This document shows, one piece after another, positions 1 through 54,588 of a DNA stretch of 54,588 bases. Origin of the DNA: Gammaproteobacteria bacterium (lineage in GTDB: Bacteria > Pseudomonadota > Gammaproteobacteria > SZUA-152); NCBI GenBank assembly GCA_050116575.1, contig JASFOJ010000014.1, positions 1 through 54,588 on the forward strand, read 5' to 3'. Numbering within the stretch: the stretch's first letter is position 1; each line of letters starts with the position of its first letter. A program made the translations under genes and the position numbers. A model generated the notes under the pieces. It was not told where the DNA came from, did not search any database, and saw only the letters and a list, made by a program, of their open reading frames with translations.

Positions 1-391
1 CACTGGTCACGGATCCCACGATCGCTGTAATACCGTGGTGACCGTGCGAGCCCAGCACGATCAGATCGATGCTTGCCTCTTTGGCAAAACGGACGATCTC
101 CTTTTTAGCGGAGTCCGTGCAGAACCGTATCTCCTGCGCCACGTTTTGCATTTCCAGGCTATTGATCAGTTTCGCCAATGAGGCTTGTGCCTGTTGCTCC
201 CGAAAACTTTTCCGGTCAGTTCCCTCCGGCGCTATCATTTCATTGGACGCTTCCTCGGGGAAATATTCCACTACATAAAGCAGGGTAAGCTGCGCGCCAT
301 AGTATTGCGCCAACTCCGCACCTCTGGCTGCAGCCGCGTTGCCGGCTTCGGAAAAATCCGTCGCACATAGAATATTCTGATATTTTTTCAT
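1..391 (-). CDS. Universal stress protein UspA-family (C-terminal part cut by window edge; start codon at 389-391 preceded by GGAGG)
   Basis: Reverse-strand translation from the ATG at 391 gives MKKYQNILCATDFSEAGNAAAARGAELAQYYGAQLTLLYVVEY...IDLIVLGSHGHHGITAIVGSVTS, the typical Usp fold ending motif; strong SD upstream. Confidence 0.8.
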   Translation of the reverse strand, partial: MKKYQNILCATDFSEAGNAAAARGAELAQYYGAQLTLLYVVEYFPEEASNEMIAPEGTDRKSFREQQAQASLAKLINSLEMQNVAQEIRFCTDSAKKEIVRFAKEASIDLIVLGSHGHHGITAIVGSVTS

Positions 392-429
392 TACCGCCTC
401 CTTTTTGCCATTCTCATCATCCTAACCCA

Positions 430-696
430 TTAACTTGCAGACGCGCTTTGGTCATTCTCTCGCCGGGCCAGCAGACGTTCCCCTTTTGAACTTAATATCC
501 AGATGCGCGCGCGGCCCGGGAACAGACACGCTGTGTGTAAACGGCAAGCATCGCAGGAAATCGGACACTCATCCGCGACGGTTTTCAGATATCCTTGCCG
601 CGTCAAATCCTCGAGCATGTTTTGCATCAGTGCATGACTGACACCCAGTCTGCCCGCAAGAGTATCGGTGGATGCCGTTCCTTCCGCGGAGATCAT
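430..696 (-). CDS. feoC: FeoC-like small winged-helix protein with C-terminal Cys cluster (ORF track extends to 759; internal Met MISAEGT... preferred)
   Basis: Lies immediately downstream of, and overlapping, feoB on the same strand; has a wHTH-like segment and a CPISCDACRLHTAC cysteine cluster as in FeoC. Confidence 0.55.
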   Translation of the reverse strand: MISAEGTASTDTLAGRLGVSHALMQNMLEDLTRQGYLKTVADECPISCDACRLHTACLFPGRARIWILSSKGERLLARRENDQSASAS

Positions 697-718
697 GCGC
701 AACACTTTTTCCAGCACC

Positions 719-2761
719 TCAGACTCCCATATGCAGCCATTGCGTTCCCTGGTACACAACGATGCCAGCGCTCAGGGCAATGACCAGCAACATCAGTACC
801 GCAAACAGTGTCCAGCGCCAGCTGCGTGTTTCCTGGTACATGGCCGATAACGTCGCGACACAGGGAATGAAAAGCATGGTGACCACCAGGAACGATAACG
901 CCGTTGCCGATGACACGACTGTTGCCATGGTTCCCGCCAGTCCCGTGCCGTCACCGGTACCATAAAGAATGCCCAATGTGGCAATGGCGTTTTCCTTGGC
1001 GATAAAACTGCTTAGCAGCGCCACAATCAGGCGCCAGTCCATACCCATGAGCTGGCCGATGGGCGTCAGGCTTTTACCAAAGCGGGCCAGGTAGCTTTGC
1101 TCGATTCCGGGGCCCGGATAACTGCTGAGCGCCCAGACAATAACCGCAACCAGCAAAATAATCGTGCCCGCCTTGCGCAGAAAGGCCCAGGTGTTGTTCC
1201 ACACAAACTGCGCGATGGATCTCAGGCCGGGCCGGTGATAAAGGGGCAATTCCATGATGAAGGCGGTATGCTGACCCCGGAATAAGGTACGATTGAGAAC
1301 AGTGCCAACAATGGCGAGCACAACCATATTGAGCGCTACCAGCCCCCACGACACCACCACCGCCAACTTGCCAAAAAACAGCGGAGTTAATAGCGCCAGT
1401 ATCAGCAGCCGGGCGCTGCAGGGTACCAGCGGCGTCAGCAATATTGTAAGCAGTCGCCCGCGATGCGAGTCGATCACACGCGCCCCGATCACCGCGGGCA
1501 CATTACAACCAAAGCCCAGAAACAGCGATAGAAAACTTTTACCATGCAAACCGAGATAGTGCATGAAGCGGTCCATCACATAGGCTGCACGCGCCAGATA
1601 CCCGGTGTCTTCCAGAAAAGCGAGCGCGGTGAAAAATACGATAAGGATGGGCACAAAGGTAATCACAATACCCGCGCCACCGAGTACCCCGTTAACCAGA
1701 AGATTCGATAACCACGGTGGCGCGTTTACCAGTGCGGCGGCAAGCCAGGTGCGAAACGACTCAACCACGGCAACATCCAGCCAATGTTGAATGGGCGCGG
1801 CGACGGTAAACGTCAACCAGAACACCAGGGCAAACATGGCCAGTAATACCAGCAAACCCCAGAATGGATGCACGGCTATACGATCAAGGCGGTCAGTCAC
1901 ACTAATCTGGCCGAGTGCGGGATGGATCACTGCCGCGCGCACCATGCGGGCGATCCATTCATAACGGCCGCCGGCAATATCCAACACGGCGTCCTCATGT
2001 TCCCTTAGCAGGTCTGCGATCGATGACCAGTTGCTTTCCGGTAACCACGACTGGACCTTGTTAGTTACCTCCGTGTCACCTTCCAGCAGTTTAAGGGCGA
2101 CCCAATCTTCGTGATAAGGTTCTGGAACATGAGCCGCCAGCAAATTACGCACTTGTTCCAATACATCCCGATGAGAATCGGCAATCTCCGGCCGGTTGGG
2201 ATTAAAGCTCGCGGGATTCCGCGCCAGACGTTCCGCCGCCATGATGAGTTCGGAAACACCCTGGTTTTTGGCCGCCACCAGGGCTATGACCGGCAAGCCC
2301 AAAGCCGCTTCCAGCACATGGGGTTCGATACTGACGCCCTCTTCTTCGGCAACATCCATCATGTTTAACCCTAGTACCACCGGTACCGGTAATACGAGCA
2401 GTTCAGCCAGCAGATAGAGATTGCGTTCCAGGGCCGAGGCATTGGCGATCATTATGATCACGTCGGGTGCCTCATGAAGAATAAAATCACGCGCAACACG
2501 TTCTTCTTCAGAACTGGCGCTCAGGCTGTAAGTGCCCGGCAGGTCGATGATGCGCAAATGCATGTCGTCCCGGGAAAACATGCCTTCCTTGCGCTCCACC
2601 GTTTTGCCGGGCCAGTTACCCACGTGCTGGCTTAGCCCGGTCAACAAGTTGAAGACCGTTGACTTGCCCACGTTAGGCTGACCGGCAAGTCCCACGACGA
2701 TGTTCGTTGCAGGTTGCGTGGATTCGCGGGTGCGTTGCGGTGAGTCATTCGGTTGCATCTG
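719..2761 (-). CDS. feoB: Ferrous iron transporter FeoB (G-protein domain plus permease); likely start at the internal Met MQPNDSP (ORF track start 2866)
   Basis: VGLAGQPNVGKSTVFNLLTG P-loop near the N-terminus, a long polytopic membrane C-terminus, and feoA-feoB-feoC synteny. Confidence 0.93.
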   Translation of the reverse strand, partial: QMQPNDSPQRTRESTQPATNIVVGLAGQPNVGKSTVFNLLTGLSQHVGNWPGKTVERKEGMFSRDDMHLRIIDLPGTYSLSASSEEERVARDFILHEAPDVIIMIANASALERNLYLLAELLVLPVPVVLGLNMMDVAEEEGVSIEPHVLEAALGLPVIALVAAKNQGVSELIMAAERLARNPASFNPNRPEIADSHRDVLEQVRNLLAAHVPEPYHEDWVALKLLEGDTEVTNKVQSWLPESNWSSIADLLREHEDAVLDIAGGRYEWIARMVRAAVIHPALGQISVTDRLDRIAVHPFWGLLVLLAMFALVFWLTFTVAAPIQHWLDVAVVESFRTWLAAALVNAPPWLSNLLVNGVLGGAGIVITFVPILIVFFTALAFLEDTGYLARAAYVMDRFMHYLGLHGKSFLSLFLGFGCNVPAVIGARVIDSHRGRLLTILLTPLVPCSARLLILALLTPLFFGKLAVVVSWGLVALNMVVLAIVGTVLNRTLFRGQHTAFIMELPLYHRPGLRSIAQFVWNNTWAFLRKAGTIILLVAVIVWALSSYPGPGIEQSYLARFGKSLTPIGQLMGMDWRLIVALLSSFIAKENAIATLGILYGTGDGTGLAGTMATVVSSATALSFLVVTMLFIPCVATLSAMYQETRSWRWTLFAVLMLLVIALSAGIVVYQGTQWLHMGV

Positions 2762-3014
2762 GCCGGCCTCGTTCCAGTTCTTGCACCAGGATCTTCGATG
2801 CCTCGCCCCGACCCAACGCAATACGGGTATCGCGAACCCGCACCAACAAAGGGCCACGCGCCGCATTTTGCAATATTTCCAGTTGGCAGCCGACTGAAAT
2901 CCCCATGCCGGCCAACCGGCTAATGAAACCGCGCCCGCCCCGCATTTCGGTCACAATGGCATGTGCTTTCGGCGCAAGCTGGTCGAGAAAGACTTCCTTG
3001 TTCTCCAACATCAT
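2745..3014 (-). CDS. feoA: FeoA
   Basis: An 89-aa SH3-like FeoA-family sequence directly upstream of feoB on the same strand, with overlapping stop/start. Confidence 0.85.
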   Translation of the reverse strand: MMLENKEVFLDQLAPKAHAIVTEMRGGRGFISRLAGMGISVGCQLEILQNAARGPLLVRVRDTRIALGRGEASKILVQELERGRPDATE

Positions 3015-3055
3015 CGATGCACCCGTTTATTCCCTTTTTATGAAGACAGAGATTG

Positions 3056-4582
3056 TTATTCGTATCCCAATGTACTATTTATAAATAAACTGTGGCCGGT
3101 CATTTCAGCTGGTTGCGGAATATCTAATAAATCAAGCACCGTCGGCGCCACGTCAGCCAATCCCCGGCCGGTTCCCAGCCGCGCCTGGCGATCACCCAAG
3201 AAAAGCAATGGAACGGGATATTCGGTATGTTGCGTGTGGGGTTCACCGGTGGCAGGATCCACCATTTCATCGCAGTTGCCATGGTCGGCGGTTAACAATA
3301 CATAATAGTTATGCTTCATCGCCGACTGGATGACCCGGTGGCTTTGTTCGTCCAGGATTTCCACCGCTCTGATAATTGCGTCCCGCACGGCTGTGTGGCC
3401 AACCATGTCACCGTTGGCAAAATTAACCAGAACAAATTGATAACGGTTGGACTCTATGGCTTCAATCATCCGATCAGCGACCTGCGGCGCGCTCATCTCC
3501 GGCTGCAGATCATACGTGTCCACATCGGGCGACGGTATGATATCGCGCTCTTCACCGTCGAATGGTTTTTCCCGCCCGCCGTTAAAAAAATAAGTGACGT
3601 GCGGATATTTTTCCCGTTCGGCACAATGAAACTGTTCCAGGCCGGCATCGCTGATGACCTCGGCAAGTACTTTGTCGGGTTGATTCGGTGTAAAGACAAC
3701 GGGAAACGGAAATTGCGCATTATATTCCGTCATGCATACCACGTGGCGCGGCCCGTTATCGCGATCGAAGCGGTCAAAATCCTCCAGCCCCATGGCGGCG
3801 GCCAGTTGCCGCATGCGGTCACTGCGAAAGTTAAAGAAAAACACCGGCTCATCGGTGGCAATTACCGGCGTCGACGGAGAACCAATAACCGTCGGCTGAA
3901 TAAACTCGTCACCCTCGTCCCGGTCATAAGCGGCTTCGATAGCTTCATGGGCGGAGGCGGCATGCAGGCCCTCGCCTAACACCATGGCCGACCAGGCCTT
4001 CTCGGTACGATTCCAGTGCTTAGCGCGGTCCATGGCGAAGTAACGGCCACTAACGCTAGCAATCTCCCCGGTACCAAGCTTCTCCAACTGTCGGTCAAGC
4101 GCCGATAAAAATTTGCGCGCCGCCCTGGGTGCAGTATCCCGGCCATCGGTAATCACATGGATCACCGGTGTAATCCCCGCGTCCTTGAGCATGGATAGCA
4201 AACCGAACAAATGTTCAATATGCGAATGCACGCCGCCGTCGGAAACCATGCCGATAAGGTGAACGCGGCGAGCGTCTTCCAGGAGCTTTTGCCAGGCCGG
4301 ATTCTCCGTCAGGCTGCCGCTCTCGATGATCTTACTCACCCGTAACAGCCCCTGTTCCAGGATTCGTCCCGCCCCCAGGGTCAAGTGACCCACCTCAGAA
4401 TTGCCAAACTGCCCGTCAGGCAAACCCACCGCCAGCCCCGAAGCCTGCAATGTGGTGTGGGGATTGGAAGCGAAATAGTCGTCCAGATGCGGCGTTTGCG
4501 CTTGACTCCATCCGTTATTTTTTCGATTGGGATTGAGAGCGAAACCATCAAAAATGATAAGAAGCACTCCTCGTCTGTCCAT
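3056..4582 (-). CDS. gpmI: 2,3-bisphosphoglycerate-independent phosphoglycerate mutase
   Basis: 508 aa; N-terminal LLIIFDGFALNP..., metal-binding and phosphotransferase motifs typical of iPGM. Confidence 0.93.
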   Translation of the reverse strand: MDRRGVLLIIFDGFALNPNRKNNGWSQAQTPHLDDYFASNPHTTLQASGLAVGLPDGQFGNSEVGHLTLGAGRILEQGLLRVSKIIESGSLTENPAWQKLLEDARRVHLIGMVSDGGVHSHIEHLFGLLSMLKDAGITPVIHVITDGRDTAPRAARKFLSALDRQLEKLGTGEIASVSGRYFAMDRAKHWNRTEKAWSAMVLGEGLHAASAHEAIEAAYDRDEGDEFIQPTVIGSPSTPVIATDEPVFFFNFRSDRMRQLAAAMGLEDFDRFDRDNGPRHVVCMTEYNAQFPFPVVFTPNQPDKVLAEVISDAGLEQFHCAEREKYPHVTYFFNGGREKPFDGEERDIIPSPDVDTYDLQPEMSAPQVADRMIEAIESNRYQFVLVNFANGDMVGHTAVRDAIIRAVEILDEQSHRVIQSAMKHNYYVLLTADHGNCDEMVDPATGEPHTQHTEYPVPLLFLGDRQARLGTGRGLADVAPTVLDLLDIPQPAEMTGHSLFINSTLGYE

Positions 4583-5135
4583 CGCACCTCCAAGTGGTCT
4601 CTTTGACAGTTGCCGGTAGCGCTATCTGCGATTGCTGTCTATCACTACCTAAAACAATGTTTTTATCATAATCATGAAACCGTACGCCCGACATGATCTG
4701 CCTCAGGTTTGAGTGACAAAATGGCGTATTGTTGATCAACTTCACCGTGTCAAACCTACTGTATTGTAATTTATCGAAGCGACAGATAATGCGCTGTCTA
4801 AGGCCGAGCGTGCAAATTTTGCAGATACCAATAAAACCAGCAAAATAAATCATTTGGCGGGTTCGGCAGGAAACTCCGTACATTTTTTTACGCAAAAACT
4901 CGACGCGGTTCGGTCGTATACGAATGCTGCCCCCACCGATTCCCGCAACTTCAAAGTTCCATTTCTACGTCGGGAAAATTACCAATCAGCGCCCTTTTGG
5001 TTTAACGCCGACGCTATTATAATGTCTCATACGTAAAACGGCTCTCCATAAATTCCGATAGGACCGGGAATCGATGCACCTTTTCCATTGCCCGAATAAC
5101 AACAATAATCAAACAAAGGTCGATATCACAGAGCA

Positions 5136-7565
5136 ATGACAAATCCCGAACTGCAACTGGCCAACGATTTTGTCCGGCACACCGGCCATAACATTTTCCT
5201 GACGGGAAAAGCGGGTACCGGCAAGACCACGTTTTTGCACCGGCTCAGGGACAACATGCCAAAACGCATGATCGTCACCGCCCCCACCGGCGTGGCCGCC
5301 ATTAATGCCGGCGGTGTCACGCTGCATTCCTTTTTTCAAATGCCCTTTGGCCCGTACCTGCCGGGCAGCGACATTCAACGGCAAACGGAACAACGCCGCT
5401 TCAGCAAAGAGAAAATCAACATCATTAAGAGTCTGGACCTGCTGGTGATTGATGAAATCAGCATGGTGCGCGCGGATTTGCTGGATGGCGTTGACGCCGT
5501 GTTGCGCCGCTACAAAAACCGTCACCAGCCCTTTGGTGGTGTGCAACTGTTAATGATCGGCGATTTGCACCAGTTGTCGCCCGTGGTCAAAAACGACGAA
5601 TGGGACCTGCTTAAGAACCATTATGATTCGTGCTATTTCTTCAACAGCAACGCCCTGAAACAAACAGAGTTGGTTACCGTTGAGCTGAAACATATCTATC
5701 GCCAGTCCGATGAACATTTTATCCAACTGTTAAACCGGGTGCGCGACAACCGGCTCGATAACAACACGTTACAGGCGTTGAACTGCCGGCATCTGCCGGA
5801 CTTCCGGCCCGATGACAACGATGATTTCATTACTCTCACCACCCATAACCGCGGCGCCGACAATATCAATGACCGACAACTGCAGGCCTTGAACACCAAA
5901 CCATTCACCTTTCAGGCAACCATTGAGGGTGACTATCCGCCATACAGCTACCCGACGGCGGAAAAGCTGATATTAAAAGAAGGCGCGCAGGTGATGTTTG
6001 TGCGCAACGACAGTTCCACGGACAAACTGTATTTCAATGGCAAGATTGGAAAAATCACCCATATTGACGACCACGGCATCACCGTCAAATGTCCCGAAGA
6101 CGACGAAGAAATTCCTGTGGAGCCGGTTACCTGGGAAAACATCAAGTACACCGTCGACCCGAAGAGCAAGGAAATCACCGAAGATGTCATCGGCAAATTT
6201 ACCCAGTACCCGTTGCGGCTGGCCTGGGCGATCACTATTCATAAAAGCCAGGGATTGACCTTCGAGCGAGCCATTATCGACGCCAATGCCGCGTTCTCCC
6301 ACGGCCAGGTCTATGTAGCCTTGAGCCGGTGCAAAACCTTTGAAGGTATGGTGCTGAGTACACCCATTTCACAACGCGCCGTCAAGACGGATACAGCCGT
6401 ATCACAATTTGTGGAACGCGCTGGCCACAACCCGCCAACCCATGAACAATTAAACAACGCTAAGGTCCTCTATCAACAGAACACGTTGCTGGAGTGTTTT
6501 GACTATCAATCGCTGGCTTTCAGCTTAAGAAAACTGATCAAGCTATTGCGCGCCAACCAGCGTCTGATCCAGTATTCGGGTAGCGAATCCATCGACGAAA
6601 TGGAAAAACAGGTCAACGAAGAAATTATCGCCGTTGCAGATAAATTCAAACGTCAACTGCAATCCCTGTTTAGACCGGATCAAATACCGGAAAATGACCC
6701 ACACATACAGGAACGCATGCGTAAGGCATCTTATTATTTTATGGATAAACTACAAGTTGGATTGACCCCCTGGGTATCTGCTTTTCGCTGCATCACCGAC
6801 AACAAGGATATCAAAAAACAAATCAACAAGGCCTTCGAATGGCTGCACCACAATCTCGCCATAAAAATGGCTGCCCTGCATAGTTGCCGGGAAGGCTTCT
6901 CGACGAGTGAGTATTTGAACGCCGTTGCCCACGCACAAATTGATCTCAATTCAAAACCAACCACCAAATCGCAGGCAACGGAAATCAACGCCGCGGATAT
7001 GGAGCATCCCGAACTGTTCCAGGCGCTAAAAGACTGGCGGGCCGAACAAGCCAAAGAAGAGAACGTGGAGCATTACCGGATTCTGCACCAGCGGGTACTT
7101 ATACAAATTGCCAACGCATTGCCCGACACCCGTAACGCCTTGTTAAGTATCAACGGCATTGGCAAACGCACCGCCGAAAAATACGGTGACCGGCTTGCCG
7201 CCATGGTTGTCGACTATTGCCGCAAACACAACATTGAATCCCGACAAACACCACCGGAACCGGCTAGCGGTAACGGAAAAAAAGACACCAAACAAATCAG
7301 CTATGAACTTTATTTACAGGGCAAAGAAATCAAGGAAATCGCCGGCGAACGGGGGCTGGTCGCCAACACCATCGAAGGCCACCTGGCCCACTACGTGGGC
7401 CTGGGCCTGCTGGACGTTAAGGAGTTAGTTGCAGAAGCAAAAATTCCAGCGATTAAAAAAGCGGTGGATGATAAAGGCGTACAAAGCCTGAAAGTCATCA
7501 AGGAGCACCTGGGCGATGATTTTTCTTACGGCGAAATCAGGATGGTTGTGGAATCGTTGCGCTGA
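5136..7565 (+). CDS. PIF1/RecD-like ATP-dependent DNA helicase with C-terminal HRDC domain
   Basis: Walker A motif FLTGKAGTGKTT and AAA_30/PIF1-like helicase motifs; the C-terminal ~200 aa resembles an HRDC domain (NALLSINGIGKRTAEKYGDRL...). Confidence 0.8.
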   Translation: MTNPELQLANDFVRHTGHNIFLTGKAGTGKTTFLHRLRDNMPKRMIVTAPTGVAAINAGGVTLHSFFQMPFGPYLPGSDIQRQTEQRRFSKEKINIIKSLDLLVIDEISMVRADLLDGVDAVLRRYKNRHQPFGGVQLLMIGDLHQLSPVVKNDEWDLLKNHYDSCYFFNSNALKQTELVTVELKHIYRQSDEHFIQLLNRVRDNRLDNNTLQALNCRHLPDFRPDDNDDFITLTTHNRGADNINDRQLQALNTKPFTFQATIEGDYPPYSYPTAEKLILKEGAQVMFVRNDSSTDKLYFNGKIGKITHIDDHGITVKCPEDDEEIPVEPVTWENIKYTVDPKSKEITEDVIGKFTQYPLRLAWAITIHKSQGLTFERAIIDANAAFSHGQVYVALSRCKTFEGMVLSTPISQRAVKTDTAVSQFVERAGHNPPTHEQLNNAKVLYQQNTLLECFDYQSLAFSLRKLIKLLRANQRLIQYSGSESIDEMEKQVNEEIIAVADKFKRQLQSLFRPDQIPENDPHIQERMRKASYYFMDKLQVGLTPWVSAFRCITDNKDIKKQINKAFEWLHHNLAIKMAALHSCREGFSTSEYLNAVAHAQIDLNSKPTTKSQATEINAADMEHPELFQALKDWRAEQAKEENVEHYRILHQRVLIQIANALPDTRNALLSINGIGKRTAEKYGDRLAAMVVDYCRKHNIESRQTPPEPASGNGKKDTKQISYELYLQGKEIKEIAGERGLVANTIEGHLAHYVGLGLLDVKELVAEAKIPAIKKAVDDKGVQSLKVIKEHLGDDFSYGEIRMVVESLR

Positions 7566-7666
7566 AATTATGCGTTTGCGGTCCGGACAAACCATGACCA
7601 TTAGTACAGCCCGCGACATGTACTCAGGGCCGCTCCCTTAACTCGTAACGTGCGCCGTGCGCACGG

Positions 7667-8947
7667 TTGCCTCTGAAATTTAGTTGGCCCGCAACCAACC
7701 GGTGGACTTTCCCGGCAAAAGCGATTACTTTACGCATGAATTCCCGGCCCGGGCAAGGCCACGCATCCATCGATCATGAGACTTTCAATAAAACCCCAAT
7801 CAATAACTTATGGTGCTTCGTGAATATCGTTCTCAATCCCACATCAACCGCCAAACAATCAAAAAGCCAGCTGCAGGCGCGTTTCGACAAGCTGCGGCAA
7901 CAACTGCTGAAACAACAAAAACTTAACCAAAAATTCCAGGAAGATCTGGACGAACTGGTGACAATATATCAAACCGAGCTGGCACAAATGGACAGCAAAC
8001 AGGTTGAGCCCCTGACCCGGCTTACCGAAAAACTGATCGATTTCATGGGCCGCAAGAGCCTGTCCAACTGGCACCGGGAAGAGCTGGGGGACTGGATCAT
8101 CGAGACCATCAGCCGCATCGGCCGGGTGGACCCCGAAACCGCCGATAAACTGCACCGCCGGGTACGCCAACTGGTGGCCAGTCAGATGGGCATGACCGAA
8201 GAAGAAATGGATGAAGAAGCGCAGCAATTTGCCGAGTCTATGAAAGAAGCGTTTGAATCCGTTGGAGAAACGGAATCATCGGGGGCGGGCGCCGACTTCG
8301 ATGACGACGATCCTCAGGAGGATATGTTCGGCTTCGACGATGTCTTCGAGGATTGGGACGTGGATGACGATTTTGCCGAAAACAATGACCCTTTTGGTGG
8401 CAAAGCCCCGGACACCGATGAACGCCGCCGGCGGCTCATGGATGGTTCATGGGCACGCACGTTATTCCGGCGCGCCGCCCAGGCCCTGCACCCGGACCGC
8501 GAACAGGACCCCGAACAACGCCAGGCCAAGGAACGCTCCATGCAGCAACTGCTCGAAGCTCGCAACCAGGGTGACATCCTGACCCTGTTGCATCTGTACA
8601 GCGAGGGCGCTGGTGTCGACGACCTGGTGCTGGCCGAACAGGAAATGAAAAGCGCCTGTCAATTAATGGAGGAACAACTGAATGACTTACGTAATGAACA
8701 GTCCGATTTCATTTACGACCACCCACTGCGAATGCTGGTCCACGACCTGTTCTACAGCAGTTCGCGCAAAACCCGCGAGAAAAATATCCACTTATGGAAA
8801 CAAGACCTGAAAGCCGAGGCACAACTAACATCGGAGCTCGTGGGCGAACTGCGCAACCTCAAGGTGCTGAAGGAAATCCTGGAGGAACGCCGCGAGGAAC
8901 GGTATTTTCGTGACTTTGAAGAGATGTTTGACGGCCTGTGGAAATAA
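7667..8947 (+). CDS. J-domain (HPD motif) containing protein with coiled-coil and acidic tract; start uncertain
   Basis: The segment LFRRAAQALHPDREQDPEQRQAKERSMQQLLEARNQGDILTLLHL resembles a DnaJ J-domain helix II-III with HPD; a long D/E-rich stretch is present. Confidence 0.45.
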   Translation: MPLKFSWPATNRWTFPAKAITLRMNSRPGQGHASIDHETFNKTPINNLWCFVNIVLNPTSTAKQSKSQLQARFDKLRQQLLKQQKLNQKFQEDLDELVTIYQTELAQMDSKQVEPLTRLTEKLIDFMGRKSLSNWHREELGDWIIETISRIGRVDPETADKLHRRVRQLVASQMGMTEEEMDEEAQQFAESMKEAFESVGETESSGAGADFDDDDPQEDMFGFDDVFEDWDVDDDFAENNDPFGGKAPDTDERRRRLMDGSWARTLFRRAAQALHPDREQDPEQRQAKERSMQQLLEARNQGDILTLLHLYSEGAGVDDLVLAEQEMKSACQLMEEQLNDLRNEQSDFIYDHPLRMLVHDLFYSSSRKTREKNIHLWKQDLKAEAQLTSELVGELRNLKVLKEILEERREERYFRDFEEMFDGLWK

Positions 8948-9271
8948 ACTCCCGCTAACAATACCAAGCCCTTCAAACAGCGAACAGGAAAAGCCCCTCG
9001 AGAATTACACCTGATCCCTGTGTATTGCTTGTATCGCGGATAGCGCCCTTTCCGCCGGTTTCAACCCGCTACATGTTCACAACCCGGACACCCGGCTCGA
9101 TACTGTTATCCAGTCACGCCAATACTTGTATACCGGCGTATTTGCACTGTACAATAAGATTAGCCGCTGCTGGCAAACTGATCCAATCGATCGCTGCTCA
9201 AGAAGTCTTTTCCTGCGCCGCTGTTACGTTCACCCCAACGATGTTAACGATACCTCCCGGAGAACACCACG

Positions 9272-10264
9272 ATGTACGATACCACCATAAAACCCCGCCG
9301 ATATTTTTTGATAATTGTACTTCTTATTGCCCTGAGCGGCTGCGGTGGTGGCGGTTCATCGGGCGGTAACAGCGTACCTGATGGCCTGTCGGACTACATC
9401 GGCACGTGGGTGGCAAACTGCACCACCGATTGGCCGACTCATGTTTTCACCCTGTCCATCAATGACTCGGGGCAATATTTTCTTATCAGCAATGAATATG
9501 ATTCCGCGGCCAATTGCGGCAACGATGCCAATCTGTTGAACACCAACATTGATACCGCCACGGTCACTTCCATTGAAACCAATGCCAATAACGCGTCATA
9601 CAAGGATATTTATCTGTCCGTGATCGAGACGCGCAAAACACCCCAATCTTCCAGCGAAGCATCGGACTGGATATCACAGGAATATTGCGGCCAGACCCTC
9701 TGGTTGCCGGGTATGGAGGCAACATTTAATGCCAGTAATACCGGCAGCGCCACCAGTATCTGTTATCAACCAAATTTGCGCCCCGCGGCTCTGCTCAATG
9801 GATCAACACTTTCCATAAACGGTCGCGGTAGTTTCGACGGCGGCGACCCGCCCGATGTGGTGTACAGCAAACAGGCCAGCCTGCCACTGCTGTCCGGCGT
9901 CATCGATGATTCACCGTGGGTGATGGTTTCCGGGAAAGCGAGTCCCGATTTTGGAGCAGGTAGTCTTAGCTACTCTATGTATGACACCTATGTACCCGAT
10001 ACTGATATTTGCAACGGCTTTTTTGGCGGTCGCGATAAAGTATTGGCCGTACTGCCTGACACCGGCGGCAATTTCACACTGAATCTGGGCACTTACAGCG
10101 TCACTCTATTCGATGTAGGGAATAACGATAACTACATCATTCTATCGGGATCGGGCACCCTGCAAAATGTTACCAGCACCGAGGTCAGCGGCAACATGAG
10201 CATGAGCTATGATGGCAACAACCATGTCAGCGGGCAGTTTACTGTATCACGTTGTTCAAATTGA
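9272..10264 (+). CDS. Putative lipoprotein (hypothetical)
   Basis: Signal peptide with lipobox LSGC followed by a Gly/Ser linker; no recognisable domain. Confidence 0.6.
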   Translation: MYDTTIKPRRYFLIIVLLIALSGCGGGGSSGGNSVPDGLSDYIGTWVANCTTDWPTHVFTLSINDSGQYFLISNEYDSAANCGNDANLLNTNIDTATVTSIETNANNASYKDIYLSVIETRKTPQSSSEASDWISQEYCGQTLWLPGMEATFNASNTGSATSICYQPNLRPAALLNGSTLSINGRGSFDGGDPPDVVYSKQASLPLLSGVIDDSPWVMVSGKASPDFGAGSLSYSMYDTYVPDTDICNGFFGGRDKVLAVLPDTGGNFTLNLGTYSVTLFDVGNNDNYIILSGSGTLQNVTSTEVSGNMSMSYDGNNHVSGQFTVSRCSN

Positions 10265-10302
10265 TTGATCTATCAATATACTTTAATATATTGAATTGCA
10301 GC

Positions 10303-10322
10303 GTGATCTATTTGTAGATCAC
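10303..10322. promoter_or_regulatory. Perfect 8-bp-arm palindrome GTGATCTA-TTTG-TAGATCAC (candidate protein-binding site)
   Basis: Seen directly in the sequence downstream of the lipoprotein gene; there is no T-run after it, so an operator or binding site is more likely than a terminator. Confidence 0.2.
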
Positions 10323-10392
10323 AATAGTGGCTCGCTGCATGTCCGTGCGATGCAATAGTCAATCAGCACAAAACACCAATCTCTGCCACTAA

Positions 10393-10510
10393 TTCCTTAA
10401 CCATACTTTTTGATACTAAAAAGGGCAATTTAAGTGTTAAATTTGCAACTCATTTAGGTGGTTTGTTTTTATAACCAACGAGTTATATTGGTCCGGGCCC
10501 GCGAATCACC
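10393..10510. repeat. Dispersed ~120-bp intergenic repeat, copy R1
   Basis: Shares cttaaacNcaNctttttNataccaaaa...atttaag...aaatttgNNttttaattttggNggtttNtttttataa...ggtccgNgcccNcgaNtc with copies at 25801, 42790 and 40420. Confidence 0.6.
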
Positions 10511-10544
10511 ACGGATCACCATGAATCAGTTCGGCCACTACGTT

Positions 10545-11087
10545 TCAACAACTCCGTAGACGATTCAAGCACTCAAGGATATCCGCTTTTAAAGGATGCG
10601 CGCTAATCCACTCACGAAATTGAATCAACCTTTCGTATTCACTATCACCCAGCTTTTCGCGCAACTGCTTTTCTTGTGTTGCCATCACACGTGAGTCACG
10701 AATGGCTTTTTGCCAAGGTTCGTTGAATATTTTGGTGAGACTGGCATCAAGATTGAGGGCTTGCACCAGAGCCCATTCACCGCCATCCACCCAGAACCGC
10801 CCGCAGTTGCCGCACAAATCAATTTTATTTGATGCCTTCTCACTCATTGAAAATTTTGTCATTAACTTTTGGCATTGAGGACATACCAAGGCTTGTTTGG
10901 AATCAGTAACCTCGATGGGTTGAATGCGATCGGATTCGTGTACTAATGATGGTTCCCGTTCCGACCAATGTCTATAGCTTAAAATTTCAATCAGACAGCC
11001 TTCACAGGACGGACAGCCAAAACCCGGTAATCCGTCGGCAAGTTTGGTGGGTACCAGCGAGCTATTCTTACAAGTGGGACATTTCAT
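10545..11087 (-). CDS. Zinc-ribbon domain protein (hypothetical)
   Basis: N-terminal CPTC...CPSCEGC and an internal CPQC...CGNC zinc-ribbon pair; operon-like with the M48 peptidase and LemA genes. Confidence 0.55.
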   Translation of the reverse strand: MKCPTCKNSSLVPTKLADGLPGFGCPSCEGCLIEILSYRHWSEREPSLVHESDRIQPIEVTDSKQALVCPQCQKLMTKFSMSEKASNKIDLCGNCGRFWVDGGEWALVQALNLDASLTKIFNEPWQKAIRDSRVMATQEKQLREKLGDSEYERLIQFREWISAHPLKADILECLNRLRSC

Positions 11088-11102
11088 GTCGTGCTCCTTA
11101 AC

Positions 11103-13040
11103 CTAACCATGGATCGTGATCGGTGGCATCGGGGTTCCCAAACAACTGGCAACCGCACGGGTAAACTCGGCACTGCCGGCTTTGATTTTGTTATCAACCG
11201 TCAAACAACTCACCAGTGCTTTGAGTATGCGCGGCTTGAGCATCGGCTTGACCCGTTCGAGCTTATCCATGGCCTTGTCCAACTCTGCAATGGTGATCTG
11301 TTGACGTGCCACCGGCTGCAACGCGGTTGCGCCAATGGACCGGATAGCCGTGGCAAATGCATAGTGGGCATCACCTTCATCCTTGTGTTCAGCAAAAGCG
11401 ACCAGCGACAGTATGAGTTCCAACTCGTACTTCACCGCGCCGATGTGCGTGTGAACCGCAACCGGCGGCTTGCGAATCCCGAAAGCTTCGTCAAGTTGCT
11501 GGACAATGACCCGTTGCACGATCCATTCACGGATATCGACTTTGCGATCGGCCTGGATCAAGGCCTCTATATTGCGTTTAAAGACCACATACTGGGCGCT
11601 TGACAGGGATTTCAATGCTGGCATGCATAACTCAAAAACCGGTAGGCGCAGCTTGGCCGGCAACGCACTGACCTGCGGATGCAGTTGTTGCGCTTTTTCA
11701 AATACCATCGGATCGGCATTTTTGGCCAACAGATCCCACTGCTGATTTTGTATGCCAATACTGTGGTGAATGACGTAGCAATATATCAGTGCGCGGACGC
11801 CAAATGGATCTTCGGCCTCTTCGCGAATGAGTGGCGGTACTTCAGCCAATAGTCCCTGCGCGTAATTAATTTGCTGCTCATCCGTCTGACCGATGCGATC
11901 AATGGCCTGCATGGCCTCCTCCACCGCCGCCCCCACCTCGCCAGCTGTCACGACGCTCATCAACGCCTCCTTCCTGGCCTGCTTATCCTCCACCTGCGGT
12001 TGTTCCGCTGGCATTTCCCGTTTGGGTTCAAGGAATTTTCCGTCCCAGCGCGGTTCAATGCGGCGAATGCGATCCTTCAAAGGTGGGTGCGTGGCGAATA
12101 AAAATGAAGCGATACCATTGGAAAAGTAGGCGTGGCTGTATTCCGGAGCAGATGGTGACAACAACTGGGAACCGGCTTGCCAGCCACCGATTTTTTTCAG
12201 GGCACCGGCGATACCGGCGGACTGACGGGTAAATTGTACGGCGGAGGCATCAGCCAGGTATTCGCGCTGACGGCTGACAATGGCCTTTATCCAATTGCCA
12301 AAAAACGTGCCACAGTAGCCAATGACGGTCAGCCCCACACCCAGAATGAGTATAGCCACCACCAGACTACCGCCTTGTTTATTGCGGGAACGGCCGACGT
12401 AACGCACCGAACGCATCAGGAAATAGCCGATCATTCCCAACAATAAAATGCCATGAAGCACGCCAATGAGTCGAATATTCAACCGCATGTCGCCGTTGAA
12501 TATGTGGCTGAACTCATGGGCAATCACCCCCTGGAGTTCATCGCGCGTCAAATACGTTACCGCGCCGCGCGTGATACCGATTGCGGCGTTACTCGGTGAC
12601 CAGCCCGCCGCAAAGGCGTTGATGCCTGATTCATCCAATAAATAAACCGACGGCACCGGCGAGCCCGACGCGATGGCCATCTCTTCCACAACATTGAGCA
12701 CCTTACGATGCACGGGATCCTGGCTGTTTTGCGGCACAACCCGCCCACCCAGTATTTCAGCGACGGCTTTGCCGCCGGAGGCCAAAACAGACGTTTTATA
12801 AAAGCTGCCGGCTCCAATAATCAGAATAATAACAACGCCGATACCGATTCCGCGCGTGGTATCATAACCAGCTGACAAAGCTTCCCAGGTATTGGGCAAA
12901 TGGCCGGTGGTGTTATACACCATGACTGCCATGACCAGCAGGTTGGTGATCACAATCAAAGACACCACCGCCAGAACAAATAACACAACCAGTGTGAAAG
13001 TATTGCGGCGTGCCACCGCTTGTGCTTCAAAAAAATTCAT
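11103..13040 (-). CDS. M48-family zinc metallopeptidase (HtpX-like, with long C-terminal extension)
   Basis: Two N-terminal TM helices, an HEFSHI (HExxH) motif and a glutamate downstream; the LemA gene is immediately upstream on the same strand. Confidence 0.8.
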   Translation of the reverse strand: MNFFEAQAVARRNTFTLVVLFVLAVVSLIVITNLLVMAVMVYNTTGHLPNTWEALSAGYDTTRGIGIGVVIILIIGAGSFYKTSVLASGGKAVAEILGGRVVPQNSQDPVHRKVLNVVEEMAIASGSPVPSVYLLDESGINAFAAGWSPSNAAIGITRGAVTYLTRDELQGVIAHEFSHIFNGDMRLNIRLIGVLHGILLLGMIGYFLMRSVRYVGRSRNKQGGSLVVAILILGVGLTVIGYCGTFFGNWIKAIVSRQREYLADASAVQFTRQSAGIAGALKKIGGWQAGSQLLSPSAPEYSHAYFSNGIASFLFATHPPLKDRIRRIEPRWDGKFLEPKREMPAEQPQVEDKQARKEALMSVVTAGEVGAAVEEAMQAIDRIGQTDEQQINYAQGLLAEVPPLIREEAEDPFGVRALIYCYVIHHSIGIQNQQWDLLAKNADPMVFEKAQQLHPQVSALPAKLRLPVFELCMPALKSLSSAQYVVFKRNIEALIQADRKVDIREWIVQRVIVQQLDEAFGIRKPPVAVHTHIGAVKYELELILSLVAFAEHKDEGDAHYAFATAIRSIGATALQPVARQQITIAELDKAMDKLERVKPMLKPRILKALVSCLTVDNKIKAGSAEFTRAVASCLGTPMPPITIHG

Positions 13041-13063
13041 TGCTCAATGACCCGGGGGTGGGG

Positions 13064-13660
13064 CTAGAAAGATACCTTGGGTGCTTGCTGGATTTGCTTA
13101 CTATCCTCAAAGGCCAGTGGCGTGGCATCCTTGGCGTGACCAAACGAGCCGGCTAACACGTTTTGCGGGAACGACTGTTTATAGGTGTTGTATTCCATAA
13201 CCTGATCGTTAAACGCCTGCCGAGCGAAAGCCACTCGATTCTCCGTACTGGTTAACTCTTCGGTCAATTGCATCATATTTTGATTGGCTTTCAAATCCGG
13301 GTAAGCCTCCATCACCACATTCAACCGCCCCATCGCCGAGATCAAACCGTTCTCGGCATCGGATAATTGCCGGATGGCATCGGCGTTGGTGGGATCCACG
13401 TGAGCCGCCTGCAGTCCTTGCGCGGCCGCGTTTCGTGCATTGATGACCGCCTCAAGGGTTTCGCGTTCATGTTTTAAATAGCCTTTGGCGGTTTCCACCA
13501 AATTCGGAATTAAATCGTAGCGGCGTTTGAGCTGGACTTCGATTTGTGCAAACGCATTGGTTACCCGGTTTTTTAACGCCACAAGCTTGTTAAAAATGGC
13601 GATGACGTACAACACCAACAGGCCAATGACCGCAAGCACGACAATAATTGTAATATCCAT
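13064..13660 (-). CDS. lemA: LemA family protein
   Basis: N-terminal TM helix followed by the LemA-family conserved region (NKLVALKNRVTNAFAQIEVQLKRRYDLIPNLVETAK). Confidence 0.8.
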   Translation of the reverse strand: MDITIIVVLAVIGLLVLYVIAIFNKLVALKNRVTNAFAQIEVQLKRRYDLIPNLVETAKGYLKHERETLEAVINARNAAAQGLQAAHVDPTNADAIRQLSDAENGLISAMGRLNVVMEAYPDLKANQNMMQLTEELTSTENRVAFARQAFNDQVMEYNTYKQSFPQNVLAGSFGHAKDATPLAFEDSKQIQQAPKVSF

Positions 13661-13698
13661 AATTGTTACCTCTTAAAGATTACTACGTTAATTCGGTG

Positions 13699-13953
13699 TC
13701 AACTGGTCGCCAAGAACACCATCAAGATCAACAATAAAATGGCCAACCCGAGAAATACCCGTCCAAGTCCCGCGATTTCATTGAGCTCCTGCTCGCGACG
13801 CTGTTTAAACAACACCAGTTCTTCATCGGTCAGTGCGCTGCAATGGGGGCATTGAGTTAATCGCCAGGGATACTGCATCTCGCACCGGTCGCACCGATAC
13901 ACGCGTTGAATTTTAAAATAAATCACGAATGGCCAGGTCCCGGCTGCGCCCAT
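13699..13953 (-). CDS. Small zinc-ribbon membrane protein (hypothetical)
   Basis: CDRC...CPHC zinc ribbon followed by a C-terminal TM helix; sits between the lemA and flotillin genes. Confidence 0.45.
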   Translation of the reverse strand: MGAAGTWPFVIYFKIQRVYRCDRCEMQYPWRLTQCPHCSALTDEELVLFKQRREQELNEIAGLGRVFLGLAILLLILMVFLATS

Positions 13954-13994
13954 TGACCGGCGTTGGACGGTTCAATGGGCGGGGATTTATTTTG

Positions 13995-15761
13995 CTAACC
14001 GCTCTTTGCAGGACTACTGGCTTGTGGCGGACTGTCCTGTCCCGACCCCTGAATAACATTGGTCAGTCCATCGAGATCCTTGCCGTGCAATCCCAGCTCC
14101 GCCATCAGTGAATCAATGAGTGGCGCCTGGCTGCGATAACGCAGCGCGCTGTTCACCACCTGGTCGGCAAGATTGCCATTACCCTCCTCACCGGCTTTTC
14201 CGTTGCCGTTGCCATGACCGTTACTGCCATTCAGGCCATCAACCTGAAAGATCTTGATACCCTCAATTTGCTCCATGGGCTTGACACTTTCGCGAATGAT
14301 ATGCGGCAGCGTTTCCAATAGCGCCATACGAATTTGCATGGCAATTTGCTCCGCGGACAACACGTTTTGCGCTTCGTTAATGGCACGCTTACCTTCAGCT
14401 TCCACGGCATAGGTTTTCTCTGCCGCCTCGGCGCGCAGTTTTTCAGCCTCAGCAGCACCCTGCGCTTCGATACGGGCTTTGTCCGCGTCAGCGTTCGCCA
14501 GGATTTTGACTGATTCGGCCTGATCGTCTGCGGCCTGTTTTTCCGCTTCCGCGGCCACCTTGATTTTAATGGCTTCACGCTCGGCGTTTTTGCTGGCTTC
14601 GACCAACTCAACCGACTTGACCCGCTCAGCAACTTCTGTTTCGCGCACCGTGCGCACTTTCTCTTCTTCTCTTACCGCTGCTGCCCGGGCTTTGTCGGCT
14701 TCAGCTTGCGCCACGGATTGCTCCTTGGATTTTTCCGCAATAGCAATGGCACGGTCCTGTTCGGCCAGTTCAATGGCCTTGGCCTTGGCCACGTCTTTTT
14801 CCTTTACGACTCTGTCTTTTTCGATGCGTTCTTCTTCGACGGCACGTTCCGCCATGATCCGCGACATATCGACCTGGCGCACCGCATCGATGTCGGCCTG
14901 GTCGGCGGCTTGTTTTTTCTCCGCCTGTTCCCTCGCAATTTCTGATTGCTGCGCAGCGCGGCGCACTTCGACCTCGCGTTCCTGTTGCAGGCGCGCGTAT
15001 TCTTCTTCTTTTTTGATTTCCAGTGTCAGGCGTTCGGCTTCCAGGTTCTTCTGGGCCACCGCCACGTTGGTATCCTGTTCAATCTCGTTACGCTTCTTGC
15101 GGCGCTCTTCAATCTCCTCGGTGAGCTTGGTCAAACCTTCCGCGTCGAACGCGTTATCCGGATTGAAATATTCCTTTCCGGTTTGGTCTAATCCGGTCAG
15201 TGACACCGACTCCAGTTCCAATCCGTTTTTCAGCAAGTCTTCCGATACACTCTGTAAAACTTTTTGCACAAAACCCACCCGGTTTTCATGCAGTTCTTCC
15301 ATCGCCATTTGTGAGGCCACCGAACGCAAGGCATCGACAAACTTACCTTCCACCAACTGTTTCAGTTCTTCCGGGTGCAGGGTTTTCATGCCCAGGGTTT
15401 GCGCCGCATCCGCAATGGCCTCCACACTGGGTTGAACCCGCACGTAAAATTCGGCGCCCACATCCACGCGCATGCGGTCCCGGGTGATAAGTGCTTGCTC
15501 ACGGGCACGACGCACTTCAAGCCGCAGAGTGTTCATGTTCACCGGGATTATTTCATGGAGTACCGGAAAAACCAGCGCACCGCCATTCATAATAACTTTC
15601 TGGCCGCGAAACCCGGTGCGCACAAAGGACACTTCTTTCGAAGCCCGTTTATACAAGCGCGCCAAAATCAACCCGAGCAAGATCAACGCCACCATAATTA
15701 CGCCGGCAATCATGACGATGTCGCCTAAGCTCAAGACCTGGTTAAAATTTACATTGTTCAT
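13995..15761 (-). CDS. Flotillin-like SPFH/band-7 protein (YqiK family)
   Basis: N-terminal TM helix, an SPFH domain, and a long E/A/K-rich coiled-coil C-terminus typical of bacterial flotillins. Confidence 0.85.
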   Translation of the reverse strand: MNNVNFNQVLSLGDIVMIAGVIMVALILLGLILARLYKRASKEVSFVRTGFRGQKVIMNGGALVFPVLHEIIPVNMNTLRLEVRRAREQALITRDRMRVDVGAEFYVRVQPSVEAIADAAQTLGMKTLHPEELKQLVEGKFVDALRSVASQMAMEELHENRVGFVQKVLQSVSEDLLKNGLELESVSLTGLDQTGKEYFNPDNAFDAEGLTKLTEEIEERRKKRNEIEQDTNVAVAQKNLEAERLTLEIKKEEEYARLQQEREVEVRRAAQQSEIAREQAEKKQAADQADIDAVRQVDMSRIMAERAVEEERIEKDRVVKEKDVAKAKAIELAEQDRAIAIAEKSKEQSVAQAEADKARAAAVREEEKVRTVRETEVAERVKSVELVEASKNAEREAIKIKVAAEAEKQAADDQAESVKILANADADKARIEAQGAAEAEKLRAEAAEKTYAVEAEGKRAINEAQNVLSAEQIAMQIRMALLETLPHIIRESVKPMEQIEGIKIFQVDGLNGSNGHGNGNGKAGEEGNGNLADQVVNSALRYRSQAPLIDSLMAELGLHGKDLDGLTNVIQGSGQDSPPQASSPAKSG

Positions 15762-15765
15762 TTTG

Positions 15766-16446
15766 TTATTCCTCTGAAGGCTTGTCGATTAACACATCAT
15801 TGGTATTTCTTATTGCTAGAAAAACAGAGCTGGCTTTTTGAATCAGCAGCACCTGCTCTCCCTGTTCAAACACAACGTTGTCGCTATCCGGTTCCACCAT
15901 TATATAGTGCGACTTTCCGAAGCGGTCTTTTAAGCGCGCCTGGGCCGGGCTGCCTTGTTCGGCCTTGCCCAAAGTGATAAGCGCGATACGACCCACGAAT
16001 GAGTCCATGGAAACGGCTTCGGTTTCATCTTTTGGCATAAACCGCTCCAACAATCCGCCGAATAGACGCACCATGGGCGTTGCCAATACTACTGCGGGAA
16101 TCGATGCCAACCAGCCGGGCGCATACGCACCGATGATGCCATGGGTAACCGATTGTATACCCAGTCCCAGTAGCCCGAAGGCGGTAAGAAATATCACCAG
16201 CAACATCAGCACAGGAACACGCCCTACACGAAACCACCCGAGCAAGCGTGACAGTGCATTAGGCGTACGGATTTCCGAGCCATCGAGGTCCACATCGAAA
16301 TCCATATCCGGCAGCAGGGTATCCAGCACCGCTGAAATACCGGCGCCAAACACCGTAGTGATGCCTTCGAGCAGGGCAATACCGAACATCACCGCAAGTG
16401 CGACGGTAAACGGTAAATTTTCACTGGCTGTTATCAATTGCGTCAT
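15766..16446 (-). CDS. YqiJ/NfeD-like inner membrane protein
   Basis: Multi-TM N-terminus and a C-terminal OB-like segment; sits immediately upstream of the flotillin gene, as in yqiJK pairs. Confidence 0.65.
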   Translation of the reverse strand: MTQLITASENLPFTVALAVMFGIALLEGITTVFGAGISAVLDTLLPDMDFDVDLDGSEIRTPNALSRLLGWFRVGRVPVLMLLVIFLTAFGLLGLGIQSVTHGIIGAYAPGWLASIPAVVLATPMVRLFGGLLERFMPKDETEAVSMDSFVGRIALITLGKAEQGSPAQARLKDRFGKSHYIMVEPDSDNVVFEQGEQVLLIQKASSVFLAIRNTNDVLIDKPSEE

Positions 16447-16483
16447 GGATCAGTCTTCGCTCTTTATATTGTTTAACGAATCG

Positions 16484-17164
16484 TTACTTGGATTTGTTTT
16501 TAATCGCCGCCAATCGCTCCTGAATGCGATTGTTTCGCGCCAGATCATCCAACTCCGCTAACTTGGACGCAGTCTGTCGATCGGACGCACCCGTACTGCC
16601 CAGAACACCGGTAGCCTTTTCCACCACCCGGTCAAAGGCCGACGATGCTTTGTCGACGCGTGACTCGGCAGAACCGGCTGACGCAGCGCCTGCCCCTGGT
16701 GTGGTTGCCGATCCCGCGGCGGTTTTGGCCGCCCGGAAATGTTGCAGTTCTTCTTTCATTTCGCGCTTTTTGGCCTGCAACGCGGTGATGTACCCTTCCA
16801 GTTCTTTCTCCTGGGCAACACAATCCCCAATCGTCGCTTCCAACACCGGAATTTGTGCTTCAATGTCCAGTTGTTGTGAAATCGCCGCCTCGGCCAGATC
16901 TTCACGCGATTCGGCAACGGCCAGTTCTATTTTTTCCGTCAACGACTCGTGCTTTTTGTTTTCTTCCATAAGCCGAGTGTTAGCCAGATGTTTTTTCGCC
17001 ACCACACGGCCCAGTTCGGCACGTACCTCATCGATCACACTATCAATTTCCCTGATCGCTTCTTCCATGACCGTTTCCGGCACGGCGTTTTCAACCGCAT
17101 CGACGAGCGCATTCAAACTGCCGCTGATGATGCGTCCGACACGGCTTGTGATACTTTCATTCAT
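16484..17164 (-). CDS. pspA: PspA/IM30 family protein
   Basis: Coiled-coil PspA/Vipp1 signature at the N-terminus (MNESITSRVGRIISGSLNALVDAVENA...). Confidence 0.85.
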   Translation of the reverse strand: MNESITSRVGRIISGSLNALVDAVENAVPETVMEEAIREIDSVIDEVRAELGRVVAKKHLANTRLMEENKKHESLTEKIELAVAESREDLAEAAISQQLDIEAQIPVLEATIGDCVAQEKELEGYITALQAKKREMKEELQHFRAAKTAAGSATTPGAGAASAGSAESRVDKASSAFDRVVEKATGVLGSTGASDRQTASKLAELDDLARNNRIQERLAAIKNKSK

Positions 17165-17176
17165 CGTTGTTCTCCT

Positions 17177-17683
17177 CTATTTCGATTGCTTTGCAATGAC
17201 ATGAGCCAATTCCAGAATCGGCGTGATCCGTTGGTTGATGGCTGACGGCTCATAACAAGGACACTGTTGTGTCACGCCCATCTGCATGACCGATTCTATT
17301 AGTCGGAATATCCTGTCGGTGATTCCCTTTTCCAGGTCCAGCAAGTCCTGCTCGTTGATATCGTGGTCCGACCGGGTAAACGTCGATAGCAAATATGCCG
17401 TCATGTCCGGTATCCATTCAATTAACCGTGTCACCAGTTCCGAATGTTTACCGGTTTCCAATTCCGCCTCTCGAATATACTCCCGGACCGGCTGAAAGAA
17501 TTCCTGCATCATCGTGAAAGCACTGCGGTAGTCTTCCATCCCCGTCGATCGACGCTTGGCTTCGGCAATAATTGCCCGCACTTTGTCGCTGGGTGTGGTG
17601 GCACCCGACACTTTCAACTGACTGATAAACTCCACATCCTCCTGCGAAATCCGCGTGCTGATCGGTACCATTTTACTCGCCAT
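17177..17683 (-). CDS. Hypothetical protein, first gene of the pspA-flotillin operon
   Basis: A 168-aa ORF with good spacing to pspA; no recognised domain. Confidence 0.5.
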   Translation of the reverse strand: MASKMVPISTRISQEDVEFISQLKVSGATTPSDKVRAIIAEAKRRSTGMEDYRSAFTMMQEFFQPVREYIREAELETGKHSELVTRLIEWIPDMTAYLLSTFTRSDHDINEQDLLDLEKGITDRIFRLIESVMQMGVTQQCPCYEPSAINQRITPILELAHVIAKQSK

Positions 17684-17725
17684 GGAATACTCCCTAGGTT
17701 CCTACAATCGATTAATCGGACAAAT

Positions 17726-17768
17726 CGTATACGTATGAATATAATTATAGACATTTGTATACGTTTGT
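17726..17768. promoter_or_regulatory. Operator-like repeats (tcGTATACGtatg ... ttGTATACGtttg) flanking a TATAAT-like box upstream of the psp operon
   Basis: Two copies of GTATACG spaced ~27 bp apart around ataattata; no sigma-54 consensus was found. Confidence 0.25.
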
Positions 17769-17830
17769 AAACACCTATAAAGTAAGCAAAAACAGTAAGA
17801 TAGCGATAGACCCACGGCGCCAAAAGGGGA

Positions 17831-18913
17831 CTATAGTGATGGTCGCGCACTGCCGTCCTTCTCTGCCTGATGCAGGATCGGCGTACTGAGGGCGATGCCA
17901 TCCTCAGCGGCCTGCAGCAGGATATATTCAATCAGGCGGTAGCGTGTGCGGAACAACTGACGCACGCCTTTGGTATAGAAGAACACGGCGTATTCCACCG
18001 AATAATCCCCGGCGGCGACGGTAAACACTTCGACGCCGTGCTGGGATTCCACTGTCACGTCCTGATCCTTTTTTGCCTGTTCAAACGCGCGTTCAAACAT
18101 CTTGCGCACCCGATTTGGCGCTACATCGTAGCCGATGTTGAAACTCAGTTTTTCCCGCAAACCACGGGCCGAGGCGAACTTCGACTGATTGTGAATTATC
18201 AGGTCCCGCAGTCTGGCGTTTCGAATCATCAGCCGATGGTTGTTAATGATATTTAGCAGTTCGGTATGAAAAAGCCGCGTTTTGTGTACCACGCCGATTT
18301 CCCGTTCTTCGGCCTCAAATTCAATCACGTCTCCGGTTTCGAGCATGCCGGAGTTCAACATAATCAATCCGCTGAATAAATCCGGGGCCCATACACCTTG
18401 AGTCAGGGCAAGGAAAACACCGATCACGCCCAGTACGCCCCCGGCTTCCAGCCAGCTTTCAAATCCCATGACCCGCACCACTGCGACAATGACCAGCACA
18501 CCGGCCAGTATCGTTAAAACAATACTGATCAGTCGTGAGTTGTAGGTCTCGACCACAAGCGCTTTGCCGTCGATTTCCTTCTGCTTCCCATAACGGTTAT
18601 GAATAAAAGTGTTGATGGCATGGATCACCACGAAACTCAAATACAGTATCGTGATGGTAATTAACAGCTTCATGCCCGGGCCCCGTTCACTGACAGGCAA
18701 CACCGTGTGGTAATACATAAAAGCGCCGATTATGGCGAGATTGAAGGCTCGAAAAATATGGACACGCAAATTGAAGCGCTTCTCGTCATCCGCTCCGTGA
18801 TACACAGCGCGCATAATACGCCGGGCTAATATCATTAAAAGAATGTTGATCGACACCACAACAATATCAATGGCGTCCAGGCGACTGAGAAAATCCAGGC
18901 TCTCCTCCAGCAC
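17831..18913 (-). CDS. Mechanosensitive ion channel, MscS family
   Basis: Three or more TM helices followed by an MscS beta-domain region (GDVIEFEAEEREIGVVHKTRLFHTELL...). Confidence 0.85.
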   Translation of the reverse strand: MLEESLDFLSRLDAIDIVVVSINILLMILARRIMRAVYHGADDEKRFNLRVHIFRAFNLAIIGAFMYYHTVLPVSERGPGMKLLITITILYLSFVVIHAINTFIHNRYGKQKEIDGKALVVETYNSRLISIVLTILAGVLVIVAVVRVMGFESWLEAGGVLGVIGVFLALTQGVWAPDLFSGLIMLNSGMLETGDVIEFEAEEREIGVVHKTRLFHTELLNIINNHRLMIRNARLRDLIIHNQSKFASARGLREKLSFNIGYDVAPNRVRKMFERAFEQAKKDQDVTVESQHGVEVFTVAAGDYSVEYAVFFYTKGVRQLFRTRYRLIEYILLQAAEDGIALSTPILHQAEKDGSARPSL

Positions 18914-19284
18914 GGTGGTATTGCTCCCAAGGCGTTGTGCGATGTCTAAGGTGGCTACGCAGTTTGTTCGTTGATTTTATGCCCTGCATGGGGCTCTGCT
19001 TTTTATGTATTATGCTATGTAAAACTATTCATTGCCATGACAAGGGGCGATTAAACATTAACCAATGTTGCACCCCGTGTCTGTTGCACGGCATGTGTCT
19101 ATTAGCAAATCAATGAGTTATCGGCGGCGCCATTGATGTCAAACCGACCCTGTCACTGACCCGGCGCTCCCGGCAATTGCAGATGACAGACCGCCGATGA
19201 TTTGCGATCATTTCTCGGGACGCCTGTCCTGCACCGGGACACGGCAACGCCACCGATATAATAAAAAGATAACAAGGAGCCAGG

Positions 19285-20001
19285 ATGTCGTTACCCCGCC
19301 GATACCAGCAGTGTATAGAGCGCCTTTCTCGACAACTACCTTCGCTATTGGGCGAAAATCTTTTTTCATGCGTATTGTACGGAAGCACGGTGCGGGGCCA
19401 CGTTATCGACGGCGTGTCGGATATCAATCTTTTGATTGTATTACAGCATTCAACGCCGGACGCACACAGCGCAATCGCAGACTGTCTGCAGGGCAACATA
19501 TATATCGATCCGTTTGTAATCGCGCGCCCAGGTATGGCACGCAGTTTTAGTGTCTTTGCCATTAAGTTTCGAAGTATCAAGCGCAACTATAAAGTACTGG
19601 CCGGCGAGGACCCCATTAAGGATTTTAGTGTCGCAGACGAGCGCGTACGCTTCCTCGCCGAGCAGGCGTTGCGCAACCTGAGACTGCGAAGTGTCAATAC
19701 CTTTATTCACCACCGTAAAAACACCGCCCGTTACACCCGGTTTTTGTTAAATACACATACGGCGCTGTTCACCTACGTGGGCGAGATCATGCGCCTTGCT
19801 GACCACGAGGTGCCGCGCGCTTACGCGGACCGAATTCCGATGATTGAAGAGTATTTCAGCATCGATACCCGAATCCTCCAAACGCTGGAAAATATTCAGG
19901 CCGATCCCGCCCAGGTCACCGCCAAGTCGATCGCCGGACTTCACCGCGATCTGTTTTCCTTTGTCGATGGCATTGTATGCTGGATGGAGCAAACCTGGTG
20001 A
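19285..20001 (+). CDS. Nucleotidyltransferase-domain protein
   Basis: Minimal NTase fold motif LYGSTVRGHVIDGVSDINLLIVL near the N-terminus; its stop overlaps the start of the next gene. Confidence 0.7.
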   Translation: MSLPRRYQQCIERLSRQLPSLLGENLFSCVLYGSTVRGHVIDGVSDINLLIVLQHSTPDAHSAIADCLQGNIYIDPFVIARPGMARSFSVFAIKFRSIKRNYKVLAGEDPIKDFSVADERVRFLAEQALRNLRLRSVNTFIHHRKNTARYTRFLLNTHTALFTYVGEIMRLADHEVPRAYADRIPMIEEYFSIDTRILQTLENIQADPAQVTAKSIAGLHRDLFSFVDGIVCWMEQTW

Positions 20002-20636
20002 GCACTCAAATTATCCGATGCCCGATCTGTCTGTTGTCGCAACCTGTCAAAAGCGACGTCTCGCCGGATAAAATCCTGCATTGTGGTAACTGTCGCCGGG
20101 ATTTTGCGGTGAAAAACGGACTGCCGTTAAAAGAAAATATAATCCCTGGTACAGCGCCCGCAACAACAGCCGCCTCCTCGATAACAGGTATCAGTAACAT
20201 GGAACCGGCGACAACGCGAAACGCCGTGGTGACATGGATACTTGGTTTGATTATCGGACTTGTGGTTATCAAAACGTCACGATCTTATGTCGCCCCACTC
20301 GATGGACCGCATTTTTTAGTCTTTTACTTACTGTTTTTTGTTGGCGTGTGGGCGTCACTCGCCGTTATGCGAAATTTATGGGAAGACTCGGTACACGTCA
20401 CCTTGATCGCGTTATTTGTCTTTGAAGCAATCGGCCTTTTTCGTTTCCTTGATGCCAGTGCGGCGGGCATGCACAAGTTCGGCTTTTTGTTCATGATGAT
20501 GGCGATCGGAGCGATATTGCTGTTCACGCGCTATGATCATTCCCGCAACAGCGATGAGTACGGCTCGAGTTGCAGTGGCTGCAGCAGTTGCAGCGGCTGC
20601 GGCAGTGGCGGAGGTTGTGGCGGATGCGGCGATTAG
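19998..20636 (+). CDS. Zinc-ribbon plus 4-TM membrane protein with C-terminal Cys-repeat tail ending in Asp (candidate MNIO substrate); start GTG 19998 or ATG 19977
   Basis: N-terminal CPIC...CGNC ribbon, hydrophobic helices, and the tail SSCSGCSSCSGCGSGGGCGGCGD. There is a GGAG 8 nt before the GTG, and the GTGA overlaps the upstream stop. Confidence 0.55.
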   Translation: MSTQIIRCPICLLSQPVKSDVSPDKILHCGNCRRDFAVKNGLPLKENIIPGTAPATTAASSITGISNMEPATTRNAVVTWILGLIIGLVVIKTSRSYVAPLDGPHFLVFYLLFFVGVWASLAVMRNLWEDSVHVTLIALFVFEAIGLFRFLDASAAGMHKFGFLFMMMAIGAILLFTRYDHSRNSDEYGSSCSGCSSCSGCGSGGGCGGCGD

Positions 20637-21412
20637 GGGTGGGGTATCGTCAGCCGTTGGCCCACTGGATCAACACTCATCCGGCGCAACTCAATTGCCT
20701 GGAAATCACCGCAGAACATTTTTTTGATGATGCGTCAAAACTGGCGGCATTAGGGTCATATTATGATTTATTCGTCCACGGTTTGGGTCTATCGCTGGGC
20801 ACACCCGGTCCACTTGACAAGTCGTATTTAGATCGCTTTAAGACGGTCTGTGAGATAGCCCAGCCATTGTGGATAAGTGAACACATTGCGTTTACGCGAG
20901 CGGCTGACATCGATCTCGGTCATCTTAACCCGATACCCTACACACCGGATACACTGGCTTACTTTGTCGAACACGCCCTGGAACTCAAGGCACATTGCCA
21001 ACGGCCACTGCTACTGGAGAACGTCACCTCGCACATCGCAATCCCCAGCCCGTTATCGGAGACCGCTTTTATCAATGCGCTATGTCAACAGGCCGGCTGT
21101 GGCTTATTGCTCGATGTCACCAATTTACTGGTGAATAGCCGCAATCATGGCTATTCGCCTACGCAGTGGTTACGGGAAATCCATCCAGATTTCATCAAGC
21201 AATTGCATATTGTTGGATATAGCCAAAGCAATGGTACCTTTTTTGACTCTCATGCGAACAATATTCAACAGGACCTGTATCAACTAACCCGGCAGGTCAT
21301 TGATTACTCACAGGTGGATTCCATCATTATTGAACGTGACCATAACTTTCCATCTACTCTACAGCTGGAACAGGAACTTGCTAACCTGGAGCGTTGTTTT
21401 GACATCCATTGA
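20624..21412 (+). CDS. DUF692 / multinuclear non-heme iron oxidase (MNIO, MbnB/TglH family)
   Basis: GVGYRQPLAHWI (GlGlR motif), EHIAFTR...DLGHLNPIPYT, LLENVTSHI, GCGLLLDVTNLLVNSRNHGY and IVGYSQ all match the DUF692 TIM-barrel family; the ORF-track start at 20570 is trimmed to the Met just before the GlGlR motif. Confidence 0.88.
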   Translation: MRRLGVGYRQPLAHWINTHPAQLNCLEITAEHFFDDASKLAALGSYYDLFVHGLGLSLGTPGPLDKSYLDRFKTVCEIAQPLWISEHIAFTRAADIDLGHLNPIPYTPDTLAYFVEHALELKAHCQRPLLLENVTSHIAIPSPLSETAFINALCQQAGCGLLLDVTNLLVNSRNHGYSPTQWLREIHPDFIKQLHIVGYSQSNGTFFDSHANNIQQDLYQLTRQVIDYSQVDSIIIERDHNFPSTLQLEQELANLERCFDIH

Positions 21413-21920
21413 CTTTGTGACCGCCCTGGCAAAACTGCTGTCTCAGCCTGAACTGCAAAGGCTTTTTACCCAGGCACCGGAACAAGTAGCCGACAGGTTA
21501 AACCTCCTGGATGAACATCGCGCCCTGTTTGTCGCGTTGGTCCCCGAACAAGTCACCGCCCAGGCAAACCTGCTAACCACAAAAAGGTTAAAGGAAGCCC
21601 GGCGGCTTTTACCACAGACCTTTAAGCTGCTCGGCTCCAATGGGACAGCGTATTTCAATTCGTATGCGAGCACGTATTGGCCCCAAAGCCACCGGCGCCA
21701 CCTCGAAGATGCCGTTGAATTTTGCACCTACTTGAATAGCCACCACTACCCGGTCAACCATGGCGAAATAAATTACCTGAAATTTTTGATGAGCAGGCGC
21801 CGCGTTGGCCTGGCGTTGGCTAAAGACGCGATGGTCCAGGCATACCATTTTCCCGCCATACAGTTGTTTTACCGATACAAGGGAACAATGGGACAATGGC
21901 GCCTGTACTTGAAGGGATAA
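21396..21920 (+). CDS. MNIO partner protein candidate (DUF2063/RRE-like?); start TTG/GTG near 21396-21414
   Basis: About 170 aa; immediately downstream of and overlapping the MNIO gene, in the position of MbnC/TglI/BufC-type partners. Its sequence similarity to those families cannot be verified by eye. Confidence 0.45.
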   Translation, partial: VLTSIDFVTALAKLLSQPELQRLFTQAPEQVADRLNLLDEHRALFVALVPEQVTAQANLLTTKRLKEARRLLPQTFKLLGSNGTAYFNSYASTYWPQSHRRHLEDAVEFCTYLNSHHYPVNHGEINYLKFLMSRRRVGLALAKDAMVQAYHFPAIQLFYRYKGTMGQWRLYLKG

Positions 21921-22077
21921 GAATGTTGCGGCGGATATGACACCAATATCAAACACAACGCGTTATGACGTTCGGGTAATTTTTACCCGACTAAGATATA
22001 CCCACAAAGGCCGATAGAAAAACAATCTATGCCGCACTGCAAGACCTGACCGCATCTCTTCGCGATCCGATCGTTGA

Positions 22078-22782
22078 TCACCGTACGCTATACCCTCTTC
22101 CTTCCAGACAGGCTTTCATGGCGCGTTGATAGTCTTCCCGCAGCTGGGTTAGTTCCTGGACCGGCAAATTGCCGGGTGGCTGTGTAGGATCATAGCCGGA
22201 CTGATCTACTCCCCATTTGTGACAGGCATAACGATCGTCCGCCTGTTGTTGTTGGCTTTGGCCCTGTTTAGGATAGATAAACAATTCATCAGCCATATAT
22301 TCCGGCGTTATCTGGCTTTCTTCGGGGGGTGGTGATGTGACTTGATAACCATTAAGATCCGGCCGCCACATATAATAAACGTCATTGGCATAATAGTACG
22401 GCGTTCCGTGCAACCAGATCGTTGTGTAAAACGGCGGCAACATGGGTACCACTATACCCAGGGGCGGCCGCACGACCACATAGCTTGGTCCTGAGGGGAG
22501 GTACCATACGCCACTAATATAAAAGTAACTTTTGTTACGATAATGTATTGGACGACGCCGTTCGGGCAATACTTTCACCTTATGGCCGCTACGCGGATAG
22601 CGTCGGTCATGATGGTAACGCTTATCCAGCTTATAATGTGGATGAGATTTTTGCCGATGTTCATTGCGGTCACCCCTGTCACGCCGGTCCCGGTCACCGC
22701 GATCAGCGGAGGCTGTAACAGATACGCCAACCATCGCAAAGGCCAAAAATAAAACCGCTGGTTTTAGAAAATTTTTTTTCAT
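22078..22782 (-). CDS. Secreted protein with basic repeat region and conserved C-terminal CHxWG...DP...YQRAMxACLEGRGYxVR domain
   Basis: Sec signal peptide; the C-terminal ~55 aa are shared with the adjacent paralog. Confidence 0.55.
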   Translation of the reverse strand: MKKNFLKPAVLFLAFAMVGVSVTASADRGDRDRRDRGDRNEHRQKSHPHYKLDKRYHHDRRYPRSGHKVKVLPERRRPIHYRNKSYFYISGVWYLPSGPSYVVVRPPLGIVVPMLPPFYTTIWLHGTPYYYANDVYYMWRPDLNGYQVTSPPPEESQITPEYMADELFIYPKQGQSQQQQADDRYACHKWGVDQSGYDPTQPPGNLPVQELTQLREDYQRAMKACLEGRGYSVR

Positions 22783-22839
22783 CGCCGGATGTCCTTAAAT
22801 TGCTGAATACCACCAATCCAGTTATTCGAAAACACTATT

Positions 22840-23436
22840 TTATCGAACCGTATACCCACGGCCTTCCAGGCACGCTGTCATAGCGCGCTGATAATCTCGC
22901 GATTGTTTTTCCAACCGGGCATAGCGTTGGGCGTCCTTGGCATCGTAGTGCTGCTGAATCTGTTCCGCTTGCTGCTGGCGTGCCGCATCAGATGCCGCGC
23001 CCAGCATCGCGCCAGTAAGCGCACCAAACACCATGCCGAATCCTCGATCGTGACGAGATGACATCATGGATCCCACGATAGCGCCGCCAACCGCACCCGC
23101 TGCGGCGTCGGACCCAGGTGGCGCCACAGGTGTCACTTCAACACGTTGGTGCGGTGCCAGTTGCGCCTGACCGGGATCAAAACCGGATTGTTTAACCGCC
23201 CATAAATAACACTCGTACCGATCCCGTTCCTGTTGCGCTTCGGATTGGCCTTTGGTGGGATAAAAATAAACCACCGTACTGGGCAATGGCGGGTTGGGGG
23301 CAGGACGTTGCTTAACCATATATCCGGGGGGTGCACAACCAACCAGGGAAACACCGAAGATAGCAACAACAAAAAACAACCATAGCGAGGTCAATTGTGA
23401 CCTGCTCCAATGACTGCTATTTACCGACTCATTGTT
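22840..23436 (-). CDS. Lipoprotein with glycine-zipper segment and the same C-terminal domain as the 22078 gene
   Basis: Lipobox LVGC; a GAVGGAIVGSMM glycine zipper; the C-terminus ERDRYECYLWAVKQSGFDP...YQRAMTACLEGRGYTVR is paralogous to the neighbouring gene. Confidence 0.55.
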   Translation of the reverse strand, partial: NNESVNSSHWSRSQLTSLWLFFVVAIFGVSLVGCAPPGYMVKQRPAPNPPLPSTVVYFYPTKGQSEAQQERDRYECYLWAVKQSGFDPGQAQLAPHQRVEVTPVAPPGSDAAAGAVGGAIVGSMMSSRHDRGFGMVFGALTGAMLGAASDAARQQQAEQIQQHYDAKDAQRYARLEKQSRDYQRAMTACLEGRGYTVR

Positions 23437-23805
23437 CATTGAAATAATTTCCATTGAATGATACGACCATATTGGTGATACAGTATTAACGTTAGTGCCT
23501 ACTATTTCCGTCGGAACAAATACGATATTCTCAACTGCAAATAATCAACCTTGCTATCGATTAACCAGTCAATAATATATTTTTATAGTGCTCGATTAAA
23601 AAATTATATAATCGACACCGGTAATTGCCATGATTAAGATCAAATGACCGAAGAATGGGTTTCGCGTCATGTTCACATCTATACCGTGTATTGACACCCA
23701 GCTTGTGCCACGGACGAATTAATGGATAATTGATTGGACCTTAACTGACCCCAGATATTCGTTGAAATACTGGACCCTGTTTTCTACCTAGTATTATTCT
23801 AATTT

Positions 23806-24285
23806 TTATCCAGTTTTGTTGGGTGGAACGTCGCGACGGTAAGATTGTAACAGAAATCCCAGCAGATCATGTTGTACGGCACATAACAGGATGGGATAAA
23901 TACCGACAAATGGTAGATAGCGCAAGACCAGGGAGTCCATGTTGTGAAACATCACTCCTATAACGATACAAACCGACCCGATGAAGAAACATTCCAGTTG
24001 GGCCGCAACGCCAAGCGCCTGATTTAACCGCGGTCCCCGCGACGTCCTAAGCAATTTAAAGAATGGATCGCTGCCCATCAAACCCGTCACAATCGAATAT
24101 AGGGAAAGGACCGAGAAGACTACCTGCCAAAATACTGAAAGTGCCGGCTCTGTCAAAACGGTTACAGCAAGTAAGACGCTAATTACCAGTCTCACTAGCC
24201 GCAGGGATATGGGTAATAAATTTGAGAAATCGGTGTATGGCACAGAATTCATTTTAGCCTCCTGCATAACAATTTCTGAGCTCAA
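23806..24285 (-). CDS. Small multi-TM membrane protein (hypothetical)
   Basis: 159 aa with 3-4 hydrophobic helices. Confidence 0.5.
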   Translation of the reverse strand: MSSEIVMQEAKMNSVPYTDFSNLLPISLRLVRLVISVLLAVTVLTEPALSVFWQVVFSVLSLYSIVTGLMGSDPFFKLLRTSRGPRLNQALGVAAQLECFFIGSVCIVIGVMFHNMDSLVLRYLPFVGIYPILLCAVQHDLLGFLLQSYRRDVPPNKTG

Positions 24286-24308
24286 GAACAGTAACCGCTA
24301 TATGATTA

Positions 24309-24370
24309 GCTTAGGAGATTCCTATTCATTACCTCTTACCATTTTCTTAACGCAGGCTTAAGCGGAAGAC
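24309..24370. repeat. Second repeat family, copy R5 (…attttcttaacgcaggcttaagcgga…)
   Basis: Near-identical ~55 bp also occur at 42931-42990. Confidence 0.45.
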
Positions 24371-24747
24371 TCGAAGGAAAAGCGGGCCCCGAAACACTTA
24401 TTAGACTGGCGTAACGTGTTGGTGTGCGTTTACGCAACAATAAAAAAATTCACCGTCTGCCATTAGCGTTTATCCTTGATCACTGTTCTTAAGCCCAGCA
24501 TTTTGCGACAAAAAACCAATTTGAGAACGAATATTGCGAACTGCCGGAGATTATTCCTTAAATAACCAACAATTTATGTTGGTCTTAGCAATGCTTGCTT
24601 GGTTCGGTTGTACCGCTGTTTGCAAAACACCGACTCCGAGCTTTGTAACCACTCTATCAATAACTGAGAAATGCGCAGCGGATCACTATATATCTGGACA
24701 CACAAATAGGGTAATCTTGCCTCCCTTTGGCTGTGAGATCACATATA

Positions 24748-25017
24748 ATGAGCGCAAAAGGCACCTACAGCGACCCGGAATTGATGACCAAATTGACCAC
24801 CTTTCGAATGCCTTTTGGCAAGCATTCAAAATCGCTACTTACTGATCTGCCGTTGGTGTATTTGCAATGGTTTTGCAAACATGGCTACCCAAAGGGGGAA
24901 TTAGGTCAGTTGTTGCGCATTGTTTTTGATATTAAGTCGGGTGGCATGGAACATTTACTTGACAATATCCGCGTCCGTCAGACAACCCAGATGACTGATA
25001 CTAATAACTTTAGATAA
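24748..25017 (+). CDS. DUF3820-family small protein
   Basis: MPFGKHSKSLLTDLPLVYLQWFCKHGYP matches the DUF3820 consensus (MPFGKYKG..L.ELP..YL.W); the competing ORF 24534-24845 in another frame is rejected. Confidence 0.55.
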   Translation: MSAKGTYSDPELMTKLTTFRMPFGKHSKSLLTDLPLVYLQWFCKHGYPKGELGQLLRIVFDIKSGGMEHLLDNIRVRQTTQMTDTNNFR

Positions 25018-25177
25018 ATAAATAATTTATATAGCATTGTGGACCTATTGTTACTCTGGCATCGGACGCTATACAAAGCATTAATCTATCCGTTTATCGG
25101 TTCGGTGGCATTTAATTGGCCAGTCTTAACCTGAATAAATAAATTTTCCTCGGTCCTATAGCATTATTCGATCCTGG

Positions 25178-25633
25178 ATGATATACGTCTATTTTGTATC
25201 TATACACGAGGAAGCAACTAACGTGGACAGTATCAGCAACATCAAAATTACAGGAATTGATGAAACGCGGCCGCCAGTCATCAGAAAACAGCCGTATATC
25301 GACATTTTTTTTAAGTTATCCCATCAGGCGCCCGTGGACTGGTGCAAAGATTTTAATGCGTTGCTGGCAAAACACCCCACCGTCCCCAGAATCAAGGAAA
25401 AAGACGGCCTGTTTATTGAGGCATGGGTGAGAAAGCCGGATGAAGTTGTTGAATTGCTTAACAAACTAAAAGAAACCGTTGCAGAGTGCAACCGCCGCTA
25501 TATCGAGCGCATTGAACTTTCGACACGGAATATGAACGACGCCAATGCATTGGTGGCACAACAAGGGGGTGGCGAGCAAGGGCGTCTTAACGAAATTATC
25601 GCCTCGCTGAATTTTGATGATGCCGATGTATAA
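25178..25633 (+). CDS. Hypothetical protein
   Basis: 151-aa ORF with no recognised domain; its start is uncertain (a GTG at VDSISNIK is possible). Confidence 0.4.
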   Translation: MIYVYFVSIHEEATNVDSISNIKITGIDETRPPVIRKQPYIDIFFKLSHQAPVDWCKDFNALLAKHPTVPRIKEKDGLFIEAWVRKPDEVVELLNKLKETVAECNRRYIERIELSTRNMNDANALVAQQGGGEQGRLNEIIASLNFDDADV

Positions 25634-25800
25634 AGAAATAAATTATCTTCAGGAGAACCCTTCCACTTAGATCGCCTTTCGACGCAACAACCATGACTTC
25701 GCTTTATTTGAGAGGCCCGGAACGATTGACTCGGGCCACTCGCATAAATAGCAATACTACAAAGGACCGATGAACCAAAACATCAAAATCCCGCTCCTGG

Positions 25801-25915
25801 TTTCTTAAACGCACCTTTTTGATACCAAAAAAGACAGTTTAAGGACGAGATTTGTCTTTTATTTTGGCGGTTTATGCTTTTAATCAATAAGTTGCATCGG
25901 TCCGGGGCCCACAGT
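25801..25915. repeat. Dispersed ~120-bp intergenic repeat, copy R2
   Basis: Alignment to R1/R3 (tttcttaaacgcacctttttgataccaaaaaag...ttttattttggcggtttatgcttttaatcaataag...ggtccggggcccac). Confidence 0.6.
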
Positions 25916-25926
25916 TCGATTGCATC

Positions 25927-27093
25927 TCAGCGATCGACCCATGCCAACCAACGACGCAACGGATTGGGTCGTCTGCGATGCACTGTGCCACGCCGGGCCA
26001 CCACATGGTAGGCTTGCAGCATGTCGGGAAAAGCCTCAGCCCCACCCCATAAATATAACTGATAGATACGGAACAACTTCTCGCCCCATCGGGCGACAAT
26101 CATATCCTTGTTTTCCTCCAGGCGTTCAGCCCAGAGATACATGGTGCGACTATAGTGCGCACTTTCGTTTTCCACCTCCAACACTTCCAGGCCTTGATAT
26201 AACAACTCCCTGATGAGATCCTGCAGACATAAATAGGTGTGCGTCCCGGGCCAGATATATTTGCGCGCAAACGGACTCACATCGAACTTTTCAACCGTGG
26301 CCGAGGCGTCCAGGTATAACAACCCCCCTGGCTTAAGGCACTTCCAAACTTGCTCACTGAACTTACGATAATTCATGATATGTTCGATCACGCCAAGAAT
26401 CACAATAGCATCGTAGGGTTCTTCTGGCGTATGCTGTAGAAAATCCTCTTTTATTACCTGGCACGGCAGATTCTGTTCCCGGATCATTTTGTTAATAAAC
26501 CACTGCGCATGGTCACGAATATCGAGAGCGGTTACGTGCACCCCACGACTCCCGCAATATTGTTCCACAGTACCCCATCCCGCACCGATATCGAGGAGAC
26601 GCATACCGGATTTCAGGTTGAGCTTATTGAACATATTTTCTACCTTGTGCTCCGTTCCCTCTTCAAGAGTTTCGTTTTTATGGTGGTAGATACCATGAGA
26701 ATAACAACGGTATTTCCTGTCTAAAAAGGACAAATAAAAATCGTCGTCATGATGATAGTGCCCCCCAACTGCCGTTCGATTAACAACTGTCTCAGGCTTC
26801 AGTAAGTCGAAAAGGAATTTTAACCAGACTCTAAAGGGAAGACGGCCACGAATAAGCCGCCGTAACTTCAGCACTTCGCGAATATCGCCTTCTATGTCGA
26901 TCTCGCCATTGATATACGCTTCGGCAAAACTCATTTCGTCGAGTGCCCGAGCAAGGATTCGGTTATCATGAAATTTAATGCGTACATACGGTGTATCGCC
27001 AAAATGATAACAGGTGCCGCCAGGCAATTCGATCTGACAGTTTACGCCGCTTCCATCAACGATACTTCTTATCCATTCGACAGTTGCAGACAT
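25927..27093 (-). CDS. Class I SAM-dependent methyltransferase of the cyclopropane-fatty-acyl-phospholipid synthase family
   Basis: LLDIGAGWG SAM-binding motif and LKPGGLLYLD; start taken at MSATVEWI, which is preceded by GAGGGAGA. Confidence 0.8.
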   Translation of the reverse strand: MSATVEWIRSIVDGSGVNCQIELPGGTCYHFGDTPYVRIKFHDNRILARALDEMSFAEAYINGEIDIEGDIREVLKLRRLIRGRLPFRVWLKFLFDLLKPETVVNRTAVGGHYHHDDDFYLSFLDRKYRCYSHGIYHHKNETLEEGTEHKVENMFNKLNLKSGMRLLDIGAGWGTVEQYCGSRGVHVTALDIRDHAQWFINKMIREQNLPCQVIKEDFLQHTPEEPYDAIVILGVIEHIMNYRKFSEQVWKCLKPGGLLYLDASATVEKFDVSPFARKYIWPGTHTYLCLQDLIRELLYQGLEVLEVENESAHYSRTMYLWAERLEENKDMIVARWGEKLFRIYQLYLWGGAEAFPDMLQAYHVVARRGTVHRRRPNPLRRWLAWVDR

Positions 27094-27654
27094 TGTTCTT
27101 GTCTCCCTCGTTATTTTTGCATTCATTCCGCCCCTGAAGGCCAACCACGAAATCCACGGAGGAAAGGGAGCCATCTAAGCGACAGTCTGGCTAGTAGATG
27201 ACGCGACAACGCCGGCAACACTAGCAGGGGGCGGAACTGTCATTTTATTTCAGCTGGGATTTTACTATTTTACCCAATCATTGGGAATCCTGCCACATTC
27301 GAGGGGCATCCCTCCCACCGGCAACTATGCACTGCGTATGGGCACGTCGAACAAGGAGACTATTTGATAACCTGCCATTCGAACAGCGCGAAATTAGCGG
27401 TTAACGGGTCTACCATTGAATTTTGGTGGTAACAGATGCTCCAGCAGTCAATAGCAGGGGTTTTTGACAAGGGTGTGTATATAAAAGATCAAGTCTGTAC
27501 TTTTACAATCTAATTTGGCTTCAATAATAGTAAGTACAGAATTGACCCTTCGCGCGAACCAAAAACGAAGGGGATGAGGCCATCGATTTTTCACCGGAAC
27601 AGTTAACCAAAAAATCCTTTATCGAAATACTTCAGGCGTCTGGCTAATACGTTA

Positions 27655-29094
27655 TTATCCCGCCGCAACATAAGCAGCGATGCGAAACCCTTCCTTACTG
27701 GCCCAGAGACGAATCACTTGCATCTCCGGCTTGGCGGCCAAGCGGTTGCGTAGGCCCCGCACCTGACGGATGGTTTTTGTACGCAAATGTAATTCGATGG
27801 TCAGGCGCTTTTCCAGTTCGTAACTTGTTTGTAAATCCATGGTCCAGATTGACGTATGACCTGCCAGACAAGAGTGGGCGTAGGTCGCCACACAATGCTG
27901 TAGCGTTCGTCCTTCGGCAATGAGCTCTTTACTGTTCAGTAATTCTCGAATCGTCCACACTTTCATATTTCGGCTTTGCGCTTTTCCTTCCACATAACGA
28001 AAGTCGGCGTACTTGGATTTCATCCATTGAGCGTGTCCACCGCGCGATTCTTTACCCAGACGGCGGTGCCAGGCATCGACCTGGCGCAGTAATGTGTCGG
28101 GTGTACGACCGCGCATCGAGAAGTTCGGCTGTAGCGGTGGATCTTCACGCGCGACCCCGCGATCGATAAATACAATTTGAGGTTCATATTTCTGGTGCCA
28201 AATATAGTCGATGATGGGTCCGTAATGTCGCGTATCGAGCAGTGGATTGTCCACAAAGAACCGCAGGACACTGAGCCAGAAGTCTTCATCGTTGAATTGT
28301 CGCGCCATGCGCGTTTCCGCCACGGCATCGGCCGCAGCCTTATTCCCTCCCAACGCATGGATTTGTGCCCACCGAAATGCCGCGTTCACTGAATAGTGCC
28401 CTGAGGCCTGTAAAAAATGATTGGCCATTTTTTTGGTCAGTGTTATGGGTAAATGCGGCGCGGTACGGATATTGTGACCCATCCCAATATGGATAAACCA
28501 TCCTTTGGCTTTGCCACTGCCATGCTGCCAGACTTTATCCATAAAGGCCGGCACCGGGTACTTGGCAAACAAATGCCTGGCCAGTGAAGCGAACTGTCGC
28601 TCAGCGTTGCGAGAGTGGGGTTGCCAGTCGGCAAAAGGCCGAATCCACTTACTATAATGAAACACAAAACTGATAATGCCTTTTACGTAGTCAACATGCG
28701 AAAGCAGCTTTGACTTTTCTTCCAACTGGCACAACACATCGCACAACAGGCGCCGATTTTGTGTTTTACGGAAACCATTGCCAATGGTATGCAATACGTC
28801 ACTTTGTAAACCTGCGTATCGAATTTCTTGCGAATAAAGTTTTTTGATATAAAACTGAAGGTTACTTTCACGCTTGTGACGCTTGAGCATCCGCATCGCA
28901 ACGTTTCGCGTGTATTGCTGGTACTCGCACTCAAGTTCCCGTTGGGTCTTGTTTAACCGTGTACTGAATCCCTGTTGCTCACACCATTGTTGATATGCTT
29001 CAATCGACGGCAAATGCAGGCGATGCGCAAACGCCAGGATCGTCTCGCGACGATCCTGTTTATAGGAGGCTGCATTTTTCTGTTTACGTGCCAT
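27655..29094 (-). CDS. Hypothetical 479-aa protein in the rtcB-arfB operon
   Basis: A large ORF immediately downstream of arfB on the same strand; no domain recognisable by eye. Confidence 0.6.
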   Translation of the reverse strand: MARKQKNAASYKQDRRETILAFAHRLHLPSIEAYQQWCEQQGFSTRLNKTQRELECEYQQYTRNVAMRMLKRHKRESNLQFYIKKLYSQEIRYAGLQSDVLHTIGNGFRKTQNRRLLCDVLCQLEEKSKLLSHVDYVKGIISFVFHYSKWIRPFADWQPHSRNAERQFASLARHLFAKYPVPAFMDKVWQHGSGKAKGWFIHIGMGHNIRTAPHLPITLTKKMANHFLQASGHYSVNAAFRWAQIHALGGNKAAADAVAETRMARQFNDEDFWLSVLRFFVDNPLLDTRHYGPIIDYIWHQKYEPQIVFIDRGVAREDPPLQPNFSMRGRTPDTLLRQVDAWHRRLGKESRGGHAQWMKSKYADFRYVEGKAQSRNMKVWTIRELLNSKELIAEGRTLQHCVATYAHSCLAGHTSIWTMDLQTSYELEKRLTIELHLRTKTIRQVRGLRNRLAAKPEMQVIRLWASKEGFRIAAYVAAG

Positions 29095-29130
29095 GCTGTT
29101 TTCCGACCTTTTCCCGGTGCTTTTTTCGCA

Positions 29131-29571
29131 TTACTCTTGACCGGGGTGTACTTTACGACGTTGCGCCTTACGTTCACTGTTCCGACGTTTTTGTTCCAGG
29201 CGGTCATTATTCTCCGCAAATGAACGTTTTCGTTTCAGCCGAGGCTTGCGGCGCTCTGCGGCTTTACAAATCAACTCGCACAGACGCTCGATCACTTCAC
29301 GCTTATTGCGTGCCTGTGACCGATGACGTCGTGCGGTAATAACAAGTTGGTAGTCGTTGTTGACCCGTGATCCGCCCAACTGAATCAAACGCTGTTGCAC
29401 GGTATACGGCAATGAGGGAGATTGAATAATATCAAAACGCAATTGGACAGCCGTCTGGTTCTTATTGACGTGCTGGCCACCCGGGCCGGATGCGGTCAGG
29501 GCCTTAAAGTTCAGCTCCTCATCGTCGATCACGATGGAATCGGTAACGTGTACGGGGTTTCCCATGTTCAT
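29131..29571 (-). CDS. arfB: Peptidyl-tRNA hydrolase ArfB (alternative ribosome rescue factor B)
   Basis: A GGQ motif (SGPGGQHVNKNQTAVQLRFDI) and a basic C-terminal tail; ~140-aa size typical of ArfB/YaeJ. Confidence 0.8.
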   Translation of the reverse strand: MNMGNPVHVTDSIVIDDEELNFKALTASGPGGQHVNKNQTAVQLRFDIIQSPSLPYTVQQRLIQLGGSRVNNDYQLVITARRHRSQARNKREVIERLCELICKAAERRKPRLKRKRSFAENNDRLEQKRRNSERKAQRRKVHPGQE

Positions 29572-29661
29572 GTCCTCGGTAAATTTTCATTGTTAACTCG
29601 GTTCTATATTCGAAATAGAGTGCATTCATCGCTGTTCTCCTTTTCTGTTTTGTTTCGTTAA

Positions 29662-30858
29662 TTAACCTTTGACACACACGATTTGTTTCAACGTGTGCAC
29701 CACGTCCACCAGATCGCTCTGGTTTTCCATGACCACATCGATATCCTTATAAGCGGCCGGTATTTCATCCACCACGGCGGTGTCCTTGCGGCATTCAATC
29801 CCTTGCGTTTGGGATTCCATGTCTTCGGCACTAAATTGCTTTCTCGCTTTGGTTCGGCTCATACGGCGGCCGGCGCCATGAGAGCAGGAACAAAACGACT
29901 GGGCATTGCCTTTACCGCGGACGATATAGGATTTCGCACCCATGCTACCGGGAATTATCCCTAACTCACCCTCTCCCGCTCGGATCGCCCCTTTACGGGT
30001 CACGAACACTTGGGCGTCAAAGTGATTCTCAATCGCCACGTAGTTGTGATGACAATTGATCGCTTCCTTGGTCACGCCAAAGTGGTTCAATTCCTTGCGC
30101 AGCATCTCAAAAATGAAGTGCATCATTTCCCGGCGGTTAACCATGGCATAGTCCTGCGCCCAGTGCACTGCATCAACGTAATCATCAAAATTCTGGGCGC
30201 CTTCCTCGAAATAGGCCAGGTCTTTGTCCGGCAAGTTCACGATATGCTGGCGCATATCTTTTTTCGCCAGATCGATAAAGTAACGACCGATGGCGTTCCC
30301 AATCCCACGGCTACCGGAATGCAACATCACCCACACATCCTGATTTTCGTCCAGACACAACTCGATGAAGTGGTTACCACCACCCAATGTCGCGATCTGG
30401 CGCACCCAGGTTTGATAGGGCTTCTTTTGTAAATTGGCAATCTTGGGGTGTTTGTCCAAAATCTTATCCAATCCCGGCGCCAGGCCACGAATAGTGGAAT
30501 TACGCGCCCTGTCGGTTTTATGCATGTCAAACCCCACGGGTATGGTTTTCTCGATCAGCGATCGAATACGGCGCAAGTTGTCCGGCAACTGCTCTGCCTT
30601 GATGGACAGGCGCACCGCGTTCATGCCGCAACCAATATCCACGCCCACCGCCGCAGGGATAACTACCCCTTTGGTAGGAATTACCGAGCCCACCGTGGCC
30701 CCAATGCCGGCATGCACGTCGGGCATCGCCGCGATATGGCTATGAATAAATGGCAATTGAGCAATGTTCGTCAATTGCTGCATGGCCTGGTGTTCCACAT
30801 CATCCGTATAAATTTTTACCGGCACCTTGCCTTTAGTAATGTTTCGTTTTATGGGCAT
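29662..30858 (-). CDS. rtcB: RNA-splicing ligase RtcB
   Basis: GNHFIELC...SCSHGAGR and metal-binding His/Cys motifs of RtcB; 398 aa. Confidence 0.93.
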   Translation of the reverse strand: MPIKRNITKGKVPVKIYTDDVEHQAMQQLTNIAQLPFIHSHIAAMPDVHAGIGATVGSVIPTKGVVIPAAVGVDIGCGMNAVRLSIKAEQLPDNLRRIRSLIEKTIPVGFDMHKTDRARNSTIRGLAPGLDKILDKHPKIANLQKKPYQTWVRQIATLGGGNHFIELCLDENQDVWVMLHSGSRGIGNAIGRYFIDLAKKDMRQHIVNLPDKDLAYFEEGAQNFDDYVDAVHWAQDYAMVNRREMMHFIFEMLRKELNHFGVTKEAINCHHNYVAIENHFDAQVFVTRKGAIRAGEGELGIIPGSMGAKSYIVRGKGNAQSFCSCSHGAGRRMSRTKARKQFSAEDMESQTQGIECRKDTAVVDEIPAAYKDIDVVMENQSDLVDVVHTLKQIVCVKG

Positions 30859-30896
30859 CGCCCTGTCCTCGTCAATCAGTTAATTATTGCAGGCAT

Positions 30897-30934
30897 AAAA
30901 AAACCCTGGATAACGCTGTCAGCCAGGGTTTATG
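30897..30934 (-). terminator. Rho-independent terminator (CCCTGG…CCAGGG hairpin, A-run / T-run on both sides) between rtcA and rtcB
   Basis: aaaaaaaCCCTGGataacgctgtcagCCAGGGtttatg, seen directly in the sequence. Confidence 0.5.
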
Positions 30935-31139
30935 AGACTCTACCATGGAAGACAACGTCGACATGCCTTCCACGCAAAGAGAAAGACATTGTTAATTTGT
31001 ATCGCGTTTTTGCCGTAACACTTGAGCTTTCTCCTTGAGTAACTGTTAAATTGAAATCGTGCCGCAATTGTAGCGCAGTGATTCAGAATGTCAACGACCG
31101 CTTGTCTGTTGAATTAGTACGCTCAAACCAGAGCAGTGT

Positions 31140-32174
31140 TTAACTTGCAACTTTTATACTAAAGCAATTTTCATTTAATTCGCTGAGCCGGTAATTGATA
31201 TCGAGAAACTGTTTCACCGTTCTGATATTGGTTTCAGTGTGTTGCGTTAGCTGACATGTCACAAACTCTCCGCCACCCGCCAAGCCCATGGGCAACAACA
31301 GCTGATCAGCGAGGTGCTCATCCACAGCAACGCCACTGTCAATGTAACGGCGTACTTCGTTTGCGACTTTTTTCGCAACGATTTCTGCTTTCACGCCTTT
31401 TTGACCATACCCTGTAAATACCTCGCTGATATTTTCACTTTCCACAGCAACTGAGACGACATTACCTGGCCCCAGCTCGGTTCCATAAGAGATAATGTCG
31501 AAATGATTGATCGATACGTTTAACTGACGCGCCAATACATTGATCTCGCGTTCAGCAATGTGTTTCGGTAATCCCACGATGTATACTGCTCCATGTATCG
31601 ACTGAATTTTCCCACGCTGCTTTAATGAGATAGCCTTTAATTTCCCGGTCGGTTGCACGTGCAACTCGAGACAACCACCGCCTTTTGGGAAAAATCCCGG
31701 CCGTATCAACGCTATTTCTATATCGCCCCCCATTTTATCCAGGATGGGTAAATACGCCTGTTGAATGAATTCAAATGGCGGGGCCATGGGATTGTGCGTG
31801 CCGCCTTCTATGGCGATCTTGCTGGGGCCATCGGCAAACAGCAAGGGCAGCATGATCGTCTGCAATACCAACGTTGTACTACCGGCGGTTCCGATCGAAA
31901 AGTGATACTCTCCAGGCTGTACATCATTCGGCTCGAAAACCAACTGTTGAGATCCCAAATGATCGCCTTCCACTCTGGCGTTACTGATACGCGCCGCTGC
32001 TCTAACCGCGGTTAAATGCCGGCGCAACAGCCCGGGCTTTTTCCGCCTGGCACGTATGTTTTCCATTCTGAATGGTTTTTTAAGGCAGACGGATATCGCT
32101 AATGATGAGCGCAATACCTGGCCACCCCCTTCGCCTTGTGAACCATCGATATAGACATGTCTTTGTTCGTTCAT
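31140..32174 (-). CDS. rtcA: RNA 3'-terminal phosphate cyclase RtcA
   Basis: N-terminal DGSQGEGGGQVLRSSLAISV... motif of RtcA; 344 aa. Confidence 0.9.
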   Translation of the reverse strand: MNEQRHVYIDGSQGEGGGQVLRSSLAISVCLKKPFRMENIRARRKKPGLLRRHLTAVRAAARISNARVEGDHLGSQQLVFEPNDVQPGEYHFSIGTAGSTTLVLQTIMLPLLFADGPSKIAIEGGTHNPMAPPFEFIQQAYLPILDKMGGDIEIALIRPGFFPKGGGCLELHVQPTGKLKAISLKQRGKIQSIHGAVYIVGLPKHIAEREINVLARQLNVSINHFDIISYGTELGPGNVVSVAVESENISEVFTGYGQKGVKAEIVAKKVANEVRRYIDSGVAVDEHLADQLLLPMGLAGGGEFVTCQLTQHTETNIRTVKQFLDINYRLSELNENCFSIKVAS

Positions 32175-32301
32175 TTCAATTTCTTTTGAATTTTCAGTAA
32201 GTAAATAGTCGCTTTCTACTGTTTAGCATAAATAGACGATATTTAAAAAGTCTCCCCCACTTCCCTTTCGTAAAGGGAAGCAATCGGGGAGAAACAATGG
32301 T

Positions 32302-33633
32302 TTAGTTAATTTTCACCAAACCATTCATCAGTCCTTCAAGGCCACCGAAAACAGACAAGTTACCGACTTTTTCAGTGACTTTTTCCAACGTTTCCAGCTC
32401 TTTCAAGCGTAGCGCCGTTGGGTTGTCTTCCATGACTTTGGCGGTGTTCAACATTGAACGTGTGGCCGCCGTTTCTTCGCGACGTCGAATGGAGTTCGCT
32501 TGTGCGGCTTTTTCAGCTTCGACCACTTGGGCCAGAATGGTTTTCATATCACCTGGCAGGATAATATCTTTCACACCTACATCAGCGATAGAAATACCGA
32601 CATCCGCGGTTTTGGCCTTGATGTGCGCCAACACGCTATCATCGATGACCGTTTTATCTTCAAGCAACGCATCCAACGTACGTGTACCCACGGCCGCGCG
32701 CAAACCAAATTGCAGTTCACGGCGCACGTAGTCGTTGACGTCAGCCAATTTTGACGTTGCCGCCATCACATCCGTGATGCGGTAGCTGCAAGACAAGTTG
32801 ATACGCAGGTTTACCTTGTCTTTGGTCAAAATTTCCTGACCGGCGACGTCCATGTCTTGTACACGAGTATCGAACAATTCAATACGGATATTACGATTGA
32901 ACTTCCAGTACGCGTGCAGACCTGGCGTCAATGTACCTGCCGTTGCACCATCCACGTACAGAACACCTACGTTGTATTCTGGCACATGACGGAAGTACAC
33001 GGCGTGGATCATGGAGTCACGCAACAGACCACGGTCGGCGAACACCAGTTCGGCTGCCAGCCGTGATTCGATGGCGAAGTCATCCGCGATATCGATTACT
33101 TTGGCCTCAACGTCCACCAGTCCTTTCCAGAACAGCGTGCGCGTTGATGGACCCAGCACGTAGGCCAGGCGGCGATTTTTGAAGATCAATGCCACTTGCG
33201 TTGCGTTCAATTCCACGATATCGAAGCGTTTTGCCACTTCGCCCGCAAATTGTTTGATCAACAGGTCGGTCAAGCGGTGCTCGAACTCCGGTACGCTCAG
33301 GTCAAAAACCTCCACGTCGATTTTACGCAGTGGATCCAGGAAGTGGTACGTACCCGCATCCAGGAAGCGTACAAAATCCCCGTTTTTAAACAGCAATCCG
33401 CGTTCATTTTTTTTCACTATAAATTTACGTACTACCAACATTGTCTTACTCCCATTGTCCCTGTTACCACTCACTGGTTGTTTCACGTTCACCGCCTTGT
33501 CAGCGCCTGAAATGCCCTTATTTGTTAAACTTGAGTTCACACGCACAGAAGCCGGTTTGCCTCGATGCCGCTGTGAAATAAGGGCGGCCGTTTCTCCGAT
33601 TGTGCGTTGTGTGTTCATCGTAGAGTCCTTCAC
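32302..33633 (-). CDS. SPFH/band-7 (stomatin/HflKC-like) domain protein
   Basis: SPFH core and a C-terminal coiled coil (EAEKAAQANSIRRREE...); the N-terminal start is uncertain. Confidence 0.75.
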   Translation of the reverse strand: MKDSTMNTQRTIGETAALISQRHRGKPASVRVNSSLTNKGISGADKAVNVKQPVSGNRDNGSKTMLVVRKFIVKKNERGLLFKNGDFVRFLDAGTYHFLDPLRKIDVEVFDLSVPEFEHRLTDLLIKQFAGEVAKRFDIVELNATQVALIFKNRRLAYVLGPSTRTLFWKGLVDVEAKVIDIADDFAIESRLAAELVFADRGLLRDSMIHAVYFRHVPEYNVGVLYVDGATAGTLTPGLHAYWKFNRNIRIELFDTRVQDMDVAGQEILTKDKVNLRINLSCSYRITDVMAATSKLADVNDYVRRELQFGLRAAVGTRTLDALLEDKTVIDDSVLAHIKAKTADVGISIADVGVKDIILPGDMKTILAQVVEAEKAAQANSIRRREETAATRSMLNTAKVMEDNPTALRLKELETLEKVTEKVGNLSVFGGLEGLMNGLVKIN

Positions 33634-34002
33634 GTTTTATATATCATACAATCTAGTTAGTGGTGTCACTTCCACACCATTGCAGCGGGTGATAATTTGC
33701 GAATCACCGGGTTTGATCGGAACGTGACGCCGCAGTATCCCGTAACCCGAATAACTTCAAGCTACTGTCAACGTTAGCGAAACGTTGCGAAAAAACCGGG
33801 TAAATCCGTACCCGTTATCACACAGGCCCAATGGTGCTGTGTGAGCAACAGCGGTTCGGCATCAACTGCCTGCCTATTTCGCTACTGTCACACCGGAAGT
33901 GACATCCGGTGGTTTGGTTTCCTCTCGTACTCCCAAGGTGTCTTTACCTAAGACCAAAGAGGGGACTCGAACCCCAGACCGTTAAAGGGTCTTTACCATA
34001 GT

Positions 34003-34075
34003 TGCTTAGACAGGATTTGAACCTGCTACCTCACGATTTTCCGTCGTGTGCTCTACCCAATGAGCTACAAAGCAC
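34003..34075 (-). pseudogene. tRNA-Phe-like gene (anticodon GAA but G33, acceptor-stem mismatch, no CCA)
   Basis: Cloverleaf derivable by eye: D-arm GCTCATTGGGTAGAGC, anticodon arm CACGA-CGGAAAA-TCGTG, T-arm GCAGGTTCAAATCCTGT. The defects suggest decay. Confidence 0.35.
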
Positions 34076-34342
34076 TGGTGTGAATAGCCTTCTCCATAAC
34101 GGTACACGTCAATCAATTTTCAGATCCAACGCGCCAGCCAGGTATACAGAACCATCGCCGCTGTTACAAGTAAGACGCATACTCACTCTGTAAAGGGTTT
34201 GTGTTTTTCTTTACACAATCCACTTAATTTCTTTAATGCTCCCTCCTTTTCAACCGAGGGTTGGGGGGGGTTATTACATTAATCCTAGAATCAAATCCCC
34301 CTTCATTCTCCATTTGTAAAACGGGAAGTACCTCACCATTAA

Positions 34343-34906
34343 TCAAATCCAACGACAGTGTTTCGTAAATCCGGCTTTCAAAAATTCCATTTGATCGGCC
34401 AGGATTCTGCCGCTGTTGCGCAATGCCAGATATTCGGCATGGTTCGGTGTATGCGGCAACGCCAACAACTGCAAATTGCATTCTTCCGGCAAACGATCGC
34501 CTTTGTAATGGTTGCATCGTTTGCAGGCTGCCACGACGTTGGTCCAGGTGTTTTTACCGTTCCGTGACCGTGGAATCACGTGATCACGGGTCAGCTGCTG
34601 AGCGTTAAACTCACGACCACAATACATACACAGATGTCGGTCACGTCGAAACAATTCCTGGTTGGTCAACGGTGGTACTGAGCGAACACGAATGGTTTTA
34701 TCCACGCCTTTCACTGCAACGATCGAATGGATATCCACAAACGAGCGTTGGCTGGTCACACGGTTGACACCACCGTGGAACCGAAAACGATGTTCGCCCG
34801 CCGTCCAACCGATACGCTCTTTGGCATACAACATCACGGCGTCTTGCCAATGCATCCAGCCCAACGGCTGACCCGCCATATCCAAACGCAAAATCAATGG
34901 AACCAC
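34343..34906 (-). CDS. HNH endonuclease (start GTG preceded by GAGGAG; ORF-track extension to 35050 runs into tRNA-Leu and is rejected)
   Basis: C-terminal CMYCGREFNAQQLTRDHVIPRSRNGKNTWTNVVAACKRCNHYKG HNH motif. Confidence 0.75.
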   Translation of the reverse strand: MVPLILRLDMAGQPLGWMHWQDAVMLYAKERIGWTAGEHRFRFHGGVNRVTSQRSFVDIHSIVAVKGVDKTIRVRSVPPLTNQELFRRDRHLCMYCGREFNAQQLTRDHVIPRSRNGKNTWTNVVAACKRCNHYKGDRLPEECNLQLLALPHTPNHAEYLALRNSGRILADQMEFLKAGFTKHCRWI

Positions 34907-34964
34907 GCTTTTCTCCTCATACTCTATCGATACCTTTAACAAGTTGGGAAGTACCATTATTAAT

Positions 34965-35050
34965 TGGTGTGCCCGGTCAGATTCGAACTGACATTGCCAT
35001 TTGGGCATAGGGTTTGAGCCTATTGTGTCGGCCAATTGCACCACGGGCAC
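34965..35050 (-). tRNA. tRNA-Leu(CAA)
   Basis: Acceptor GTGCCCG/CGGGCAC, anticodon arm ATAGG-CTCAAAC-CCTAT, long variable arm, T-arm with TTCGAAT, encoded CCA. Confidence 0.85.
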
Positions 35051-35248
35051 ATTTTGCGAATTGGCGGAAGAGATAGGGCGAGCAACGGGTTAAGGAGTCG
35101 CGAGCGCCAAGTCATGGATGACTTGGCTGGACTTTCGCGCGAAGCATGGATAGCGAAGCGCGAAAGCGAACCTATAAATCCCTACCAGGGATCCACTGGT
35201 TAGCAACCAGCTGCCTTGCCATTCAGCCACTCTTCCGACTTATCGATT

Positions 35249-35336
35249 TGGTGCGTGCGGAGGGATTGGAACCCTCATGCTCGAACGGAGCGGCGGATTT
35301 TAAATCCGCTGTGTTTGGCGGCTCCACCACGCACGC
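35249..35336 (-). tRNA. tRNA-Leu(UAA), D-loop lacks GG
   Basis: Acceptor GCGTGCG/CGCACGC, anticodon arm GCGGA-TTTAAAA-TCCGC, long variable arm, CCA end. Confidence 0.8.
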
Positions 35337-35356
35337 AGCACCTACATTTATGTATT

Positions 35357-35432
35357 TGGTTGTGACAATTGGAGTCGAACCAATATCTTCAAGGGTATGA
35401 GCCTTGCGCTTTGCCAGTTAAGCTATGTCACA
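35357..35432 (-). tRNA. tRNA-Met or Ile2 (anticodon CAU)
   Basis: Canonical cloverleaf; anticodon arm CAAGG-CTCATAC-CCTTG. Confidence 0.85.
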
Positions 35433-35445
35433 ACTTCTACAACAT

Positions 35446-35521
35446 TGGCACCCTTGGTAGGATTTAAACCCACATCTGTCGAGGTAGAAGCTCGATGCTT
35501 TGTTCATTAAGCTACAAGGGT
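35446..35521 (-). tRNA. tRNA-Arg(UCU)
   Basis: Anticodon arm TCGAG-CTTCTAC-CTCGA; canonical D and T arms. Confidence 0.85.
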
Positions 35522-35539
35522 GTAGTTAATCAATGTATT

Positions 35540-35615
35540 TGGTGCCCCCGGCAGGATTTTCGCCTGCAACCTACCGCTTAAAAGGCGATTGCTCTTGATG
35601 TTGAGCTACGAAGGC
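35540..35615 (-). tRNA. tRNA-Lys(UUU) with atypical T-loop CGAAAAT
   Basis: Anticodon arm ATCGC-CTTTTAA-GCGGT; acceptor with two G-U pairs; the T-loop lacks TTC. Confidence 0.75.
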
Positions 35616-35642
35616 AATATTTCTATTTTTAAAAGAATAAAT

Positions 35643-35717
35643 TGGAGGTGCGGGCCGGAATTGCACCGACGAAAAGTTGGTTTGCAACCAACTGCATTGC
35701 TACTCTGCCACCGCACC
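35643..35717 (-). tRNA. tRNA-Cys(GCA)
   Basis: Anticodon arm GTTGG-TTGCAAA-CCAAC, discriminator U, CCA. Confidence 0.8.
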
Positions 35718-35718
35718 G

Positions 35719-35865
35719 TGGCACCTCGAGCAGGAGTCGACAATTTTGTATGGAGCAAAATTGGTCGAACTTTAGTTCACCCGTAGGGCGCAAGCCATGG
35801 ACGGCTTGCGACAGCCCACACCCACTGTTTTGGAGGCAGTTGTTCTACCGTTAAACTATCGAGGC
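35719..35865 (-). ncRNA. Elongated tRNA-Trp(CCA)-like gene carrying the ~80-nt three-hairpin module (copy A) between 5' T-stem and T-loop
   Basis: The 5' half GCCTCGA-TA-GTTT-AACGGTA-GAAC-A-ACTGC-CTCCAAA-ACAGT closely parallels E. coli tRNA-Trp. It is followed by GTGGG, the module, GTCGACT-CCTGC, TCGAGGT-G-CCA. Confidence 0.55.
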
Positions 35866-35877
35866 ACAATCTTTTAT

Positions 35878-35952
35878 TGGTAGGGGATCCTGGACTTGAA
35901 CCAGAACTCTGAGCTTCAAAGACTCGTGTGCTGCCGATTACACCAATCCCCT
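35878..35952 (-). tRNA. tRNA-Gln(UUG)
   Basis: Anticodon loop CTTTGAA; acceptor AGGGGAT/ATCCCCT; CCA. Confidence 0.75.
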
Positions 35953-35967
35953 ATCGGTTATTAAACT

Positions 35968-36043
35968 TGGCACGCCCACCAGGACTTGAACCTGGATCTC
36001 TCACATTCGTAGTGTGAGGCTCTCGCCATTGAGCTATAGGCGT
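35968..36043 (-). tRNA. tRNA-Arg(ACG)
   Basis: Anticodon arm TCACA-CTACGAA-TGTGA; canonical. Confidence 0.85.
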
Positions 36044-36045
36044 TT

Positions 36046-36120
36046 TGGTTGACGTGGTCAGAATCGAACTGACAACCTTCTGTTTGTAAGACAGACGCTC
36101 AACCATTGAGCTACACGCCA
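36046..36120 (-). tRNA. tRNA-Val(UAC)
   Basis: Anticodon arm TCTGT-CTTACAA-ACAGA; canonical. Confidence 0.85.
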
Positions 36121-36138
36121 TTTGATTTGTATAAAACG

Positions 36139-36232
36139 TGGCGGAAGGTGGAGGGCACGATCCCCAAACGGTGTTTCACGTTCCACTGGTTTTCAAGACC
36201 AGGCCAACGCCCATCGCGTCAGGTTACCTTCC
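36139..36232 (-). tRNA. tRNA-Ser(UGA)-like, class II, degenerate T-arm
   Basis: Acceptor GGAAGGT/ACCTTCC, anticodon arm CTGGT-CTTGAAA-ACCAG, long variable arm; the T-loop is not canonical. Confidence 0.55.
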
Positions 36233-36301
36233 TTACCTGTTTTACATACGTTCGCAATATAGAATTGTTTTGTGATGTTGTTTGTTGCAGTCTTTTAGAT
36301 T

Positions 36302-36358
36302 ACGATTGACGACGCACTTTCACCAAAGCTGCTAGTTGTTTTTTGGATAATTTCATTG
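36302..36358 (-). CDS. Candidate 18-aa ORF MKLSKKQLAALVKVRRQS with strong SD (GAGGAGGG) inside the tRNA array
   Basis: RBS and ATG spacing seen in the sequence; no other support. Confidence 0.2.
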
Positions 36359-36375
36359 CATCGCCCTCCTCTATT

Positions 36376-36451
36376 TGGCACGCCCGGAAGGATTCAAACC
36401 TTCGACCCCTTGGTTCGAAGCCAAGTACTCTGTTCACTGAGCTACGGACGT
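36376..36451 (-). tRNA. tRNA-Arg(UCG)
   Basis: Anticodon arm CTTGG-CTTCGAA-CCAAG; canonical arms. Confidence 0.75.
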
Positions 36452-36465
36452 ATGTGGCATTAAAT

Positions 36466-36542
36466 TGGTAGCGCGGGTGAGATTCGAACTCACAACATCC
36501 AGTTTCTAAGACTGGCGCGTCTGCCCATTGCGCCACCGCGCC
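36466..36542 (-). tRNA. Class I tRNA with anticodon UAG (Leu codon CUA) but short variable arm
   Basis: Anticodon arm CCAGT-CTTAGAA-ACTGG, 5-nt variable loop, A73; bacterial tRNA-Leu is normally class II. Confidence 0.6.
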
Positions 36543-36561
36543 GCTATACGACAAATAAGTA

Positions 36562-36639
36562 TGGGGCGACCGACGAGGTTCGAACTCGTATCCTCTCGGT
36601 TCACAGCCGAGGACTTTAGCCGGTTAAGCTACGGCCGCC
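36562..36639 (-). tRNA. tRNA-His(GUG) with encoded G-1
   Basis: Extra 5' G pairing with C73; anticodon arm CTCGG-CTGTGAA-CCGAG. Confidence 0.85.
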
Positions 36640-36661
36640 ACTAATTAACTTACAAATAATT

Positions 36662-36754
36662 TGGAGCGGGTAATGAGACTTGCACTCATAACCTCAACGT
36701 TGGCAACGTTACGCTCTTCTCATTGCACCCTCCGGGCATAAAAGCTATACCCGC
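36662..36754 (-). tRNA. tRNA-Gly(GCC) with ~18-nt D-loop expansion (UUAUGCCCGGAGGGUGCAAU)
   Basis: Acceptor GCGGGTA/TACCCGC with U73; anticodon arm TAACG-TTGCCAA-CGTTG. Closely parallels E. coli tRNA-Gly(GCC) apart from the insertion and the TGCAAGT T-loop. Confidence 0.6.
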
Positions 36755-36761
36755 AGTAAAT

Positions 36762-36856
36762 TGGTCTGGACGACAGGCCGCTCTTGAGCATCCCTGCTCT
36801 GGCGGCACTTGTGCATCCAAGCACATCGGATTCGAACACGATCCATACAGTTTTGT
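36762..36856 (-). pseudogene. tRNA-Pro 3'-end relic (duplicate of the last ~20 nt of tRNA-Pro, T-arm missing)
   Basis: aattggtctggacgacagg nearly repeats aatttggtctgggcgacagg at 36858; the upstream part lacks T-arm and anticodon features. Confidence 0.4.
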
Positions 36857-36860
36857 AATT

Positions 36861-36939
36861 TGGTCTGGGCGACAGGATTTGAACCTATGGCCTCTCGGTT
36901 CCAAACCGAGTGCTCTGCACAGACTGAGCTACACCCAGA
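36861..36939 (-). tRNA. tRNA-Pro(UGG)
   Basis: Anticodon arm CTCGG-TTTGGAA-CCGAG; canonical. Confidence 0.85.
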
Positions 36940-37049
36940 AAGATCACCAACGATGCACGTTGGCGGCACAGCTGTTGTCCTGCAGTTGTGCTCCCACACC
37001 TTTTACGGCGGTGGTATACCGGCGACAGGGAGTGTCGCGCTCCTGCTAT

Positions 37050-37197
37050 TGGTTGCCCTATCAGATTCGACAATTCTGACGGGATCAGAATTGGCCGCGC
37101 TTTAGCGCGCCCGGCAGGGTACGGGCCATGGATGGCCCGTAACAGCTGATCACCGCACGATTATCAGTCGTGTGCTCTGCCACTGAGCTAAAGGGCA
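37050..37197 (-). ncRNA. Elongated tRNA-Ile(GAU)-like gene carrying module copy C
   Basis: The 5' half TGCCCTT-TA-GCTC-AGTGGCA-GAGC-A-CACGA-CTGATAA-TCGTG is canonical. T-stem ATCAG then the module then TTGTCGAAT-CTGAT then AGGGCA-A-CCA. Confidence 0.5.
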
Positions 37198-37365
37198 TTG
37201 GCGAACCGGACGGGGTTATTCCGCACATCCATGTGCTCCACCCTTTGGGCCGTCGCTTCGCGACGTTCAAATTTGCTCCCGGCAAATTTGTCGAACCCGC
37301 AATGTCATCTCGACACCAGGTTGAAGGCCTGGCCGCTTTGTCCACTTTGCATACCGGTTCATCGT

Positions 37366-37442
37366 TGGCGACCATGACCGGCAATGATCCGGCATCTTCC
37401 ACCTTGACAGGGTGGCGCTTTCCCAAGTTAAGCTACATGGCC
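37366..37442 (-). tRNA. tRNA-Asp(GUC) with atypical T-loop
   Basis: Anticodon arm CCACC-CTGTCAA-GGTGG; acceptor GGCCATG/CATGGTC; T-loop ATCATTG. Confidence 0.7.
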
Positions 37443-37449
37443 TTTAAAT

Positions 37450-37521
37450 TGGTGGAGTGATTCGGAATCGAACCGAACCCGATCGCTTGCAAGGCGTTCA
37501 GTGCGACCCATCGCCCACCCC
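37450..37521 (-). ncRNA. Short tRNA-like gene (anticodon UGC-like) with mini D-arm (GCGA-TGG-TCGC)
   Basis: Acceptor GGGGTGG/TCACTCC with G-U pairs, T-arm TTCGG-TTCGATT-CCGAA, CCA; the D-loop is only 3 nt. Confidence 0.4.
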
Positions 37522-37543
37522 GTATGAAACAAGTGCAATTAGT

Positions 37544-37629
37544 TGGCTGAGAAGGTCGGACTCGAACCGACATTGAGTTCTCACTCACGGGTTAACAGCC
37601 CGCTGCATTACCTGGTCTGCCACTTCTCA
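37544..37629 (-). tRNA. Class II (long variable arm) tRNA with anticodon GUU (Asn codons)
   Basis: Acceptor TGAGAAG/CTTCTCA, D-stem GCA/TGC, anticodon arm GCGGG-CTGTTAA-CCCGT, 15-nt variable arm GAGTGAGAACTCAAT, T-arm GTCGG-TTCGAGT-CCGAC. Confidence 0.6.
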
Positions 37630-37637
37630 TTATCATT

Positions 37638-37714
37638 TGGTGCAGCGAAATGGATTCGAACCACTATCGCCCTGGGCTTCAACCAGGCGCTCTACCCATT
37701 GGAGCTATCGCTGC
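37638..37714 (-). tRNA. tRNA-Phe(GAA)
   Basis: Anticodon arm CCTGG-TTGAAGC-CCAGG; canonical D and T arms. Confidence 0.85.
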
Positions 37715-37720
37715 GAAATT

Positions 37721-37982
37721 TGGTGGAGCACGGAAGGCCGCTCTCGCAGATCCCTCGGCTATGGCTCCTGCTTCGCCCTACCTCCTGCATCCATGCAGTC
37801 GTGTGCTTCGCGGCACCTGTGCATCCATGCACAATGGAATCGACAATTTTGTCCGGAACAAAATTGGTCGAACTTTAGTTCGCCCGTAGGGCGCGAGCCA
37901 GGGATGGCTCGCGACAGCCTCTTGCCCGAAGGGCCTGGGCTACAACCAGGCCGTGGACCATCCACGCTTATTGACATGCTCC
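37721..37982 (-). ncRNA. Long tRNA-like RNA with Tyr-type anticodon arm (GUA), mini D-arm, module copy B and two GCATGGATGCA hairpins before a CCA end
   Basis: GGCCTGG-TTGTAGC-CCAGGCC anticodon arm, GTGGA-TGG-TCCAC mini D-arm, the module at 37840-37919, 3' CCGTGCTCCACCA; boundaries are uncertain. Confidence 0.4.
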
Positions 37983-37994
37983 AATACGCTTTTG

Positions 37995-38160
37995 TGGTTT
38001 ACTAAGGTCGGTTTCACCCCACCGACTCCCGAATCCGGTTTTTCAACCGTCGAACCGACTTTACTTACCCTTGCACACCCAGGCAGAAATGAATGGAGTA
38101 ACAACGGGTTTCGGTTACAACCTGGTGCTGCCACACCACTTAGTAAACCCAAAAACATAC
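37995..38160 (-). ncRNA. Structured RNA closed by 11-bp terminal helix (GGTTTACTAAG / CTTAGTAAACC) with CCA after the helix; tRNA-like acceptor
   Basis: Inverted repeat between 37996-38007 and 38136-38147, seen directly; the internal fold is unresolved. Confidence 0.3.
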
Positions 38161-38175
38161 GCACTAAAAAACAAT

Positions 38176-38269
38176 TGGTGCCGAAAGTAGGACTTGCACC
38201 CACAACCGTCTGCTTACAAGGCAGCTGCTCTGCTAAATTGCACCCAAAGGGCATAAAAGCTATTTCGGC
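38176..38269 (-). tRNA. tRNA-Thr(UGU)-like with the same D-loop expansion as the Gly(GCC) gene
   Basis: Acceptor GCCGAAA/TTTCGGC, D-loop TTATGCCCTTTGGGTGCAATTTAGCA, anticodon arm GCTGC-CTTGTAA-GCAGA, T-loop TGCAAGT. Confidence 0.55.
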
Positions 38270-38271
38270 AC

Positions 38272-38366
38272 TGGTTGTCCCGGCAGGACTTGAACCTACA
38301 ACTCGCGCTAATCTGGCGCTTTCCCAAGGTATAAGCTTGGCGTTTTACCAATTAAACTACGGGACA
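38272..38366 (-). tRNA. Class II tRNA with anticodon UAU (Ile AUA codon)
   Basis: Acceptor TGTCCCG/CGGGACA, D-arm GTTT-AATTGGTA-AAAC, anticodon arm CCAAG-CTTATAC-CTTGG, ~24-nt variable arm with GCGC stem. Confidence 0.55.
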
Positions 38367-38385
38367 CCTAATCATGTGCAGCCTC

Positions 38386-38559
38386 TTATGCCAGTTCTCT
38401 GGCCAACGCAAACGCTGCATCAAAGTTTCGATGTATTCGGTTCTGTATTGCGCCGTTACGTAAAAACCATCGCACGTTAGGCTGGCTGAAGGATTTCCTA
38501 GCCGCCGGCAGATTCATGGTTTTAATGAGGCGCTCATAGCGTTGCGCTTTCGTGTACAT
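38386..38559 (-). CDS. Candidate 57-aa ORF (MYTKAQRYERLIKTMNLPAARKSF...) with strong SD GGAGGTGA
   Basis: RBS and ATG at the edge of the tRNA array; no homology recognised. Confidence 0.3.
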   Translation of the reverse strand: MYTKAQRYERLIKTMNLPAARKSFSQPNVRWFLRNGAIQNRIHRNFDAAFALARELA

Positions 38560-38606
38560 AACACTCACCTCCTTTTCAATACGACCTGTTCCACATCAGC
38601 AAAAAT

Positions 38607-38755
38607 TGGTGCGGGCAGACAGAGTCGACAATTCTGACAGGATCAGAAATGGTCGCACTTTAGCGCGCCCGATAGGGTGCGGGCCATGGATGGCCCGCAA
38701 CAACTGTCATCTTCTGCTTGGAAAGCAGGTGTTCTACCATTGGACTATGCGCGCA
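38607..38755 (-). ncRNA. Elongated tRNA-Gly(UCC)-like gene carrying module copy D
   Basis: 5' TGCGCGC-ATA-GTCC-AATGGTA-GAAC-A-CCTGC-TTTCCAA-GCAGA, then the module, then TTGTCGACTCTGTC-TGCCCGC-A-CCA. Confidence 0.5.
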
Positions 38756-39278
38756 CATCAGGATGTCATGTTGCCTGTCCGATCTATCACCTTAGACAGG
38801 CAACACATCACCTAGTCATCACCATAAGTGATGACAAAAATGGTACTTCCCAACTTGTTAAAGAACATCGCTAAGTCAGCTTGTGCTTAACGGGGGCACA
38901 AAAAAAGCCCCGGCATTTATCGCGTTTGCGATACCTACCGAGGCTTTATGGTTCTTTCCTGCGGAAGGTGTCGCTTGTGGCCTCACCTTCCGCGCGCGAT
39001 TTCGCGAAAAGTTACCTCATACCGGCCTCATCATTACTGAGCTGATCATGCTTAAACTGTACGGGCACAATCCCCGTGGTTTGCTTACCCCACAAACACA
39101 CAGCATCACTTTTTGACGGGCATATATACCCCATGGTCAGTCGCCGATAACGGCTGACCGATGTCTGAGTGTGTTGTATGGATAATGGTTTCATGTCGCT
39201 ACGCTCGTTTATGTCTATCTGCTAATTTACTTTTGTTAGATTTTATCTCGTAACCTTTTTCTCAATTCATTCATGCAA

Positions 39279-39321
39279 TAAAAAAAACCCTGGCGGCTAT
39301 CTGTGCCGGCCAGGGTTTGTT
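39279..39321. terminator. Bidirectional Rho-independent terminator (A-run, CCCTGGCGG…CCGGCCAGGG hairpin, T-run)
   Basis: aaaaaaaaCCCTGGCGGctatctgtgCCGGCCAGGGtttgtt, seen directly; lies downstream of minus gene 39391-39684. Confidence 0.6.
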
Positions 39322-39390
39322 AGATCCTTTTAGCTGTTGTCCTGTACCCTGGCCGGCTCTTACAAACCTTCCAGAGTGTTGGAAGATTTG

Positions 39391-39684
39391 TCAGGTTCTC
39401 TGTTCCGCTTGTAAATTCAGTGTCTTGCTATAACCTTCTATTCGATATTCGCTGGACCAATCATCATTATGCTCAATGGCTATCACGGCGTGAATGCCGC
39501 CATCATACCCGCTACGGGCCCTTCCAAGGCTCGTGGCGATACGGTTCGGGTGACTAAATCCAATCGTTGCGTTGTTCATTTGCATGGCGGTAAGTATAAT
39601 TATTGAGAACAAGATTTCAAGTATAATTTTCAAGTTTCTTGTAATTAATTTCAAAGGCATTTTTTTTTCACGGACAACGCGCAA
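39391..39684 (-). CDS. Small secreted hypothetical protein
   Basis: The N-terminal hydrophobic signal-like segment (MPLKLITRNLKIILEILFSIIILTAMQ) argues for an exported protein; the terminator lies downstream. Confidence 0.4.
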   Translation of the reverse strand: MRVVREKKMPLKLITRNLKIILEILFSIIILTAMQMNNATIGFSHPNRIATSLGRARSGYDGGIHAVIAIEHNDDWSSEYRIEGYSKTLNLQAEQRT

Positions 39685-39690
39685 AAAATT

Positions 39691-40284
39691 ATGAAAACGC
39701 CCGACAAAAACCCCACCGCGTTAAAGATCGGCAACCGTATCAAACAAGCACGGAAAATGGCGGGCTTTGAGACAGCCGCGCAACTCAATAAACACCTAAC
39801 CGATTGGTCTGCCTCGCGATTAGGCAACTATGAAGCGGGTATATCGACCCCCTCGCCCGATGATATCGACCGCATCGCGCAATTGACCGATGCCTCACCT
39901 TGCTGGATTACCTTTGGTATCGGACCGATTCGCGCCTCCATGCGCGATGTCCAGGCAATCCGTCATCAAAACCTGGTATATCTTGTCGACCAGGCGAAAA
40001 AATCCAAGAAAATGAAGCCCCTGATCACCACACTCGGAATATCCCAAAAGAAACTGGACGAACACCTCGACAATCCTTTCATGAATATCACAGACCGGAT
40101 CGCCAGACGATGCGAGAAATTCCTGAAAAAATCGCATGGCTGGATGGATGAACAACACGTGGAATCCGACCCTGTGTGTGCGGCTTTCCCAGAGGACATG
40201 CGAGAAGTCATGGAGATTTATTCCAACCTCGAACCTGAAGAGAGGGACAGGTTTCTACGGATAGCCAGGGCATTTACTGAATAG
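39691..40284 (+). CDS. XRE-family helix-turn-helix transcriptional regulator with unknown C-terminal domain
   Basis: N-terminal IGNRIKQARKMAGFETAAQLNKHL...SRLGNYEAG Cro/C1-type HTH. Confidence 0.7.
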   Translation: MKTPDKNPTALKIGNRIKQARKMAGFETAAQLNKHLTDWSASRLGNYEAGISTPSPDDIDRIAQLTDASPCWITFGIGPIRASMRDVQAIRHQNLVYLVDQAKKSKKMKPLITTLGISQKKLDEHLDNPFMNITDRIARRCEKFLKKSHGWMDEQHVESDPVCAAFPEDMREVMEIYSNLEPEERDRFLRIARAFTE

Positions 40285-40419
40285 CCACGAAAACGCGATA
40301 TTCACGAGCAACGTATTTTCAACATTGCCACCGACCAAATGTCTGCGGGTCAATGAGGGGTCAAGTTGTATTTTACTAGCTAATCTGGCTTTGAATGATA
40401 ATAAGTACAGACTTGCCCG

Positions 40420-40492
40420 TTTTATGCTTTTATTCGCCTTTAATTTTGGAGTTCATTTTACAATCAAGTATTTATATGGGTCCGAGCAGTGT
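40420..40492. repeat. Dispersed intergenic repeat, partial copy R4
   Basis: ttttatgcttttattcgcctttaattttggagttcattttacaatcaagtatttatatgggtccgagc matches the 3' half of R1-R3. Confidence 0.45.
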
Positions 40493-40612
40493 GCTGACAA
40501 AAATATGACATTACTCATTTAATATGCTAATTAACTGTTTGCGACCAACCCGCCTACATGTCGGTTTCCAATTAGGTTGTACTTCTGCACGGTTACGCTA
40601 TGCTTTACCAGA

Positions 40613-40740
40613 TAATTGGGCAAGTAGCTCAGCGGTAGAGCACCGGGCTTATTTACTCTTCGCTTCTCGCACCAAGAGTTCCTAATTGATCTAACCCGGA
40701 GGTCGCAGGTTCGACTCCTGCCTTCCCTGCCCGTTTTTCG
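40613..40740 (+). ncRNA. tRNA-like gene interrupted by ~46-nt insertion in the anticodon loop; no encoded CCA
   Basis: GGGCAAG-TA-GCTC-AGCGGTA-GAGC-A-CCGGG-CTT[insert with ACTCTT/AAGAGT hairpin]CTAA-CCCGG-AGGTC-GCAGG-TTCGACT-CCTGC-CTTCCCT; the 3' end is followed by a GCCCG-TTTTT-CGGGGC hairpin. Confidence 0.45.
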
Positions 40741-40817
40741 GGGCACACGCGGTTCCTGTTTGCAATTATCCTTGTTTTACCGCCCGCCCCACCTATTCAA
40801 GCCGTATCGTCAATATC

Positions 40818-42683
40818 ATGCACAGAGCCACATTACGTTTATTTATCGCAGTAGCTGTTAAAGAGAAACGCCACCAGCCAATCGATCACGATATTTATGT
40901 ACGTACCCTTAAACAGGGATACGTCATCGAACCGACCTTCCAACCGTCTACATCATTGCTGCAAGATATCGAAGCTGTAGTGGGTCTGTCTGGCGAAAAA
41001 GCCAATGCTGCCTTCCATAAATCATGGAGAACCATCGAAGAATCGCCGCTTGAGACCCTGGTGATGCAACAATTGGTACACTACTTTACGACATACGGAT
41101 TTGAACAGCTTGATATATACCAAGAAGAGACGGTATACATCCCATCGGAAGCACTGGAACTACCTGATATTCGAGACTCCATCGCCCTAACGATTGTTAG
41201 AGCAATGACGCCGAAAGAACTCATAGAGGCTATTATAAAATTAGGCTCCGGCATCGCCCTTGCCGCCGAGACAATCGACGACATCATGACCATCGTGAAA
41301 GCGAGCGCCTTCGATAGCACCTTTGTAGATAAAATCCACAACCGCGAATTGAAAGCAGAATTGTATGAACATTATAATTTGGTGCCCACCGAACCGGTTG
41401 CCTTTTTACGTTATGTGGTCACTAAACTAACGGGCCAATCCTTATTGATTAAGAATGACGACCTCATCGAGAAAATTAAGAGTGCCGACGGTCGGCAACT
41501 GGACCTATTGTTGGACGCGGCTCCGAGTAACTTGGGGAGTATATTCTATCGGTTCAAGCTGCTGTTTCTCGCGCTGAAAACCATCTCCGTGAAAAAGCAT
41601 TTTTTTAATCAGTTGCGTAAAAAGGCGATCAAGCAACACATACCACTGCCGGCAGACTATCTCAATGACATAACTGCTCAAATCAAACACGGAAATCTGG
41701 ATCTCGACCTTCTTTCGAAAAGGCTGGCAAACGCCGGTCCATTTCGCAAGATTCGGCTGGCGTATGCACTCAAATACCGCTTGCACGCGGACGACGCTAT
41801 TGTCTATCGCGTTCGTAATGGACGCGGATGGGCGACCGAATTTCCCTGGCCGGAAAACGCACAATCCACAACCCACCAGGCCCTCGATCTGGTCGAATCA
41901 GCCATTATTGGCGATCTCCGACGACAAGTAGAAGGGAAATCACTATATATACCCGCTCATGTACATTACACCCTGCCCGCCACTGAAAAACAATTTACCG
42001 GGTTCCTACCGTCCGGGAGTTATGTGACGGTGCCAGGCGACTTAATTGTTGGTGTGCACTGGATGAATACACAGAAACCCGTGGATTTGGATTTATCTGT
42101 CATTGGAGCATCTGGCAAGTATGGTTGGGACGCATCATATCGATCAGAAAAGAAAGATGTTTTGTTCTCCGGCGACATGACCGATGCTCCCAAACCGCAC
42201 GGCGCAACCGAGCTGTTTTATCTGAAACAATGCCAAGACGAGCCCCGTATATTAATGGTGAATTATTTTAACTATCACGCCGGTGATGAAGTGGAAACCA
42301 AATTGCTGGTCGCTCACGAAAAACCGTCAAGATTCGGCCAAAATTACATGGTGGATATCAATAATATCGTCGCCTCAGCTATGATCAATATTTCGAAAAA
42401 GCAAAACATACTAGGCCTCATTGCGAATGTTAATGGAGAAAATCGCGTGTATTTTGCCAATATCAGTGTCGGCAATGCCGTTAGCGCTTCCAATAATGTA
42501 CATTCCAGGCAATCGAGGAAGTACCTGGTCAATCGAATGGTCCACTCGCTGGATTTTAATACGCTCCTGACCAAGGCAGGTGCCGTCGTGAGAACCAAAA
42601 AAGAAGGGGATGAAGATATCGGTTTGTCGCCGGAACAATTAACAAAAACATCTTTCATTGAATTACTCCAGCCAGCGGGTTAA
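40818..42683 (+). CDS. Hypothetical 621-aa protein (no recognisable domain)
   Basis: A long clean ORF downstream of the interrupted tRNA-like gene; flanked by repeats R4 and R3/R6. Confidence 0.6.
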   Translation: MHRATLRLFIAVAVKEKRHQPIDHDIYVRTLKQGYVIEPTFQPSTSLLQDIEAVVGLSGEKANAAFHKSWRTIEESPLETLVMQQLVHYFTTYGFEQLDIYQEETVYIPSEALELPDIRDSIALTIVRAMTPKELIEAIIKLGSGIALAAETIDDIMTIVKASAFDSTFVDKIHNRELKAELYEHYNLVPTEPVAFLRYVVTKLTGQSLLIKNDDLIEKIKSADGRQLDLLLDAAPSNLGSIFYRFKLLFLALKTISVKKHFFNQLRKKAIKQHIPLPADYLNDITAQIKHGNLDLDLLSKRLANAGPFRKIRLAYALKYRLHADDAIVYRVRNGRGWATEFPWPENAQSTTHQALDLVESAIIGDLRRQVEGKSLYIPAHVHYTLPATEKQFTGFLPSGSYVTVPGDLIVGVHWMNTQKPVDLDLSVIGASGKYGWDASYRSEKKDVLFSGDMTDAPKPHGATELFYLKQCQDEPRILMVNYFNYHAGDEVETKLLVAHEKPSRFGQNYMVDINNIVASAMINISKKQNILGLIANVNGENRVYFANISVGNAVSASNNVHSRQSRKYLVNRMVHSLDFNTLLTKAGAVVRTKKEGDEDIGLSPEQLTKTSFIELLQPAG

Positions 42684-42789
42684 CACGGTATTACCCACCA
42701 GCGGTATAGCTGTCAATACGGAGTCCTTTTTGTCGAGCGTTGATCATAAATATTAGTCTGAAATCCTTTCTTAAACAGCGCAACGTGTT

Positions 42790-42900
42790 CCTTAAACGCA
42801 TCTTTTTCATACCAAAATGGGCTATTTAAGGACCAAATTTGCCTTTAATTTTGGTGGTTTATTTTTATAATTAATAACTTACACGGGTCCGAGCCCACGA
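42790..42900. repeat. Dispersed ~120-bp intergenic repeat, copy R3 (with partial tandem duplication of the cttaaac segment)
   Basis: ccttaaacgcatctttttcataccaaaatgggctatttaaggaccaaatttgcctttaattttggtggtttatttttataattaataacttacacgggtccgagcccacga. Confidence 0.6.
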
Positions 42901-42930
42901 TTCCTGCCAGATGAAAAACGCTCTATTACT

Positions 42931-42990
42931 AGCTTAGAAAAGCTCTATTTGTCAGCTTTTACTATTTTCTTAACGCAGGCTGAAGTGGAT
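42931..42990. repeat. Second repeat family, copy R6
   Basis: agcttagaaaagctctatttgtcagcttttactattttcttaacgcaggctgaagtgga aligns with 24309-24370. Confidence 0.45.
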
Positions 42991-43128
42991 TAAAAGAGGG
43001 AATCAGGGTCAGGATCAAACTTGGTCTGGCAGATCGCGCTGGTGCGAGATTGCGCCACCACTACGAATAAGTTTCTTTAGTAAAGTTTGACGTATTGTTC
43101 AATTGGTCAAGTGATTGCTTAAGGACAA

Positions 43129-44121
43129 CTATTGCATTGGTTTTTGTTTCGCATTCATATATTCAATTTGATCATACAGCCCCATGATTGCCGCATGTGA
43201 GACCAGCACCAACTCCTTGGTCCAAACCTCCGTCTCCAACTGGCTACCAAGGTGTTTGAATTGAGCAAGTTCCTGTGAAATATCTCTCTCGGTTTTGAGG
43301 GGAACAAATCCATCATCCAGATAGAACAATTCAGAGTAGTCTTTATGCATATCCTGAGGCGAGATCTTACCTTCCTTCATATGCAAGCGATAAGATGCCT
43401 CTGACCGCCAAATAATCCCATTTTTATCTTTCAGTGTTGCTGCTGCAGAGAATTCCCATTGATGATCCATTTGATATTCCAACTCGCCGCCGTTGCGTTG
43501 AAATTGAAACAGCACCAACTCAAGGTCAGTATTCTCAGGTGCCGATTCTCCTATTGCACCGCCGGTATTTCGCATATAATTTGCAACCGTTTCCCCTGTT
43601 TCAACCGCCCATTTTTCGACCAGAAAATTTGCCGCGGCTCCTACTGCATTGAGTGTGGCAAATGCGAGTTGCGTGCCTGCCATTGCGCGTTCAAAAGCGA
43701 TTTCCTGCTGCGCCGCGCCGTATGACATCTGGGTATACATACCTGCCTCACCGCTGTTGCCCTGTCGGCGCGCATAATCCGCACGCTGTTTATAGACTTC
43801 GCTCATCTTGGCGCCCGAACTTACTGGTTGAGCATGATAATTTGCCAATGAGTTAAACTGCGCCTTTGACTTTACGAGATTACCATCAGCCACCAACCTG
43901 ACGGTTTTCTTCCCGCCATCTAGTTGAGCACCAGAGTAAAATTGGTAGGTCAACTTGCGTGCAATTGGGTACGGTACTTTTTCCGGCAATCTCAGCAAGA
44001 TAGGCTCAAAACTTTTGTCAATAAACTGTGTGTAAGTTGAACAAGCCGTTAGTAAACTAAAACCAATAGCGACCACGGCCAGGCGCATTAATTGGTTCAA
44101 TTTCTCCTCAGTGTTCATCAT
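43129..44121 (-). CDS. Putative lipoprotein (hypothetical)
   Basis: Signal peptide with lipobox LTAC; no recognised domain. Confidence 0.6.
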   Translation of the reverse strand: MMNTEEKLNQLMRLAVVAIGFSLLTACSTYTQFIDKSFEPILLRLPEKVPYPIARKLTYQFYSGAQLDGGKKTVRLVADGNLVKSKAQFNSLANYHAQPVSSGAKMSEVYKQRADYARRQGNSGEAGMYTQMSYGAAQQEIAFERAMAGTQLAFATLNAVGAAANFLVEKWAVETGETVANYMRNTGGAIGESAPENTDLELVLFQFQRNGGELEYQMDHQWEFSAAATLKDKNGIIWRSEASYRLHMKEGKISPQDMHKDYSELFYLDDGFVPLKTERDISQELAQFKHLGSQLETEVWTKELVLVSHAAIMGLYDQIEYMNAKQKPMQ

Positions 44122-44231
44122 TTTAGTTTGCTACCCGGCCGGTTCGCCATTTGCCTGTCACGGCAAAACTGGAATTATTTCTATGTTGGCGTTGTCATCC
44201 ATCGCTCGAATCATTGGTTCGCTTCTGCCCA

Positions 44232-46193
44232 CTAACGGCAGATCCCCAGACTACAGAACATCGTCTCCAACGACTGCCCGTCGTCACCGCCGTTGCCCGC
44301 CGCTTCTGACGTGCCGCCGGCGCCGGCGTCGCCGATGGTAAACGTATTGGTGTCGATGTTGGCCGTATCCACCTGGCGAACAATGCCCGTGTTCCAGCCA
44401 CCTTCACCGGCCTTGCCATTGCGACTGTCGCCACCCGCGCCGCCATTGCCGGTCGCGATGGTGTTGTTTTCAATGGTGCCGGCAGACAACGCGCCCAACT
44501 GAACGATACCGTAGGAAGGACCGCCACCGCCACCGGAGCCATCACCACCGGCGGTGCTGTTACCACCGCGACCGCCGTTGCCGCCGCTTATCGCCGGCGC
44601 CTTAACGCCGGCTCCTATGCCGCCGATACCTCCCAGGGCAGCCGTACCGCCGTTGCCACCGTGCCCGGCATTACCGCCGTCGCCGCTGGTTAGGGTGTTG
44701 CCGATGATCTTCAATAAGTTACTTTCTTCGGTTTCGACGTAGATAGCCACGGAGGCCCCACCGCCATAGCCGCCGGTTCCGCCCCTGCCAGCACTGGCTG
44801 CGGCACCACCACCTCCGCCACCGCCACCGAAACTACAGGGAGAGAGACTTCCATTTCCACCACCACCGCCGCTGCCAGGGACACCCGGCTGACCATCGCC
44901 ACCGGGGACCCCCGACACGGGCGCAACCGAGATGCCGCTGCCGCCTTGGTCGGCATGTGCACCGGGTTCGGTGCCATCCACCCCATCTGCACCGTTGCCC
45001 CCATCGCCGGCCGAGCCGCCGCCGGCACCACCCGTTGGGTCTTCGCCGGGTTGCGCTGGAAGATCCACCGAAAAGATACAAGCGTTAGCCAGGTCGATAA
45101 CCGTTTGCCCGTCTCCCCCGGCGCCACCATTGAGGCTCGAGTCCACCAGATTTTCGCCCCCGGCACCCAGTTGAGCCGAGTTGCCCGGGTTGCCATTCCC
45201 TCCGCCAACACCGCTGGCACCATCGTTGCCGTCCGGCCCGTCACCGCCGCGGGCGGCAGTAATCACGTTGTCAATAACCGCCAAGTTAACGATGTCGTAG
45301 CTCTTGATGCCGAAGCTACCGCCGGCACCGCCAAAAGGCGCTTTGTTCGTAGCCAGGTTTGTACCCACATCGCCGGCGGTAAGAATGTTGTCCCGAATCA
45401 CCAGGCGACCTACGCCACCGATATTCTCCAGGTCGAGGACCAATACAGTTTCATCCATATTGCCACTGCCCTGGGCAAGGATGTCAAAACCAGACAGCCA
45501 CATATCATCGTTATATACATTCACACGCGCTGCCAAAGCAAAACCCGAAATAGCTGTTTTATGGGCGTCCACATCGCGAATCCAGTTATCACTAAAGCCA
45601 CCATAGAAGCTGGTGCCAGGTGGGATTTCCAACGCGCCAATCGTTTCGTCGTATCGGGCGTCATTGGCCAGCGATTTGACGTAAACGTCTTGGCCAACCA
45701 ATGCTGTATCCACGGCTCTACGTATGGACGCATAGGGATTATCCTTGCTGCCAACACCGTTCTCGTCACTGCCGCTGTCGCCGTCCACAAACAACGCATT
45801 GGCGGGGTCTTCCATAACGTTGATCTGTACCGGGTCCGGCGCGCTATCCAGGCCATCGTTGACCACCAACTCAAAAATCACAGTACTGACTTCCGCGGGA
45901 GCGGTAAAACTGGGCGCGTCTCCCGTTAGTACTCCGGCGCCACCTGTCACATCGGGACCATACACCTGTGTCCAGGTGTAACTGAGTTGCGCACCTTCCG
46001 GGTCACTGCTACCACTGCCATCGAGCGTGATCATGGCATTACGCGTCACATCCTGATCCAGCCCGGCATCGGCTGTCGCATTACTCACCGGCTTGCCTGG
46101 ATTACCACCGCCACCGCCACCACTGCTGCAGGCAACCAGCATCCCGACAACAGCCAACGTACTTACCATTCCTCTCAACCACTTTGTGCTCAT
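44232..46193 (-). CDS. Lipoprotein with PKD/Ig-like domain, right-handed beta-helix region and Gly-rich C-terminal repeats
   Basis: Lipobox LVAC followed by a G-linker; LSYTWTQVYGP PKD-like motif; a long Gly-rich low-complexity C-terminus. Confidence 0.6.
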   Translation of the reverse strand: MSTKWLRGMVSTLAVVGMLVACSSGGGGGGNPGKPVSNATADAGLDQDVTRNAMITLDGSGSSDPEGAQLSYTWTQVYGPDVTGGAGVLTGDAPSFTAPAEVSTVIFELVVNDGLDSAPDPVQINVMEDPANALFVDGDSGSDENGVGSKDNPYASIRRAVDTALVGQDVYVKSLANDARYDETIGALEIPPGTSFYGGFSDNWIRDVDAHKTAISGFALAARVNVYNDDMWLSGFDILAQGSGNMDETVLVLDLENIGGVGRLVIRDNILTAGDVGTNLATNKAPFGGAGGSFGIKSYDIVNLAVIDNVITAARGGDGPDGNDGASGVGGGNGNPGNSAQLGAGGENLVDSSLNGGAGGDGQTVIDLANACIFSVDLPAQPGEDPTGGAGGGSAGDGGNGADGVDGTEPGAHADQGGSGISVAPVSGVPGGDGQPGVPGSGGGGGNGSLSPCSFGGGGGGGGAAASAGRGGTGGYGGGASVAIYVETEESNLLKIIGNTLTSGDGGNAGHGGNGGTAALGGIGGIGAGVKAPAISGGNGGRGGNSTAGGDGSGGGGGPSYGIVQLGALSAGTIENNTIATGNGGAGGDSRNGKAGEGGWNTGIVRQVDTANIDTNTFTIGDAGAGGTSEAAGNGGDDGQSLETMFCSLGICR

Positions 46194-46606
46194 CACAGCT
46201 CTCCCCAACGTCCTGGTTCTTGGTAGAATTCTTCACTGACATTAAGGTAAAACACGAAAACTTACAGATTACTGACGACCTCAACATCACATCCACTTTC
46301 GATAATTTCCACTGATAATCAGTCAATCCGCTGGTCGGTTTCCTCCTCGCTGAAGAGCATTTTCAGGATTTCCCACAACTCGTCCTTGTCTTGAAATGCC
46401 AGACGCTCATCATGCGTAACCGGCTCGACGACGCCGATAAGCCGGGGGTTTTCTTCGTCGCCGCCGTGGTATATCCGAATGATCGTGCTAATCAACGGTC
46501 CGCCTCCTTTTTGTAGCGTCCAATATCAAATTAGCAACACCAGACTTACAGCTGACTCACAGATTCAGATTTACGTGATTTAGCTTAGCAAGAGAAAAAA
46601 TGTGCG

Positions 46607-49600
46607 CTAGCGGGTGGTGGAGTATTGGTAGTTTTTAGCGTGGCAAATAGTACAGGTCCCTTCGAGCTGCGCCTTATCACCTTGTTTAATCGCCGCGTAC
46701 AGGCGTTCAGTTTCCGGGGAGGGATTAATATTCAACACGGTCTGCATCATGTTCTTACACTTGCCGTATACGGCAATCGCTTCAGCATAACATTGCCGGG
46801 CAGCATAACAACCCATCAGGCCGCGATAGTATTCTTCGGCAAGATCATCAATTTCAATCATTTTTTGGTACACCTCGATTGCCTGCTCACACTTGCCGTT
46901 ATGTCCCAAGGCGTACACCAGGCGTTTGCTGATGCGCAACCAGCGCAGCTTAAGGCGTTCACGCAGACCCAACATCCACGCTGTTGTACTTTCATTTTGC
47001 AAAAAATCGCCTTGATAAAGATTACGCAGGCGTTGGAACCCCTGGTGCAGCTGTGCAGCATCAGGGATAGGGGTGGAAAGTTCCTGTTCGAGCGAGGATA
47101 ATTGGCGTTCGAAGGCCCAAACGTCGATCCACACATTCCGGGGATTTAACGTTAATTGTCCTTCCTGCAACAGCAGCGCCTCTTGCCCCAGTAATTTGCG
47201 TAATCGATACAAATTCGTATCAAAGCTCTTATTAGCCATATCGCCGTCGGCATCCGGCCAGACCGCTTCCATGAGTTTTTCCTTGCTAACTCCAAGACCG
47301 CCAAAGGCAATCAGCACCTTGAGCAGCTCGAGGGGTTTGTTTTGCGCCTTACGCGTAAAGCGCAAGGGCTGGTCGTCTTTCAATATACGGAAAGGACCCA
47401 GGGCGTATATCTCGATCGCCCAAGGCCAGTTAGCAAGGCAGGAGCCGCTAGATACCGGTTTAAGTTTGCGTTTAGTGATCAGGCCACGAACATATTCTAT
47501 TTCTATATCATGCTCCAACGCGACCCCGCACAATTCACTCATAATATCATCTTTCCAGCGTGGCAAATTAACATAGCCCTGCTCGGCACCGTTTGCCATG
47601 GAACGCCGTAAAAAAACCAATCCTTGATCCAGCTGGTCAGTTTTCAACAAAAACCAGGCCTGATAGAGGTCACACATAAACTCTATATGCTTCATCCCCA
47701 CACCAGCTTCACGGCCTCTCGCAAGACTCTCCATTGCGTCCTGTTGCCTGCCGTCGTCAAACAGCGATATTGACTGTTCCGCATAACATAATGCGATAGG
47801 CAACGCACTGCCGGTCTGGTTGGCAAACTTGATGGCGATGTCACCAGCCTGAATTGCGCTCTGGAGTTTATTTTCGTACCAGGCGGTTGAGGCATAAAGA
47901 TAGTGATACAGGGATTTATCCATCAACCGCGTCGATCCGTGATCCGACATTTTTTTCAATAACTGCCTGGCAACATGATGTTTACCCCCGGTCTGCCCAC
48001 TATAAATTCCTTGCGCATAGAGATAGGGATCCAAAATATGAACGCCGCTTTGCTTCGCCAATTCGATACCCGCGTTGACCGCTTTGAGACAGGCTTCATG
48101 CCGCGCGTTAAAAAAAGCATGCATGGCTTCCAAAACATACCAGTTAAGCTGAATAAGAGGATCGCTGTCCAGCCGCTCACGAACATCGCGCAAGGCATCT
48201 ATCATTATTGTTGCCGAGGCAAAGTTTCCTGACCACAGATAGTAAAACACCAATGGATTTCCCAATACCATGCATATTGGTTTGTCCGCATTGCTGAGAG
48301 CGATATATTTCACTCGCTCCGCCCATTTTGGCAAATCCTTATGTTGTGGTTGACGCCACAACAAGGCGCTAAATATCGCTGAAGAGACATGAGCTGCGAC
48401 TTCTTCATTGGGAAAATCGGTATTTGATGTATAAAGGCTAAAAAACAGCTCAATCCATGGATCAATTGTAGTGAAGTCATTCCAGGTAAATACATAAGTT
48501 TCAATCACCGCCGCCCAACTTAGATAGCAGCCGGTTCGATCCCCTAGCTCTGAAAACAATTCAAAGGCCTTGGCAAAATCATTTCTTGCTTCCAGCGGCT
48601 CGGTGGCAAAACGGCCGTAGCCAAGCCAGTAGAATAACCAGGGTTTACGGTAGTATATTTTTTCAGGAATACTTTCGAGCCATGACATCAGAGTTTGTGT
48701 TCGCCCCTGTGCCAGCATATCATTCGCATGGTGCAATACCAATTCCGAAAGGCTTTGCCAATCTTCCAGATCGACAAGCAGCCCGGCCGCGTTCTCTATT
48801 TGACCGTTCTCAATAAGAATTTGCGAGGCCTCACCTCGAACCCTTATCAGTTCCGCCGTTGTGTATTCCCGTTGCGACCGGTTTAGTAAAAACTCCCGAA
48901 ACAAGGGATGATACTCATAAATAGTCTCATCACCCCCATGCGGATAGATGAAATATTTTTTCCGTACTAGCTCAGCCAGCATGTTGTTCGCATCCCTTTC
49001 GTCGGAAAGCCGTACTGCCATAGCAGCCGTCATTTTTGGCAAAAATGCGGTGCGTAATAAAAATTTTTGCAGTTTTGCATCAGTAAAAGCAAAAACCTCA
49101 CCGGCAAAGTAATCGAATATCCGCTCCCTGCTGCAATGATGGATATCCTGCGGAGCTTCTCCCTGAATATCCTGTACGTACATTTGCTCAAGCAACAATA
49201 CCATACCGGCCACCCAGCCATCTGACTGCTCAAAGAGCGCTTTCACGTGTTCTTTTTTAATATTATTAAAACCTCTCGAAGCCACAAGTTCCTCACATTC
49301 CTGCAAGGTAAATCGCAGTTCCGGCCAGTCAAGTTGCCAAAATTCAGAATTCGCTCTGAGGCGGGTATAGCTTTCCGGGGGGTCGCTGCGGCTGAGCACC
49401 ACAAGATTGATCCCTTCCGGTAACTCCTCTATCGCCAGTGGAATGATCTGATGCAGTAACGCATCCGGCGCTACATCCTGATAATTATCGAGAACAATAA
49501 AACAGGGGTTACGTAATCGGGCATAGACCTTGCGAAAAAAATTCCGCGTAAAAACAGGCAGGCTTTCGCTGTATTCAAGGGTCAGTTTTGGTAACGGCTC

Positions 49601-49888
49601 TGCCTCGCTGTCGGTGACTAGCTGTACAGCCGAGCCTAAATAATGATAGAAAGCGGCAGGATCCGCGTCACCCCCATCCAGCTGATACCAAACATGGGGA
49701 AATGCTCTTGCCTCAAGATAGCTTGCCATCAAGACTGTTTTTCCCGAACCACCCGGCGCTGAAATCCATATTGATTTGTATTGCCTGATATCGTCCAGCA
49801 AGGTAAACAATCGCTCACGTTTCGACCACCCCTTATCTCGTGGTGCGGTAAGCTTTGCAATGAATGGATTTTTCTTTTTTTTCACCAT
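46607..49888 (-). CDS. Large AAA-ATPase / TPR / winged-helix (OmpR-type) / BTAD transcriptional regulator
   Basis: N-terminal P-loop ISAPGGSGKTVLM (MalT-like); the C-terminal wHTH (LGPFRILKDDQPLRF...KPLELLKVLIAFGG) is followed by a BTAD-like TPR segment. Confidence 0.75.
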   Translation of the reverse strand: MVKKKKNPFIAKLTAPRDKGWSKRERLFTLLDDIRQYKSIWISAPGGSGKTVLMASYLEARAFPHVWYQLDGGDADPAAFYHYLGSAVQLVTDSEAEPLPKLTLEYSESLPVFTRNFFRKVYARLRNPCFIVLDNYQDVAPDALLHQIIPLAIEELPEGINLVVLSRSDPPESYTRLRANSEFWQLDWPELRFTLQECEELVASRGFNNIKKEHVKALFEQSDGWVAGMVLLLEQMYVQDIQGEAPQDIHHCSRERIFDYFAGEVFAFTDAKLQKFLLRTAFLPKMTAAMAVRLSDERDANNMLAELVRKKYFIYPHGGDETIYEYHPLFREFLLNRSQREYTTAELIRVRGEASQILIENGQIENAAGLLVDLEDWQSLSELVLHHANDMLAQGRTQTLMSWLESIPEKIYYRKPWLFYWLGYGRFATEPLEARNDFAKAFELFSELGDRTGCYLSWAAVIETYVFTWNDFTTIDPWIELFFSLYTSNTDFPNEEVAAHVSSAIFSALLWRQPQHKDLPKWAERVKYIALSNADKPICMVLGNPLVFYYLWSGNFASATIMIDALRDVRERLDSDPLIQLNWYVLEAMHAFFNARHEACLKAVNAGIELAKQSGVHILDPYLYAQGIYSGQTGGKHHVARQLLKKMSDHGSTRLMDKSLYHYLYASTAWYENKLQSAIQAGDIAIKFANQTGSALPIALCYAEQSISLFDDGRQQDAMESLARGREAGVGMKHIEFMCDLYQAWFLLKTDQLDQGLVFLRRSMANGAEQGYVNLPRWKDDIMSELCGVALEHDIEIEYVRGLITKRKLKPVSSGSCLANWPWAIEIYALGPFRILKDDQPLRFTRKAQNKPLELLKVLIAFGGLGVSKEKLMEAVWPDADGDMANKSFDTNLYRLRKLLGQEALLLQEGQLTLNPRNVWIDVWAFERQLSSLEQELSTPIPDAAQLHQGFQRLRNLYQGDFLQNESTTAWMLGLRERLKLRWLRISKRLVYALGHNGKCEQAIEVYQKMIEIDDLAEEYYRGLMGCYAARQCYAEAIAVYGKCKNMMQTVLNINPSPETERLYAAIKQGDKAQLEGTCTICHAKNYQYSTTR

Positions 49889-50418
49889 GCCGGTAACCGC
49901 ATAGCCTCCATATACTGACTATAGAAAATATTTCTATAAAAAAATAGATGGTCACAGCCTCCTTTTCGAACGTCACTTCTTAATAAAAAACAGTACGTGC
50001 ATGGGCGCTGCCGATTTTTTGAGTCAGCCCACGCAAATAAGAGCCCCCAATGCAAGCGACGAGGCTTACGTTGGGAATTTAGTCCACAAGACATTATTGC
50101 AGCCTGATTGGAATGGGGATATACGTGAAAAACCGTATCGCGCACCCAAATAGACAGTGGCGAAAACACATCTGACACCGTTGTGGCATCGGAACCACTT
50201 ATATAATTGGAAATTTTTCAAACGGGATCTATTGAAATATCACTTTCAGTATGGGGCATACAGCAGTAGCGTTAACTTATATAGTTTAGTTTTATGCTTG
50301 GTTATGCAGGAAAGTCACTAATATTCCCACATGGGAGGACTTCCCAGCCTTCCCGCTTGTAGAGATAGAGTTACTACGGACTGACTCAGGCGGCAATTGC
50401 AAGCACAGTCTGCCGACT

Positions 50419-53400
50419 TTATTCCACAGCTCTACTGCCTTGGCCCAGGAACAAATAACTTGCACCGGAATTAGTGGTACCTCCCAGGTCGGCTCCATAC
50501 GCACCGATGAGGATATCACTGCGGCCGTCACCATTGATGTCGCCGCCACCGGACAACGATCGCCCGCTGTATTCGCCCGCCATCACGCCATTGAAGATAG
50601 CATCGGCATCGCTCAGGACCAGATGAACGGGCAGCGCAGGTCCGCCGTAAACCAGGTAACTGGTCCCGGCACTGGCATTGCCGCCCGGTGATGAGCCCGT
50701 GGCACCGATGAGAATGTCATCGTATCCGTCATTGTTAACATCGCCTGCGCGCGCCACAGCGCCACCACTTAAATCATTCGTTGCCACACCGCCAAGTATG
50801 ACATCGGCACCAGCCAGACTGATACTGGCGGATAACCCGGGCCCACCATAGACCAGGTAACTCGCACCGGCCTTGGTAGATGCACCAACGTCGGCCCATA
50901 TGGCGCCAATGATGATATCGTCGTAGCCGTCACCGTTGACGTCCCCCGCCCCAGCTACGGAATGGCCACTCCATTCGTTCACCGCCACCCCATTAAAAAT
51001 GACATCGGCGTCTGTCAGTGACAGGCTGGTGGGTAAATCAAGTCCACCATAGACCAGGTAACTTGCGCCGGAGCTACTGTTTCCCGTTGAATCCGCTTTA
51101 TAGGCGCCGATAAGGATGTCATCATAGCCATCACCGTTGACATCTCCCGCTCCGGCCACTGATACACCACTGTAATCACCCGCCGCTGCGCCGCTGAGCG
51201 TAACATTGGCGGTCGCAAGCTCGATAATGGCTGGCAGCGTTGACCCGCCATAAATGAGGTAACTCACACCGGCTTCGCTGTTACCACCCGGGTCAGCATA
51301 GTAGGCGCCAATCAGGATATCGTCATAACCATCACCATTGACATCTCCTGCGCCTGCCACCGAGATTCCGCTGACATCTCCAGTCGTCATACCGTTCAGA
51401 ACAACATCGGCGTCAACCAACGACAGATTTGCCGGCATGGTGGGTCCGCCAAAGACAAGATAGCTCGCCCCGGCTCCTGACTTGCCATTGGGACTGGCTC
51501 GATAGGCGCCGATAACGATGTCGTCGTAACCATCACCGTTCACATCCCCGGCTCCGGCTATTGAAGAGCCGCTCCTGTCACCGGCGGCCACTCCCTCGAA
51601 GGTAACGTCAGCTTCCATAGCCAGAGCCAGACTCGTATCCATGACGTGCCGGCCATAAATCAGGTAACTCTCTCCCGCAACAGCGTTACCACCGGGGTCG
51701 GCCGCAGGGGCACCCACAAGAATGTCATCAAACCCATCACCATTAACATCACCGACAATAGCCACCGAGAAGCCACTGGAATCGTCCACATTGGCACCCA
51801 TGAAGTGGGCATCGGCCGTAGCATTGGAACGGCTGCCTGCCAATTGACTAGGAAGCGATTCCACACCTCGGGGGCGTCCCATGACAAGATAGCTGGCGCC
51901 GGCATCAAGGTTGTTGCCGCGATCAACCCATGGAGCACCGATGAGCATGTCATCATAACCGTCACCGTTAACATCCCCCGCACCGGCCACTGCGCTACCG
52001 GCAATATCGACCATCGCCAACCCCCCGAGCGTAACATCGGCTTCGGCCAGCGACAGGCGAGCCGGCAGGGCAGAACTGCCATAGACCAGGTAGCTTGCAC
52101 CAGCGTCCGTATTTCCACCGTAGTCAACATGGACAGCACCTATAAGAAAGTCATCATAACCATCGGCGTTAACATCGCCGGCGCCTGCCACGGCGATGCC
52201 ACTCTTATCATCCTCCGCTACTCCACTGAACACGGCATCGGCGTCGGCCAGCGACAGGCTTTCAGCCAGCGCAGGCCCACCATAGACCAGGTAGCTCTCA
52301 CCCGCATTCATGTCACCACCCGGGTCAGCATATAAGGCGCCGATAAGAATATCATCATAGCCATCACCGTTGACATCGCCTGCACCTGCAACCGAGCCGC
52401 CGCTCAAAATACTCGGTGCCGCACCACCCAACGTAACATCGGCGCCGGCCAGATTCACAGCGGCTGGCAAAGCGGGGCCACCATAGACCAGGTAACTTAC
52501 CCCTGCGTCCGCATTACCGGCGACGTCAGCCCCAAGGGCACCGATAAGCAAATCATCATAACCGTCGCCGTTAACGTCCCCCGCCCCGGCCAGCGAATAT
52601 CCAGATTGATCGTCCGCCGCCACTCCGCTTAGGACGACATCGGCGCCGGCCAGCGACAGGCTGTCCGGCAGGGAAGCGCCGCCATAAATGAGGTAACTCT
52701 CACCGGCACGGGTATTGCCTCCAGGGGAGGCATAAAAGGCGCCGATAAGGATGTCATCAAAGCCATCGCCGTTGACATCTCCCGCGCCAGCCACCGATCG
52801 ACCGCTCCAATCAGCCAATGCTTTTCCCGTAAACGTGACGTCAGCGCTGGCCAATCCCACGCTGGCGGACAATGCCGGACCACCATAGATCAGGTAGCTC
52901 GCTCCGGATTCCATGTTGCCACCGGGATCCGCCCTATACGCGCCGATAAGAATGTCATCATAGCCGTCGCCGTTAACGTCCCCCGCACCGGCCACCGCGG
53001 AACCACTATAATCATCCGTCGACTCACCGGTAAAAATAACATCCGCCGCCAGCGCTAAATCCCCGCTAAGCACATTGCCTAAATCCATCCCTGGCCGGCC
53101 GTAAATCAGGTAACTCTTGCCGGCATCAATGTTGCCGCCTACGTCGGCATCAGCGGCGCCGATGAGAATGTCATCATAACCGTCGCCGTTGACGTCACCG
53201 GCAGAAGCCATCGATTGCCCGCTGCGGTCTTCCATGAACTGACCCACCAGGGCTTTGGCGTTCGCCAGAGAAAAATTACCGGGAAAAGGTTGGCGTTTCT
53301 TGTATAAGAGAACATCCTGCAACGTGGTGGTATTATTGCTAGTTACAGGCTGGTCTTCCAGGCGCACGGTAGTGTAACCATCCAGCGTAATAGTGATGTT

Positions 53401-54015
53401 GTGATGCCCGGCGGCGACATAGTCAAACCGATAGTGCCCAAAACCATCGGCGAAGGCGTAATGACGGGTTCCGGCAATGGATACAATGGCGCCTTCCGCC
53501 GGGGTGCCTGATTCCCGGTCGACGCGGCCTTCCAATGCGCCGGTGGCACCCAAGTCGTCCCACCAATTAGAGCCGTCGGCTCCCGGCGCGCCGTTACAGA
53601 TATAATCGGTTGCACTGATCTCGACTTCGTCCAGTTCGCCGCTCGCATTGGCATCCAGCCCCGAATCGATACGTATGCCTCCATAGATACAATTCGGGCC
53701 AGCACGTTCATTACCCAGCGTCACCAGGGCAGCAAGGCCATTCGCACCGGCAAGACCATTACATACTTTTTCACTCTTATCGACTTCGGCTGTGTCAAGA
53801 AGGCCATTACCGTTTTCATCAATGCCGGTCTCCACCAGCACACCACCGCTCGGGCAATCCACATCACCGGGGTCAATTGCGGCGGTACGCGCGGCAACAG
53901 AGTGATTGGCGCCTCCACCACCCCCACCGCCGCCGCTACTGCTGCCCCCGCCGAAACAACCAGTGAGTGTCAGCATAAGCAACAACATACCTATAACGTG
54001 TATTAAGCGTCGCAT
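50419..54015 (-). CDS. 1198-aa FG-GAP/integrin-alpha-like beta-propeller repeat lipoprotein
   Basis: Lipobox LTGC; more than 15 repeats of AGDVNGDGYDDILIGA with intervening ASYLIYGG segments, typical of FG-GAP repeats. Confidence 0.8.
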   Translation of the reverse strand: MRRLIHVIGMLLLMLTLTGCFGGGSSSGGGGGGGGANHSVAARTAAIDPGDVDCPSGGVLVETGIDENGNGLLDTAEVDKSEKVCNGLAGANGLAALVTLGNERAGPNCIYGGIRIDSGLDANASGELDEVEISATDYICNGAPGADGSNWWDDLGATGALEGRVDRESGTPAEGAIVSIAGTRHYAFADGFGHYRFDYVAAGHHNITITLDGYTTVRLEDQPVTSNNTTTLQDVLLYKKRQPFPGNFSLANAKALVGQFMEDRSGQSMASAGDVNGDGYDDILIGAADADVGGNIDAGKSYLIYGRPGMDLGNVLSGDLALAADVIFTGESTDDYSGSAVAGAGDVNGDGYDDILIGAYRADPGGNMESGASYLIYGGPALSASVGLASADVTFTGKALADWSGRSVAGAGDVNGDGFDDILIGAFYASPGGNTRAGESYLIYGGASLPDSLSLAGADVVLSGVAADDQSGYSLAGAGDVNGDGYDDLLIGALGADVAGNADAGVSYLVYGGPALPAAVNLAGADVTLGGAAPSILSGGSVAGAGDVNGDGYDDILIGALYADPGGDMNAGESYLVYGGPALAESLSLADADAVFSGVAEDDKSGIAVAGAGDVNADGYDDFLIGAVHVDYGGNTDAGASYLVYGSSALPARLSLAEADVTLGGLAMVDIAGSAVAGAGDVNGDGYDDMLIGAPWVDRGNNLDAGASYLVMGRPRGVESLPSQLAGSRSNATADAHFMGANVDDSSGFSVAIVGDVNGDGFDDILVGAPAADPGGNAVAGESYLIYGRHVMDTSLALAMEADVTFEGVAAGDRSGSSIAGAGDVNGDGYDDIVIGAYRASPNGKSGAGASYLVFGGPTMPANLSLVDADVVLNGMTTGDVSGISVAGAGDVNGDGYDDILIGAYYADPGGNSEAGVSYLIYGGSTLPAIIELATANVTLSGAAAGDYSGVSVAGAGDVNGDGYDDILIGAYKADSTGNSSSGASYLVYGGLDLPTSLSLTDADVIFNGVAVNEWSGHSVAGAGDVNGDGYDDIIIGAIWADVGASTKAGASYLVYGGPGLSASISLAGADVILGGVATNDLSGGAVARAGDVNNDGYDDILIGATGSSPGGNASAGTSYLVYGGPALPVHLVLSDADAIFNGVMAGEYSGRSLSGGGDINGDGRSDILIGAYGADLGGTTNSGASYLFLGQGSRAVE

Positions 54016-54183
54016 TTTACCCTCCCCTGGGTGGCACTTTACCCGTCAATGCTGGAATTTGATCACACCTTAACGTTGCGCCACTTACAGATGGCTGACA
54101 AAATGATGTATCCAACCACCGGTAAAAATTACCTGTTTCTTGCTGTGCAAAGATATAACGAATTGATCAAAATGTAATAGACA

Positions 54184-54558
54184 TCAATCACAAAGCCTCA
54201 TTTCAAAATCAATAGTATTTGCGATTACACCAAATTTTCGAACATTGACATTTACAATCCCGTAATTTGACGACCAACTGCGTACATGTAATCGGAGCCA
54301 GTAGGAAACGACGTCACCTTGCTCCAAGTCAAGGTAGGCTTCATCAGGAAGTGTTACATTTCTCCAAAAACTATAATGCCGGTTGTTGTCAGTAGTGCCA
54401 GCGCTGATAAGATTTCTGGTGCTATAACTAACAGATGCGCTGTTTACCAATATAAATGTCTCTATCATTATCCAGACGCTTGAGTCGCTACTCCCCCAGT
54501 TGTGCCAATAATCACCAGTTACCAGCACATCTGCTTCAACACGACAGAGATTTGGCAT
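54184..54558 (-). CDS. Hypothetical protein
   Basis: 124-aa ORF near the window end; no domain recognised. Confidence 0.3.
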   Translation of the reverse strand: MPNLCRVEADVLVTGDYWHNWGSSDSSVWIMIETFILVNSASVSYSTRNLISAGTTDNNRHYSFWRNVTLPDEAYLDLEQGDVVSYWLRLHVRSWSSNYGIVNVNVRKFGVIANTIDFEMRLCD

Positions 54559-54588
54559 AGAAAGCCTGTGATAACCATTGTTTTGAGC

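Follow-up and report, generated by a model that had tools for sequence, protein, structure and literature searches.

The multinuclear iron oxidases (MNIOs; DUF692) belong to a fast-moving field, in which the modification of true proteins by these enzymes is still a hypothesis. Among the described systems, the bufferins and oxazolins (BufA/BufB/BufC and HvfA/HvfB/HvfC) contain the nearest relatives of the MNIO reported here. Their substrates carry Cys-Gly motifs, and in such contexts BufB and HvfB turn Cys into 5-thiooxazole (PMC13097082; PMC12538549), a copper-binding product that would be expected in our system too. Bufferins are soluble peptides or proteins that are exported via Sec and found with a DUF2063 (PME-type 1) partner and often with DoxX, whereas the locus described here combines a presumed integral membrane substrate with a type 2 partner. 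A thiooxazole is also installed by SbtM, the radical SAM enzyme of the SbtM/SbtMa thio(seleno)oxazole system, on its own peptide (PMC12538549; PMC13097082). Finally, bioinformatic work has presented the TIGR04222 proteins, which are anchored in the membrane and carry Cys/Ser/Gly tails at their C termini, as candidate MNIO substrates (PMC12452194).

The window analyzed here is a 54,588-nucleotide (nt) stretch of gammaproteobacterial DNA (GCA_050116575.1 JASFOJ010000014.1:1-54588). As proposed by a previous reading of the sequence alone (the sequence-only reading), positions 19285-21920 of its plus strand contain four overlapping genes, here called g1 to g4. The g1 gene (19285-20001, 238 amino acids [aa]), whose ATG is preceded by AAGGAG at a distance of 5 nt, ends in a GTGA overlap with the GTG start of g2 (19998-20636, 212 aa), which encodes the presumed substrate, a membrane protein. 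The MNIO gene g3 (20624-21412, 262 aa; ATG start, GGAGG 9 nt upstream) overlaps g2 by 13 nt and is in turn overlapped by 14 nt by g4 (21399-21920, 173 aa, TTG start), which encodes the putative MNIO partner. These overlaps imply translational coupling. The GTG start of g2 is backed by homologues starting with (M/V)STQIIRCP, and the JGI gene call (P0164) gives an identical 173-aa g4 product. The operon is flanked on either side by genes on the minus strand (17831-18913 and 22078-22782). Upstream of g1, a consensus scan detected a weak sigma-70-like match on the plus strand (19183..19211, 9/12 matches), which is at best a tentative promoter, as the count of such sites in the region is not above the shuffled expectation.

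The assignment of g3 to DUF692 was borne out by a score of 234.1 bits against PF05114 (cut-off of 25; 2.2e-69), with the alignment covering profile positions 2-261 of 263. Its best PDB sequence matches were 3BWW, MbnB, and TglH. Among the NCBIfam models, the nearest were BufB (NF050167, 205.7 bits versus a cut-off of 310) and HvfB (NF003818, 171.8 bits versus a cut-off of 360) rather than TglH or ApyH; judged by these scores, g3 is close to BufB and HvfB yet a member of neither equivalog. As an MNIO, g3 would be expected to hold a multinuclear iron site and to oxidize peptides with O2, and its nearness to BufB and HvfB supports the conversion of tail cysteines of g2 into 5-thiooxazoles.

The fourth protein had been described as not obviously resembling DUF2063. 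This impression was correct at the level of Pfam, where g4 gave no match at an E value of ≤1 or ≤10 and hence lacks the DUF2063 signature (PF09836) of PME-type 1, but it does not hold for the structure: fold comparison revealed a DUF2063-like fold resembling the known MNIO partners NGO1945 (3DEE), TglI, and MbnC. These matches came from the fold, as a g4 profile found nothing among PDB sequences. With its position directly after the MNIO, the missing DUF2063 signature, and the NGO1945/TglI-related structure, g4 corresponds to PME-type 2, under which g4 and MNIO orthologues had already been catalogued by Antoine et al. in 2025 (PMC12452194). The fold and the overlap with the MNIO stop codon both support a g3-g4 maturase pair. 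One further family, PF26136, is listed for g4 in precomputed annotations, with no match in our local copy of Pfam.

The g2 product corresponds well to the predicted protein of approximately 210 aa with a zinc ribbon and about four transmembrane (TM) segments. Its N-terminal zinc ribbon (20019..20093, plus strand) reads R-C8-P-x-C11 ... C29-G-N-C32, and its hydrophobic core (20220..20540, plus strand) comprises four predicted TM segments, with Kyte-Doolittle peaks at residues 75-91, 101-117, 132-148, and 161-177, together with the conserved loop D-A-S-A-A-G-M-H-K-F. The protein has no signal peptide and matched no family in Pfam or NCBIfam. A word-index search yielded 40 homologues, an alignment of 36 homologues was examined, and a profile of the core extended the family to 256 representative relatives, ranging from about 120 to 380 aa. 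The cysteines of the zinc ribbon are invariant or near-invariant among the long forms, and some relatives show weak Zn_ribbon_4/5 matches; the ribbon is missing from the approximately 140-aa forms of Verrucomicrobiota. Beyond the tail, residues G103, F106, R125, R149, G157, and M168 are invariant in the 36 homologues, and hydropathy and alignments place E143, G146, and R149 in the third hydrophobic segment. The core is strongly conserved and contains invariant charged intramembrane residues. Genome scans with the closer g2 set returned pattern matches in which no relative was confirmed, and relatives in named genomes were reached through g1 only. A relation of g2 to DUF2207_C was considered and rejected, since a sub-threshold match was seen for a Nitrospina protein only and the family is not among the 25 families listed for the 36 homologues.

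The C terminus of g2, SSCSGCSSCSGCGSGGGCGGCGD (20565..20633, plus strand), is the proposed modification site and is exactly the tail that had been pointed out from the sequence. It is the most conserved part of the protein: C198 and G202-G211 are invariant in the 36 aligned sequences, and in the 52 fetched loci g2 ends in CGGCG followed by 0-5 residues. When a profile lacking the tail was used to collect new relatives, 105 of 138 again ended in CGGCG plus 0-6 residues, and most g2 relatives without the tail were truncated or frameshifted. The tail is thus conserved far beyond chance low complexity. Its proximal portion is Ser/Cys-rich and variable and grows by tandem duplication, exemplified in the window by an 18-bp tandem duplication at 20568-20606. 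The last residue is never Cys; the ends are Gly-Gly, Gly-Ser, or Gly-Asp just past the last Cys. Regarding its orientation, the four-TM reading with a cytoplasmic zinc ribbon makes a cytoplasmic tail more likely, and the predicted solubility of g1, g3, g4, and the radical SAM enzymes described below supports the same placement. The third hydrophobic segment is, however, weaker in the short forms of g2, which would allow an alternative topology with a periplasmic tail.

Comparison of loci confirmed that the order of NTase-like protein, tail protein, MNIO, and partner is kept in Gammaproteobacteria, Verrucomicrobiota, Planctomycetota, and other groups. In a census of 50 nonredundant loci with a close g1, 33 contained an MNIO, nearly all together with g4, while in 11, about a fifth, a radical SAM/SPASM enzyme replaced both the MNIO and its partner; the remaining loci were cut by contig ends (three), consisted of g1 alone (two), or were degraded (one). 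The g1-g2 pair stays constant in nearly all loci while the maturase type alternates, and the radical SAM-type loci occupy at least four separate positions on the g1 tree. The presence of two unrelated classes of peptide-modifying enzymes beside one g1-g2 pair points to g2 as their common substrate. The substituting enzymes scored 120-155 bits against SbtM (TIGR04082), well below the cut-off of 350, and aligned only to model positions of approximately 200-516, the N-terminal ~200 residues being missing. For five of them SbtM was the first or second model, nearly tied with the ACGX-system radical SAM enzyme and almost tied with other SPASM families. Their nearness to SbtM points to Cys-to-thiooxazole conversion as the shared chemistry, but since the MNIO lies below the BufB and HvfB cut-offs and the radical SAM enzymes far below that of SbtM, the chemistry could differ. 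No link to selenium was seen at the radical SAM loci.

The loci compared contained no conserved separate short precursor, and across approximately 50 loci there was neither a conserved protease nor a conserved exporter, peptidase-containing ABC transporters included, which supports g2 itself as the substrate. A Cys-rich 59-aa open reading frame at 18937-19116, a possible alternative precursor, was discarded, as its frame is not kept in the closest relative and it is absent elsewhere. The sequence-only reading had named three findings that would speak against it, namely a failed DUF692 search, an unconserved low-complexity tail, and a separate precursor, and none of them was encountered.

Collectively, we consider it probable, though well short of certain, that the four genes form a self-contained operon that modifies the tail of its own membrane protein into a membrane-tethered metal-binding group. 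According to this model, g2 would be a small polytopic inner-membrane protein whose Gly/Ser/Cys tail with the terminal invariant CGGCG serves as the substrate of g3, an O2-dependent MNIO related most closely to maturases of the bufferin and HvfB type, acting with g4, which presumably docks the substrate. Together, g3 and g4 would oxidize the tail cysteines, most likely to 5-thiooxazoles (or the isomeric oxazolone-thioamides), and the product would be a multisite tail for a soft metal, probably copper, that is kept on its membrane anchor with no release of a peptide. In other lineages the radical SAM/SPASM enzyme would take the place of g3 and g4, with equivalent chemistry expected to proceed without O2. 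The g1 protein may bind a nucleotide and/or the tail and help to present or regulate g2; nucleotidyl transfer is possible but doubtful. What counts against the metal-binding part of the model is that no conserved metal-homeostasis genes were found near the operon, the neighborhoods varying between loci. If the membrane-bound tail does bind copper or a different soft metal, it would represent a new mode of metal handling in uncultured sulfur-oxidizing Gammaproteobacteria and Verrucomicrobiota.

The system had been labeled RiPP-like, and the alternative that comes next in probability, although we regard it as unlikely, is a true RiPP pathway in which g2 is a giant membrane-anchored leader and the modified tail is cleaved off as a metallophore or bioactive peptide. 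RiPPs are the usual output of MNIO-partner systems (PMC12452194), and the proximal tail, like RiPP cores, is variable and lengthens through tandem duplication. The absence of a conserved protease or exporter argues against cleavage and release, and the conserved membrane core with its charged residues suggests that g2 has a function of its own. A polytopic protein with no conserved genes for leader removal or export does not resemble a canonical RiPP precursor, and "protein posttranslational modification" is a better fit than "RiPP-like"; a metallophore function, also suggested in that label, may nevertheless apply.

Somewhat less probable is that the tail is an unmodified metal-binding or Fe-S Cys cluster and that the MNIO or radical SAM enzyme acts on a different peptide or on a small molecule, or is adjacent without functional meaning. 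Poly-Cys/Gly tails are able to bind metals unmodified, and an MNIO is missing beside many of the TIGR04222 tail proteins (PMC12452194). In the loci studied here, the tail protein is essentially always found beside one of two peptide-modifying enzymes, the overlapping genes imply coupled translation, and no conserved gene offers an alternative substrate.

The remaining alternatives depend on g1, which had been called a nucleotidyltransferase. The fold and part of the motif agree with this call. The AF2 model of g1 (pLDDT of 94) matched AAD(9), ANT(4'), AadA, and Hailong HalB in a Foldseek search of the PDB (E values of 1e-6 to 1e-3, TM scores of 0.46-0.65), with a Foldseek probability of 1.0 for each of these four, and the MNT-type NTase 7AE9 was also among the fold matches. 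Like the aminoglycoside NTases ANT(3'')(9)/AadA, ANT(4'), and AAD(9) and like HalB, g1 combines an N-terminal polymerase-beta NTase fold with a C-terminal helical bundle and shares their G-S motif: its invariant Y-G33-S34, within YGS-x10-SD-I-N, agrees with the hG[GS] motif of the polymerase-beta superfamily, and g1 can be described as an ANT/KNTase-fold, nucleotidyltransferase-like protein. The identity to these enzymes is only 10-17%, however, and in the following S45-D46-I-N48 the catalytic D-x-[DE] pair expected on the second strand is broken, N48 being shared by all 25 close and all 9 distant homologues and falling at the position of the second metal-binding Asp when a g1 profile is aligned to the N terminus of AadA. 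The score against Pfam NTP_transf_2 (15.7 bits) is likewise under the cut-off of 21. The invariant Asn in place of the second catalytic Asp makes catalysis of nucleotidyl transfer by g1 doubtful. Whereas the aminoglycoside NTases and HalB operate in resistance or defense, the g1 gene adjoins g2, whose membrane-protein product has a Gly-rich tail, in nearly all loci, and this gene order suggests that g1 is an obligate companion of g2 and not of either maturase.

These data bear on another improbable scenario, to which we assign about the same low likelihood as to the unmodified tail: chemistry at the C terminus, in which g1 nucleotidylates the tail in a ThiS/MoaD-like manner, either on a Ser hydroxyl or on its terminal carboxylate, while the MNIO carries out an excision like that of TglH or some other reaction that does not form a heterocycle. 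It would fit with the Gly-Gly, Gly-Ser, or Gly-Asp ends just after the last Cys, with the AMPylation of proteins by MNT-type NTases such as that in 7AE9, and with the variety of MNIO reactions (PMC12452194). On the other hand, the final residue is never Cys and the length past CGGCG varies, g1 has D-x-N, and the MNIO is nearest to BufB and HvfB rather than to TglH or ApyH. Adenylation of carboxylates is not known for polymerase-beta-type NTases.

Least probable of all is that g1 and g2 are a Hailong-like regulatory or defense pair in which the NTase-fold protein controls a membrane channel and the maturase matures a gating or sensor tail. In favor of this reading, Hailong likewise consists of two genes, one for an NTase and one for a transmembrane ion channel (PMC13434031), the g1 model matches HalB with TM scores of 0.53-0.59, the g1-g2 pair is invariant while the maturases are interchangeable, and Glu and Arg residues are conserved within the membrane segments of g2. 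Against it, the second catalytic Asp on which HalB depends is missing from g1, the fold of g1 is closer to the aminoglycoside NTases, the loci lie outside defense islands, and PADLOC gave only weak, generic N-terminal NTase matches for g1 (to the PDC-S09 candidate and cyclase models) and nothing for g2. The Hailong pair itself (HalA/HalB) combines an active NTase that synthesizes oligo-dA with a DNA-gated channel. The PADLOC release used (2023), in which g1 had no specific match, may predate the Hailong models.

Returning to the model of a modified membrane protein tail, its closest architectural parallel is the clusters of TIGR04222, MNIO, and PME-type 2 proteins (PMC12452194). Both systems encode a polytopic protein with an unstructured Ser/Gly-rich, Cys-studded C terminus, an MNIO that resembles those of the bufferins, and a partner that is DUF2063-like but carries no Pfam signature, and in both the membrane protein is proposed as a protein rather than peptide substrate. 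The likeness of g2, with its several TM segments, Ser/Gly-rich Cys C terminus, and MNIO nearby, is one of architecture only. Membership of g2 in TIGR04222 was rejected, since g2 had no match at an E value of ≤10 and 10 distant relatives gave no match at ≤0.01; TIGR04222 is also not among the 25 of 42 families listed for the 36 homologues, which leaves room for a single weak match among the others. The TIGR04222 proteins have a large extracytoplasmic domain, come from Actinomycetota, and carry tails predicted to be periplasmic, whereas g2 has no such domain, is found mostly in uncultured Gammaproteobacteria and Verrucomicrobiota, ends in a near-invariant CGGCG, is paired with the NTase-like g1, and more likely has a cytoplasmic tail. 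In addition, the Cluster_I accession list consists mostly of RefSeq (WP_) entries while the g2 family is dominated by metagenome-assembled genomes, and the g2 accessions that we obtained are absent from the lists; the Cluster_I proteins and the g2 family are probably different.

The sequence-only reading had considered the architecture undescribed. This is too broad, as the TIGR04222 proposal came earlier and the idea of a membrane-protein MNIO substrate is not new in kind; what appears undescribed is the g2 family, its link to g1, and the alternation of MNIO and radical SAM enzymes, neither an NTase nor a radical SAM alternative being mentioned in PMC12452194. A bolder proposal, which we put forward tentatively and think more likely to be wrong than right, is that these loci define a new class of polytopic proteins with cytoplasmic poly-thiooxazole tails, interchangeable MNIO and SbtM-like maturases, and a required D-x-N NTase-fold protein. 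If so, two unrelated enzyme superfamilies would be naturally interchangeable on one substrate, and the D-x-N family might have a wider association with membrane proteins whose C-terminal tails are Gly-rich, including TPM/YgcG-LemA modules. A swap of radical SAM enzyme for MNIO on one substrate would link two routes to thiooxazole and predict chemistry ahead of experiment. The conserved g1 offers an entry point to an uncharacterized "SD-I-N" branch of the nucleotidyltransferase fold, and the g2 family, with four genes and a 23-residue target, is a compact test case for the modification of proteins by MNIOs. One carrier is cultured, namely Verrucomicrobia bacterium LW23, whose locus (L053) lies on contig QAZA01000011.1.

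The four plus-strand open reading frames (ORFs) claimed by the sequence-only reading are all present, exactly as it described them. The first gene, g1 (19285-20001), encodes a 238-aa nucleotidyltransferase (NTase)-like protein, and its stop codon overlaps, as GTGA, the GTG start of g2 (19998-20636), which encodes the 212-aa Cys-tailed membrane protein; an alignment of homologues places the g2 start at the same residue. The MNIO (DUF692) gene, g3 (20624-21412), begins with an ATG located 9 nt downstream of GGAGG and overlaps g2 by 13 nt. Both this overlap and the GTGA coupling lie where they had been reported. The partner gene, g4 (21399-21920), starts with TTG, overlaps g3 by 14 nt, and has an identical 173-aa product in the JGI gene call (P0164). 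Since genes on the negative strand lie on either side, g1-g4 constitute a compact four-gene operon. The closest named relative of the window is L013, an uncultured gammaproteobacterial metagenome-assembled genome (MAG), whose g1 shows 83% identity.

The assignment of g3 to the MNIO family holds (PF05114, 234 bits). Its nearest curated models were BufB, the bufferin maturase, and HvfB, with scores under both equivalog cutoffs, and its best solved relatives were 3BWW, MbnB, and TglH. The fold relatives of the g4 protein, NGO1945, TglI, and MbnC, represent the three known kinds of MNIO partner, and precomputed annotation assigns PF26136 (SCO6045_C) to g4 and its homologues. Furthermore, Antoine et al. 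2025 (PMC12452194) list the g4 orthologues PTY03421.1 (Verrucomicrobia bacterium LW23) and MBI3898015.1 (a gammaproteobacterial MAG) as "PME-type 2," and the matching MNIO list contains the corresponding enzymes, PTY03422.1 and MBI3898016.1. The shared fold and the listed orthologues thus identify g4 as a bona fide MNIO partner, as its position had suggested, the correction being that its class, type 2, had already been named.

The g2 protein matched no curated family. It consists of an N-terminal CPxC...CGNC zinc ribbon, four hydrophobic segments, and the tail SSCSGCSSCSGCGSGGGCGGCGD, and its most conserved stretch among 36 homologues is the extreme C terminus, C..G.GGGCGGCG. As a guard against circularity, a profile built from the membrane core only (alignment A7) was searched against 1.84 billion representative proteins and yielded 256 relatives at an E value of ≤1e-3. 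The distal tail motif CGGCG, followed by 0 to 6 residues, formed the C-terminal end in 105 of the 138 new relatives retrieved by this tail-blind profile; 16 more carried looser Cys/Gly tails, and the remainder were mostly truncated or frameshifted. The Cys tail is thus a real conserved feature. The family is rare and occurs in two forms: a long form with the zinc ribbon (about 200-250 aa, mostly Proteobacteria) and a short form without the zinc ribbon and first transmembrane (TM) segment (about 140 aa, Verrucomicrobiota). Within its last 40 residues, a tail contains 3-7 Cys spaced 3-6 apart; Gly makes up 56% of the tails. In the window, the proximal tail carries an 18-bp tandem duplication, and the distal CGGCG is fixed. 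One gammaproteobacterial MAG (L014:5693-7008) has two tandem g2 paralogues between g1 and the MNIO gene, both Cys/Gly tailed.

Using g1 as bait, we compared 60 loci from GTDB species representatives and metagenome loci and counted architectures in the 50 nonredundant loci with a close g1. The g1-g2 pair was followed by an MNIO gene (with g4 in nearly all cases) in 33 loci, while in 11 others it was followed by, or faced, a gene for a radical SAM/SPASM enzyme, with neither MNIO nor g4; the rest were cut by a contig end (3 loci), had an orphan g1 (2 loci), or were degraded (1 locus). The best models for the radical SAM enzymes were SbtM, a thio(seleno)oxazole maturase, and the radical SAM protein of the ACGX-repeat system, both well under the cutoffs. 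Since the alignment covers SbtM model positions ~200-516 only, these enzymes lack the N-terminal region of SbtM. On a rough neighbor-joining tree of g1, radical SAM-type loci occupied four or more separate positions among the MNIO-type loci, indicating that the maturase was exchanged repeatedly while g1 and g2 were kept together. The best evidence that g2, and in particular the invariant Cys tail, would be the substrate is that two unrelated peptide-modifying enzymes alternate beside g1-g2. This alternation also argues for a Cys-derived heterocycle, a chemistry that we infer by analogy: 5-thiooxazoles formed from cysteine have been reported for both SbtM and bufferin-type MNIOs (PMC13097082, PMC12538549).

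Several individual loci deserve mention. Two MAG contigs (L020 and L022) carry g1 but neither a tail protein nor a maturase; they are labeled Klebsiella yet are GC rich and Verrucomicrobia-like and are therefore probably misbinned. In L055, just remnants of g2 and the MNIO gene are left, suggesting that the system has decayed in some lineages. In a Nitrospina MAG (L058:2714-5705), the order is tail protein, radical SAM enzyme, g1. At 363 aa, this tail protein is longer, and its subthreshold match to DUF2207_C (28.6 bits) raises the possibility that the g2 core is distantly related to membrane proteins of the DUF2207 type. The sole carrier record without a MAG label is that of Verrucomicrobia bacterium LW23 (QAZA01000011.1), with g1 PTY03423.1, MNIO PTY03422.1, and partner PTY03421.1. 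Between g1 and the MNIO, this record contains no protein matching the translated g2 ORF, and the locus tags jump from DB346_05940 to DB346_05950. The missing entry may be part of the reason why neighborhood surveys overlooked the family.

The favored model, deduced from sequence, has a cytoplasmic zinc ribbon followed by four TM segments and would place the tail in the cytoplasm, on the same side as all the soluble enzymes of the system. The short form, with its acidic N terminus and three segments, is compatible with the same orientation. The third segment, which carries a near-invariant Glu and an invariant Arg, is weakly hydrophobic in short forms, so that the protein may instead span the membrane three times or twice, with the tail outside. 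In the favored cytoplasmic-tail model, the strongly conserved loop D-[AG]-S-A-x-G-M-H-[KR]-[FW] would face the periplasm and could in principle bind metal through its Met and His.

The predicted structure of g1 (pLDDT 94) resembles the two-domain aminoglycoside nucleotidyltransferases AAD(9), ANT(4'), and AadA, as well as Hailong HalB. The G-S motif is invariant; the catalytic D-x-D position, however, reads S-D46-I-N48. N48 lies opposite the second Asp of AadA in the alignment and is invariant both in 25 close homologues and in distant ones. At the usual third acidic position, most but not all members have Asp or Glu. An invariant cluster (K94, R100, D109, E126, Q127, R130, N131, R133, and R135) indicates a conserved binding site. 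The earlier nucleotidyltransferase call therefore stands for the fold, but given the D-x-N site, we regard g1 as an NTase-fold protein whose catalytic activity is uncertain, possibly lost or altered. Because g1 accompanies g2 whichever maturase is present, g2, not the MNIO, is its partner; that g1 helps to present the tail is speculation. In Spirochaetota and Gemmatimonadota, distant g1-like proteins with the GS...SD-I-N motif (L059:4084-6250, L062:4872-7172, and L065:5004-7281) adjoin LemA and TPM-domain (YgcG-like) membrane proteins whose C-terminal tails are rich in Gly and Phe, which hints that this NTase-like branch is generally tied to membrane proteins with Gly-rich C-terminal tails.

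The observation is thus real and its initial interpretation largely right, and we would class the system as a protein-modification module of the MNIO/PME-type 2 kind that would act on Cys-tailed membrane proteins, putatively giving them metal-binding tails. The nearest published concept combines a TIGR04222 membrane protein, an MNIO, and PME-type 2, with a Cys-containing Ser/Gly-rich C-terminal segment proposed, without experiment, as the MNIO substrate (PMC12452194). The two arrangements would work in the same way, with partners of one class, but by HMM g2 falls outside TIGR04222; it is also far smaller and has a fixed terminal motif. The g2 family appears to be new and is probably distinct from the "adjamnio-I" group of that paper, which does not mention a nucleotidyltransferase, has "radical SAM" in its reference list only, and does not include NTP_transf_2 among the domains co-occurring with DUF692. 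Our literature search found no relevant paper that treats MNIOs and nucleotidyltransferases together. The architecture had been called undescribed; membrane-protein substrates of MNIOs were already proposed, but two features are apparently unreported: an obligate companion of NTase fold whose active site reads D-x-N, and the alternation between MNIOs and SbtM-like radical SAM enzymes.

We saw no short precursor, protease, or exporter that was conserved across the compared loci. An intergenic 59-aa ORF upstream of g1 (18937-19116, plus strand, GTG start, ~10 cysteines) was rejected as a short precursor and is probably noncoding, since it has no counterpart in other loci and its frame is broken even in L013 (68% nucleotide identity, protein matches divided between two frames). 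Farther upstream, on the negative strand, lies a membrane-stress-type cluster (13995-17164) of flotillin/SPFH (13995-15761), YqiJ (15766-16446), and PspA/IM30 (16484-17164) genes, which is not kept beside the operon in other loci. Downstream, also on the negative strand, two neighboring paralogues with DUF6515 and glycine-zipper 2TM domains (22078-23454) share the C-terminal motif ...Y-Q-R-A-M-x-A-C-L-E-G-R-G-Y-[ST]-V-R.

Follow-up and report, generated by a model that had tools for sequence, protein, structure and literature searches.

An RNA-repair system built from a Band-7 protein, a b7a-tRNA and RtcB was predicted by Burroughs & Aravind (2016), as summarised in bioRxiv 10.1101/312249. Translation stress induces the L-arrays of Anabaena, which have an adjacent HNH gene and rtcB in the neighbourhood (PMC8421152), and the TrcR regulon of Anabaena is made up of the trn array, HNH, rtcB and a slipin/SPFH gene (PMC10272220). 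RtcB2-PrfH is a ribosome rescue-and-repair module (bioRxiv 10.1101/2021.09.22.461353; PMC9223846). ArfB is explicitly described as a housekeeping factor that is not coupled to RtcB (PMC6514570).

The window, the whole 54,588-nt stretch analysed here, contains a ~12.6-kb island (27655-40284) whose distal part is a cluster of rtcA, rtcB, arfB and a PcfJ-domain gene. A divergent XRE-type regulator gene, a leader, a boxA element, a 20-gene tRNA array and an HNH endonuclease gene come first; a tRNA-like gene, an SPFH/Band-7 gene, rtcA, a second leader, rtcB, an upstream ORF (uORF), arfB and the PcfJ gene follow. The genes are:

39691-40284, plus strand: XRE-family HTH protein, 197 aa, divergent from the tRNA array (Pfam HTH_31/HTH_3, aa 14-73)
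34965-38754, minus strand: long one-strand array of 20 tRNA genes with at least 13 amino-acid specificities
34343-35050, minus strand: HNH endonuclease (Pfam HNH_5, 66 bits)
34001-34074, minus strand: single tRNA-like gene, 368 nt upstream of the SPFH gene (ARAGORN: tRNA-Phe(GAA))
32302-33633, minus strand: SPFH/Band-7 protein, 443 aa (Pfam Band_7, 107 bits, aa 217-387)
31140-32174, minus strand: RtcA, RNA 3'-phosphate cyclase (Pfam RTC, 273 bits, plus RTC_insert)
29662-30858, minus strand: RtcB RNA ligase (3'-phosphate/5'-OH; Pfam RtcB, 442 bits)
29519-29629, minus strand: uORF of 36 codons between rtcB and arfB, with a strong Shine-Dalgarno sequence (SD) and a 47-nt out-of-frame overlap with the arfB start
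29131-29571, minus strand: ArfB, 146 aa, an RF-1-domain GGQ peptidyl-tRNA hydrolase and ribosome-rescue factor
27655-29094, minus strand: 479-aa PcfJ-domain protein, the domain itself confined to aa 379-456 (48.6 bits, cutoff 25)

The initial annotation had correctly placed the terminator and the four genes of the cluster, all on the minus strand.

The island is low in GC and horizontally acquired, and it resides in a gammaproteobacterial MAG. GC content is 0.44-0.53 over 22-44 kb versus 0.55-0.59 in parts of the flanks, and the surrounding FeoB, iPGM, helicase and flotillin genes mark the window as chromosomal. Large phages such as Caulobacter phiCbK and Acinetobacter and Bordetella phages have tRNA clusters with RtcB, which the window RtcB matches at 59-65% identity, and large phages also carry PcfJ-like proteins; unlike these, the window is chromosomal, lacks phage structural genes and has no nucleotide match in the phage collection. 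This set of modules is found again in ~15 gammaproteobacterial MAG loci, with the order of units shuffled between islands. A survey of 98 loci (tblastn and ARAGORN; L numbers below) found PcfJ adjoining RtcB in 15 distinct gammaproteobacterial loci, in two gene orders, and most of these also have SPFH, HNH, 7-25 tRNAs and the 197-aa regulator; all relatives are MAG or metagenome contigs. By its gene content, the island appears to be the union of two described, largely untested kinds, Band-7/b7a-tRNA/RtcB repair and HGT-spread L-arrays, with RtcA, ArfB and the PcfJ-domain protein as apparent additions by this lineage.

Likeness to the Band-7 system is evident from the SPFH gene and its companion. 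SPFH homologues occur in at least 12 island loci, and a Band-7 protein, a tRNA-like gene just upstream and RtcB occur together in 12. In all 12 loci the tRNA-like gene precedes SPFH by 249-433 nt; its D and T arms are kept while the anticodon varies (gaa, cat in four, gat in three, att, tat, gag and tta). The gene at 34001-34074 matches the "b7a-tRNA" and appears to be the system's tRNA-like cofactor RNA, with the SPFH/Band-7 protein as candidate scaffold of the repair system. Unlike the Band-7 system as summarised, the island joins these parts to the 20-gene tRNA array and HNH, and adds RtcA, ArfB, PcfJ, a shared leader and the XRE regulator.

The upstream same-strand SPFH gene, tRNA-like gene, HNH gene and tRNA array were absent from the initial annotation. 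ARAGORN recognises 17 of the array tRNAs, and three are matched by Rfam only (35543-35615, 37133-37197 and 38692-38754). Because the listed HNH ORF overlaps tRNA-Leu at 34965-35050, translation probably begins further downstream and yields ~190 aa, the size seen in relatives: in L001, L005, L008, L094 and L096 the array is followed by homologues of 184-193 aa. Like L-arrays, the island has a long same-strand array, an adjacent HNH, rtcB nearby, a patchy distribution suggesting HGT and a default state that is presumably silent. Its parts list (array, HNH, rtcB, slipin/SPFH) equals that of the TrcR regulon. In Anabaena, however, the genes are dispersed and an RHH repressor acts via DNA repeats over the -10 box, whereas in the island they are physically linked, with an XRE-HTH protein as candidate repressor, and what the units share is a hairpin and terminator at the RNA level. 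The XRE protein has weak DicA/RstR-like repressor matches and is conserved divergently from the array in at least six loci, with homologues of 50-62% identity in this position in L001, L005, L008, L015 and L017. It is a candidate island repressor and functional stand-in for RtcR/TrcR.

RtcB, ArfB and PcfJ form a tightly spaced unit of identical order in the window, L001, L012 and L013, which bears out the earlier pairing of RtcB with ArfB and an unknown partner. L014 carries the ArfB-PcfJ part on a contig that stops before rtcB, and ArfB also adjoins RtcB in L096. In the same four loci the uORF keeps its place and frame offset, is 36-37 codons long and overlaps arfB by 44-47 nt. For arfB, the ATG at 29565, and not 29571, is probably the conserved start. 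ArfB has a GPGGQ motif and a basic C-terminal tail and passes the NCBIfam ArfB equivalog NF006718 (136.9 bits, cutoff 100); PrfH was rejected as an identity for this RF-1-domain protein (34.7 bits against a cutoff of 166.65). As in RtcB2-PrfH, an RtcB ligase is encoded beside a release-factor-family GGQ peptidyl-tRNA hydrolase. Unlike PrfH, the island hydrolase is an ArfB, which has no codon-recognition domain and whose tail probes the empty mRNA channel, and the ligase lies outside the RtcB2 subfamily (TIGR03073: 145 bits, cutoff 272). RtcA does not count as a conserved member: it occupies the island position only in the window, L094 and L096, and among PcfJ-bearing loci it is confined to the window, the position being vacant in L012 and filled by rbfA in L001.

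The 479-aa protein, suggested earlier for testing as PcfJ-like, does contain a PcfJ domain in the profile search. It has a helical N-terminal domain (1-303), an alpha/beta C-terminal domain that looks GNAT-like, and conserved His/Cys/Glu residues; three structure searches point to a GNAT-like fold. RtcB homologues of 72-91% identity adjoin PcfJ in 14 other distinct loci. True RtcB2-PrfH pairs are also accompanied by PcfJ-domain proteins: an SF0329-PcfJ fusion adjoins RtcB2-PrfH in L050, and another adjoins an RF-1 protein of PrfH size in L098, one locus being a deltaproteobacterial (Syntrophorhabdus) MAG and the other an unclassified metagenome contig. These fusions lend independent support to the RtcB-PrfH analogy drawn in the initial annotation. 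On gene neighbourhood, PcfJ is linked to RtcB in Gammaproteobacteria and independently to RtcB2-PrfH. PcfJ is not obligatorily tied to repair, because ~60 close homologues in Poribacteria/Planctomycetota are solo, with RtcB absent within 10 kb. This observation would also suit a passenger gene at the island edge, for example one derived from a mobile element or phage, with no role in repair or rescue, as would the abundance of PcfJ domains in large phages and plasmids and a megaphage homologue with no RtcB or tRNA within 12 kb. The 15 adjacencies in two gene orders and the separate RtcB2-PrfH associations make such a passenger decidedly improbable, as do the arfB-pcfJ gap of only 36 nt, which has no terminator, and solo copies in L003, L018 and L022 that still bear the island leader module. 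No well-known unrelated function combined with separate transcription came to light for this protein.

The spacer between rtcA and rtcB and the region ahead of the array contain similarly organised leaders:

31067-31094, minus strand: near-consensus sigma-70 promoter of the rtcB leader, TTGACA-16-TACAAT (11/12 match)
30992-31021, minus strand: leader ORF1, 9 codons, strong SD AGGAGAAAG, stop 20 nt before the hairpin
30943-30974, minus strand: hairpin P1, built on an invariant GGAAGG/CCUUCC core, with a CU-rich tract before it and covariation at flanking pairs
30897-30932, minus strand: intrinsic terminator (AAACCCUGG...CCAGGGUUUUUUU), from folding, then a conserved AUGCC
39593-39644, minus strand: array promoter TTGAAA-16-TATACT (39620-39593; promoter scan, 10/12 match) and a region with repeats
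39012-39194, minus strand: 60-codon leader ORF of the tRNA array, stop 20 nt before the hairpin
38892-38994, minus strand: hairpin (GGAAGG/CCUUCC) and terminator copy at the array head (model R1, 60.8 bits, E 5e-9)
38855-38867, minus strand: boxA-like element TGTTCTTTAACAA of the rrn antitermination type, after the terminator and before the first tRNA

The window has a single exact TTGACA-N16-TACAAT, where 0.03 would be expected. Given this promoter at 31094-31067, the transcribed leader is ~164 nt (~31060-30897); it carries two micro-ORFs. Aligned between loci, the spacer is identical in 80% of columns, where RtcA itself reaches only 70-84% identity. The window, L094 and L096 share without change the promoter hexamers, the SD, the length of ORF1, the hairpin, the terminator and the SD of rtcB, and ORF1 keeps its length, frame and position despite GTG/ATG start and TAA/TAG stop changes. 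The terminator has a 9+4-bp stem (30932-30902) followed by T7 (30903-30897), with stem and U-tract unchanged in L094 and L096; its end is separated from the rtcB SD by 26 nt and from the ATG by 38 nt, roughly as in the earlier estimate of ~35 nt to the ribosome-binding site. Because this terminator is conserved and is followed by rtcB with no promoter in between, the gene should depend on read-through, as had been proposed. The leader is not universal ahead of rtcB: in L012 SPFH is followed by a plain terminator only, and in L001 another promoter and leader precede rbfA-rtcB.

The stretch 30935-31139 had been taken as non-coding and perhaps a Y-RNA-like small RNA. It does include a hairpin-bearing leader RNA, but it also holds a promoter and micro-ORFs; it matches no Rfam family at E<0.5, including Y_RNA and YrlA, and its fold has neither a closing 5'/3' stem nor a tRNA-like domain. 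No Ro/TROVE gene was found. The Y-RNA part of the first model, an autonomous RtcB-PrfH-like rtcA-rtcB-arfB-X operon that had lost RtcR and used the spacer RNA as RtcB cofactor, is thereby largely refuted. Conservation of RtcB-ArfB-PcfJ and the PcfJ link to RtcB2-PrfH accord with this model, as does the absence of RtcR: neither RtcR nor Sigma54_activat is matched among window ORFs of at least 500 aa or scanned island ORFs, in agreement with the initial annotation. The model nevertheless seems very improbable as a whole: the gene at 34001-34074 provides the system's tRNA-like RNA, relatives can do without rtcA, and the cluster is one unit of a larger conserved island with its own XRE-HTH candidate regulator. 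Because the cluster is not autonomous, the first interpretation was only partly right, holding for the RtcB-ArfB-PcfJ unit, read-through, the PrfH analogy and the lack of rtcR, and failing for the Y RNA, autonomy and rtcA membership. The E. coli rtcBA/RtcR and Salmonella rsr-yrlBA-rtcBA operons likewise combine RtcA and RtcB, and a stress-inducible logic is expected in both cases; the island differs in lacking RtcR, sigma-54 control, Ro and Y RNA and in its order of rtcA then rtcB, which do not form one simple operon because a promoter and a terminator separate them.

The hairpin-terminator module recurs across islands. A covariance model, R1, matches the rtcA-rtcB spacer (30889-30974, 68.9 bits, E 1e-10) and at E<1e-4 detects 17 copies, spread over 13 island loci, two of the 17 from outside its seed; on ~65 Poribacteria/Planctomycetota control loci (~1.3 Mb) it finds nothing below E=0.09. 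Without exception, the copies stand at the 5' end of a transcription unit. An ORF ends 14-23 nt upstream of the hairpin (mode 20-21) in 16 of 17 copies, the other (L070) having been mis-anchored by the script. In the R1 alignment (A6), 90% of cells are paired against 58-60% with partners slid, counts that are inflated by fitting of the alignment to the model; the terminator helix (helix 2) is paired in 94-96% across copies. Compensatory changes occur, for example, at pair 3/33 (CG5/UA5) and pair 10/26 (CG7/UA6). This leader of short ORF, hairpin and terminator is common to island transcription units and previously undescribed.

Could the copies be ordinary unregulated terminators or insulators, alike by descent or by MITE/REP-like spread, with control exerted at promoters by XRE or other proteins? 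Terminators after SPFH in L012 and L001 do act as plain gene ends, an operator-like palindrome accompanies the array promoter beside the XRE gene, and leaders could simply travel with genes as units are shuffled. The copies, however, generally stand between a promoter with a short ORF and downstream genes, not at 3' ends, and a terminator between the sole promoter and 20 tRNA genes is sensible only if it can be overcome. Moreover, compensatory changes round an invariant core and the fixed stop-codon spacing argue for selection on RNA function, not a drifting repeat. This explanation is accordingly quite unlikely.

A stand-alone transcript is an unlikely explanation too, though somewhat less so. 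The spacer element and its copies would form the 3' part of an sRNA (~164 nt) or of small-protein mRNAs acting in trans or through their products, with rtcB and the array expressed only by unregulated terminator leak. The unit is complete, with a near-consensus promoter, structured RNA and strong terminator. Array-head ORFs resemble a real small protein in their conserved 60-codon length and C-terminus: L005, L022 and L096 (which ends TMT) have ORFs of exactly 60 codons in the same position, most ending ..(G/D/N)M(T/S/R), and the longer ORF listed for L008 has a C-terminus of the same kind. MFE folding of 15 copies also reveals no conserved mutually exclusive antiterminator, the hairpin and terminator being stable in all. 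Against this, leader ORFs vary in length from 9 codons to more than 80 and are unrelated in sequence, and it is the position of the stop relative to the hairpin that is conserved; the module always lies directly upstream of genes without their own promoter; and the conserved TGCC just beyond the U-tract matters only in read-through RNA.

We read the leader as a conditional, attenuator-type terminator, because the promoter scan detects no promoter-like site from the terminators to rtcB or the first tRNA. Like leader-peptide attenuators (trp, his, pheA; tna), it has a promoter, an SD-bearing short ORF, structured RNA and a terminator before the genes, with the stop codon at a fixed position relative to structure. 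It differs in that no alternative antiterminator or obvious runs of regulatory codons were found, the ORF ends before the first hairpin and not inside it, and the module also serves a non-coding tRNA operon. Since no conserved antiterminator was found and the terminators could simply be leaky, the regulatory switch is hypothetical.

On comparative evidence, the cluster is probably the distal operon of an acquired "translation-damage" island, kept silent by conditional attenuator-type leaders until translation is disturbed. Ribotoxins or other insults would cut tRNAs or rRNA and jam ribosomes. Expression would proceed without RtcR, with the divergent XRE-type protein at the island head as candidate repressor. 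One leader type (promoter, short ORF with its stop ~20 nt before the hairpin, CU-rich tract directly after the stop, GGAAGG/CCUUCC hairpin, strong terminator) heads the tRNA array, the rtcB operon and, in relatives, SPFH or pcfJ units, and a ribosome on the leader ORF is the likely sensor. The array would supply replacement tRNAs; RtcA would regenerate 2',3'-cyclic phosphate ends; and RtcB would reseal broken RNAs, SPFH and the b7a-tRNA serving it as scaffold or cofactor. ArfB would hydrolyse peptidyl-tRNA on ribosomes stalled with an empty A site, and the PcfJ protein may carry out an accessory step on the same substrates.

Two further elements at the array head are shared with relatives. Upstream of the array promoter lies a CAAG-N3-CTTG / CTTGAAA repeat region, a putative operator; by inspection, this promoter block is kept in the window, L001 (a perfect palindrome, TTACAAGTTTCTTGTAA) and L005. 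A weaker second module copy lies at 39271-39375 (R1, E 0.05). The E. coli rrn boxA consensus is TGCTCTTTAACAA; the window element matches it at 12 of 13 bases, the L005 element is identical to it, and L001 has AGCTCTTTAACAA.

The chemistry of bacterial RtcB is well defined, but its physiological substrates and its regulation outside the RtcR paradigm are poorly so. In the window, rtcB belongs to a minus-strand cluster whose genes, rtcA, rtcB, arfB and a gene for a 479-aa protein, are present as the initial annotation had placed them, with Pfam or NCBIfam matches:

31140-32174, minus strand: RtcA (Pfam RTC, 273 bits, and RTC_insert)
29662-30858, minus strand: RtcB (Pfam RtcB, 442 bits)
29519-29629, minus strand: 36-codon uORF in the rtcB-arfB spacer, with a strong Shine-Dalgarno (SD) sequence, AGGAGA
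29131-29571, minus strand: 146-aa RF-1-domain protein, ArfB (NCBIfam NF006718)
27655-29094, minus strand: 479-aa protein (PcfJ, PF14284, 48.6 bits against a cutoff of 25, aa 379-456; its sole Pfam match)

The RF-1-domain protein scores above the cutoff of the ArfB equivalog NF006718 (136.9 bits against 100, aa 6-142), has the expected length of about 140 aa, carries a GPGGQ motif and a basic C-terminal tail (RRKPRLKRKRS...RKAQRRK), and lacks a codon-recognition domain, features that identify it by sequence as a true ArfB. Identity as PrfH fails (TIGR03072, 34.7 bits against a cutoff of 166.65), as does assignment of the window RtcB to the release factor-associated RtcB2 subfamily (TIGR03073, 145.3 bits against 271.8). 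Because the gaps between rtcB and arfB (90 nt) and between arfB and pcfJ (36 nt) contain no terminator, the three genes are likely to form a single operon, as first proposed. The uORF runs across the SD and start of arfB in another frame, overlapping arfB by 47 nt, and could act as a gate on ArfB translation. The relative loci L001, L012 and L013 keep its position, its length (36-37 codons) and its overlap with arfB (44-47 nt).

No RtcR or Sigma54_activat domain was found in any ORF of at least 500 aa or in any island ORF scanned, in agreement with the earlier statement that rtcR is not adjacent. The accompanying ideas of an autonomous cluster and a missing regulator have to be given up, since the genes are embedded in a larger conserved island that also encodes a candidate regulator, an XRE-type HTH protein:

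39691-40284, plus strand: XRE-type HTH protein, 197 aa, beyond the array and divergent from it
34965-38754, minus strand: tRNA array, 20 genes in 3.8 kb (17 by ARAGORN, 3 by Rfam only)
34343-35050, minus strand: HNH endonuclease (HNH_5, 66 bits)
34001-34074, minus strand: isolated tRNA-like gene (b7a-tRNA), 368 nt upstream of SPFH
32302-33633, minus strand: SPFH/Band-7 protein (Band_7, 107 bits), 1.4 kb upstream of rtcB

Homologues of the 479-aa protein (824 matches, about 476-479 aa long) were traced to their contigs, a further survey covered one genome per GTDB species, and every locus was scored by tblastn and ARAGORN; the support is comparative throughout and comes from MAGs. PcfJ lies beside RtcB (72-91% identical) in 15 distinct gammaproteobacterial loci (the window, L001, L005, L008, L012, L013, L015-L020, L022, L070 and L086). 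Most of these also hold SPFH, HNH, 7-25 tRNAs and the 197-aa regulator, and relatives likewise have the HNH gene beside the array. Gene order in the subclade of the window is SPFH-(RtcA or RbfA or nothing)-RtcB-uORF-ArfB-PcfJ, and in the remaining loci SPFH-PcfJ-(x)-RtcB. Two loci added through relatives of RtcA, L094 and L096, read array-HNH-tRNA-SPFH-DUF6717-RtcA-RtcB, continued in L096 by 326aa-ArfB-ClpX-like. About 60 PcfJ homologues from Poribacteria and Planctomycetota are solo genes, and a metagenome scan with PcfJ returned only 2 loci, both already in the set.

Beside RtcB, L096 (12621-13601) and L005 (11466-12416) each encode a protein of 316-326 aa without a Pfam match (43% identity between the two); it takes the place of PcfJ in one of the two islands and is another partner candidate. 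Some lineages combine the island with the classical regulator, because at L001 1-1531 RtcR and the RlaP nucleotidyltransferase adjoin the same island type.

Both features tested for the SPFH/Band-7, b7a-tRNA and RtcB system, a Band-7 gene near RtcB and a tRNA-like gene by Band-7, are present in the window. SPFH co-occurs with RtcB in at least 12 loci, and an equivalent of the b7a-tRNA lies 249-433 nt from the SPFH start in 12 of 12. The D and T arms of this RNA are kept while its anticodon varies freely (gaa, cat four times, gat three times, att, tat, gag and tta), even to a stop anticodon, UUA, at L086 3487-3560, which argues that the b7a-tRNA is not used in decoding. This variation bears on the proposed role of the b7a-tRNA as a tRNA-like cofactor or decoy.

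L-arrays are long, spread by HGT, and have an adjacent HNH gene and rtcB in their neighborhood; those of Anabaena stay off unless translation is impaired (Santamaria-Gomez et al. 2021, PMC8421152). Compared by layout, the window array is likewise closely spaced, on one strand and much longer than accretive arrays, with an HNH homing-endonuclease gene beside it. Its first well-scored member (38272-38366, minus strand) is a tRNA-Ile(UAU) of 94-95 nt whose long extra arm is atypical of Ile tRNAs, and the first tRNA of the L001 array (2950-3043) is of the same kind. Both L-arrays and the Band-7/b7a-tRNA system are known mainly from bioinformatics, and the island joins them physically. The regulon of the Anabaena TrcR repressor comprises a trn array, an HNH gene, rtcB and a slipin/SPFH gene (PMC10272220). 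These parts are dispersed over the Anabaena genome, whereas in the window they are physically linked; because the parts lists are equal, the window may be viewed as holding a linked version of this regulon, extended by RtcA, ArfB and PcfJ.

The E. coli-type operon differs. There, RtcR is adjacent to and divergent from rtcBA, whereas none was found in the scanned window ORFs, and RtcB and RtcA are co-transcribed, whereas in the window rtcA comes before rtcB and the two are separated by a promoter and a strong terminator. PrfH and RtcB form a repair-coupled rescue pair, and ArfB is treated as a housekeeping factor (PMC6514570). Unlike the RtcB2-PrfH module, the window has ArfB rather than PrfH and an RtcB outside the RtcB2 subfamily, and ArfB next to RtcB is fixed in six loci. 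Because the same source names PrfH, not ArfB, as the repair partner, this linkage is a variant; it ties a housekeeping-type rescue factor to RNA repair, a role that the literature has kept for PrfH. The island as a whole is a new variant of known, mostly only predicted, systems, and its leader module is the newest testable element.

The PF14284 match bears out PcfJ, one of the folds put forward at the outset for testing in the 479-aa protein. In an AlphaFold2 model from 53 homologues (mean pLDDT 89), a helical N-terminal domain (residues 1-303) is joined to a C-terminal domain of alpha/beta type. No solved homologue emerged when PDB sequences were searched by profile, and Foldseek against the PDB gave no significant match (best E 0.12), its list consisting of GNAT and MYST acetyltransferases, L/F-transferase and FemX. 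In a viral fold library, large-phage PcfJ-like proteins come first and N-acetyltransferases next. Invariant residues include H400, C401, Y405, C409, Q444, R446, G447, N450 and R451, and E434 is nearly invariant. The hallmark of GNAT enzymes is a core fold with an acyl-CoA pyrophosphate-binding loop, Q/R-x-x-G-x-G/A. In the model, the last strand (441-446) and the long helix that closes the fold (455-468) flank Q444-R451, which is the place where GNAT enzymes bind the pyrophosphate of CoA. That PcfJ may be a GNAT-like enzyme is a lead from the model, not a finding.

The L050 locus, from a Syntrophorhabdus MAG, encodes a 613-aa SF0329-PcfJ fusion and, after it, RtcB2 (TIGR03073, 422.8 bits) and PrfH (TIGR03072, 250.9 bits) at 2024-5713, and at L098 99-2525 a 211-aa, PrfH-sized RF-1 protein lies directly ahead of a 591-aa fusion of the same kind (SF0329 is PF25753; the fusions span 591-613 aa). 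By gene neighborhood, PcfJ is thus linked independently to the canonical RtcB2-PrfH pair, and the analogy with RtcB-PrfH drawn initially holds. SF0329-PcfJ was not found named as a third partner of the colicin-E3 resistance module in the literature examined. These linkages nominate, as a partner for RtcB and for release-factor-like hydrolases, a widespread, functionless domain that large phages and conjugative plasmids often carry. The gene context of a megaphage PcfJ homologue is uninformative.

The spacer between rtcA and rtcB contains a leader with the layout of an attenuator, namely a promoter, then a short ORF preceded by its SD, then an intrinsic terminator, all ahead of the genes:

31094-31067, minus strand: promoter TTGACA-N16-TACAAT, an 11/12 match
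about 31060 to 30897, minus strand: predicted leader transcript, 164 nt, with three hairpins
30903-30897, minus strand: U7 tract following the terminator stem AAACCCUGGCUGAC...GUUAUCCAGGGUU

The exact promoter pattern occurs once in the window against 0.03 expected, and the predicted transcript folds with z = -2.4. Spacers of the window, L094 (RtcA 84% identical) and L096 (RtcA 70%) align with 80% column identity. Both promoter hexamers, the SD AGGAGAAAG, the core of a GGAAGG/CCUUCC hairpin, the terminator stem with its U-tract, and the rtcB SD are invariant. The 9-codon ORF1 keeps its length and frame across changes of start from GTG to ATG and of stop from TAA to TAG. A further reading frame, ORF2 (30989-30930, through the hairpin), was rejected as a sensor: none of the three rtcB leaders interrupts it, which by our own estimate is not significant in 3 sequences, and its stop does not keep a fixed distance from the terminator.

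The clean intrinsic terminator described before rtcB is real, and no promoter-like site was found between it and rtcB, so that the proposed dependence of rtcB on read-through also holds. The Y-RNA-like small RNA suggested for the same spacer does not: Rfam gave only tRNA matches at the gathering threshold in the window, a search of 30800-31200 relaxed to E 10 brought up no relevant family, and no Ro/TROVE gene was matched among the island ORFs scanned, which rules out a Y RNA or other known RNA family. The first interpretation thus stands for the operon, read-through and the PrfH analogy and falls for the Y RNA, autonomy and the missing regulator.

The hairpin and terminator recur as a module. 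A spacer profile searched with nhmmer matched further sites in the islands, and a regular-expression scan and a covariance model, R1, built on 15 copies, brought up more. At E<1e-4, R1 detects 17 copies, spread over 13 island loci and 2 of them outside the seed, and nothing below E=0.09 in about 65 Poribacteria and Planctomycetota loci (about 1.3 Mb). Every copy marks the 5' end of a unit:

window 38892-38994 (minus strand), L001, L005, L008, L070 and L096: R1 copies at the head of the tRNA array
window 30889-30974 (minus strand), L094 and L096: R1 copies before rtcB
L003 (a 'solo' pcfJ), L018 and L022: R1 copies before pcfJ
L015 and L017: R1 copies before SPFH

Pairing holds in 90% of the cells of the seed alignment, compared with 58-60% once partners are slid, and compensatory changes surround an invariant core (pair 3/33, CG5/UA5/UG3; 10/26, CG7/UA6; 75/105, CG8/UA4). 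The model-fitted alignment of 24 matches has double-sided changes at 14 of 19 pairs, a figure biased towards the model. An ORF stops 14-23 nt before GGAAGG in 16 of the 17 copies, with a mode of 20-21; the L070 copy is mis-anchored and unreadable. These ORFs run to 9-10 codons in the leaders of rtcB and of L003 and to about 60 at array heads, exactly 60 in four of the array-head type (window, L096, L005 and L022). The C-terminus is M(T/S/R), mostly after G, D or N, in the window, L096, L005, L022, L008 and L086, and an extra stop codon in another frame often lies a few nucleotides before the ORF stop. After this stop comes a CU-rich tract (CUUUYC) complementary to GGAAGG, to a purine tract 3' of the hairpin and, in rtcB leaders, to the ORF1 SD.

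The bases right after the U-tract (A/G-U-G-C-C; window 30891-30896, minus strand) are kept in all copies and are complementary to the G-run of the terminator 3' arm (CCAGG/CCUGG, CGGGG/CCCCG). By inspection, this arm and TGCC(C) form 3-5 G:C pairs in most copies, with shifts of register and mostly one-sided changes. Given their position, these bases would be relevant only in read-through RNA.

The array head has elements of its own:

39620-39593, minus strand: promoter-like site TTGAAA-16-TATACT, the only one at the array head, upstream of the leader ORF and terminators
38867-38855, minus strand: boxA-like TGTTCTTTAACAA, 3' of the leader terminator and before the first tRNA

An rrn-type boxA, TGCTCTTTAACAA, is matched at 12-13 of 13 bases in the window (38855-38867, minus strand), L001 (about 2807-2819) and L005 (about 2898-2910), which suggests that the array transcript, long and untranslated, is subject to Nus-factor antitermination. 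Ahead of the main array leader, 39271-39585 (minus strand) holds an ORF of about 64 codons and then a weak module copy (E 0.05, hairpin arms in reversed order), and the array may therefore stand behind two tandem terminators.

Since the only promoters lie upstream of strong terminators, downstream expression would require read-through. A classical attenuator with a mutually exclusive antiterminator was rejected, because no conserved alternative was seen by eye, comparing the hairpin 3' arm with the terminator arms, or in 15 folds. By MFE, hairpin and terminator stay in 15 of 15 copies whether or not the 15 nt after the stop are blocked, and a local alternative involving the CU tract is the sole other structure. 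The fixed distance between stop codon and hairpin suggests that a ribosome terminating or paused at the leader-ORF stop, and covering the CU tract, would be part of the switch. The leader terminator could also be overcome by a protein antiterminator, or read-through could be set by kinetic effects. Another possibility is that the terminators are simply leaky and that the XRE protein, encoded divergently from the array, exerts control at the promoters. No operator common to the array promoter and the rtcB-leader promoter was seen.

If the leader-ORF ribosome is part of the switch, it would couple the island to the state of translation. For the L-arrays and rtcB of Anabaena such coupling is experimental, whereas for the island we infer it. 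The one indication that the window array would be silent by default is the terminators between its single promoter and the array. For learning how a cell that lacks RtcR detects that its translation machinery is damaged, the leader has the advantage of being compact (about 90-165 nt).

A reading that joins these elements is speculative, and we consider it rather doubtful as a whole. The leader module would be a new cis-regulatory class that reads the state of the translation apparatus from whether a ribosome occupies the leader stop and switches on a complete, mobile 'translation emergency kit' of spare tRNAs, b7a-tRNA/SPFH/RtcA/RtcB repair and ArfB rescue. For PcfJ, the same reading proposes a new GNAT-like enzyme whose target would be tRNA, either damaged or acylated, or the stalled ribosome, and which would work alongside RtcB and a GGQ hydrolase, ArfB in the window and PrfH in other loci.

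A phage origin, which the tRNA array and RtcB might suggest, was ruled out, as no record in the phage collection matched the window by nucleotide similarity, flanking genes are cellular (FeoB, iPGM, PIF1-type helicase, M48 peptidase and flotillin), and the contig was deposited as a gammaproteobacterial MAG; on this evidence the window is identified as chromosomal. Between 22 and 44 kb the GC content is 0.44-0.53, whereas parts of the flanks have 0.55-0.59. A SAM methyltransferase of the CMAS family whose N-terminus is DUF7884 (25927-27174, minus strand), 480 nt downstream of pcfJ, probably lies outside the island because it is not kept beside pcfJ in relatives. On the other side, an interrupted tRNA-like gene without a counterpart in other loci adjoins the RtcB island (40617-40732, plus strand; Rfam tRNA, 57 bits). 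ARAGORN in intron mode reads it as tRNA-Arg(tct) with a 40-nt insert in the anticodon loop, at position 34/35, which is below the size of a group I intron.

Follow-up and report, generated by a model that had tools for sequence, protein, structure and literature searches.

The window analysed here, a contig stretch of 54,588 nt, carries between positions 33925 and 38760 on the minus strand 28 full-length tRNA or tRNA-like genes and 2 fragments that together cover all 20 amino acids, a count that rests on alignment to orthologous arrays (cited below by L numbers, as are the other sequences compared) and agrees with the approximately 30 same-strand genes of the original prediction. ARAGORN called 18 minus-strand tRNAs (34001 to 38366), and 20 sites on this strand scored at or above the gathering threshold of the Rfam tRNA model, which gave sub-threshold matches at 5 others (36143-36232, 36665-36737, 35161-35236, 35793-35865, 38179-38252). 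Spacers are 2-25 nt, as predicted, wherever neither an insertion nor a small ORF intervenes; chance cannot explain such tRNA density. The cassette is ordered as XRE-type repressor, array, HNH endonuclease, tRNA, tRNA-like leader and SPFH-RtcA-RtcB-ArfB, the repressor gene being transcribed divergently from the ~3.9-kb co-oriented tRNA block. Its protein genes, repeats and non-tRNA elements are:

39691..40284, plus: XRE/DicA-like HTH regulator (Pfam HTH_31/HTH_3; NCBIfam DicA-like), probable repressor of the cassette; an HTH_31 gene lies at the equivalent position in L013, L014, L020, L025 and L027
38840..38864, minus: 5' arm of a 25-nt perfect inverted repeat (CTTTAACAAGTTGGGAAGTACCATT)
38386..38568, minus: small ORF (60 aa) inside the array, strong Shine-Dalgarno sequence
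37985..38170, minus: structured non-tRNA block, ~175 nt, conserved in L013, L018, L023 and L027
36940..37049, minus: second non-tRNA block, conserved in L013, L017, L023 and L027
36300..36356, minus: mini-ORF (18 aa) with Shine-Dalgarno sequence, start region kept in L017, L023 and L027
34934..34959, minus: 3' arm of the 25-nt perfect inverted repeat
34343..34918, minus: HNH endonuclease, 191 aa (Pfam HNH_5, 1.7e-18; HNH; HNH_4)
33925..33995, minus: tRNA-like element conserved in relatives, a hairpin with a T-arm, lying in the SPFH-rtcB operon leader
32302..33633, minus: SPFH/Band-7 protein (Pfam Band_7, 1.2e-30), position shared by L013, L019, L025 and L027
31140..32174, minus: RtcA, RNA 3'-phosphate cyclase (Pfam RTC, 1.7e-81), lacking in L019 and L027
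29662..30858, minus: RtcB RNA ligase (Pfam RtcB, 3.2e-132), 91% identical to the L019 gene at the matching position
29131..29571, minus: ArfB, ribosome-rescue peptidyl-tRNA hydrolase (NCBIfam NF006718, 136.9 bits, cut-off 100; Pfam RF-1 domain)

The inverted repeat brackets the tRNA block, and the same pair occurs in L027, L025 and L028; in L002 it is a 28-nt pair with 5 changes, each mirrored in both arms. The HNH gene, correctly anticipated as embedded in the array, has more than 2,500 homologs and keeps its position in all related arrays. The 60-aa ORF has only 12 homologs among 5.8 billion proteins, and each of the 5 contigs fetched for these (5 of 12) carries a related array. The RNAalifold consensus fold of the 37985..38170 block has 60 pairs, of which 12 are compensatory, with G·U pairs common, and an Rfam search gave no match. 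The leader element at 33925..33995 had been described as a tRNA fragment with anticodon UUA reading ochre codons. It is a real element kept in all relatives, its stem covarying, and received no tRNA call from ARAGORN or Rfam; its 7-nt loop differs in every relative, and a role in reading ochre codons is not supported.

The tRNA genes without insertions are listed from upstream to downstream.

38272..38366, minus: tRNA-Ile(UAU), 95 nt, long variable arm (ARAGORN; Rfam 59.9 bits), a form also found in L013, L017 and L027
37638..37714, minus: tRNA-Phe(GAA), intact (ARAGORN, Rfam); the L020 and L023 orthologs carry module A
37544..37629, minus: type-II-like tRNA, 86 nt, anticodon GUU, discriminator G73 (ARAGORN; Rfam 55.3 bits), where relatives have an ordinary 75-nt tRNA-Asn
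37450..37517, minus: tRNA-Ala(UGC), mini D-arm, 68 nt (ARAGORN), almost identical in L013, L017, L020, L023 and L027
37366..37442, minus: tRNA-Asp(GUC), T-loop ATCATTG (ARAGORN, Rfam)
36861..36938, minus: tRNA-Pro(UGG), intact (ARAGORN, Rfam)
36562-36638, minus: tRNA-His(GUG), intact (ARAGORN, Rfam)
36466-36542, minus: tRNA-Leu(UAG), intact (ARAGORN, Rfam)
36376-36451, minus: tRNA-Arg(UCG), intact (ARAGORN, Rfam)
36143-36232, minus: tRNA-Ser(UGA), ancestral T-loop ATCGTGC (Rfam sub-threshold; ortholog comparison)
36046-36120, minus: tRNA-Val(UAC) (ARAGORN, Rfam)
35968-36043, minus: tRNA-Arg(ACG) (ARAGORN, Rfam)
35878-35952, minus: tRNA-Gln(UUG) (ARAGORN, Rfam)
35643-35717, minus: tRNA-Cys(GCA) (ARAGORN, Rfam)
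35543-35615, minus: tRNA-Lys(UUU), T-loop CGAAAAT (ARAGORN, Rfam)
35446-35521, minus: tRNA-Arg(UCU) (ARAGORN, Rfam)
35357-35432, minus: tRNA-Met(CAU) (ARAGORN, Rfam)
35249-35336, minus: tRNA-Leu(UAA) (ARAGORN, Rfam)
34965..35050, minus: tRNA-Leu(CAA), final gene inside the bracketed block (ARAGORN, Rfam)
34001..34074, minus: post-HNH tRNA, anticodon loop CGGAAAA (GAA, G33), no encoded CCA (ARAGORN, Rfam)

All 15 identities named in the original prediction were recovered. It did not include Leu-UAG, Ala-UGC, Asn-GUU, Ile-UAU or the second GAA gene, nor did it say what the interrupted genes are (Gly-UCC, Tyr-GUA, Glu-UUC, Ile-GAU, Trp-CCA, Thr-UGU, Gly-GCC, Ser-GCU). The gene at 34001-34074 had been taken for a Phe-like pseudogene; instead it is orthologous to a tRNA whose anticodon in relatives is GAU, CAU or UGU. 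The aberrant forms that had been pointed out (elongated module hosts, mini-D-arm tRNAs and T-loops lacking TTC) are all present and, judged by sequence comparison, are of two kinds: the mini-D-arm Ala, the long variable arms of Ile-UAU and Glu-UUC and the TTC-less T-loops are oddities ancestral to the family, unlike the elongated members, which are new and produced by derived insertions. The most informative result, overlooked before, is the derived nature of the module, an insertion that close relatives lack.

The insertions occupy ten sites; they are small and hairpin-rich, fall into at least 4 classes and are absent from orthologous genes of related arrays, as itemised below. Module A (73-74 nt, four helices) lies exactly between T54 and T55 (T/TCGA, the slash marking the junction) in Gly-UCC, Tyr, Ile-GAU and Trp, and without it the T-loop is again 7 nt long; A', a reverse-oriented variant, lies in Glu. 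Module B (~55-100 nt) is found after Pro and in the Tyr T-stem 3' strand, the 17-nt module C in the D-loop of Thr and Gly-GCC at AGCT/CAAT, and module D (~86 nt) in the Ser-GCU T-arm. Scores marked R1 refer to a module-A covariance model, which found 21 copies.

38607..38754, minus: tRNA-Gly(UCC), module A in T-loop (38629-38702) (Rfam partial match; cmsearch with R1, 96.6 bits); filled also in L020, empty in L013, L023 and L027
38176..38269, minus: tRNA-Thr(UGU), 17-nt module C in D-loop (38241-38257), T-loop TGCAAGT; empty in L017, L020 and L027, filled in L023
37721..37982, minus: tRNA-Tyr(GUA), modules A (~37844-37916, T-loop) and B (~37738-37836, T-stem 3' strand) (R1 103.6 bits); both sites empty in L017, L013, L023 and L027, A without B in L020
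37199..37359, minus: tRNA-Glu(UUC), long variable arm and C33 (both ancestral), reversed A' after T-loop A58 (37215-37294; R1 plus-strand match, 39.1 bits, E 4e-8); filled also in L020, empty in L013, L017, L023 and L027
37050..37197, minus: tRNA-Ile(GAU), module A (37072-37145) (R1 99.7 bits); empty in L013, L017 and L027, filled in L023
36762..36860, minus: ~100-nt insertion after tRNA-Pro, a T-arm-like piece plus a module-B copy; missing in L013, L017, L023 and L027
36662..36754, minus: tRNA-Gly(GCC), 17-nt module C in D-loop (36726-36742), T-loop changed to TGCAAGT; empty in L017, L023 and L027
35719..35865, minus: tRNA-Trp(CCA), module A (35742-35814) (R1 95.3 bits); empty in L013, L017 and L027, filled in L023
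35062..35236, minus: tRNA-Ser(GCU), ~86-nt module D in T-loop/T-stem region (35078-35163), ATCCAT-loop hairpins; empty in L013, L019 and L027, the module D element also lying within L023 Arg-UCU

The insertion after intact Pro-UGG, read originally as a tRNA-Pro 3' relic, terminates in a duplicated Pro 3' end (CCTGTCGTCCAGACCA), and a direct repeat of that end flanks it. Across 9 copies of module A, 97.8% of cells are paired and 12 of 25 pairs show compensatory changes, values reached by 0 of 500 shuffles. Its stems are strand-symmetric and, with 412 WC against 3 G·T and 4 A·C pairs, almost entirely Watson-Crick, whereas the neighbouring structured block 37985..38170 has many G·U pairs. In the minimum-free-energy fold of Gly-UCC the cloverleaf stems are retained and the module forms a separate domain.

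We interpret the insertions as DNA palindrome elements that were mobile until recently. They appear derived and mobile because filled and empty sites differ between close arrays, the sets of filled sites being different among arrays ~90% identical (window, L020, L023). Action at the DNA level is indicated by the reversed variant, by module-A copies outside tRNAs (L009 and L010, between mnmG and a moxR-like gene), by tandem units and duplicated tRNA 3' ends (L004, L005 and the post-Pro insertion), by the strand-symmetric stems, and by ATCCMT-loop hairpins in both orientations, 9 of the window's 10 lying in the array and none occurring in module-free arrays. Their targets would be TCGA and AGCT, short palindromes within conserved tRNA-gene motifs, and they would probably spread between tRNA genes by break repair or gene conversion, possibly triggered by HNH, or alternatively by a single-strand transposase acting in trans; HNH is equally present in module-free arrays and so is not sufficient for insertion by itself. 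Interrupted tRNAs would probably not function, except where the insert is removed or can be tolerated.

It is also possible that the insertions are intron-like, and several observations count against mobile DNA. A search of the 54-kb window found no transposase, RAYT or integrase. All tRNA-associated module-A insertions (at least 9 independent) run in sense and both A' insertions in antisense, a one-orientation bias that random hits on a palindromic target would not predict. At most filled sites C replaces T54 (the Tyr site has T in L020 and C in the window), which could reflect selection at the transcript level for a C-G closing pair. Interrupted-gene exons do not exceed uninterrupted genes in divergence from L027 (identity ~0.93 vs ~0.91). 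Weighing both sides, we put at roughly 0.68 the probability that this region represents a single copy of an L-array (long accessory tRNA array) cassette able to transfer horizontally, with insertions that are recently mobile DNA.

The accessory and transferable character of the array follows from orthologous cassettes occupying unrelated neighbourhoods with their order kept: HTH repressor, array, HNH, SPFH and RtcB recur together in metagenomic contigs with wholly different flanking genes, and the tRNA order is common to the window, L013, L017, L025, L027 and L028, whose flanking genes differ. This recurrence, with the HNH and rtcB linkage, supports the original view of an accessory array over a housekeeping operon. 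Most members receive standard identities and normal scores (at least 48 bits in 19), an outcome named beforehand as half of what would speak against that view. Within the 54-kb window no phage structural genes or integrase were found, and the rest of the window looks like bacterial chromosome.

The locus is a known kind of cassette, a transferable spare tRNA set with RNA-repair genes. L-arrays spread horizontally, contain a conserved HNH gene and are frequently linked to rtcB (PMC8421152), and the window cassette shares with them the HNH and rtcB linkage; the TrcR stress regulon contains HNH, rtcB and slipin (SPFH) genes together (PMC10272220). If it behaves like the trn operon of Anabaena, the array block would stay silent and turn on once translation is impaired, when it would provide spare tRNAs while RtcB would reseal cleaved tRNA and ArfB would free stalled ribosomes.

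Sequence reading and alignment to orthologous arrays resolve the minus-strand array into 28 full-length tRNA or tRNA-like genes and two fragments, in line with the ~30 members of the original prediction; the 28 genes are packed with operon-like spacing on one strand within ~3.9 kb. ARAGORN reports 18 tRNA genes (34001-38366, minus strand only), and the Rfam tRNA model reaches its gathering score at 20 minus-strand sites, with five weaker matches (36143-36232, 36665-36737, 35161-35236, 35793-35865, 38179-38252). All 20 amino acids are covered, by ~27 anticodons with a single gene per anticodon. A repeat search of the array returned generic tRNA similarity and a set of small hairpin-rich insertions in its tRNA genes, here called modules, with no periodic pattern. 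Many members are structurally aberrant and ~10 are interrupted, and the aberrant types picked out earlier (elongated module hosts, mini-D-arm tRNAs, T-loops lacking TTC, a Pro 3' relic) were correctly identified; most uninterrupted members have normal ARAGORN and Rfam scores. The embedded HNH endonuclease gene is likewise borne out, and its position is the same across all related arrays.

Array content in minus-strand order
First: Gly-UCC, Ile-UAU, Thr-UGU, Tyr-GUA, Phe-GAA, Asn-GUU, Ala-UGC, Asp-GUC, Glu-UUC, Ile-GAU
After Ile-GAU: Pro-UGG, Pro 3' relic
Then: Gly-GCC, His-GUG, Leu-UAG, Arg-UCG, Ser-UGA, Val-UAC, Arg-ACG, Gln-UUG, Trp-CCA
Then: Cys-GCA, Lys-UUU, Arg-UCU, Met-CAU, Leu-UAA, Ser-GCU, Leu-CAA
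Last: HNH gene (34343-34918, minus strand, Pfam HNH_5, 1.7e-18), GAA tRNA, tRNA-like fragment

Three-way and four-way alignments of arrays separate ancestral oddities from new ones. Those common to all relatives belong to the array family: a 68 nt Ala-UGC with a mini D-arm; Ile-UAU (95 nt) and Glu-UUC (88 nt, C33), both with long variable arms; T-loops lacking TTC in Lys, Ser-UGA, Thr and Asp; and two non-tRNA blocks and two small ORFs. The first block (~175 nt, 37985-38170, minus strand, between Thr-UGU and Tyr-GUA) is found again in the related loci L013, L023 and L027, and the distant array L018 has it too. Of the 60 pairs that RNAalifold assigns to it, 12 have compensatory changes; G·U pairs are numerous. 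It has no Rfam match (gathering score, E<=5) and is a candidate new array-associated ncRNA. The second (36940-37049, minus strand, between Ile-GAU and Pro-UGG) is common to L013, L017, L023 and L027 and contains a terminal hairpin, CGCCAACG...CGTTGGTG. At the same Rfam thresholds (gathering score, E<=5) neither the conserved blocks nor the modules match a known family. Both small ORFs, on the minus strand inside the tRNA block (38386-38568, 60 aa; 36300-36356, 18 aa), have strong ribosome-binding sites and are kept in relatives; homologs of the 60 aa protein number only 12 across the protein collection, and every contig fetched for them carries an array of the same family. At 37544-37629 (minus strand) the GUU-anticodon gene is an 86 nt Ser-like type II tRNA with a long variable arm and G73, at a position where relatives hold an ordinary 75 nt tRNA-Asn; if charged by SerRS, it would misread Asn codons.

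Two elements follow the HNH gene. What the original prediction called a Phe-like pseudogene (34001-34074) does have a GAA anticodon (loop CGGAAAA, G33), and it is the ortholog of a post-HNH tRNA whose anticodon is GAU in L025 and L027, CAU in L019 and UGU in L013; on the aligned sequences, this is an anticodon shifting on a conserved body. The 33925-33995 element had been read as a UUA-anticodon fragment decoding ochre, an identity we reject because its loop is different in every ortholog; it also lacks a D-arm and an acceptor stem. In all relatives it persists, within the SPFH-rtcB operon leader, in the form of a hairpin with a T-arm, and its stem covaries (AGACC/GGUCU versus AAACC/GGUUU). 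It is predicted to be a tRNA-like leader element and no suppressor tRNA, and is perhaps a processing signal.

The window as a whole is a bacterial chromosome segment (feoB, iPGM, a PIF1-type helicase, an M48 peptidase, lemA, a flotillin gene, yqiJ, pspA). Directly 3' of the array on the same strand are genes for an SPFH/Band-7 protein, RtcA, RtcB, an RF-1-domain protein (ArfB by NCBIfam) and a PcfJ-like gene, and a divergent XRE/DicA-like HTH gene lies upstream; a promoter and terminator scan gave nothing above background. Relatives were fetched through homologs of the HNH protein and of the array-embedded 60 aa ORF (L013, L017, L019, L020-L023, L024, L025/L026, L027-L030, all numbered loci from other genomes or metagenomes). 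The closest named relatives are Gammaproteobacteria MAGs, and a further locus, L002, belongs to an Ectothiorhodospiraceae MAG. The relatives share the tRNA genes and their order with the window, as well as the HTH-array-HNH-SPFH-RtcB layout, but their flanking genes are unrelated (DEAD helicase, Fic protein, BREX-like genes, RHS toxin, others), with orthologous cassettes in unrelated flanks found at L013, L014, L018, L020, L024 and L025. Similarity between the window and L020 stops ~140 nt past the HTH gene, at ~40425. The same cassette within unrelated flanks supports an accessory, transferable array, the interpretation originally offered.

About 190 nt past the end of this similarity is a plus-strand tRNA (40618-40729, Rfam 57 bits), probably Arg-UCU, with a ~40 nt insertion in its anticodon loop (CT[...]TCTAA), and it may mark the site of cassette integration. 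A 25 nt perfect inverted repeat (~38840-38864 and ~34934-34959) brackets the tRNA block exactly and leaves the HNH gene outside; L002 has a 28 nt version with five differences, each in both arms. The repeat may form a processing stem in the RNA, like those of rRNA operons, or it may mark a mobile unit by its terminal repeats. Elsewhere in the window, a plus-strand gene for an MbnB/TglH/ChrH-family RiPP-modification enzyme (20570-21412, Pfam 2.2e-69) suggests a RiPP biosynthetic locus unrelated to the array.

L-arrays are extended tRNA gene arrays that hold up to 43 genes, show no periodicity and spread horizontally; they have a conserved neighbouring HNH endonuclease gene and frequent rtcB linkage or co-regulation (PMC8421152). 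The Anabaena array is silent until translation is impaired (PMC8421152), and an HNH gene and rtcB belong to the Anabaena stress regulon (TrcR), as does a gene for a slipin (SPFH) (PMC10272220). As far as sequence can test them, the window array matches each feature of this class: its RNA-repair and translation neighbours are RtcA, RtcB, ArfB and SPFH, and the unrelated flanks of the cassette agree with patchy distribution and horizontal acquisition. The array is a new member of this known class. L-arrays are poorly understood, and the family described here is a complete conserved cassette (repressor, inverted-repeat-bracketed array, HNH, SPFH, RtcB, ArfB), which lends support to the notion of a portable kit for translation emergencies. 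The more distant family array L018 is flanked (6682-8600 and 11885-12301) by genes for Tpt1/KptA (RNA 2'-phosphotransferase), a second EF-Tu and an ArfB-like RF-1-domain protein, which broadens this theme.

Phages carry tRNA clusters with homing endonucleases (PMC8421152), and the array could in principle be part of a prophage or phage-derived tRNA island providing anti-defence against anticodon nucleases. We consider this improbable. No phage structural or replication gene, integrase or transposase occurs among the 39 window ORFs scanned with Pfam, across 54 kb. The flanks are ordinary chromosomal genes (feoB, iPGM, pspA, flotillin), no phage record covers >3% of the region, and the module pattern is absent from IMG/VR, where a scan for module A gave chance matches only. 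In favour of a phage source, the phage database shares similarity with the region, at the level of single tRNAs only. PADLOC detects no known defence system, and HNH similarity is generic only. A housekeeping tRNA operon is more improbable still: coverage of 20 amino acids and normal scores for most uninterrupted members would suit one, but each of the ~27 anticodons has one gene, many members are aberrant and ~10 interrupted, the cassette occupies different genomic contexts among relatives, and HNH plus rtcB linkage is typical of accessory L-arrays.

Colonisation of the array's tRNA genes by nucleotide-precise structured mini-insertions appears to be undescribed; the literature searched does not describe T-loop or D-loop insertions in bacterial tRNA arrays or L-arrays. 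These discrete insertions, 17-100 nt long and in D- and T-arm positions, are confined to the window and the two relatives nearest to it.

Insertions in the window array
38629-38702: module A (73-74 nt), T-loop of Gly-UCC
~37844-37916: module A (73-74 nt), T-loop of Tyr
37072-37145: module A (73-74 nt), T-loop of Ile-GAU
35742-35814: module A (73-74 nt), T-loop of Trp
37215-37294: module A', a diverged, reversed variant of A, T-loop of Glu; plus-strand match to R1, the covariance model of module A (39 bits, E 4e-8)
Tyr: module B, 3' strand of the T-stem
After Pro: further copy of module B, inside a ~100 nt insertion whose end is a duplicate Pro 3' end
Thr and Gly-GCC: module C, the 17 nt hairpin TTTATGCCCNNNGGGTG, at AGCT|CAAT in the D-loops
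Ser-GCU: module D (~86 nt), T-arm

An alignment of 9 copies of module A (4 from the window, 1 from a genome scan, at L002, and 4 from a metagenome scan) defines four helices: P1 (8 bp, loop ATCCMT), P2 (CCC/GGG), P3 (5 bp, loop TAAA) and P4 (9 bp, loop TCCNG). In this alignment 97.8% of cells are paired and 12 of 25 pairs are changed on both sides, values that none of 500 shuffles and no slid control came near. The R1 model recognizes 21 copies in total. Helices of the 17 sense copies contain 412 Watson-Crick, 3 G·T, 4 A·C and 6 other pairs; because wobble pairs are nearly absent and about as rare as A·C, the constraint is strand-symmetric, as expected of DNA palindromes (ssDNA hairpins or template-switch correction) and unlike what a selected RNA fold would lead one to expect. 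The ~175 nt block of this array, by contrast, is rich in G·U pairs. MFE folds of three host precursors retain the acceptor, anticodon and T stems, with the module as a separate domain on the T-stem. Hairpins with an ATCCMT loop are the unit common to modules A, A', B and D, and they are found in either orientation; the window has 10, of which 9 lie within the array, and module-free arrays contain none. Those with 8 bp stems are always sense and those with 4-5 bp stems always antisense, and these fixed orientations would make the transcript loops complementary (AUCCAU versus AUGGAU; AUCCCU versus AGGGAU). A closing helix for module A pairing its 5' GTY with an internal GAC was rejected because column 6 covaries with column 27 inside P1, and readings of the module as a nested mini-tRNA or as carrying a CCA processing site (GACCA|AUUU) were dropped as resemblance only.

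Comparison of filled sites (with module) and empty sites (without) places the module A insertion point between T54 and T55: empty sites read ...T|TCGANT... and filled sites ...Y[TGT...ATTG]TCGANT..., and removal of the module leaves a 7 nt T-loop (Y-TCGANT) at every filled site. T54 is C at most filled sites; in the Tyr insert orthologs it is T in L020 and C in the window. Removal of module C likewise restores the D-loop, and empty orthologs exist. The P4 side of module A always abuts TCGA (or TCAA) and module C abuts the 4 bp palindrome AGCT. A' in Glu follows TTCGA; since TTCGAA is palindromic, this site is equivalent, on the opposite strand, to that of module A with respect to TCGA. Module A creates no target duplication, its P1 and P4 hairpins are unlike, and neither TnpA nor a Y1/RAYT domain was seen in the window ORFs scanned. 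For comparison, miniature elements derived from IS200/IS605 (PATE) insert beside a fixed tetranucleotide without target duplication and bear a hairpin at each end.

Arrays whose embedded ORF is 88-89% identical to that of the window differ from it site by site.

State of individual insertion sites in the window and the related loci L020 and L023
Gly-UCC, module A: window filled, L020 filled, L023 empty
Tyr, module A: window filled, L020 filled, L023 empty
Tyr, module B: window filled, L020 empty, L023 empty
Phe, module A: window empty, L020 filled, L023 filled
Glu, reverse A': window filled, L020 filled, L023 empty
Thr, module C: window filled, L020 empty, L023 filled
Gly-GCC, module C: window filled, L020 contig ends, L023 empty

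L020 has extra inserts in Ile-UAU, and in L023 Met contains module B and Arg-UCU contains module D. Module A is absent from the more distant arrays L013, L017 and L024-L030, and is present in two tRNAs of the L002 array. It also adjoins single tRNA-Gly and tRNA-Met genes, where it forms tandem units and partial duplicates of the T-arm (L004, L005, L008), and in L009 and L010 it separates mnmG from a moxR-like gene, away from any tRNA; non-tRNA copies are found in L007, L009 and L010, while all R1 matches in the window fall within the array. Among 185,579 species genomes the module A pattern has one true carrier, the Ectothiorhodospiraceae MAG of L002, plus two chance matches, a count that is a lower bound because the pattern was strict. 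The site-by-site differences and other settings indicate that gain, loss or copying of inserts proceeds quickly in evolutionary terms. Every one of the 9 or more independent module A insertions in tRNAs is sense, whereas the two A' insertions run antisense. In interrupted genes the exons match those of intact genes in conservation, and the array's sole copies of Gly-UCC, Tyr, Trp and Glu are module-bearing. Filled and empty sites in arrays ~90% identical form a rare natural before-and-after series, in which very small structured elements strike single, defined tRNA-gene nucleotides.

In other metagenomes (L004 1-260, L005 410-830) module A occurs in ~165 nt tandem units, each made of a spacer, a 5' T-stem strand, the module and the 3' end of tRNA-Gly(CCC). 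These units adjoin an intact tRNA-Gly(CCC), an arrangement that looks like the outcome of repeated integration, or of duplication, at the 3' end of a tRNA.

The best reading is that the insertions are mobile palindromic DNA, given their strand symmetry, shared hairpins, reverse variant, non-tRNA copies and duplicated tRNA ends; the insertion mechanism and the fate of interrupted transcripts are inferred. Orientation bias, complementary loops, C54 and conserved exons keep intron-like and functional-RNA readings alive. On the intron reading, the four classes of insert would be bacterial tRNA introns of a new kind, mobile between tRNA genes, with an unrecognised nuclease or self-cleavage making the cuts, the adjacent RtcB rejoining the exons and RtcA conditioning the ends; this would amount to protein-dependent tRNA splicing of the archaeal type within a bacterium. 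Families of inserts shared across tRNAs and variably present are a known pattern of non-canonical archaeal tRNA introns (Thermoproteales intron transposition), and here too related inserts occupy different tRNAs at several positions (D-loop, T-loop, T-stem) with varying presence. The exact 7 nt T-loop left by module A at every filled site, the sense orientation of all its tRNA copies, exons without extra decay, the lack of alternative Gly-UCC, Tyr, Trp and Glu genes in the array, and RtcB and RtcA immediately 3' of it all fit such splicing. We nonetheless find introns doubtful. No bulge-helix-bulge (3 nt bulge, 4 bp helix, 3 nt bulge) appears at any junction by inspection and MFE folds of three host precursors, a non-dedicated search in which the module forms a closed domain of several hairpins set directly on the T-stem; no EndA-like (tRNA_int_endo) or other RNA endonuclease occurs among the 39 window ORFs scanned with Pfam; and Rfam gives no ribozyme or group I match, even at E<=5. 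The restored loop would start with C54, not T54, at most filled sites, A' runs antisense to the tRNA that hosts it, some copies lie outside tRNAs altogether, and the stems lack G·U pairs. A tie between RtcB adjacency and the modules was rejected, since the module-free L019 and L027 have RtcB at the same place and RtcB is thus unlinked to modules. Group I tRNA introns are taken here as >200 nt, with a P1-P9 core, in the anticodon loop; the inserts, at 17-100 nt in D- and T-arms and with no Intron_gpI match at E<=5, differ from them.

Somewhat less likely again is that the modules are functional RNA domains grafted on tRNA scaffolds, whose transcripts might, for example, associate by 6 bp kissing loops, AUCCAU/AUCCCU (A, D) with AUGGAU/AGGGAU (B, A'), loosely analogous to GOLLD and ROOL assemblies, which are known near tRNA islands (PMC12286853). 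The sense transcript carries 8 bp-stem hairpins with AUCCMU loops (GUCCAU in Trp), all short-stem hairpins carry the exact loop complement, both kinds occur together in the window, L020 and L023, and the Tyr gene holds both AUCCCU and AGGGAU; loop sequences are kept while stems vary, and GOLLD is found within the related L002 array. One DNA motif in two orientations, however, equally predicts complementary loops, the stems are strand-symmetric and almost without G·U pairs, L013 has the AKGGAU kind only, and module presence varies among near-identical arrays, with most relatives module-free. As selfish DNA, the inserts would define a new class of miniature element specific to tRNA genes and would illustrate the decay of accessory arrays. 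Were they removed or used in the RNA instead, bacteria would have their first tRNA introns outside group I, or their first tRNA expansion domains, and the widespread bacterial RtcB would have a substrate; true introns would mean protein-dependent tRNA splicing in Bacteria, with RtcB having a splicing role besides repair.

Several known systems resemble parts of this one. Phage T4 SegB is a GIY-YIG enzyme. It is free-standing, lies beside a tRNA cluster and is reported to cut within tRNA genes (PMC8421152). Both systems have a homing endonuclease gene adjoining clustered tRNA genes, and SegB-like cutting could plausibly lead to inserts being copied between tRNA genes by break repair, but the window HNH, in this putative role, is also present in module-free arrays. 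Archaeal non-canonical tRNA introns (Thermoproteales) are short D-loop, T-loop and T-stem inserts in hosts with an RtcB ligase available. They are alike in insert positions, in related inserts across tRNAs, in variable presence and in available RtcB, but the window host is bacterial, with no bulge-helix-bulge or EndA found, and its modules have an antisense variant and non-tRNA copies. Rickettsia palindromic elements insert inside genes, RNA genes included. With these and with REP/BIME/REPIN elements the modules share small palindromic units, mosaic structure, both orientations and compensated, strand-symmetric arms; they differ, as far as the window goes, in that all copies lie inside the tRNA genes of one array rather than being spread intergenically, in nucleotide-precise insertion (T54|T55, AGCT|CAAT), in keeping loops while stems vary, and in that no RAYT gene was seen in the ORFs scanned.

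The Acidithiobacillus ICEAfe1 and Mycobacterium (GOLLD) arrays are likewise accessory and on mobile or patchily distributed DNA (PMC8421152, PMC12286853). L002 contains a GOLLD RNA (RF02032, 150.7 bits, E 1e-40; 1877-2360, minus strand) with an embedded tRNA-Arg(CCG), inside the module-bearing array of this Ectothiorhodospiraceae MAG. The window has no GOLLD or ROOL match in Rfam at gathering score or E<=5, and has instead the other conserved structured block of ~175 nt. Also alike are L-arrays such as the trn operon of Anabaena sp. PCC 7120, with 20 to 40-plus co-oriented, non-periodic tRNA genes, patchy, horizontally transferred distribution and some pseudogene or non-canonical members (PMC8421152), and with a linked HNH endonuclease gene and rtcB and SPFH/slipin linkage or co-regulation (PMC8421152, PMC10272220). 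The regulator in the window is of the XRE-type HTH kind, whereas Anabaena TrcR is a ribbon-helix-helix protein (PMC10272220). Unlike described L-arrays, the window cassette has RtcA and ArfB physically linked, its tRNA block is bracketed by the 25 nt inverted repeat, and ~10 of its genes are interrupted by small structured insertions.

Follow-up and report, generated by a model that had tools for sequence, protein, structure and literature searches.

A probable small mobile DNA element, related to RtT, in the T-loops of tRNA genes of a long array

At least five tRNA genes in a long gammaproteobacterial tRNA array are interrupted, within the sequence encoding the T-loop, by copies of a module that is probably a mobile DNA element, non-autonomous and some 73-75 bp in length, and a relative of RtT. 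Compared with orthologous sites that are empty, each copy is a discrete insertion; the copies share a junction rule and occur in both orientations. The stretch of DNA analysed (the window) is 54,588 nucleotides long. Its array comprises some 30 tRNA genes that share a strand and has an embedded HNH gene; RtcB is adjacent and an HTH regulator lies upstream. Downstream of the array, at a distance of 1-5 kb, the same strand encodes RtcA, RtcB and PrfH. Within the tRNA-Pro unit of the array, an 18-nt stretch duplicates the 3' end of the neighbour. The element copies and their host genes are listed below, where the limits of copies A to D are derived from repeat coordinates and from alignment breaks against an empty orthologous array (L129, a metagenome contig).

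35741..35813 (73 nt), minus strand: element copy A, T-loop of tRNA-Trp(CCA), in tRNA sense, repeat D4
37844..37916 (73 nt), minus strand: element copy B, T-loop of tRNA-Tyr(GUA), in tRNA sense, repeat D4
37071..37144 (74 nt), minus strand: element copy C, T-loop of tRNA-Ile(GAU), in tRNA sense, repeat D3
38629..38702 (74 nt), minus strand: element copy D, T-loop of tRNA-Gly(UCC), in tRNA sense, repeat D3
37216..37290 (75 nt), plus strand: element copy E, T-loop of tRNA-Glu(UUC), inverted relative to its host
35719..35865, minus strand: tRNA-Trp(CCA), interrupted by A; called as Trp-CCA by ARAGORN once the element is deleted
37721..37982, minus strand: tRNA-Tyr(GUA), interrupted by B and a second insert; from pairwise alignment with the intact tRNA-Tyr of L129
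37050..37197, minus strand: tRNA-Ile(GAU), interrupted by C; ARAGORN call after deletion and L129 alignment
38607..38754, minus strand: tRNA-Gly(UCC), interrupted by D; ARAGORN call after deletion and L129 alignment
37199..37360, minus strand: tRNA-Glu(UUC), interrupted by E; L129 alignment

The orthologous array is syntenic with that of the window, with the same tRNAs in the same order and an HNH gene that is 81% identical; all 24 tRNAs of the L129 array are normal by ARAGORN, and no element was found in it with model R1. Blastn blocks between the two arrays end exactly at the element limits, with breaks at 37071-37145 (C), 38629-38701 (D) and 37738-37917 (tRNA-Tyr, whose L129 orthologue is intact at 89 nt). 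At the Trp site, the empty sequence GTGGG-TTCGACT-CCTGC is matched by the filled GTGGG-C[...]TCGACT-CCTGC, and the Glu and Ile sites are empty in L129 as GCGGG-TTCGAGT-CCCGT and ATCAG-TTCAAAT-CTGAT, respectively. Because the L129 array is uninterrupted and element-free in the same order, the modules in the window are DNA insertions. In the empty Ile orthologue, the T-loop reads TTCAAAT instead of TTCGAAT, so either the target diverged after insertion or TCGA was brought by the element.

The original prediction named T-loop-interrupted genes for Trp-CCA, Tyr-GUA, Ile-GAU and Gly-UCC as hosts, and these identities hold. Once the element is deleted in silico, ARAGORN recognizes the tRNAs for Trp, Ile and Gly. 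Removal of D from tRNA-Gly leaves GACAG-TTCGACT-CTGTC, with a canonical UUCGACU loop. The exons of tRNA-Trp match those positions in L129 at all but 1 of 74, the acceptor 3' strand of tRNA-Ile(GAU) lacks one G relative to L129, and tRNA-Tyr holds two different inserts, namely B and an unrelated one of about 100 nt at 37736-37835. Exons of interrupted tRNAs diverge from L129 by 7.7%, versus 14.7% for uninterrupted ones (per-gene p=0.48), and thus give no positive sign that the interrupted tRNAs are dead. In the orientation of A to D, the insert separates U54 from U55; position 54 reads C in three copies, so simple excision would not restore UUCGA. We infer that the interrupted genes no longer yield working tRNAs. 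The base at the left junction is C in A, B and C, T in D and G in E, and in view of this variability the insertion event may not be plain cut-and-paste.

The minus-strand copies pair up as A/B and C/D, with 89% identity inside each pair; the pairs correspond to repeat families D4 and D3. Within each pair, pairwise alignments show that the likeness ends at the T-stems and that the host tRNAs are unrelated. Model R1 scores A, B, C and D at 105.8, 103.3, 101.3 and 106 bits, and copy E, on the plus strand, at 27.1 bits (E ~6e-5). The pattern CAANTNTGNTCCNNNCANANTTGTCGA has 5 matches in the window versus 0 expected from shuffles. The three-hairpin order first proposed for the four copies is borne out, with a mini-hairpin as a fourth: H3 with the 6-nt loop RTCCMT, the CCCT..GGG mini-hairpin, H2 with the loop TAAA, H1 with the 7-nt loop NTCCNNN, then TCGA. 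Some details required revision. The coordinates first given for A, B and C were accurate to within a few nucleotides, while those for D were shifted by about 10 nt, and H3 of D is GCGGGCC/GGCCCGC, not ACGGGCC/GGCCCGU. A fifth copy does lie near 37255-37280 as proposed, but it is a complete element at 37216-37290, inverted in tRNA-Glu, and not hairpin 1 alone. This copy E is 78-79% identical to units in Shewanella and Gilliamella, and its orientation relative to the tRNA is the canonical one of RtT.

The helices are conserved. In copies A to D, 97.7% of proposed helix positions are paired, a share that falls to 34-45% once the 3' partners are slid, and both sides change in 6 intra-element pairs, which confirms the compensatory changes originally described. 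Across 63 copies from other genomes, 88% of helix cells are paired versus 32-52% when slid, and 26 of 32 pairs show two-sided changes, figures that carry the limit that this alignment was fitted to the model. The original prediction took such covariation as the mark of a selected RNA, a reading that is not supported: the helices fold equally well on either DNA strand (as single-stranded DNA), and in the family helices all four Watson-Crick pair types are present while G.U pairs are few. Wobble-asymmetry tests on the element gave results in conflict with each other.

The same family is found at no fewer than 120 loci in Gammaproteobacteria, with 63 and 28 matches to it by model R1. Most copies are units with a tRNA 3'-end fragment, downstream of intact tRNA or tmRNA genes; 97 have such a gene no more than 700 nt away, and of these 87 run antisense to it and 10 share its sense. 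Further complete tRNAs are interrupted by the family in L037, L040, L046, L081 and, twice, L083. Copies per genome appear to be few (1-3 per locus), unlike typical MITEs or REPs. The own-strand junction is always T^TCG(A), without target duplication, although this universality is partly circular across the 138 copies, which were defined by a search pattern that demanded TCGA and the H1 sequence.

Some copies sit inside ERIC repeats or other non-tRNA hairpins. ERIC inserts of about 70 bp were reportedly noticed in the 1990s (Sharp 1997; Cromie et al. 1997; Wilson and Sharp 2006). In a Klebsiella locus (L004), the flanks without the element form one contiguous repeat of about 127 bp, which is present in 5426 of 5426 E. 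coli genomes at a median of 9 copies; ERIC is a 127-bp repeat (PMC2229807). Alignment A4 sets the empty ERIC site, ...GCGT|TCGCTCACC, beside two independently filled copies, and the internal inserts of about 70 bp in the Klebsiella and E. coli plasmid ERIC/IRU copies are this element, at one fixed internal site next to TCG. ERIC serves only as host here, and is itself a MITE flanked by TIRs and TA.

By architecture and partial sequence, the family is a diverged relative of E. coli RtT, the tyrT/proK-distal repeats. Like RtT, it is placed in tRNA T-loop sequence, with TTCGA before it and AAT, the T-stem 3' strand, the acceptor 3' strand and CCA after it; it has the same hairpin series, including the GCCC-NNN-GGGC mini-hairpin; and it usually follows an intact tRNA, in many cases as tandem units. 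Units in this layout read GGATGAGAA, T-stem hairpin, TTCGA, hairpins, AAT, T-stem 3', acceptor 3' and CCA. The core of H2 and GCCC/GGGC is 79% identical over 29 nt, and an intermediate unit from Serratia has matches in 5338 E. coli genomes to regions labelled 'RtT sRNA'. However, the H1 and H3 sequences of the window element are not those of RtT, and A to D are oppositely oriented and lie within complete tRNA genes rather than 3'-end fragments. The Rfam model RF00391 scores copy E at 20.1 bits over 37199-37328(-) and other family units at 26-36 bits, versus a gathering score of 45, and gives no match to A to D; E. coli RtT, for its part, reaches about 10 bits with model R1. With scores below gathering, the element is a diverged relative and not a member by score. 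The original prediction had left room for a known intron, MITE or RNA family: the module in fact behaves as a small insertion element, and its link to a known family holds for RtT by architecture and partial sequence, not by RF00391 score (20-36, below 45).

The element comprises four successive hairpins (H3, the CCC/GGG mini-hairpin, H2 and H1) without terminal inverted repeats, and is inserted without target-site duplication at a fixed position by TCG(A), on its own strand as ...T^[Y-TGTY...H3...H2...H1...ATTG]^TCGA. Its commonest site is the DNA encoding the tRNA T-loop (G53-T-T-C-G-A), where the palindromic TCGA makes either orientation relative to the tRNA possible. In the window, insertion has affected five tRNA genes of a long accessory array, four times in tRNA sense and once antisense. 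Mobilization is presumably in trans, by a hairpin- or single-strand-specific enzyme, for which a Y1/HUH transposase of the IS200/IS605-RAYT kind is the best analogy. IS200/IS605-derived MITEs and REP/RAYT systems (Y1 HUH single-strand transposition) likewise lack target-site duplications and terminal inverted repeats, have hairpins at or near both ends and insert beside a short fixed sequence (TCGA here) whose strand sets the orientation. It is an analogy only; the hairpins of our element directly abut its ends, and its copy number is low. No candidate transposase or nuclease for the element was identified; the HNH gene also lies within the element-free L129 array, so it cannot be sufficient for the element.

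It is important to consider that the modules might instead act as RNA. In the form that we regard as very unlikely, they are introns cut from the pre-tRNA by an endonuclease or by self-cleavage, leaving 2',3'-cyclic phosphate and 5'-OH ends, and the neighbouring RtcB, aided by RtcA, ligates the exons; in that case the interrupted genes would supply tRNAs conditionally, on activation by stress. The proximity of RtcA, RtcB and PrfH, the intact host cloverleaves without excess exon divergence, and the loop regained on removing 38629-38702 would all fit. So would the published long tRNA arrays, which resemble ours (one-strand arrays of about 30 tRNAs with HNH, RtcB and an upstream HTH regulator) and are, in the available part of that source, described as co-regulated with rtcB; the same part notes that such arrays contain insertions, duplications and pseudogenes, and T-loop elements are not described there (PMC8421152). 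However, RtcB also adjoins the element-free L129 array, so its linkage is independent of the inserts. Copy E is inverted, most relatives are antisense to the tRNA, and the same element occurs in ERIC repeats and other non-tRNA hairpins, which, with the empty orthologous sites, leaves unsupported the earlier idea of an RNA-level module peculiar to tRNA-like genes. In copies A to C, excision would produce C54 or a loop of 6 nt, the predicted fold lacks a bulge-helix-bulge and has its 3' junction inside a helix, and no splicing endonuclease turned up in the scanned island proteins. A group I intron had already been doubted, rightly: no Rfam family reaches threshold, nothing appears at E<=5 over A to D, and ribozyme or intron family matches are absent even at E<=10. 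Archaeal non-canonical tRNA introns, which are cut by EndA at the BHB and joined by RtcB, are also small inserts outside the anticodon, including in the T-arm, and here too RtcB is encoded nearby; but our element has no BHB motif and a bacterial host, its orientation relative to the tRNA is not fixed, and it is found outside tRNAs and missing from the orthologous array.

Somewhat less improbable, yet still unlikely, is that the element is retained and extends the T-arm of stable chimeric tRNA-like RNAs serving as regulators or decoys, e.g., for tRNA-targeting toxins or tRNA-binding proteins, by analogy to RtT RNA, which arises by processing of the tyrT transcript. In E. coli, RtT carries the annotation of a processed sRNA, the Aggregatibacter sRNA family RF02902 comes near its threshold on two units, helix covariation is strong, 7-nt N-U-C-C-N-N-N loops are conserved on H1 and H3 (alignment A2), host exons show no decay, and an insert in canonical orientation follows A58 and so keeps the UUCGA pentaloop intact. 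Yet the orthologous array does without any of the inserts, both orientations and non-tRNA hosts occur, and the scarcity of G.U pairs and equal folding of both strands fit a DNA palindrome at least equally well. We also give little credence to a single ancient insert, not itself mobile, that was passed from T-loop to T-loop through gene conversion, or through template switching during replication between conserved GGTTCGAATCC segments of neighbouring tRNA genes. The hosts are indeed clustered in one array with a common T-loop sequence, and the duplicate in the tRNA-Pro unit resembles a recombination or slippage product. However, shared flank homology is only about 2+5 nt, with T-stems differing between hosts; the same junction recurs in ERIC repeats, tmRNA-linked units and distant genera; and each of the two subfamilies occupies unrelated tRNAs. 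The module is probably a small mobile insertion rather than a novel type of tRNA intron.

RtT-type repeats have long been known in E. coli yet remain unexplained, and the element offers an origin for them: classical RtT-type units may be relics or by-products of such insertions.

The original prediction described a structured repeat in four tRNA-like genes whose stems change in a compensatory manner, and this is borne out. Copies A-D of the element, a hairpin-forming insert of ~73-75 nt, align in register, with 89% identity within the pair A/B and 89% within C/D, and each contains the hairpins H3, a CCC/GGG mini-hairpin, H2 and H1 in this order. The helices are 97.7% paired on the four copies, compared with 34-45% when the partners are slid, and in six intra-element pairs both partners differ between copies. 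A short helix, together with the T-stem of the host, closes the run of hairpins in three of the four minimum-energy folds. When the element is removed in silico, ARAGORN calls tRNA-Trp(CCA), tRNA-Ile(GAU) and tRNA-Gly(UCC), the hosts that had been proposed; tRNA-Tyr needs a second deletion as well.

A covariance model built from copies A-D (R1) was used to search the whole window with filters off. The hosts of all five copies in the window are complete tRNA genes:

Copy A, 35741-35813, in tRNA-Trp(CCA)
Copy B, 37844-37916, in tRNA-Tyr
Copy C, 37071-37144, in tRNA-Ile(GAU)
Copy D, 38629-38702, in tRNA-Gly(UCC)
Copy E, 37208-37303 (limits of the R1 match), strand opposite to A-D, in tRNA-Glu(UUC); R1 score 27 bits, E about 6e-5

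Copy E is inverted relative to its host; its parts follow the order seen in the other copies, and it likewise has ATCCAT and NTCCNNN loops. This region had been taken for a divergent fifth copy of hairpin 1; related sequence is indeed present, but it belongs to a complete inverted element and is not a lone hairpin. The covariance-model search that had been proposed found this fifth copy in the window and further copies in other genomes; the inverted copy is a departure from the original view. TCGA abuts the H1 end in every window copy.

A metagenome search with the HNH protein encoded in the array led to a contig (L129; 81% identity) that carries this array with its tRNAs in unchanged order. 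ARAGORN finds each of the 24 array tRNAs of L129 to be normal, and R1 finds no element in this contig. The blastn blocks between the window and L129 end exactly at the element limits, and the arrays are elsewhere 77-85% identical. The insertion points compare as follows:

Trp: L129 GTGGG-TTCGACT-CCTGC; window GTGGG-C[73 nt]TCGACT-CCTGC; position 54 is the only exon difference
Gly: L129 GACAG-TTCGAGC-CTGTC; window GACAG-T[74 nt]TCGACT-CTGTC
Ile: L129 ATCAG-TTCAAAT-CTGAT; window ATCAG-C[74 nt]TCGAAT-CTGAT
Glu: L129 GCGGG-TTCGAGT-CCCGT; window GCGGG-TTCGA[75 nt, inverted]AC-CCCGT

Klebsiella contains a copy of the element that has no surrounding tRNA. Taking the element out joins its flanks into an uninterrupted repeat of ~127 bp, which is present in every E. 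coli genome with a median of 9 copies. This 127-bp repeat, the host of the Klebsiella element, is ERIC (PMC2229807). In an alignment of filled and empty ERIC copies, the empty copy reads ...GCGT/TCGCTCACC, and two filled copies have ~76 bp inserted exactly at the slash, where no target duplication is seen. R1 scores 39 bits on the second filled copy, which is on an E. coli plasmid. In the E. coli plasmid pH222-1 (locus L127), the element-filled ERIC adjoins ybtA, the yersiniabactin regulator gene; this filled ERIC could serve as a polymorphic marker of element activity in E. coli. Empty and filled sites in both tRNA and ERIC hosts prove that the copies are insertions. Searches of the hosts against plasmids and phages with blastn gave matches confined to tRNA 5' halves.

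On the element's own strand, the junction lies between T and TCG(A), which in tRNA numbering corresponds to T54^T55 in copies A-D and, in the canonical (RtT) orientation, to the point following A58. The first base of the element, at the junction, varies between C, T and G. A classical MITE, which has terminal inverted repeats (TIR) and a target-site duplication (TSD), was rejected because the ends TGTYGC... and ...AATTG are not inverted repeats and the filled/empty alignments contain no duplication. The absence of both, the end hairpins, the fixed short sequence beside the insert and an orientation set by the strand of the adjoining sequence are points of likeness to IS200/IS605-derived and REP/RAYT elements, although TCGA as the fixed sequence was itself part of the search pattern in the wider sample. 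By this analogy, the element may move in a similar way. No Y1 (HUH) or RAYT domain was found in the subset of large ORFs scanned in the 54-kb window. The HNH protein, considered as a candidate for mobilising the element, cannot suffice for this: the empty L129 array encodes it too, and 78 of 80 loci with HNH homologues have neither tRNA array nor element.

A pattern consisting of H1 and TCGA matches at least 120 loci in species-representative genomes, almost all in Gammaproteobacteria; because TCGA and the H1 sequence are built into this pattern, the TCGA junction in the wider sample is partly presupposed. Cultured carriers, as pattern matches, include Klebsiella, Serratia, Yersinia, Gilliamella, Orbus, Shewanella, Pseudoalteromonas, Rhodanobacter, Dyella and Luteibacter, and R1 confirmed 63 and 28 copies. 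A tRNA or tmRNA gene lies within 700 nt of 97 copies (window included) out of the 138 pattern copies. Among these 97, 87 are antisense to the nearest tRNA and 10 are on the same strand. The typical unit reads, in the tRNA sense, GGATGAGAA, a T-stem hairpin, TTCGA, the element, AAT, the T-stem 3' strand, the acceptor 3' strand, CCA and a terminator; tandem units are common, with a spacing of 160-190 bp. Complete tRNA genes interrupted by the family also occur elsewhere (loci L037, L040, L046, L081 and L083), usually with an intact copy alongside. An RtT-like unit is found downstream of tmRNA (ssrA) in a Shewanella genome (units: L073 1282-1416, L018 2195-2296). The Rfam family RF02902 (Aggregatibacter sRNA 22) scores 31-33 bits on these units, near its threshold of 39.8, and this sRNA family may be the same element.

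The layout of the typical unit is that of the E. coli tyrT 178-bp repeats, which give rtT RNA. RtT repeats have reportedly been described in E. coli from the late 1970s on, in work by Egan and Landy in 1978 and by Bosl and Kersten in 1991, and we know of no agreed origin or function for them. The Serratia unit matches regions annotated "RtT sRNA / tRNA-Pro" in 5338 of 5426 E. coli genomes, and the Rfam RtT model (RF00391) scores 101 bits on that E. coli locus, as a control. The consensus of this model comprises TTCGA, three hairpins including GCCC-NNN-GGGC, and then AAUCC...CCA. Copy E is collinear with the RtT layout of TTCGA, structured insert, AAT, T-stem 3', acceptor 3' and CCA, and copies A-D are the same element flipped. 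With the RtT model, copy E scores 20.1 bits and related units 25.9-36.5 bits (gathering score 45), and copies A-D have no match at E<=10. Given scores below the gathering score, we regard the window element as a diverged relative of RtT, not as a member of RF00391 by score. The Glu unit of the window is 78-79% identical over 82-88 nt to units of Shewanella and Gilliamella; in a pairwise comparison with E. coli RtT, only H2 and the GCCC/GGGC core are common. An RtT unit repeats only the 3' end of a tRNA and lies downstream of an intact tRNA, as do 77 of the 97 copies near a tRNA or tmRNA gene, which are on its opposite strand and downstream of it, whereas the window copies are in complete tRNA genes. 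The window element is a flipped, intragenic variant of the RtT repeat family, and it behaves as an insertion element that targets the T-loop.

Covariation had also been taken as the signature of a selected RNA. In an alignment of 63 copies, which was fitted to the model and in which the H1 sequence is constrained by the search pattern, pairing in the helices is 88%, and for 26 of 32 pairs both partners vary. The pairs include each of the four Watson-Crick types, but G.U accounts for only ~1% of cells in H3, H2 and the mini-hairpin. Folded as single-stranded DNA, both strands form the same hairpins with equal stability (z -4 to -6). Two tests of wobble asymmetry point in opposite directions: the model-fitted alignment has G.U versus A.C at 23 vs 5, favouring the element strand, while a strand-symmetric fold with only Watson-Crick pairs gives 5 vs 11, with the complement more stable in 52 copies versus 31. 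The covariation therefore proves that the hairpin structure is selected, and does not imply selection specifically as RNA.

The proposal that the module is an RNA or intron-type part of tRNA-like genes is not supported, in view of the inverted copy, the ERIC hosts and the empty sites in L129. No known RNA family, ribozyme or intron was found over copies A-D at gathering scores or E<=10. The original prediction was right that this is not a group I intron, which would have a catalytic core (P3-P9) of >200 nt, a position in the anticodon loop and a match to Rfam Intron_gpI; the element has 73-75 nt, lies in the T-loop and has no such match. An intron of the bulge-helix-bulge (BHB) type would have two 3-nt bulges around a 4-bp helix, where the minimum-energy folds have bulges of 2 nt and 1 nt, a 3-bp helix and a 3' junction inside a helix. 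Such an intron would also have a fixed orientation and be confined to tRNA and rRNA, in conflict with copy E, the 87 of 97 antisense relatives and the ERIC copies. The feature is real and well structured, and it is not a new intron.

The genomic setting comprises the following:

34001-38760, minus strand: tRNA gene array, all on one strand; 18 genes by ARAGORN, to which Rfam adds several weak or partial matches
34343-34957: HNH gene embedded in the array
29131-33633, minus strand, downstream of the array: repair cluster encoding SPFH, RtcA, RtcB, a PrfH-type RF-1 protein and a PcfJ-like protein

ARAGORN passed over eight array genes; tRNA finders silently overlook genes interrupted by the element. 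The window belongs to a bacterial chromosome and encodes FeoB, iPGM, flotillin and a PIF1-type helicase. A phage origin of the array was ruled out, as megablast against phages gave no match and the flanking genes FeoB, iPGM and flotillin are chromosomal. Exact copies of the island proteins were found only in environmental metagenomes. Linkage and co-regulation of long tRNA arrays with rtcB are documented (PMC8421152), and the window has that layout.

One could suppose that the interrupted genes are conditional tRNAs, in which a structure-specific nuclease removes the element at the RNA level in either orientation and RtcA/RtcB rejoins the halves. If true, the inserts would be tRNA introns of a bacterium, located in the T-loop, spliced by proteins and able to spread as DNA too. 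The linkage to RtcB speaks for it. However, SPFH and RtcB follow the element-free array of L129 as well (at 8173-10764, RtcB directly after SPFH and without RtcA), so that the ligase accompanies the array rather than the inserts. This finding, the inverted copy, the ERIC hosts and the absence of both a BHB and a ribozyme match make splicing very improbable. Position 54 reads C in copies A, B and C, so simple excision would restore no UUCGA there; in copy D it would. Compared with L129, one G is missing from the acceptor 3' strand of the tRNA-Ile gene. We infer that the host genes of A-D are dead, because the insert separates U54 from U55. Exon divergence from L129 has no excess in interrupted genes (7.7%, versus 14.7% in uninterrupted ones; per-gene p=0.48). 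A count of stem defects as pseudogene decay looked significant, but the Trp and Gly defects are common to the intact L129 orthologues.

Further inserts distinguish this array from that of L129. Directly after tRNA-Pro, the window has gained ~99 nt, comprising a TTCGAATCC piece, a different two-hairpin element and an 18-nt duplicate of the tRNA-Pro 3' end; we take this gain to be a newly formed RtT-type unit. The inserts, among them the one after tRNA-Pro just described, are:

37736-37835 in tRNA-Tyr and 36760-36858 after tRNA-Pro: type II insert, unrelated to the main element, at both places without counterpart in L129
35080-35166 in tRNA-Ser(GCU): third type, a T-loop insert of ~87 nt with two hairpins that have ATCCATG loops
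38241-38257 in tRNA-Thr(UGU) and 36726-36742 in tRNA-Gly(GCC): 17-nt mini-hairpins TTTATGCCCnnnGGGTG in the D-loops, both without L129 counterpart

The type II insert has hairpins GTGCATGGATGCAC / GAGCAGGGATGCTC and a GCCGC...GCGGC stem, and its CAUGGAU loops form the complement of the main element's AUCCAUG loops. The tRNA-Ser(GCU) orthologue in L129 is intact (ATAGG-TTCGAAT-CCTAT). The D-loop mini-hairpins resemble the GCCC-NNN-GGGTG core of the main element.

Several other observations concern the array and its surroundings. TCGA is present in every interrupted T-loop, and 10 of the 18 uninterrupted array tRNAs have a T-loop without it (e.g., TTCAAGT, ATCATTG, TGCAATT, TTTAAAT). Several array tRNAs are structurally odd; tRNA-Ile(UAU), for example, has a long variable arm, and a tRNA-Ala is 68 nt long. 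The two copies of a 24-nt inverted repeat, AATGGTACTTCCCAACTTGTTAAAG, bracket the array, at 38841-38865 (+) upstream of the first tRNA and at 34934-34958 (-) at the start of the HNH gene. An HTH regulator is encoded next to the array, upstream of it (39691-40284), and these repeats may be its operator sites. Between tRNA-Thr and tRNA-Tyr, GGTTTACTAAG/CTTAGTAAACC close a region of ~150 nt (about 37990-38150, minus strand) that contains GGTTCGA; the region is inside a block that aligns to L129 at ~82% identity, and an Rfam search of it gave no match. Between tRNA-Gly and tRNA-Ile(UAU), at 38386-38559 (-), an ORF of 57 codons has a strong Shine-Dalgarno sequence, AAAGGAGGTGA. At 36143-36232 (-), in a 250-nt gap of the array and adjoining an 18-codon ORF, there is a weak tRNA-Sec-like Rfam match (33 bits; gathering score 47). 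A lone tRNA at 40618-40729 (+; Rfam 57 bits, 112 nt) has ~40 nt inserted in its anticodon loop, lacks an encoded CCA and contains a C4:C69 mismatch; it may represent a gene with an intron or the attachment site of the island.

In the openly searchable literature, outside which older subscription papers lie, we found no description of small T-loop-targeting elements and nothing relevant on RtT, inserts in ERIC or T-loop MITEs. The window and its element-free orthologue present RtT relatives as fresh, precisely bounded insertions in complete tRNAs, in both orientations, and the family is also found inside ERIC. These findings suggest that a small element homing to TTCGA in T-loop DNA has left RtT-type units as its footprints; the presence of exactly the last ~19 nt of a tRNA in the units would then be explained. 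The cultured Serratia, Klebsiella, Rhodanobacter and Dyella that have copies are a tractable system in which to seek the mobilising enzyme.
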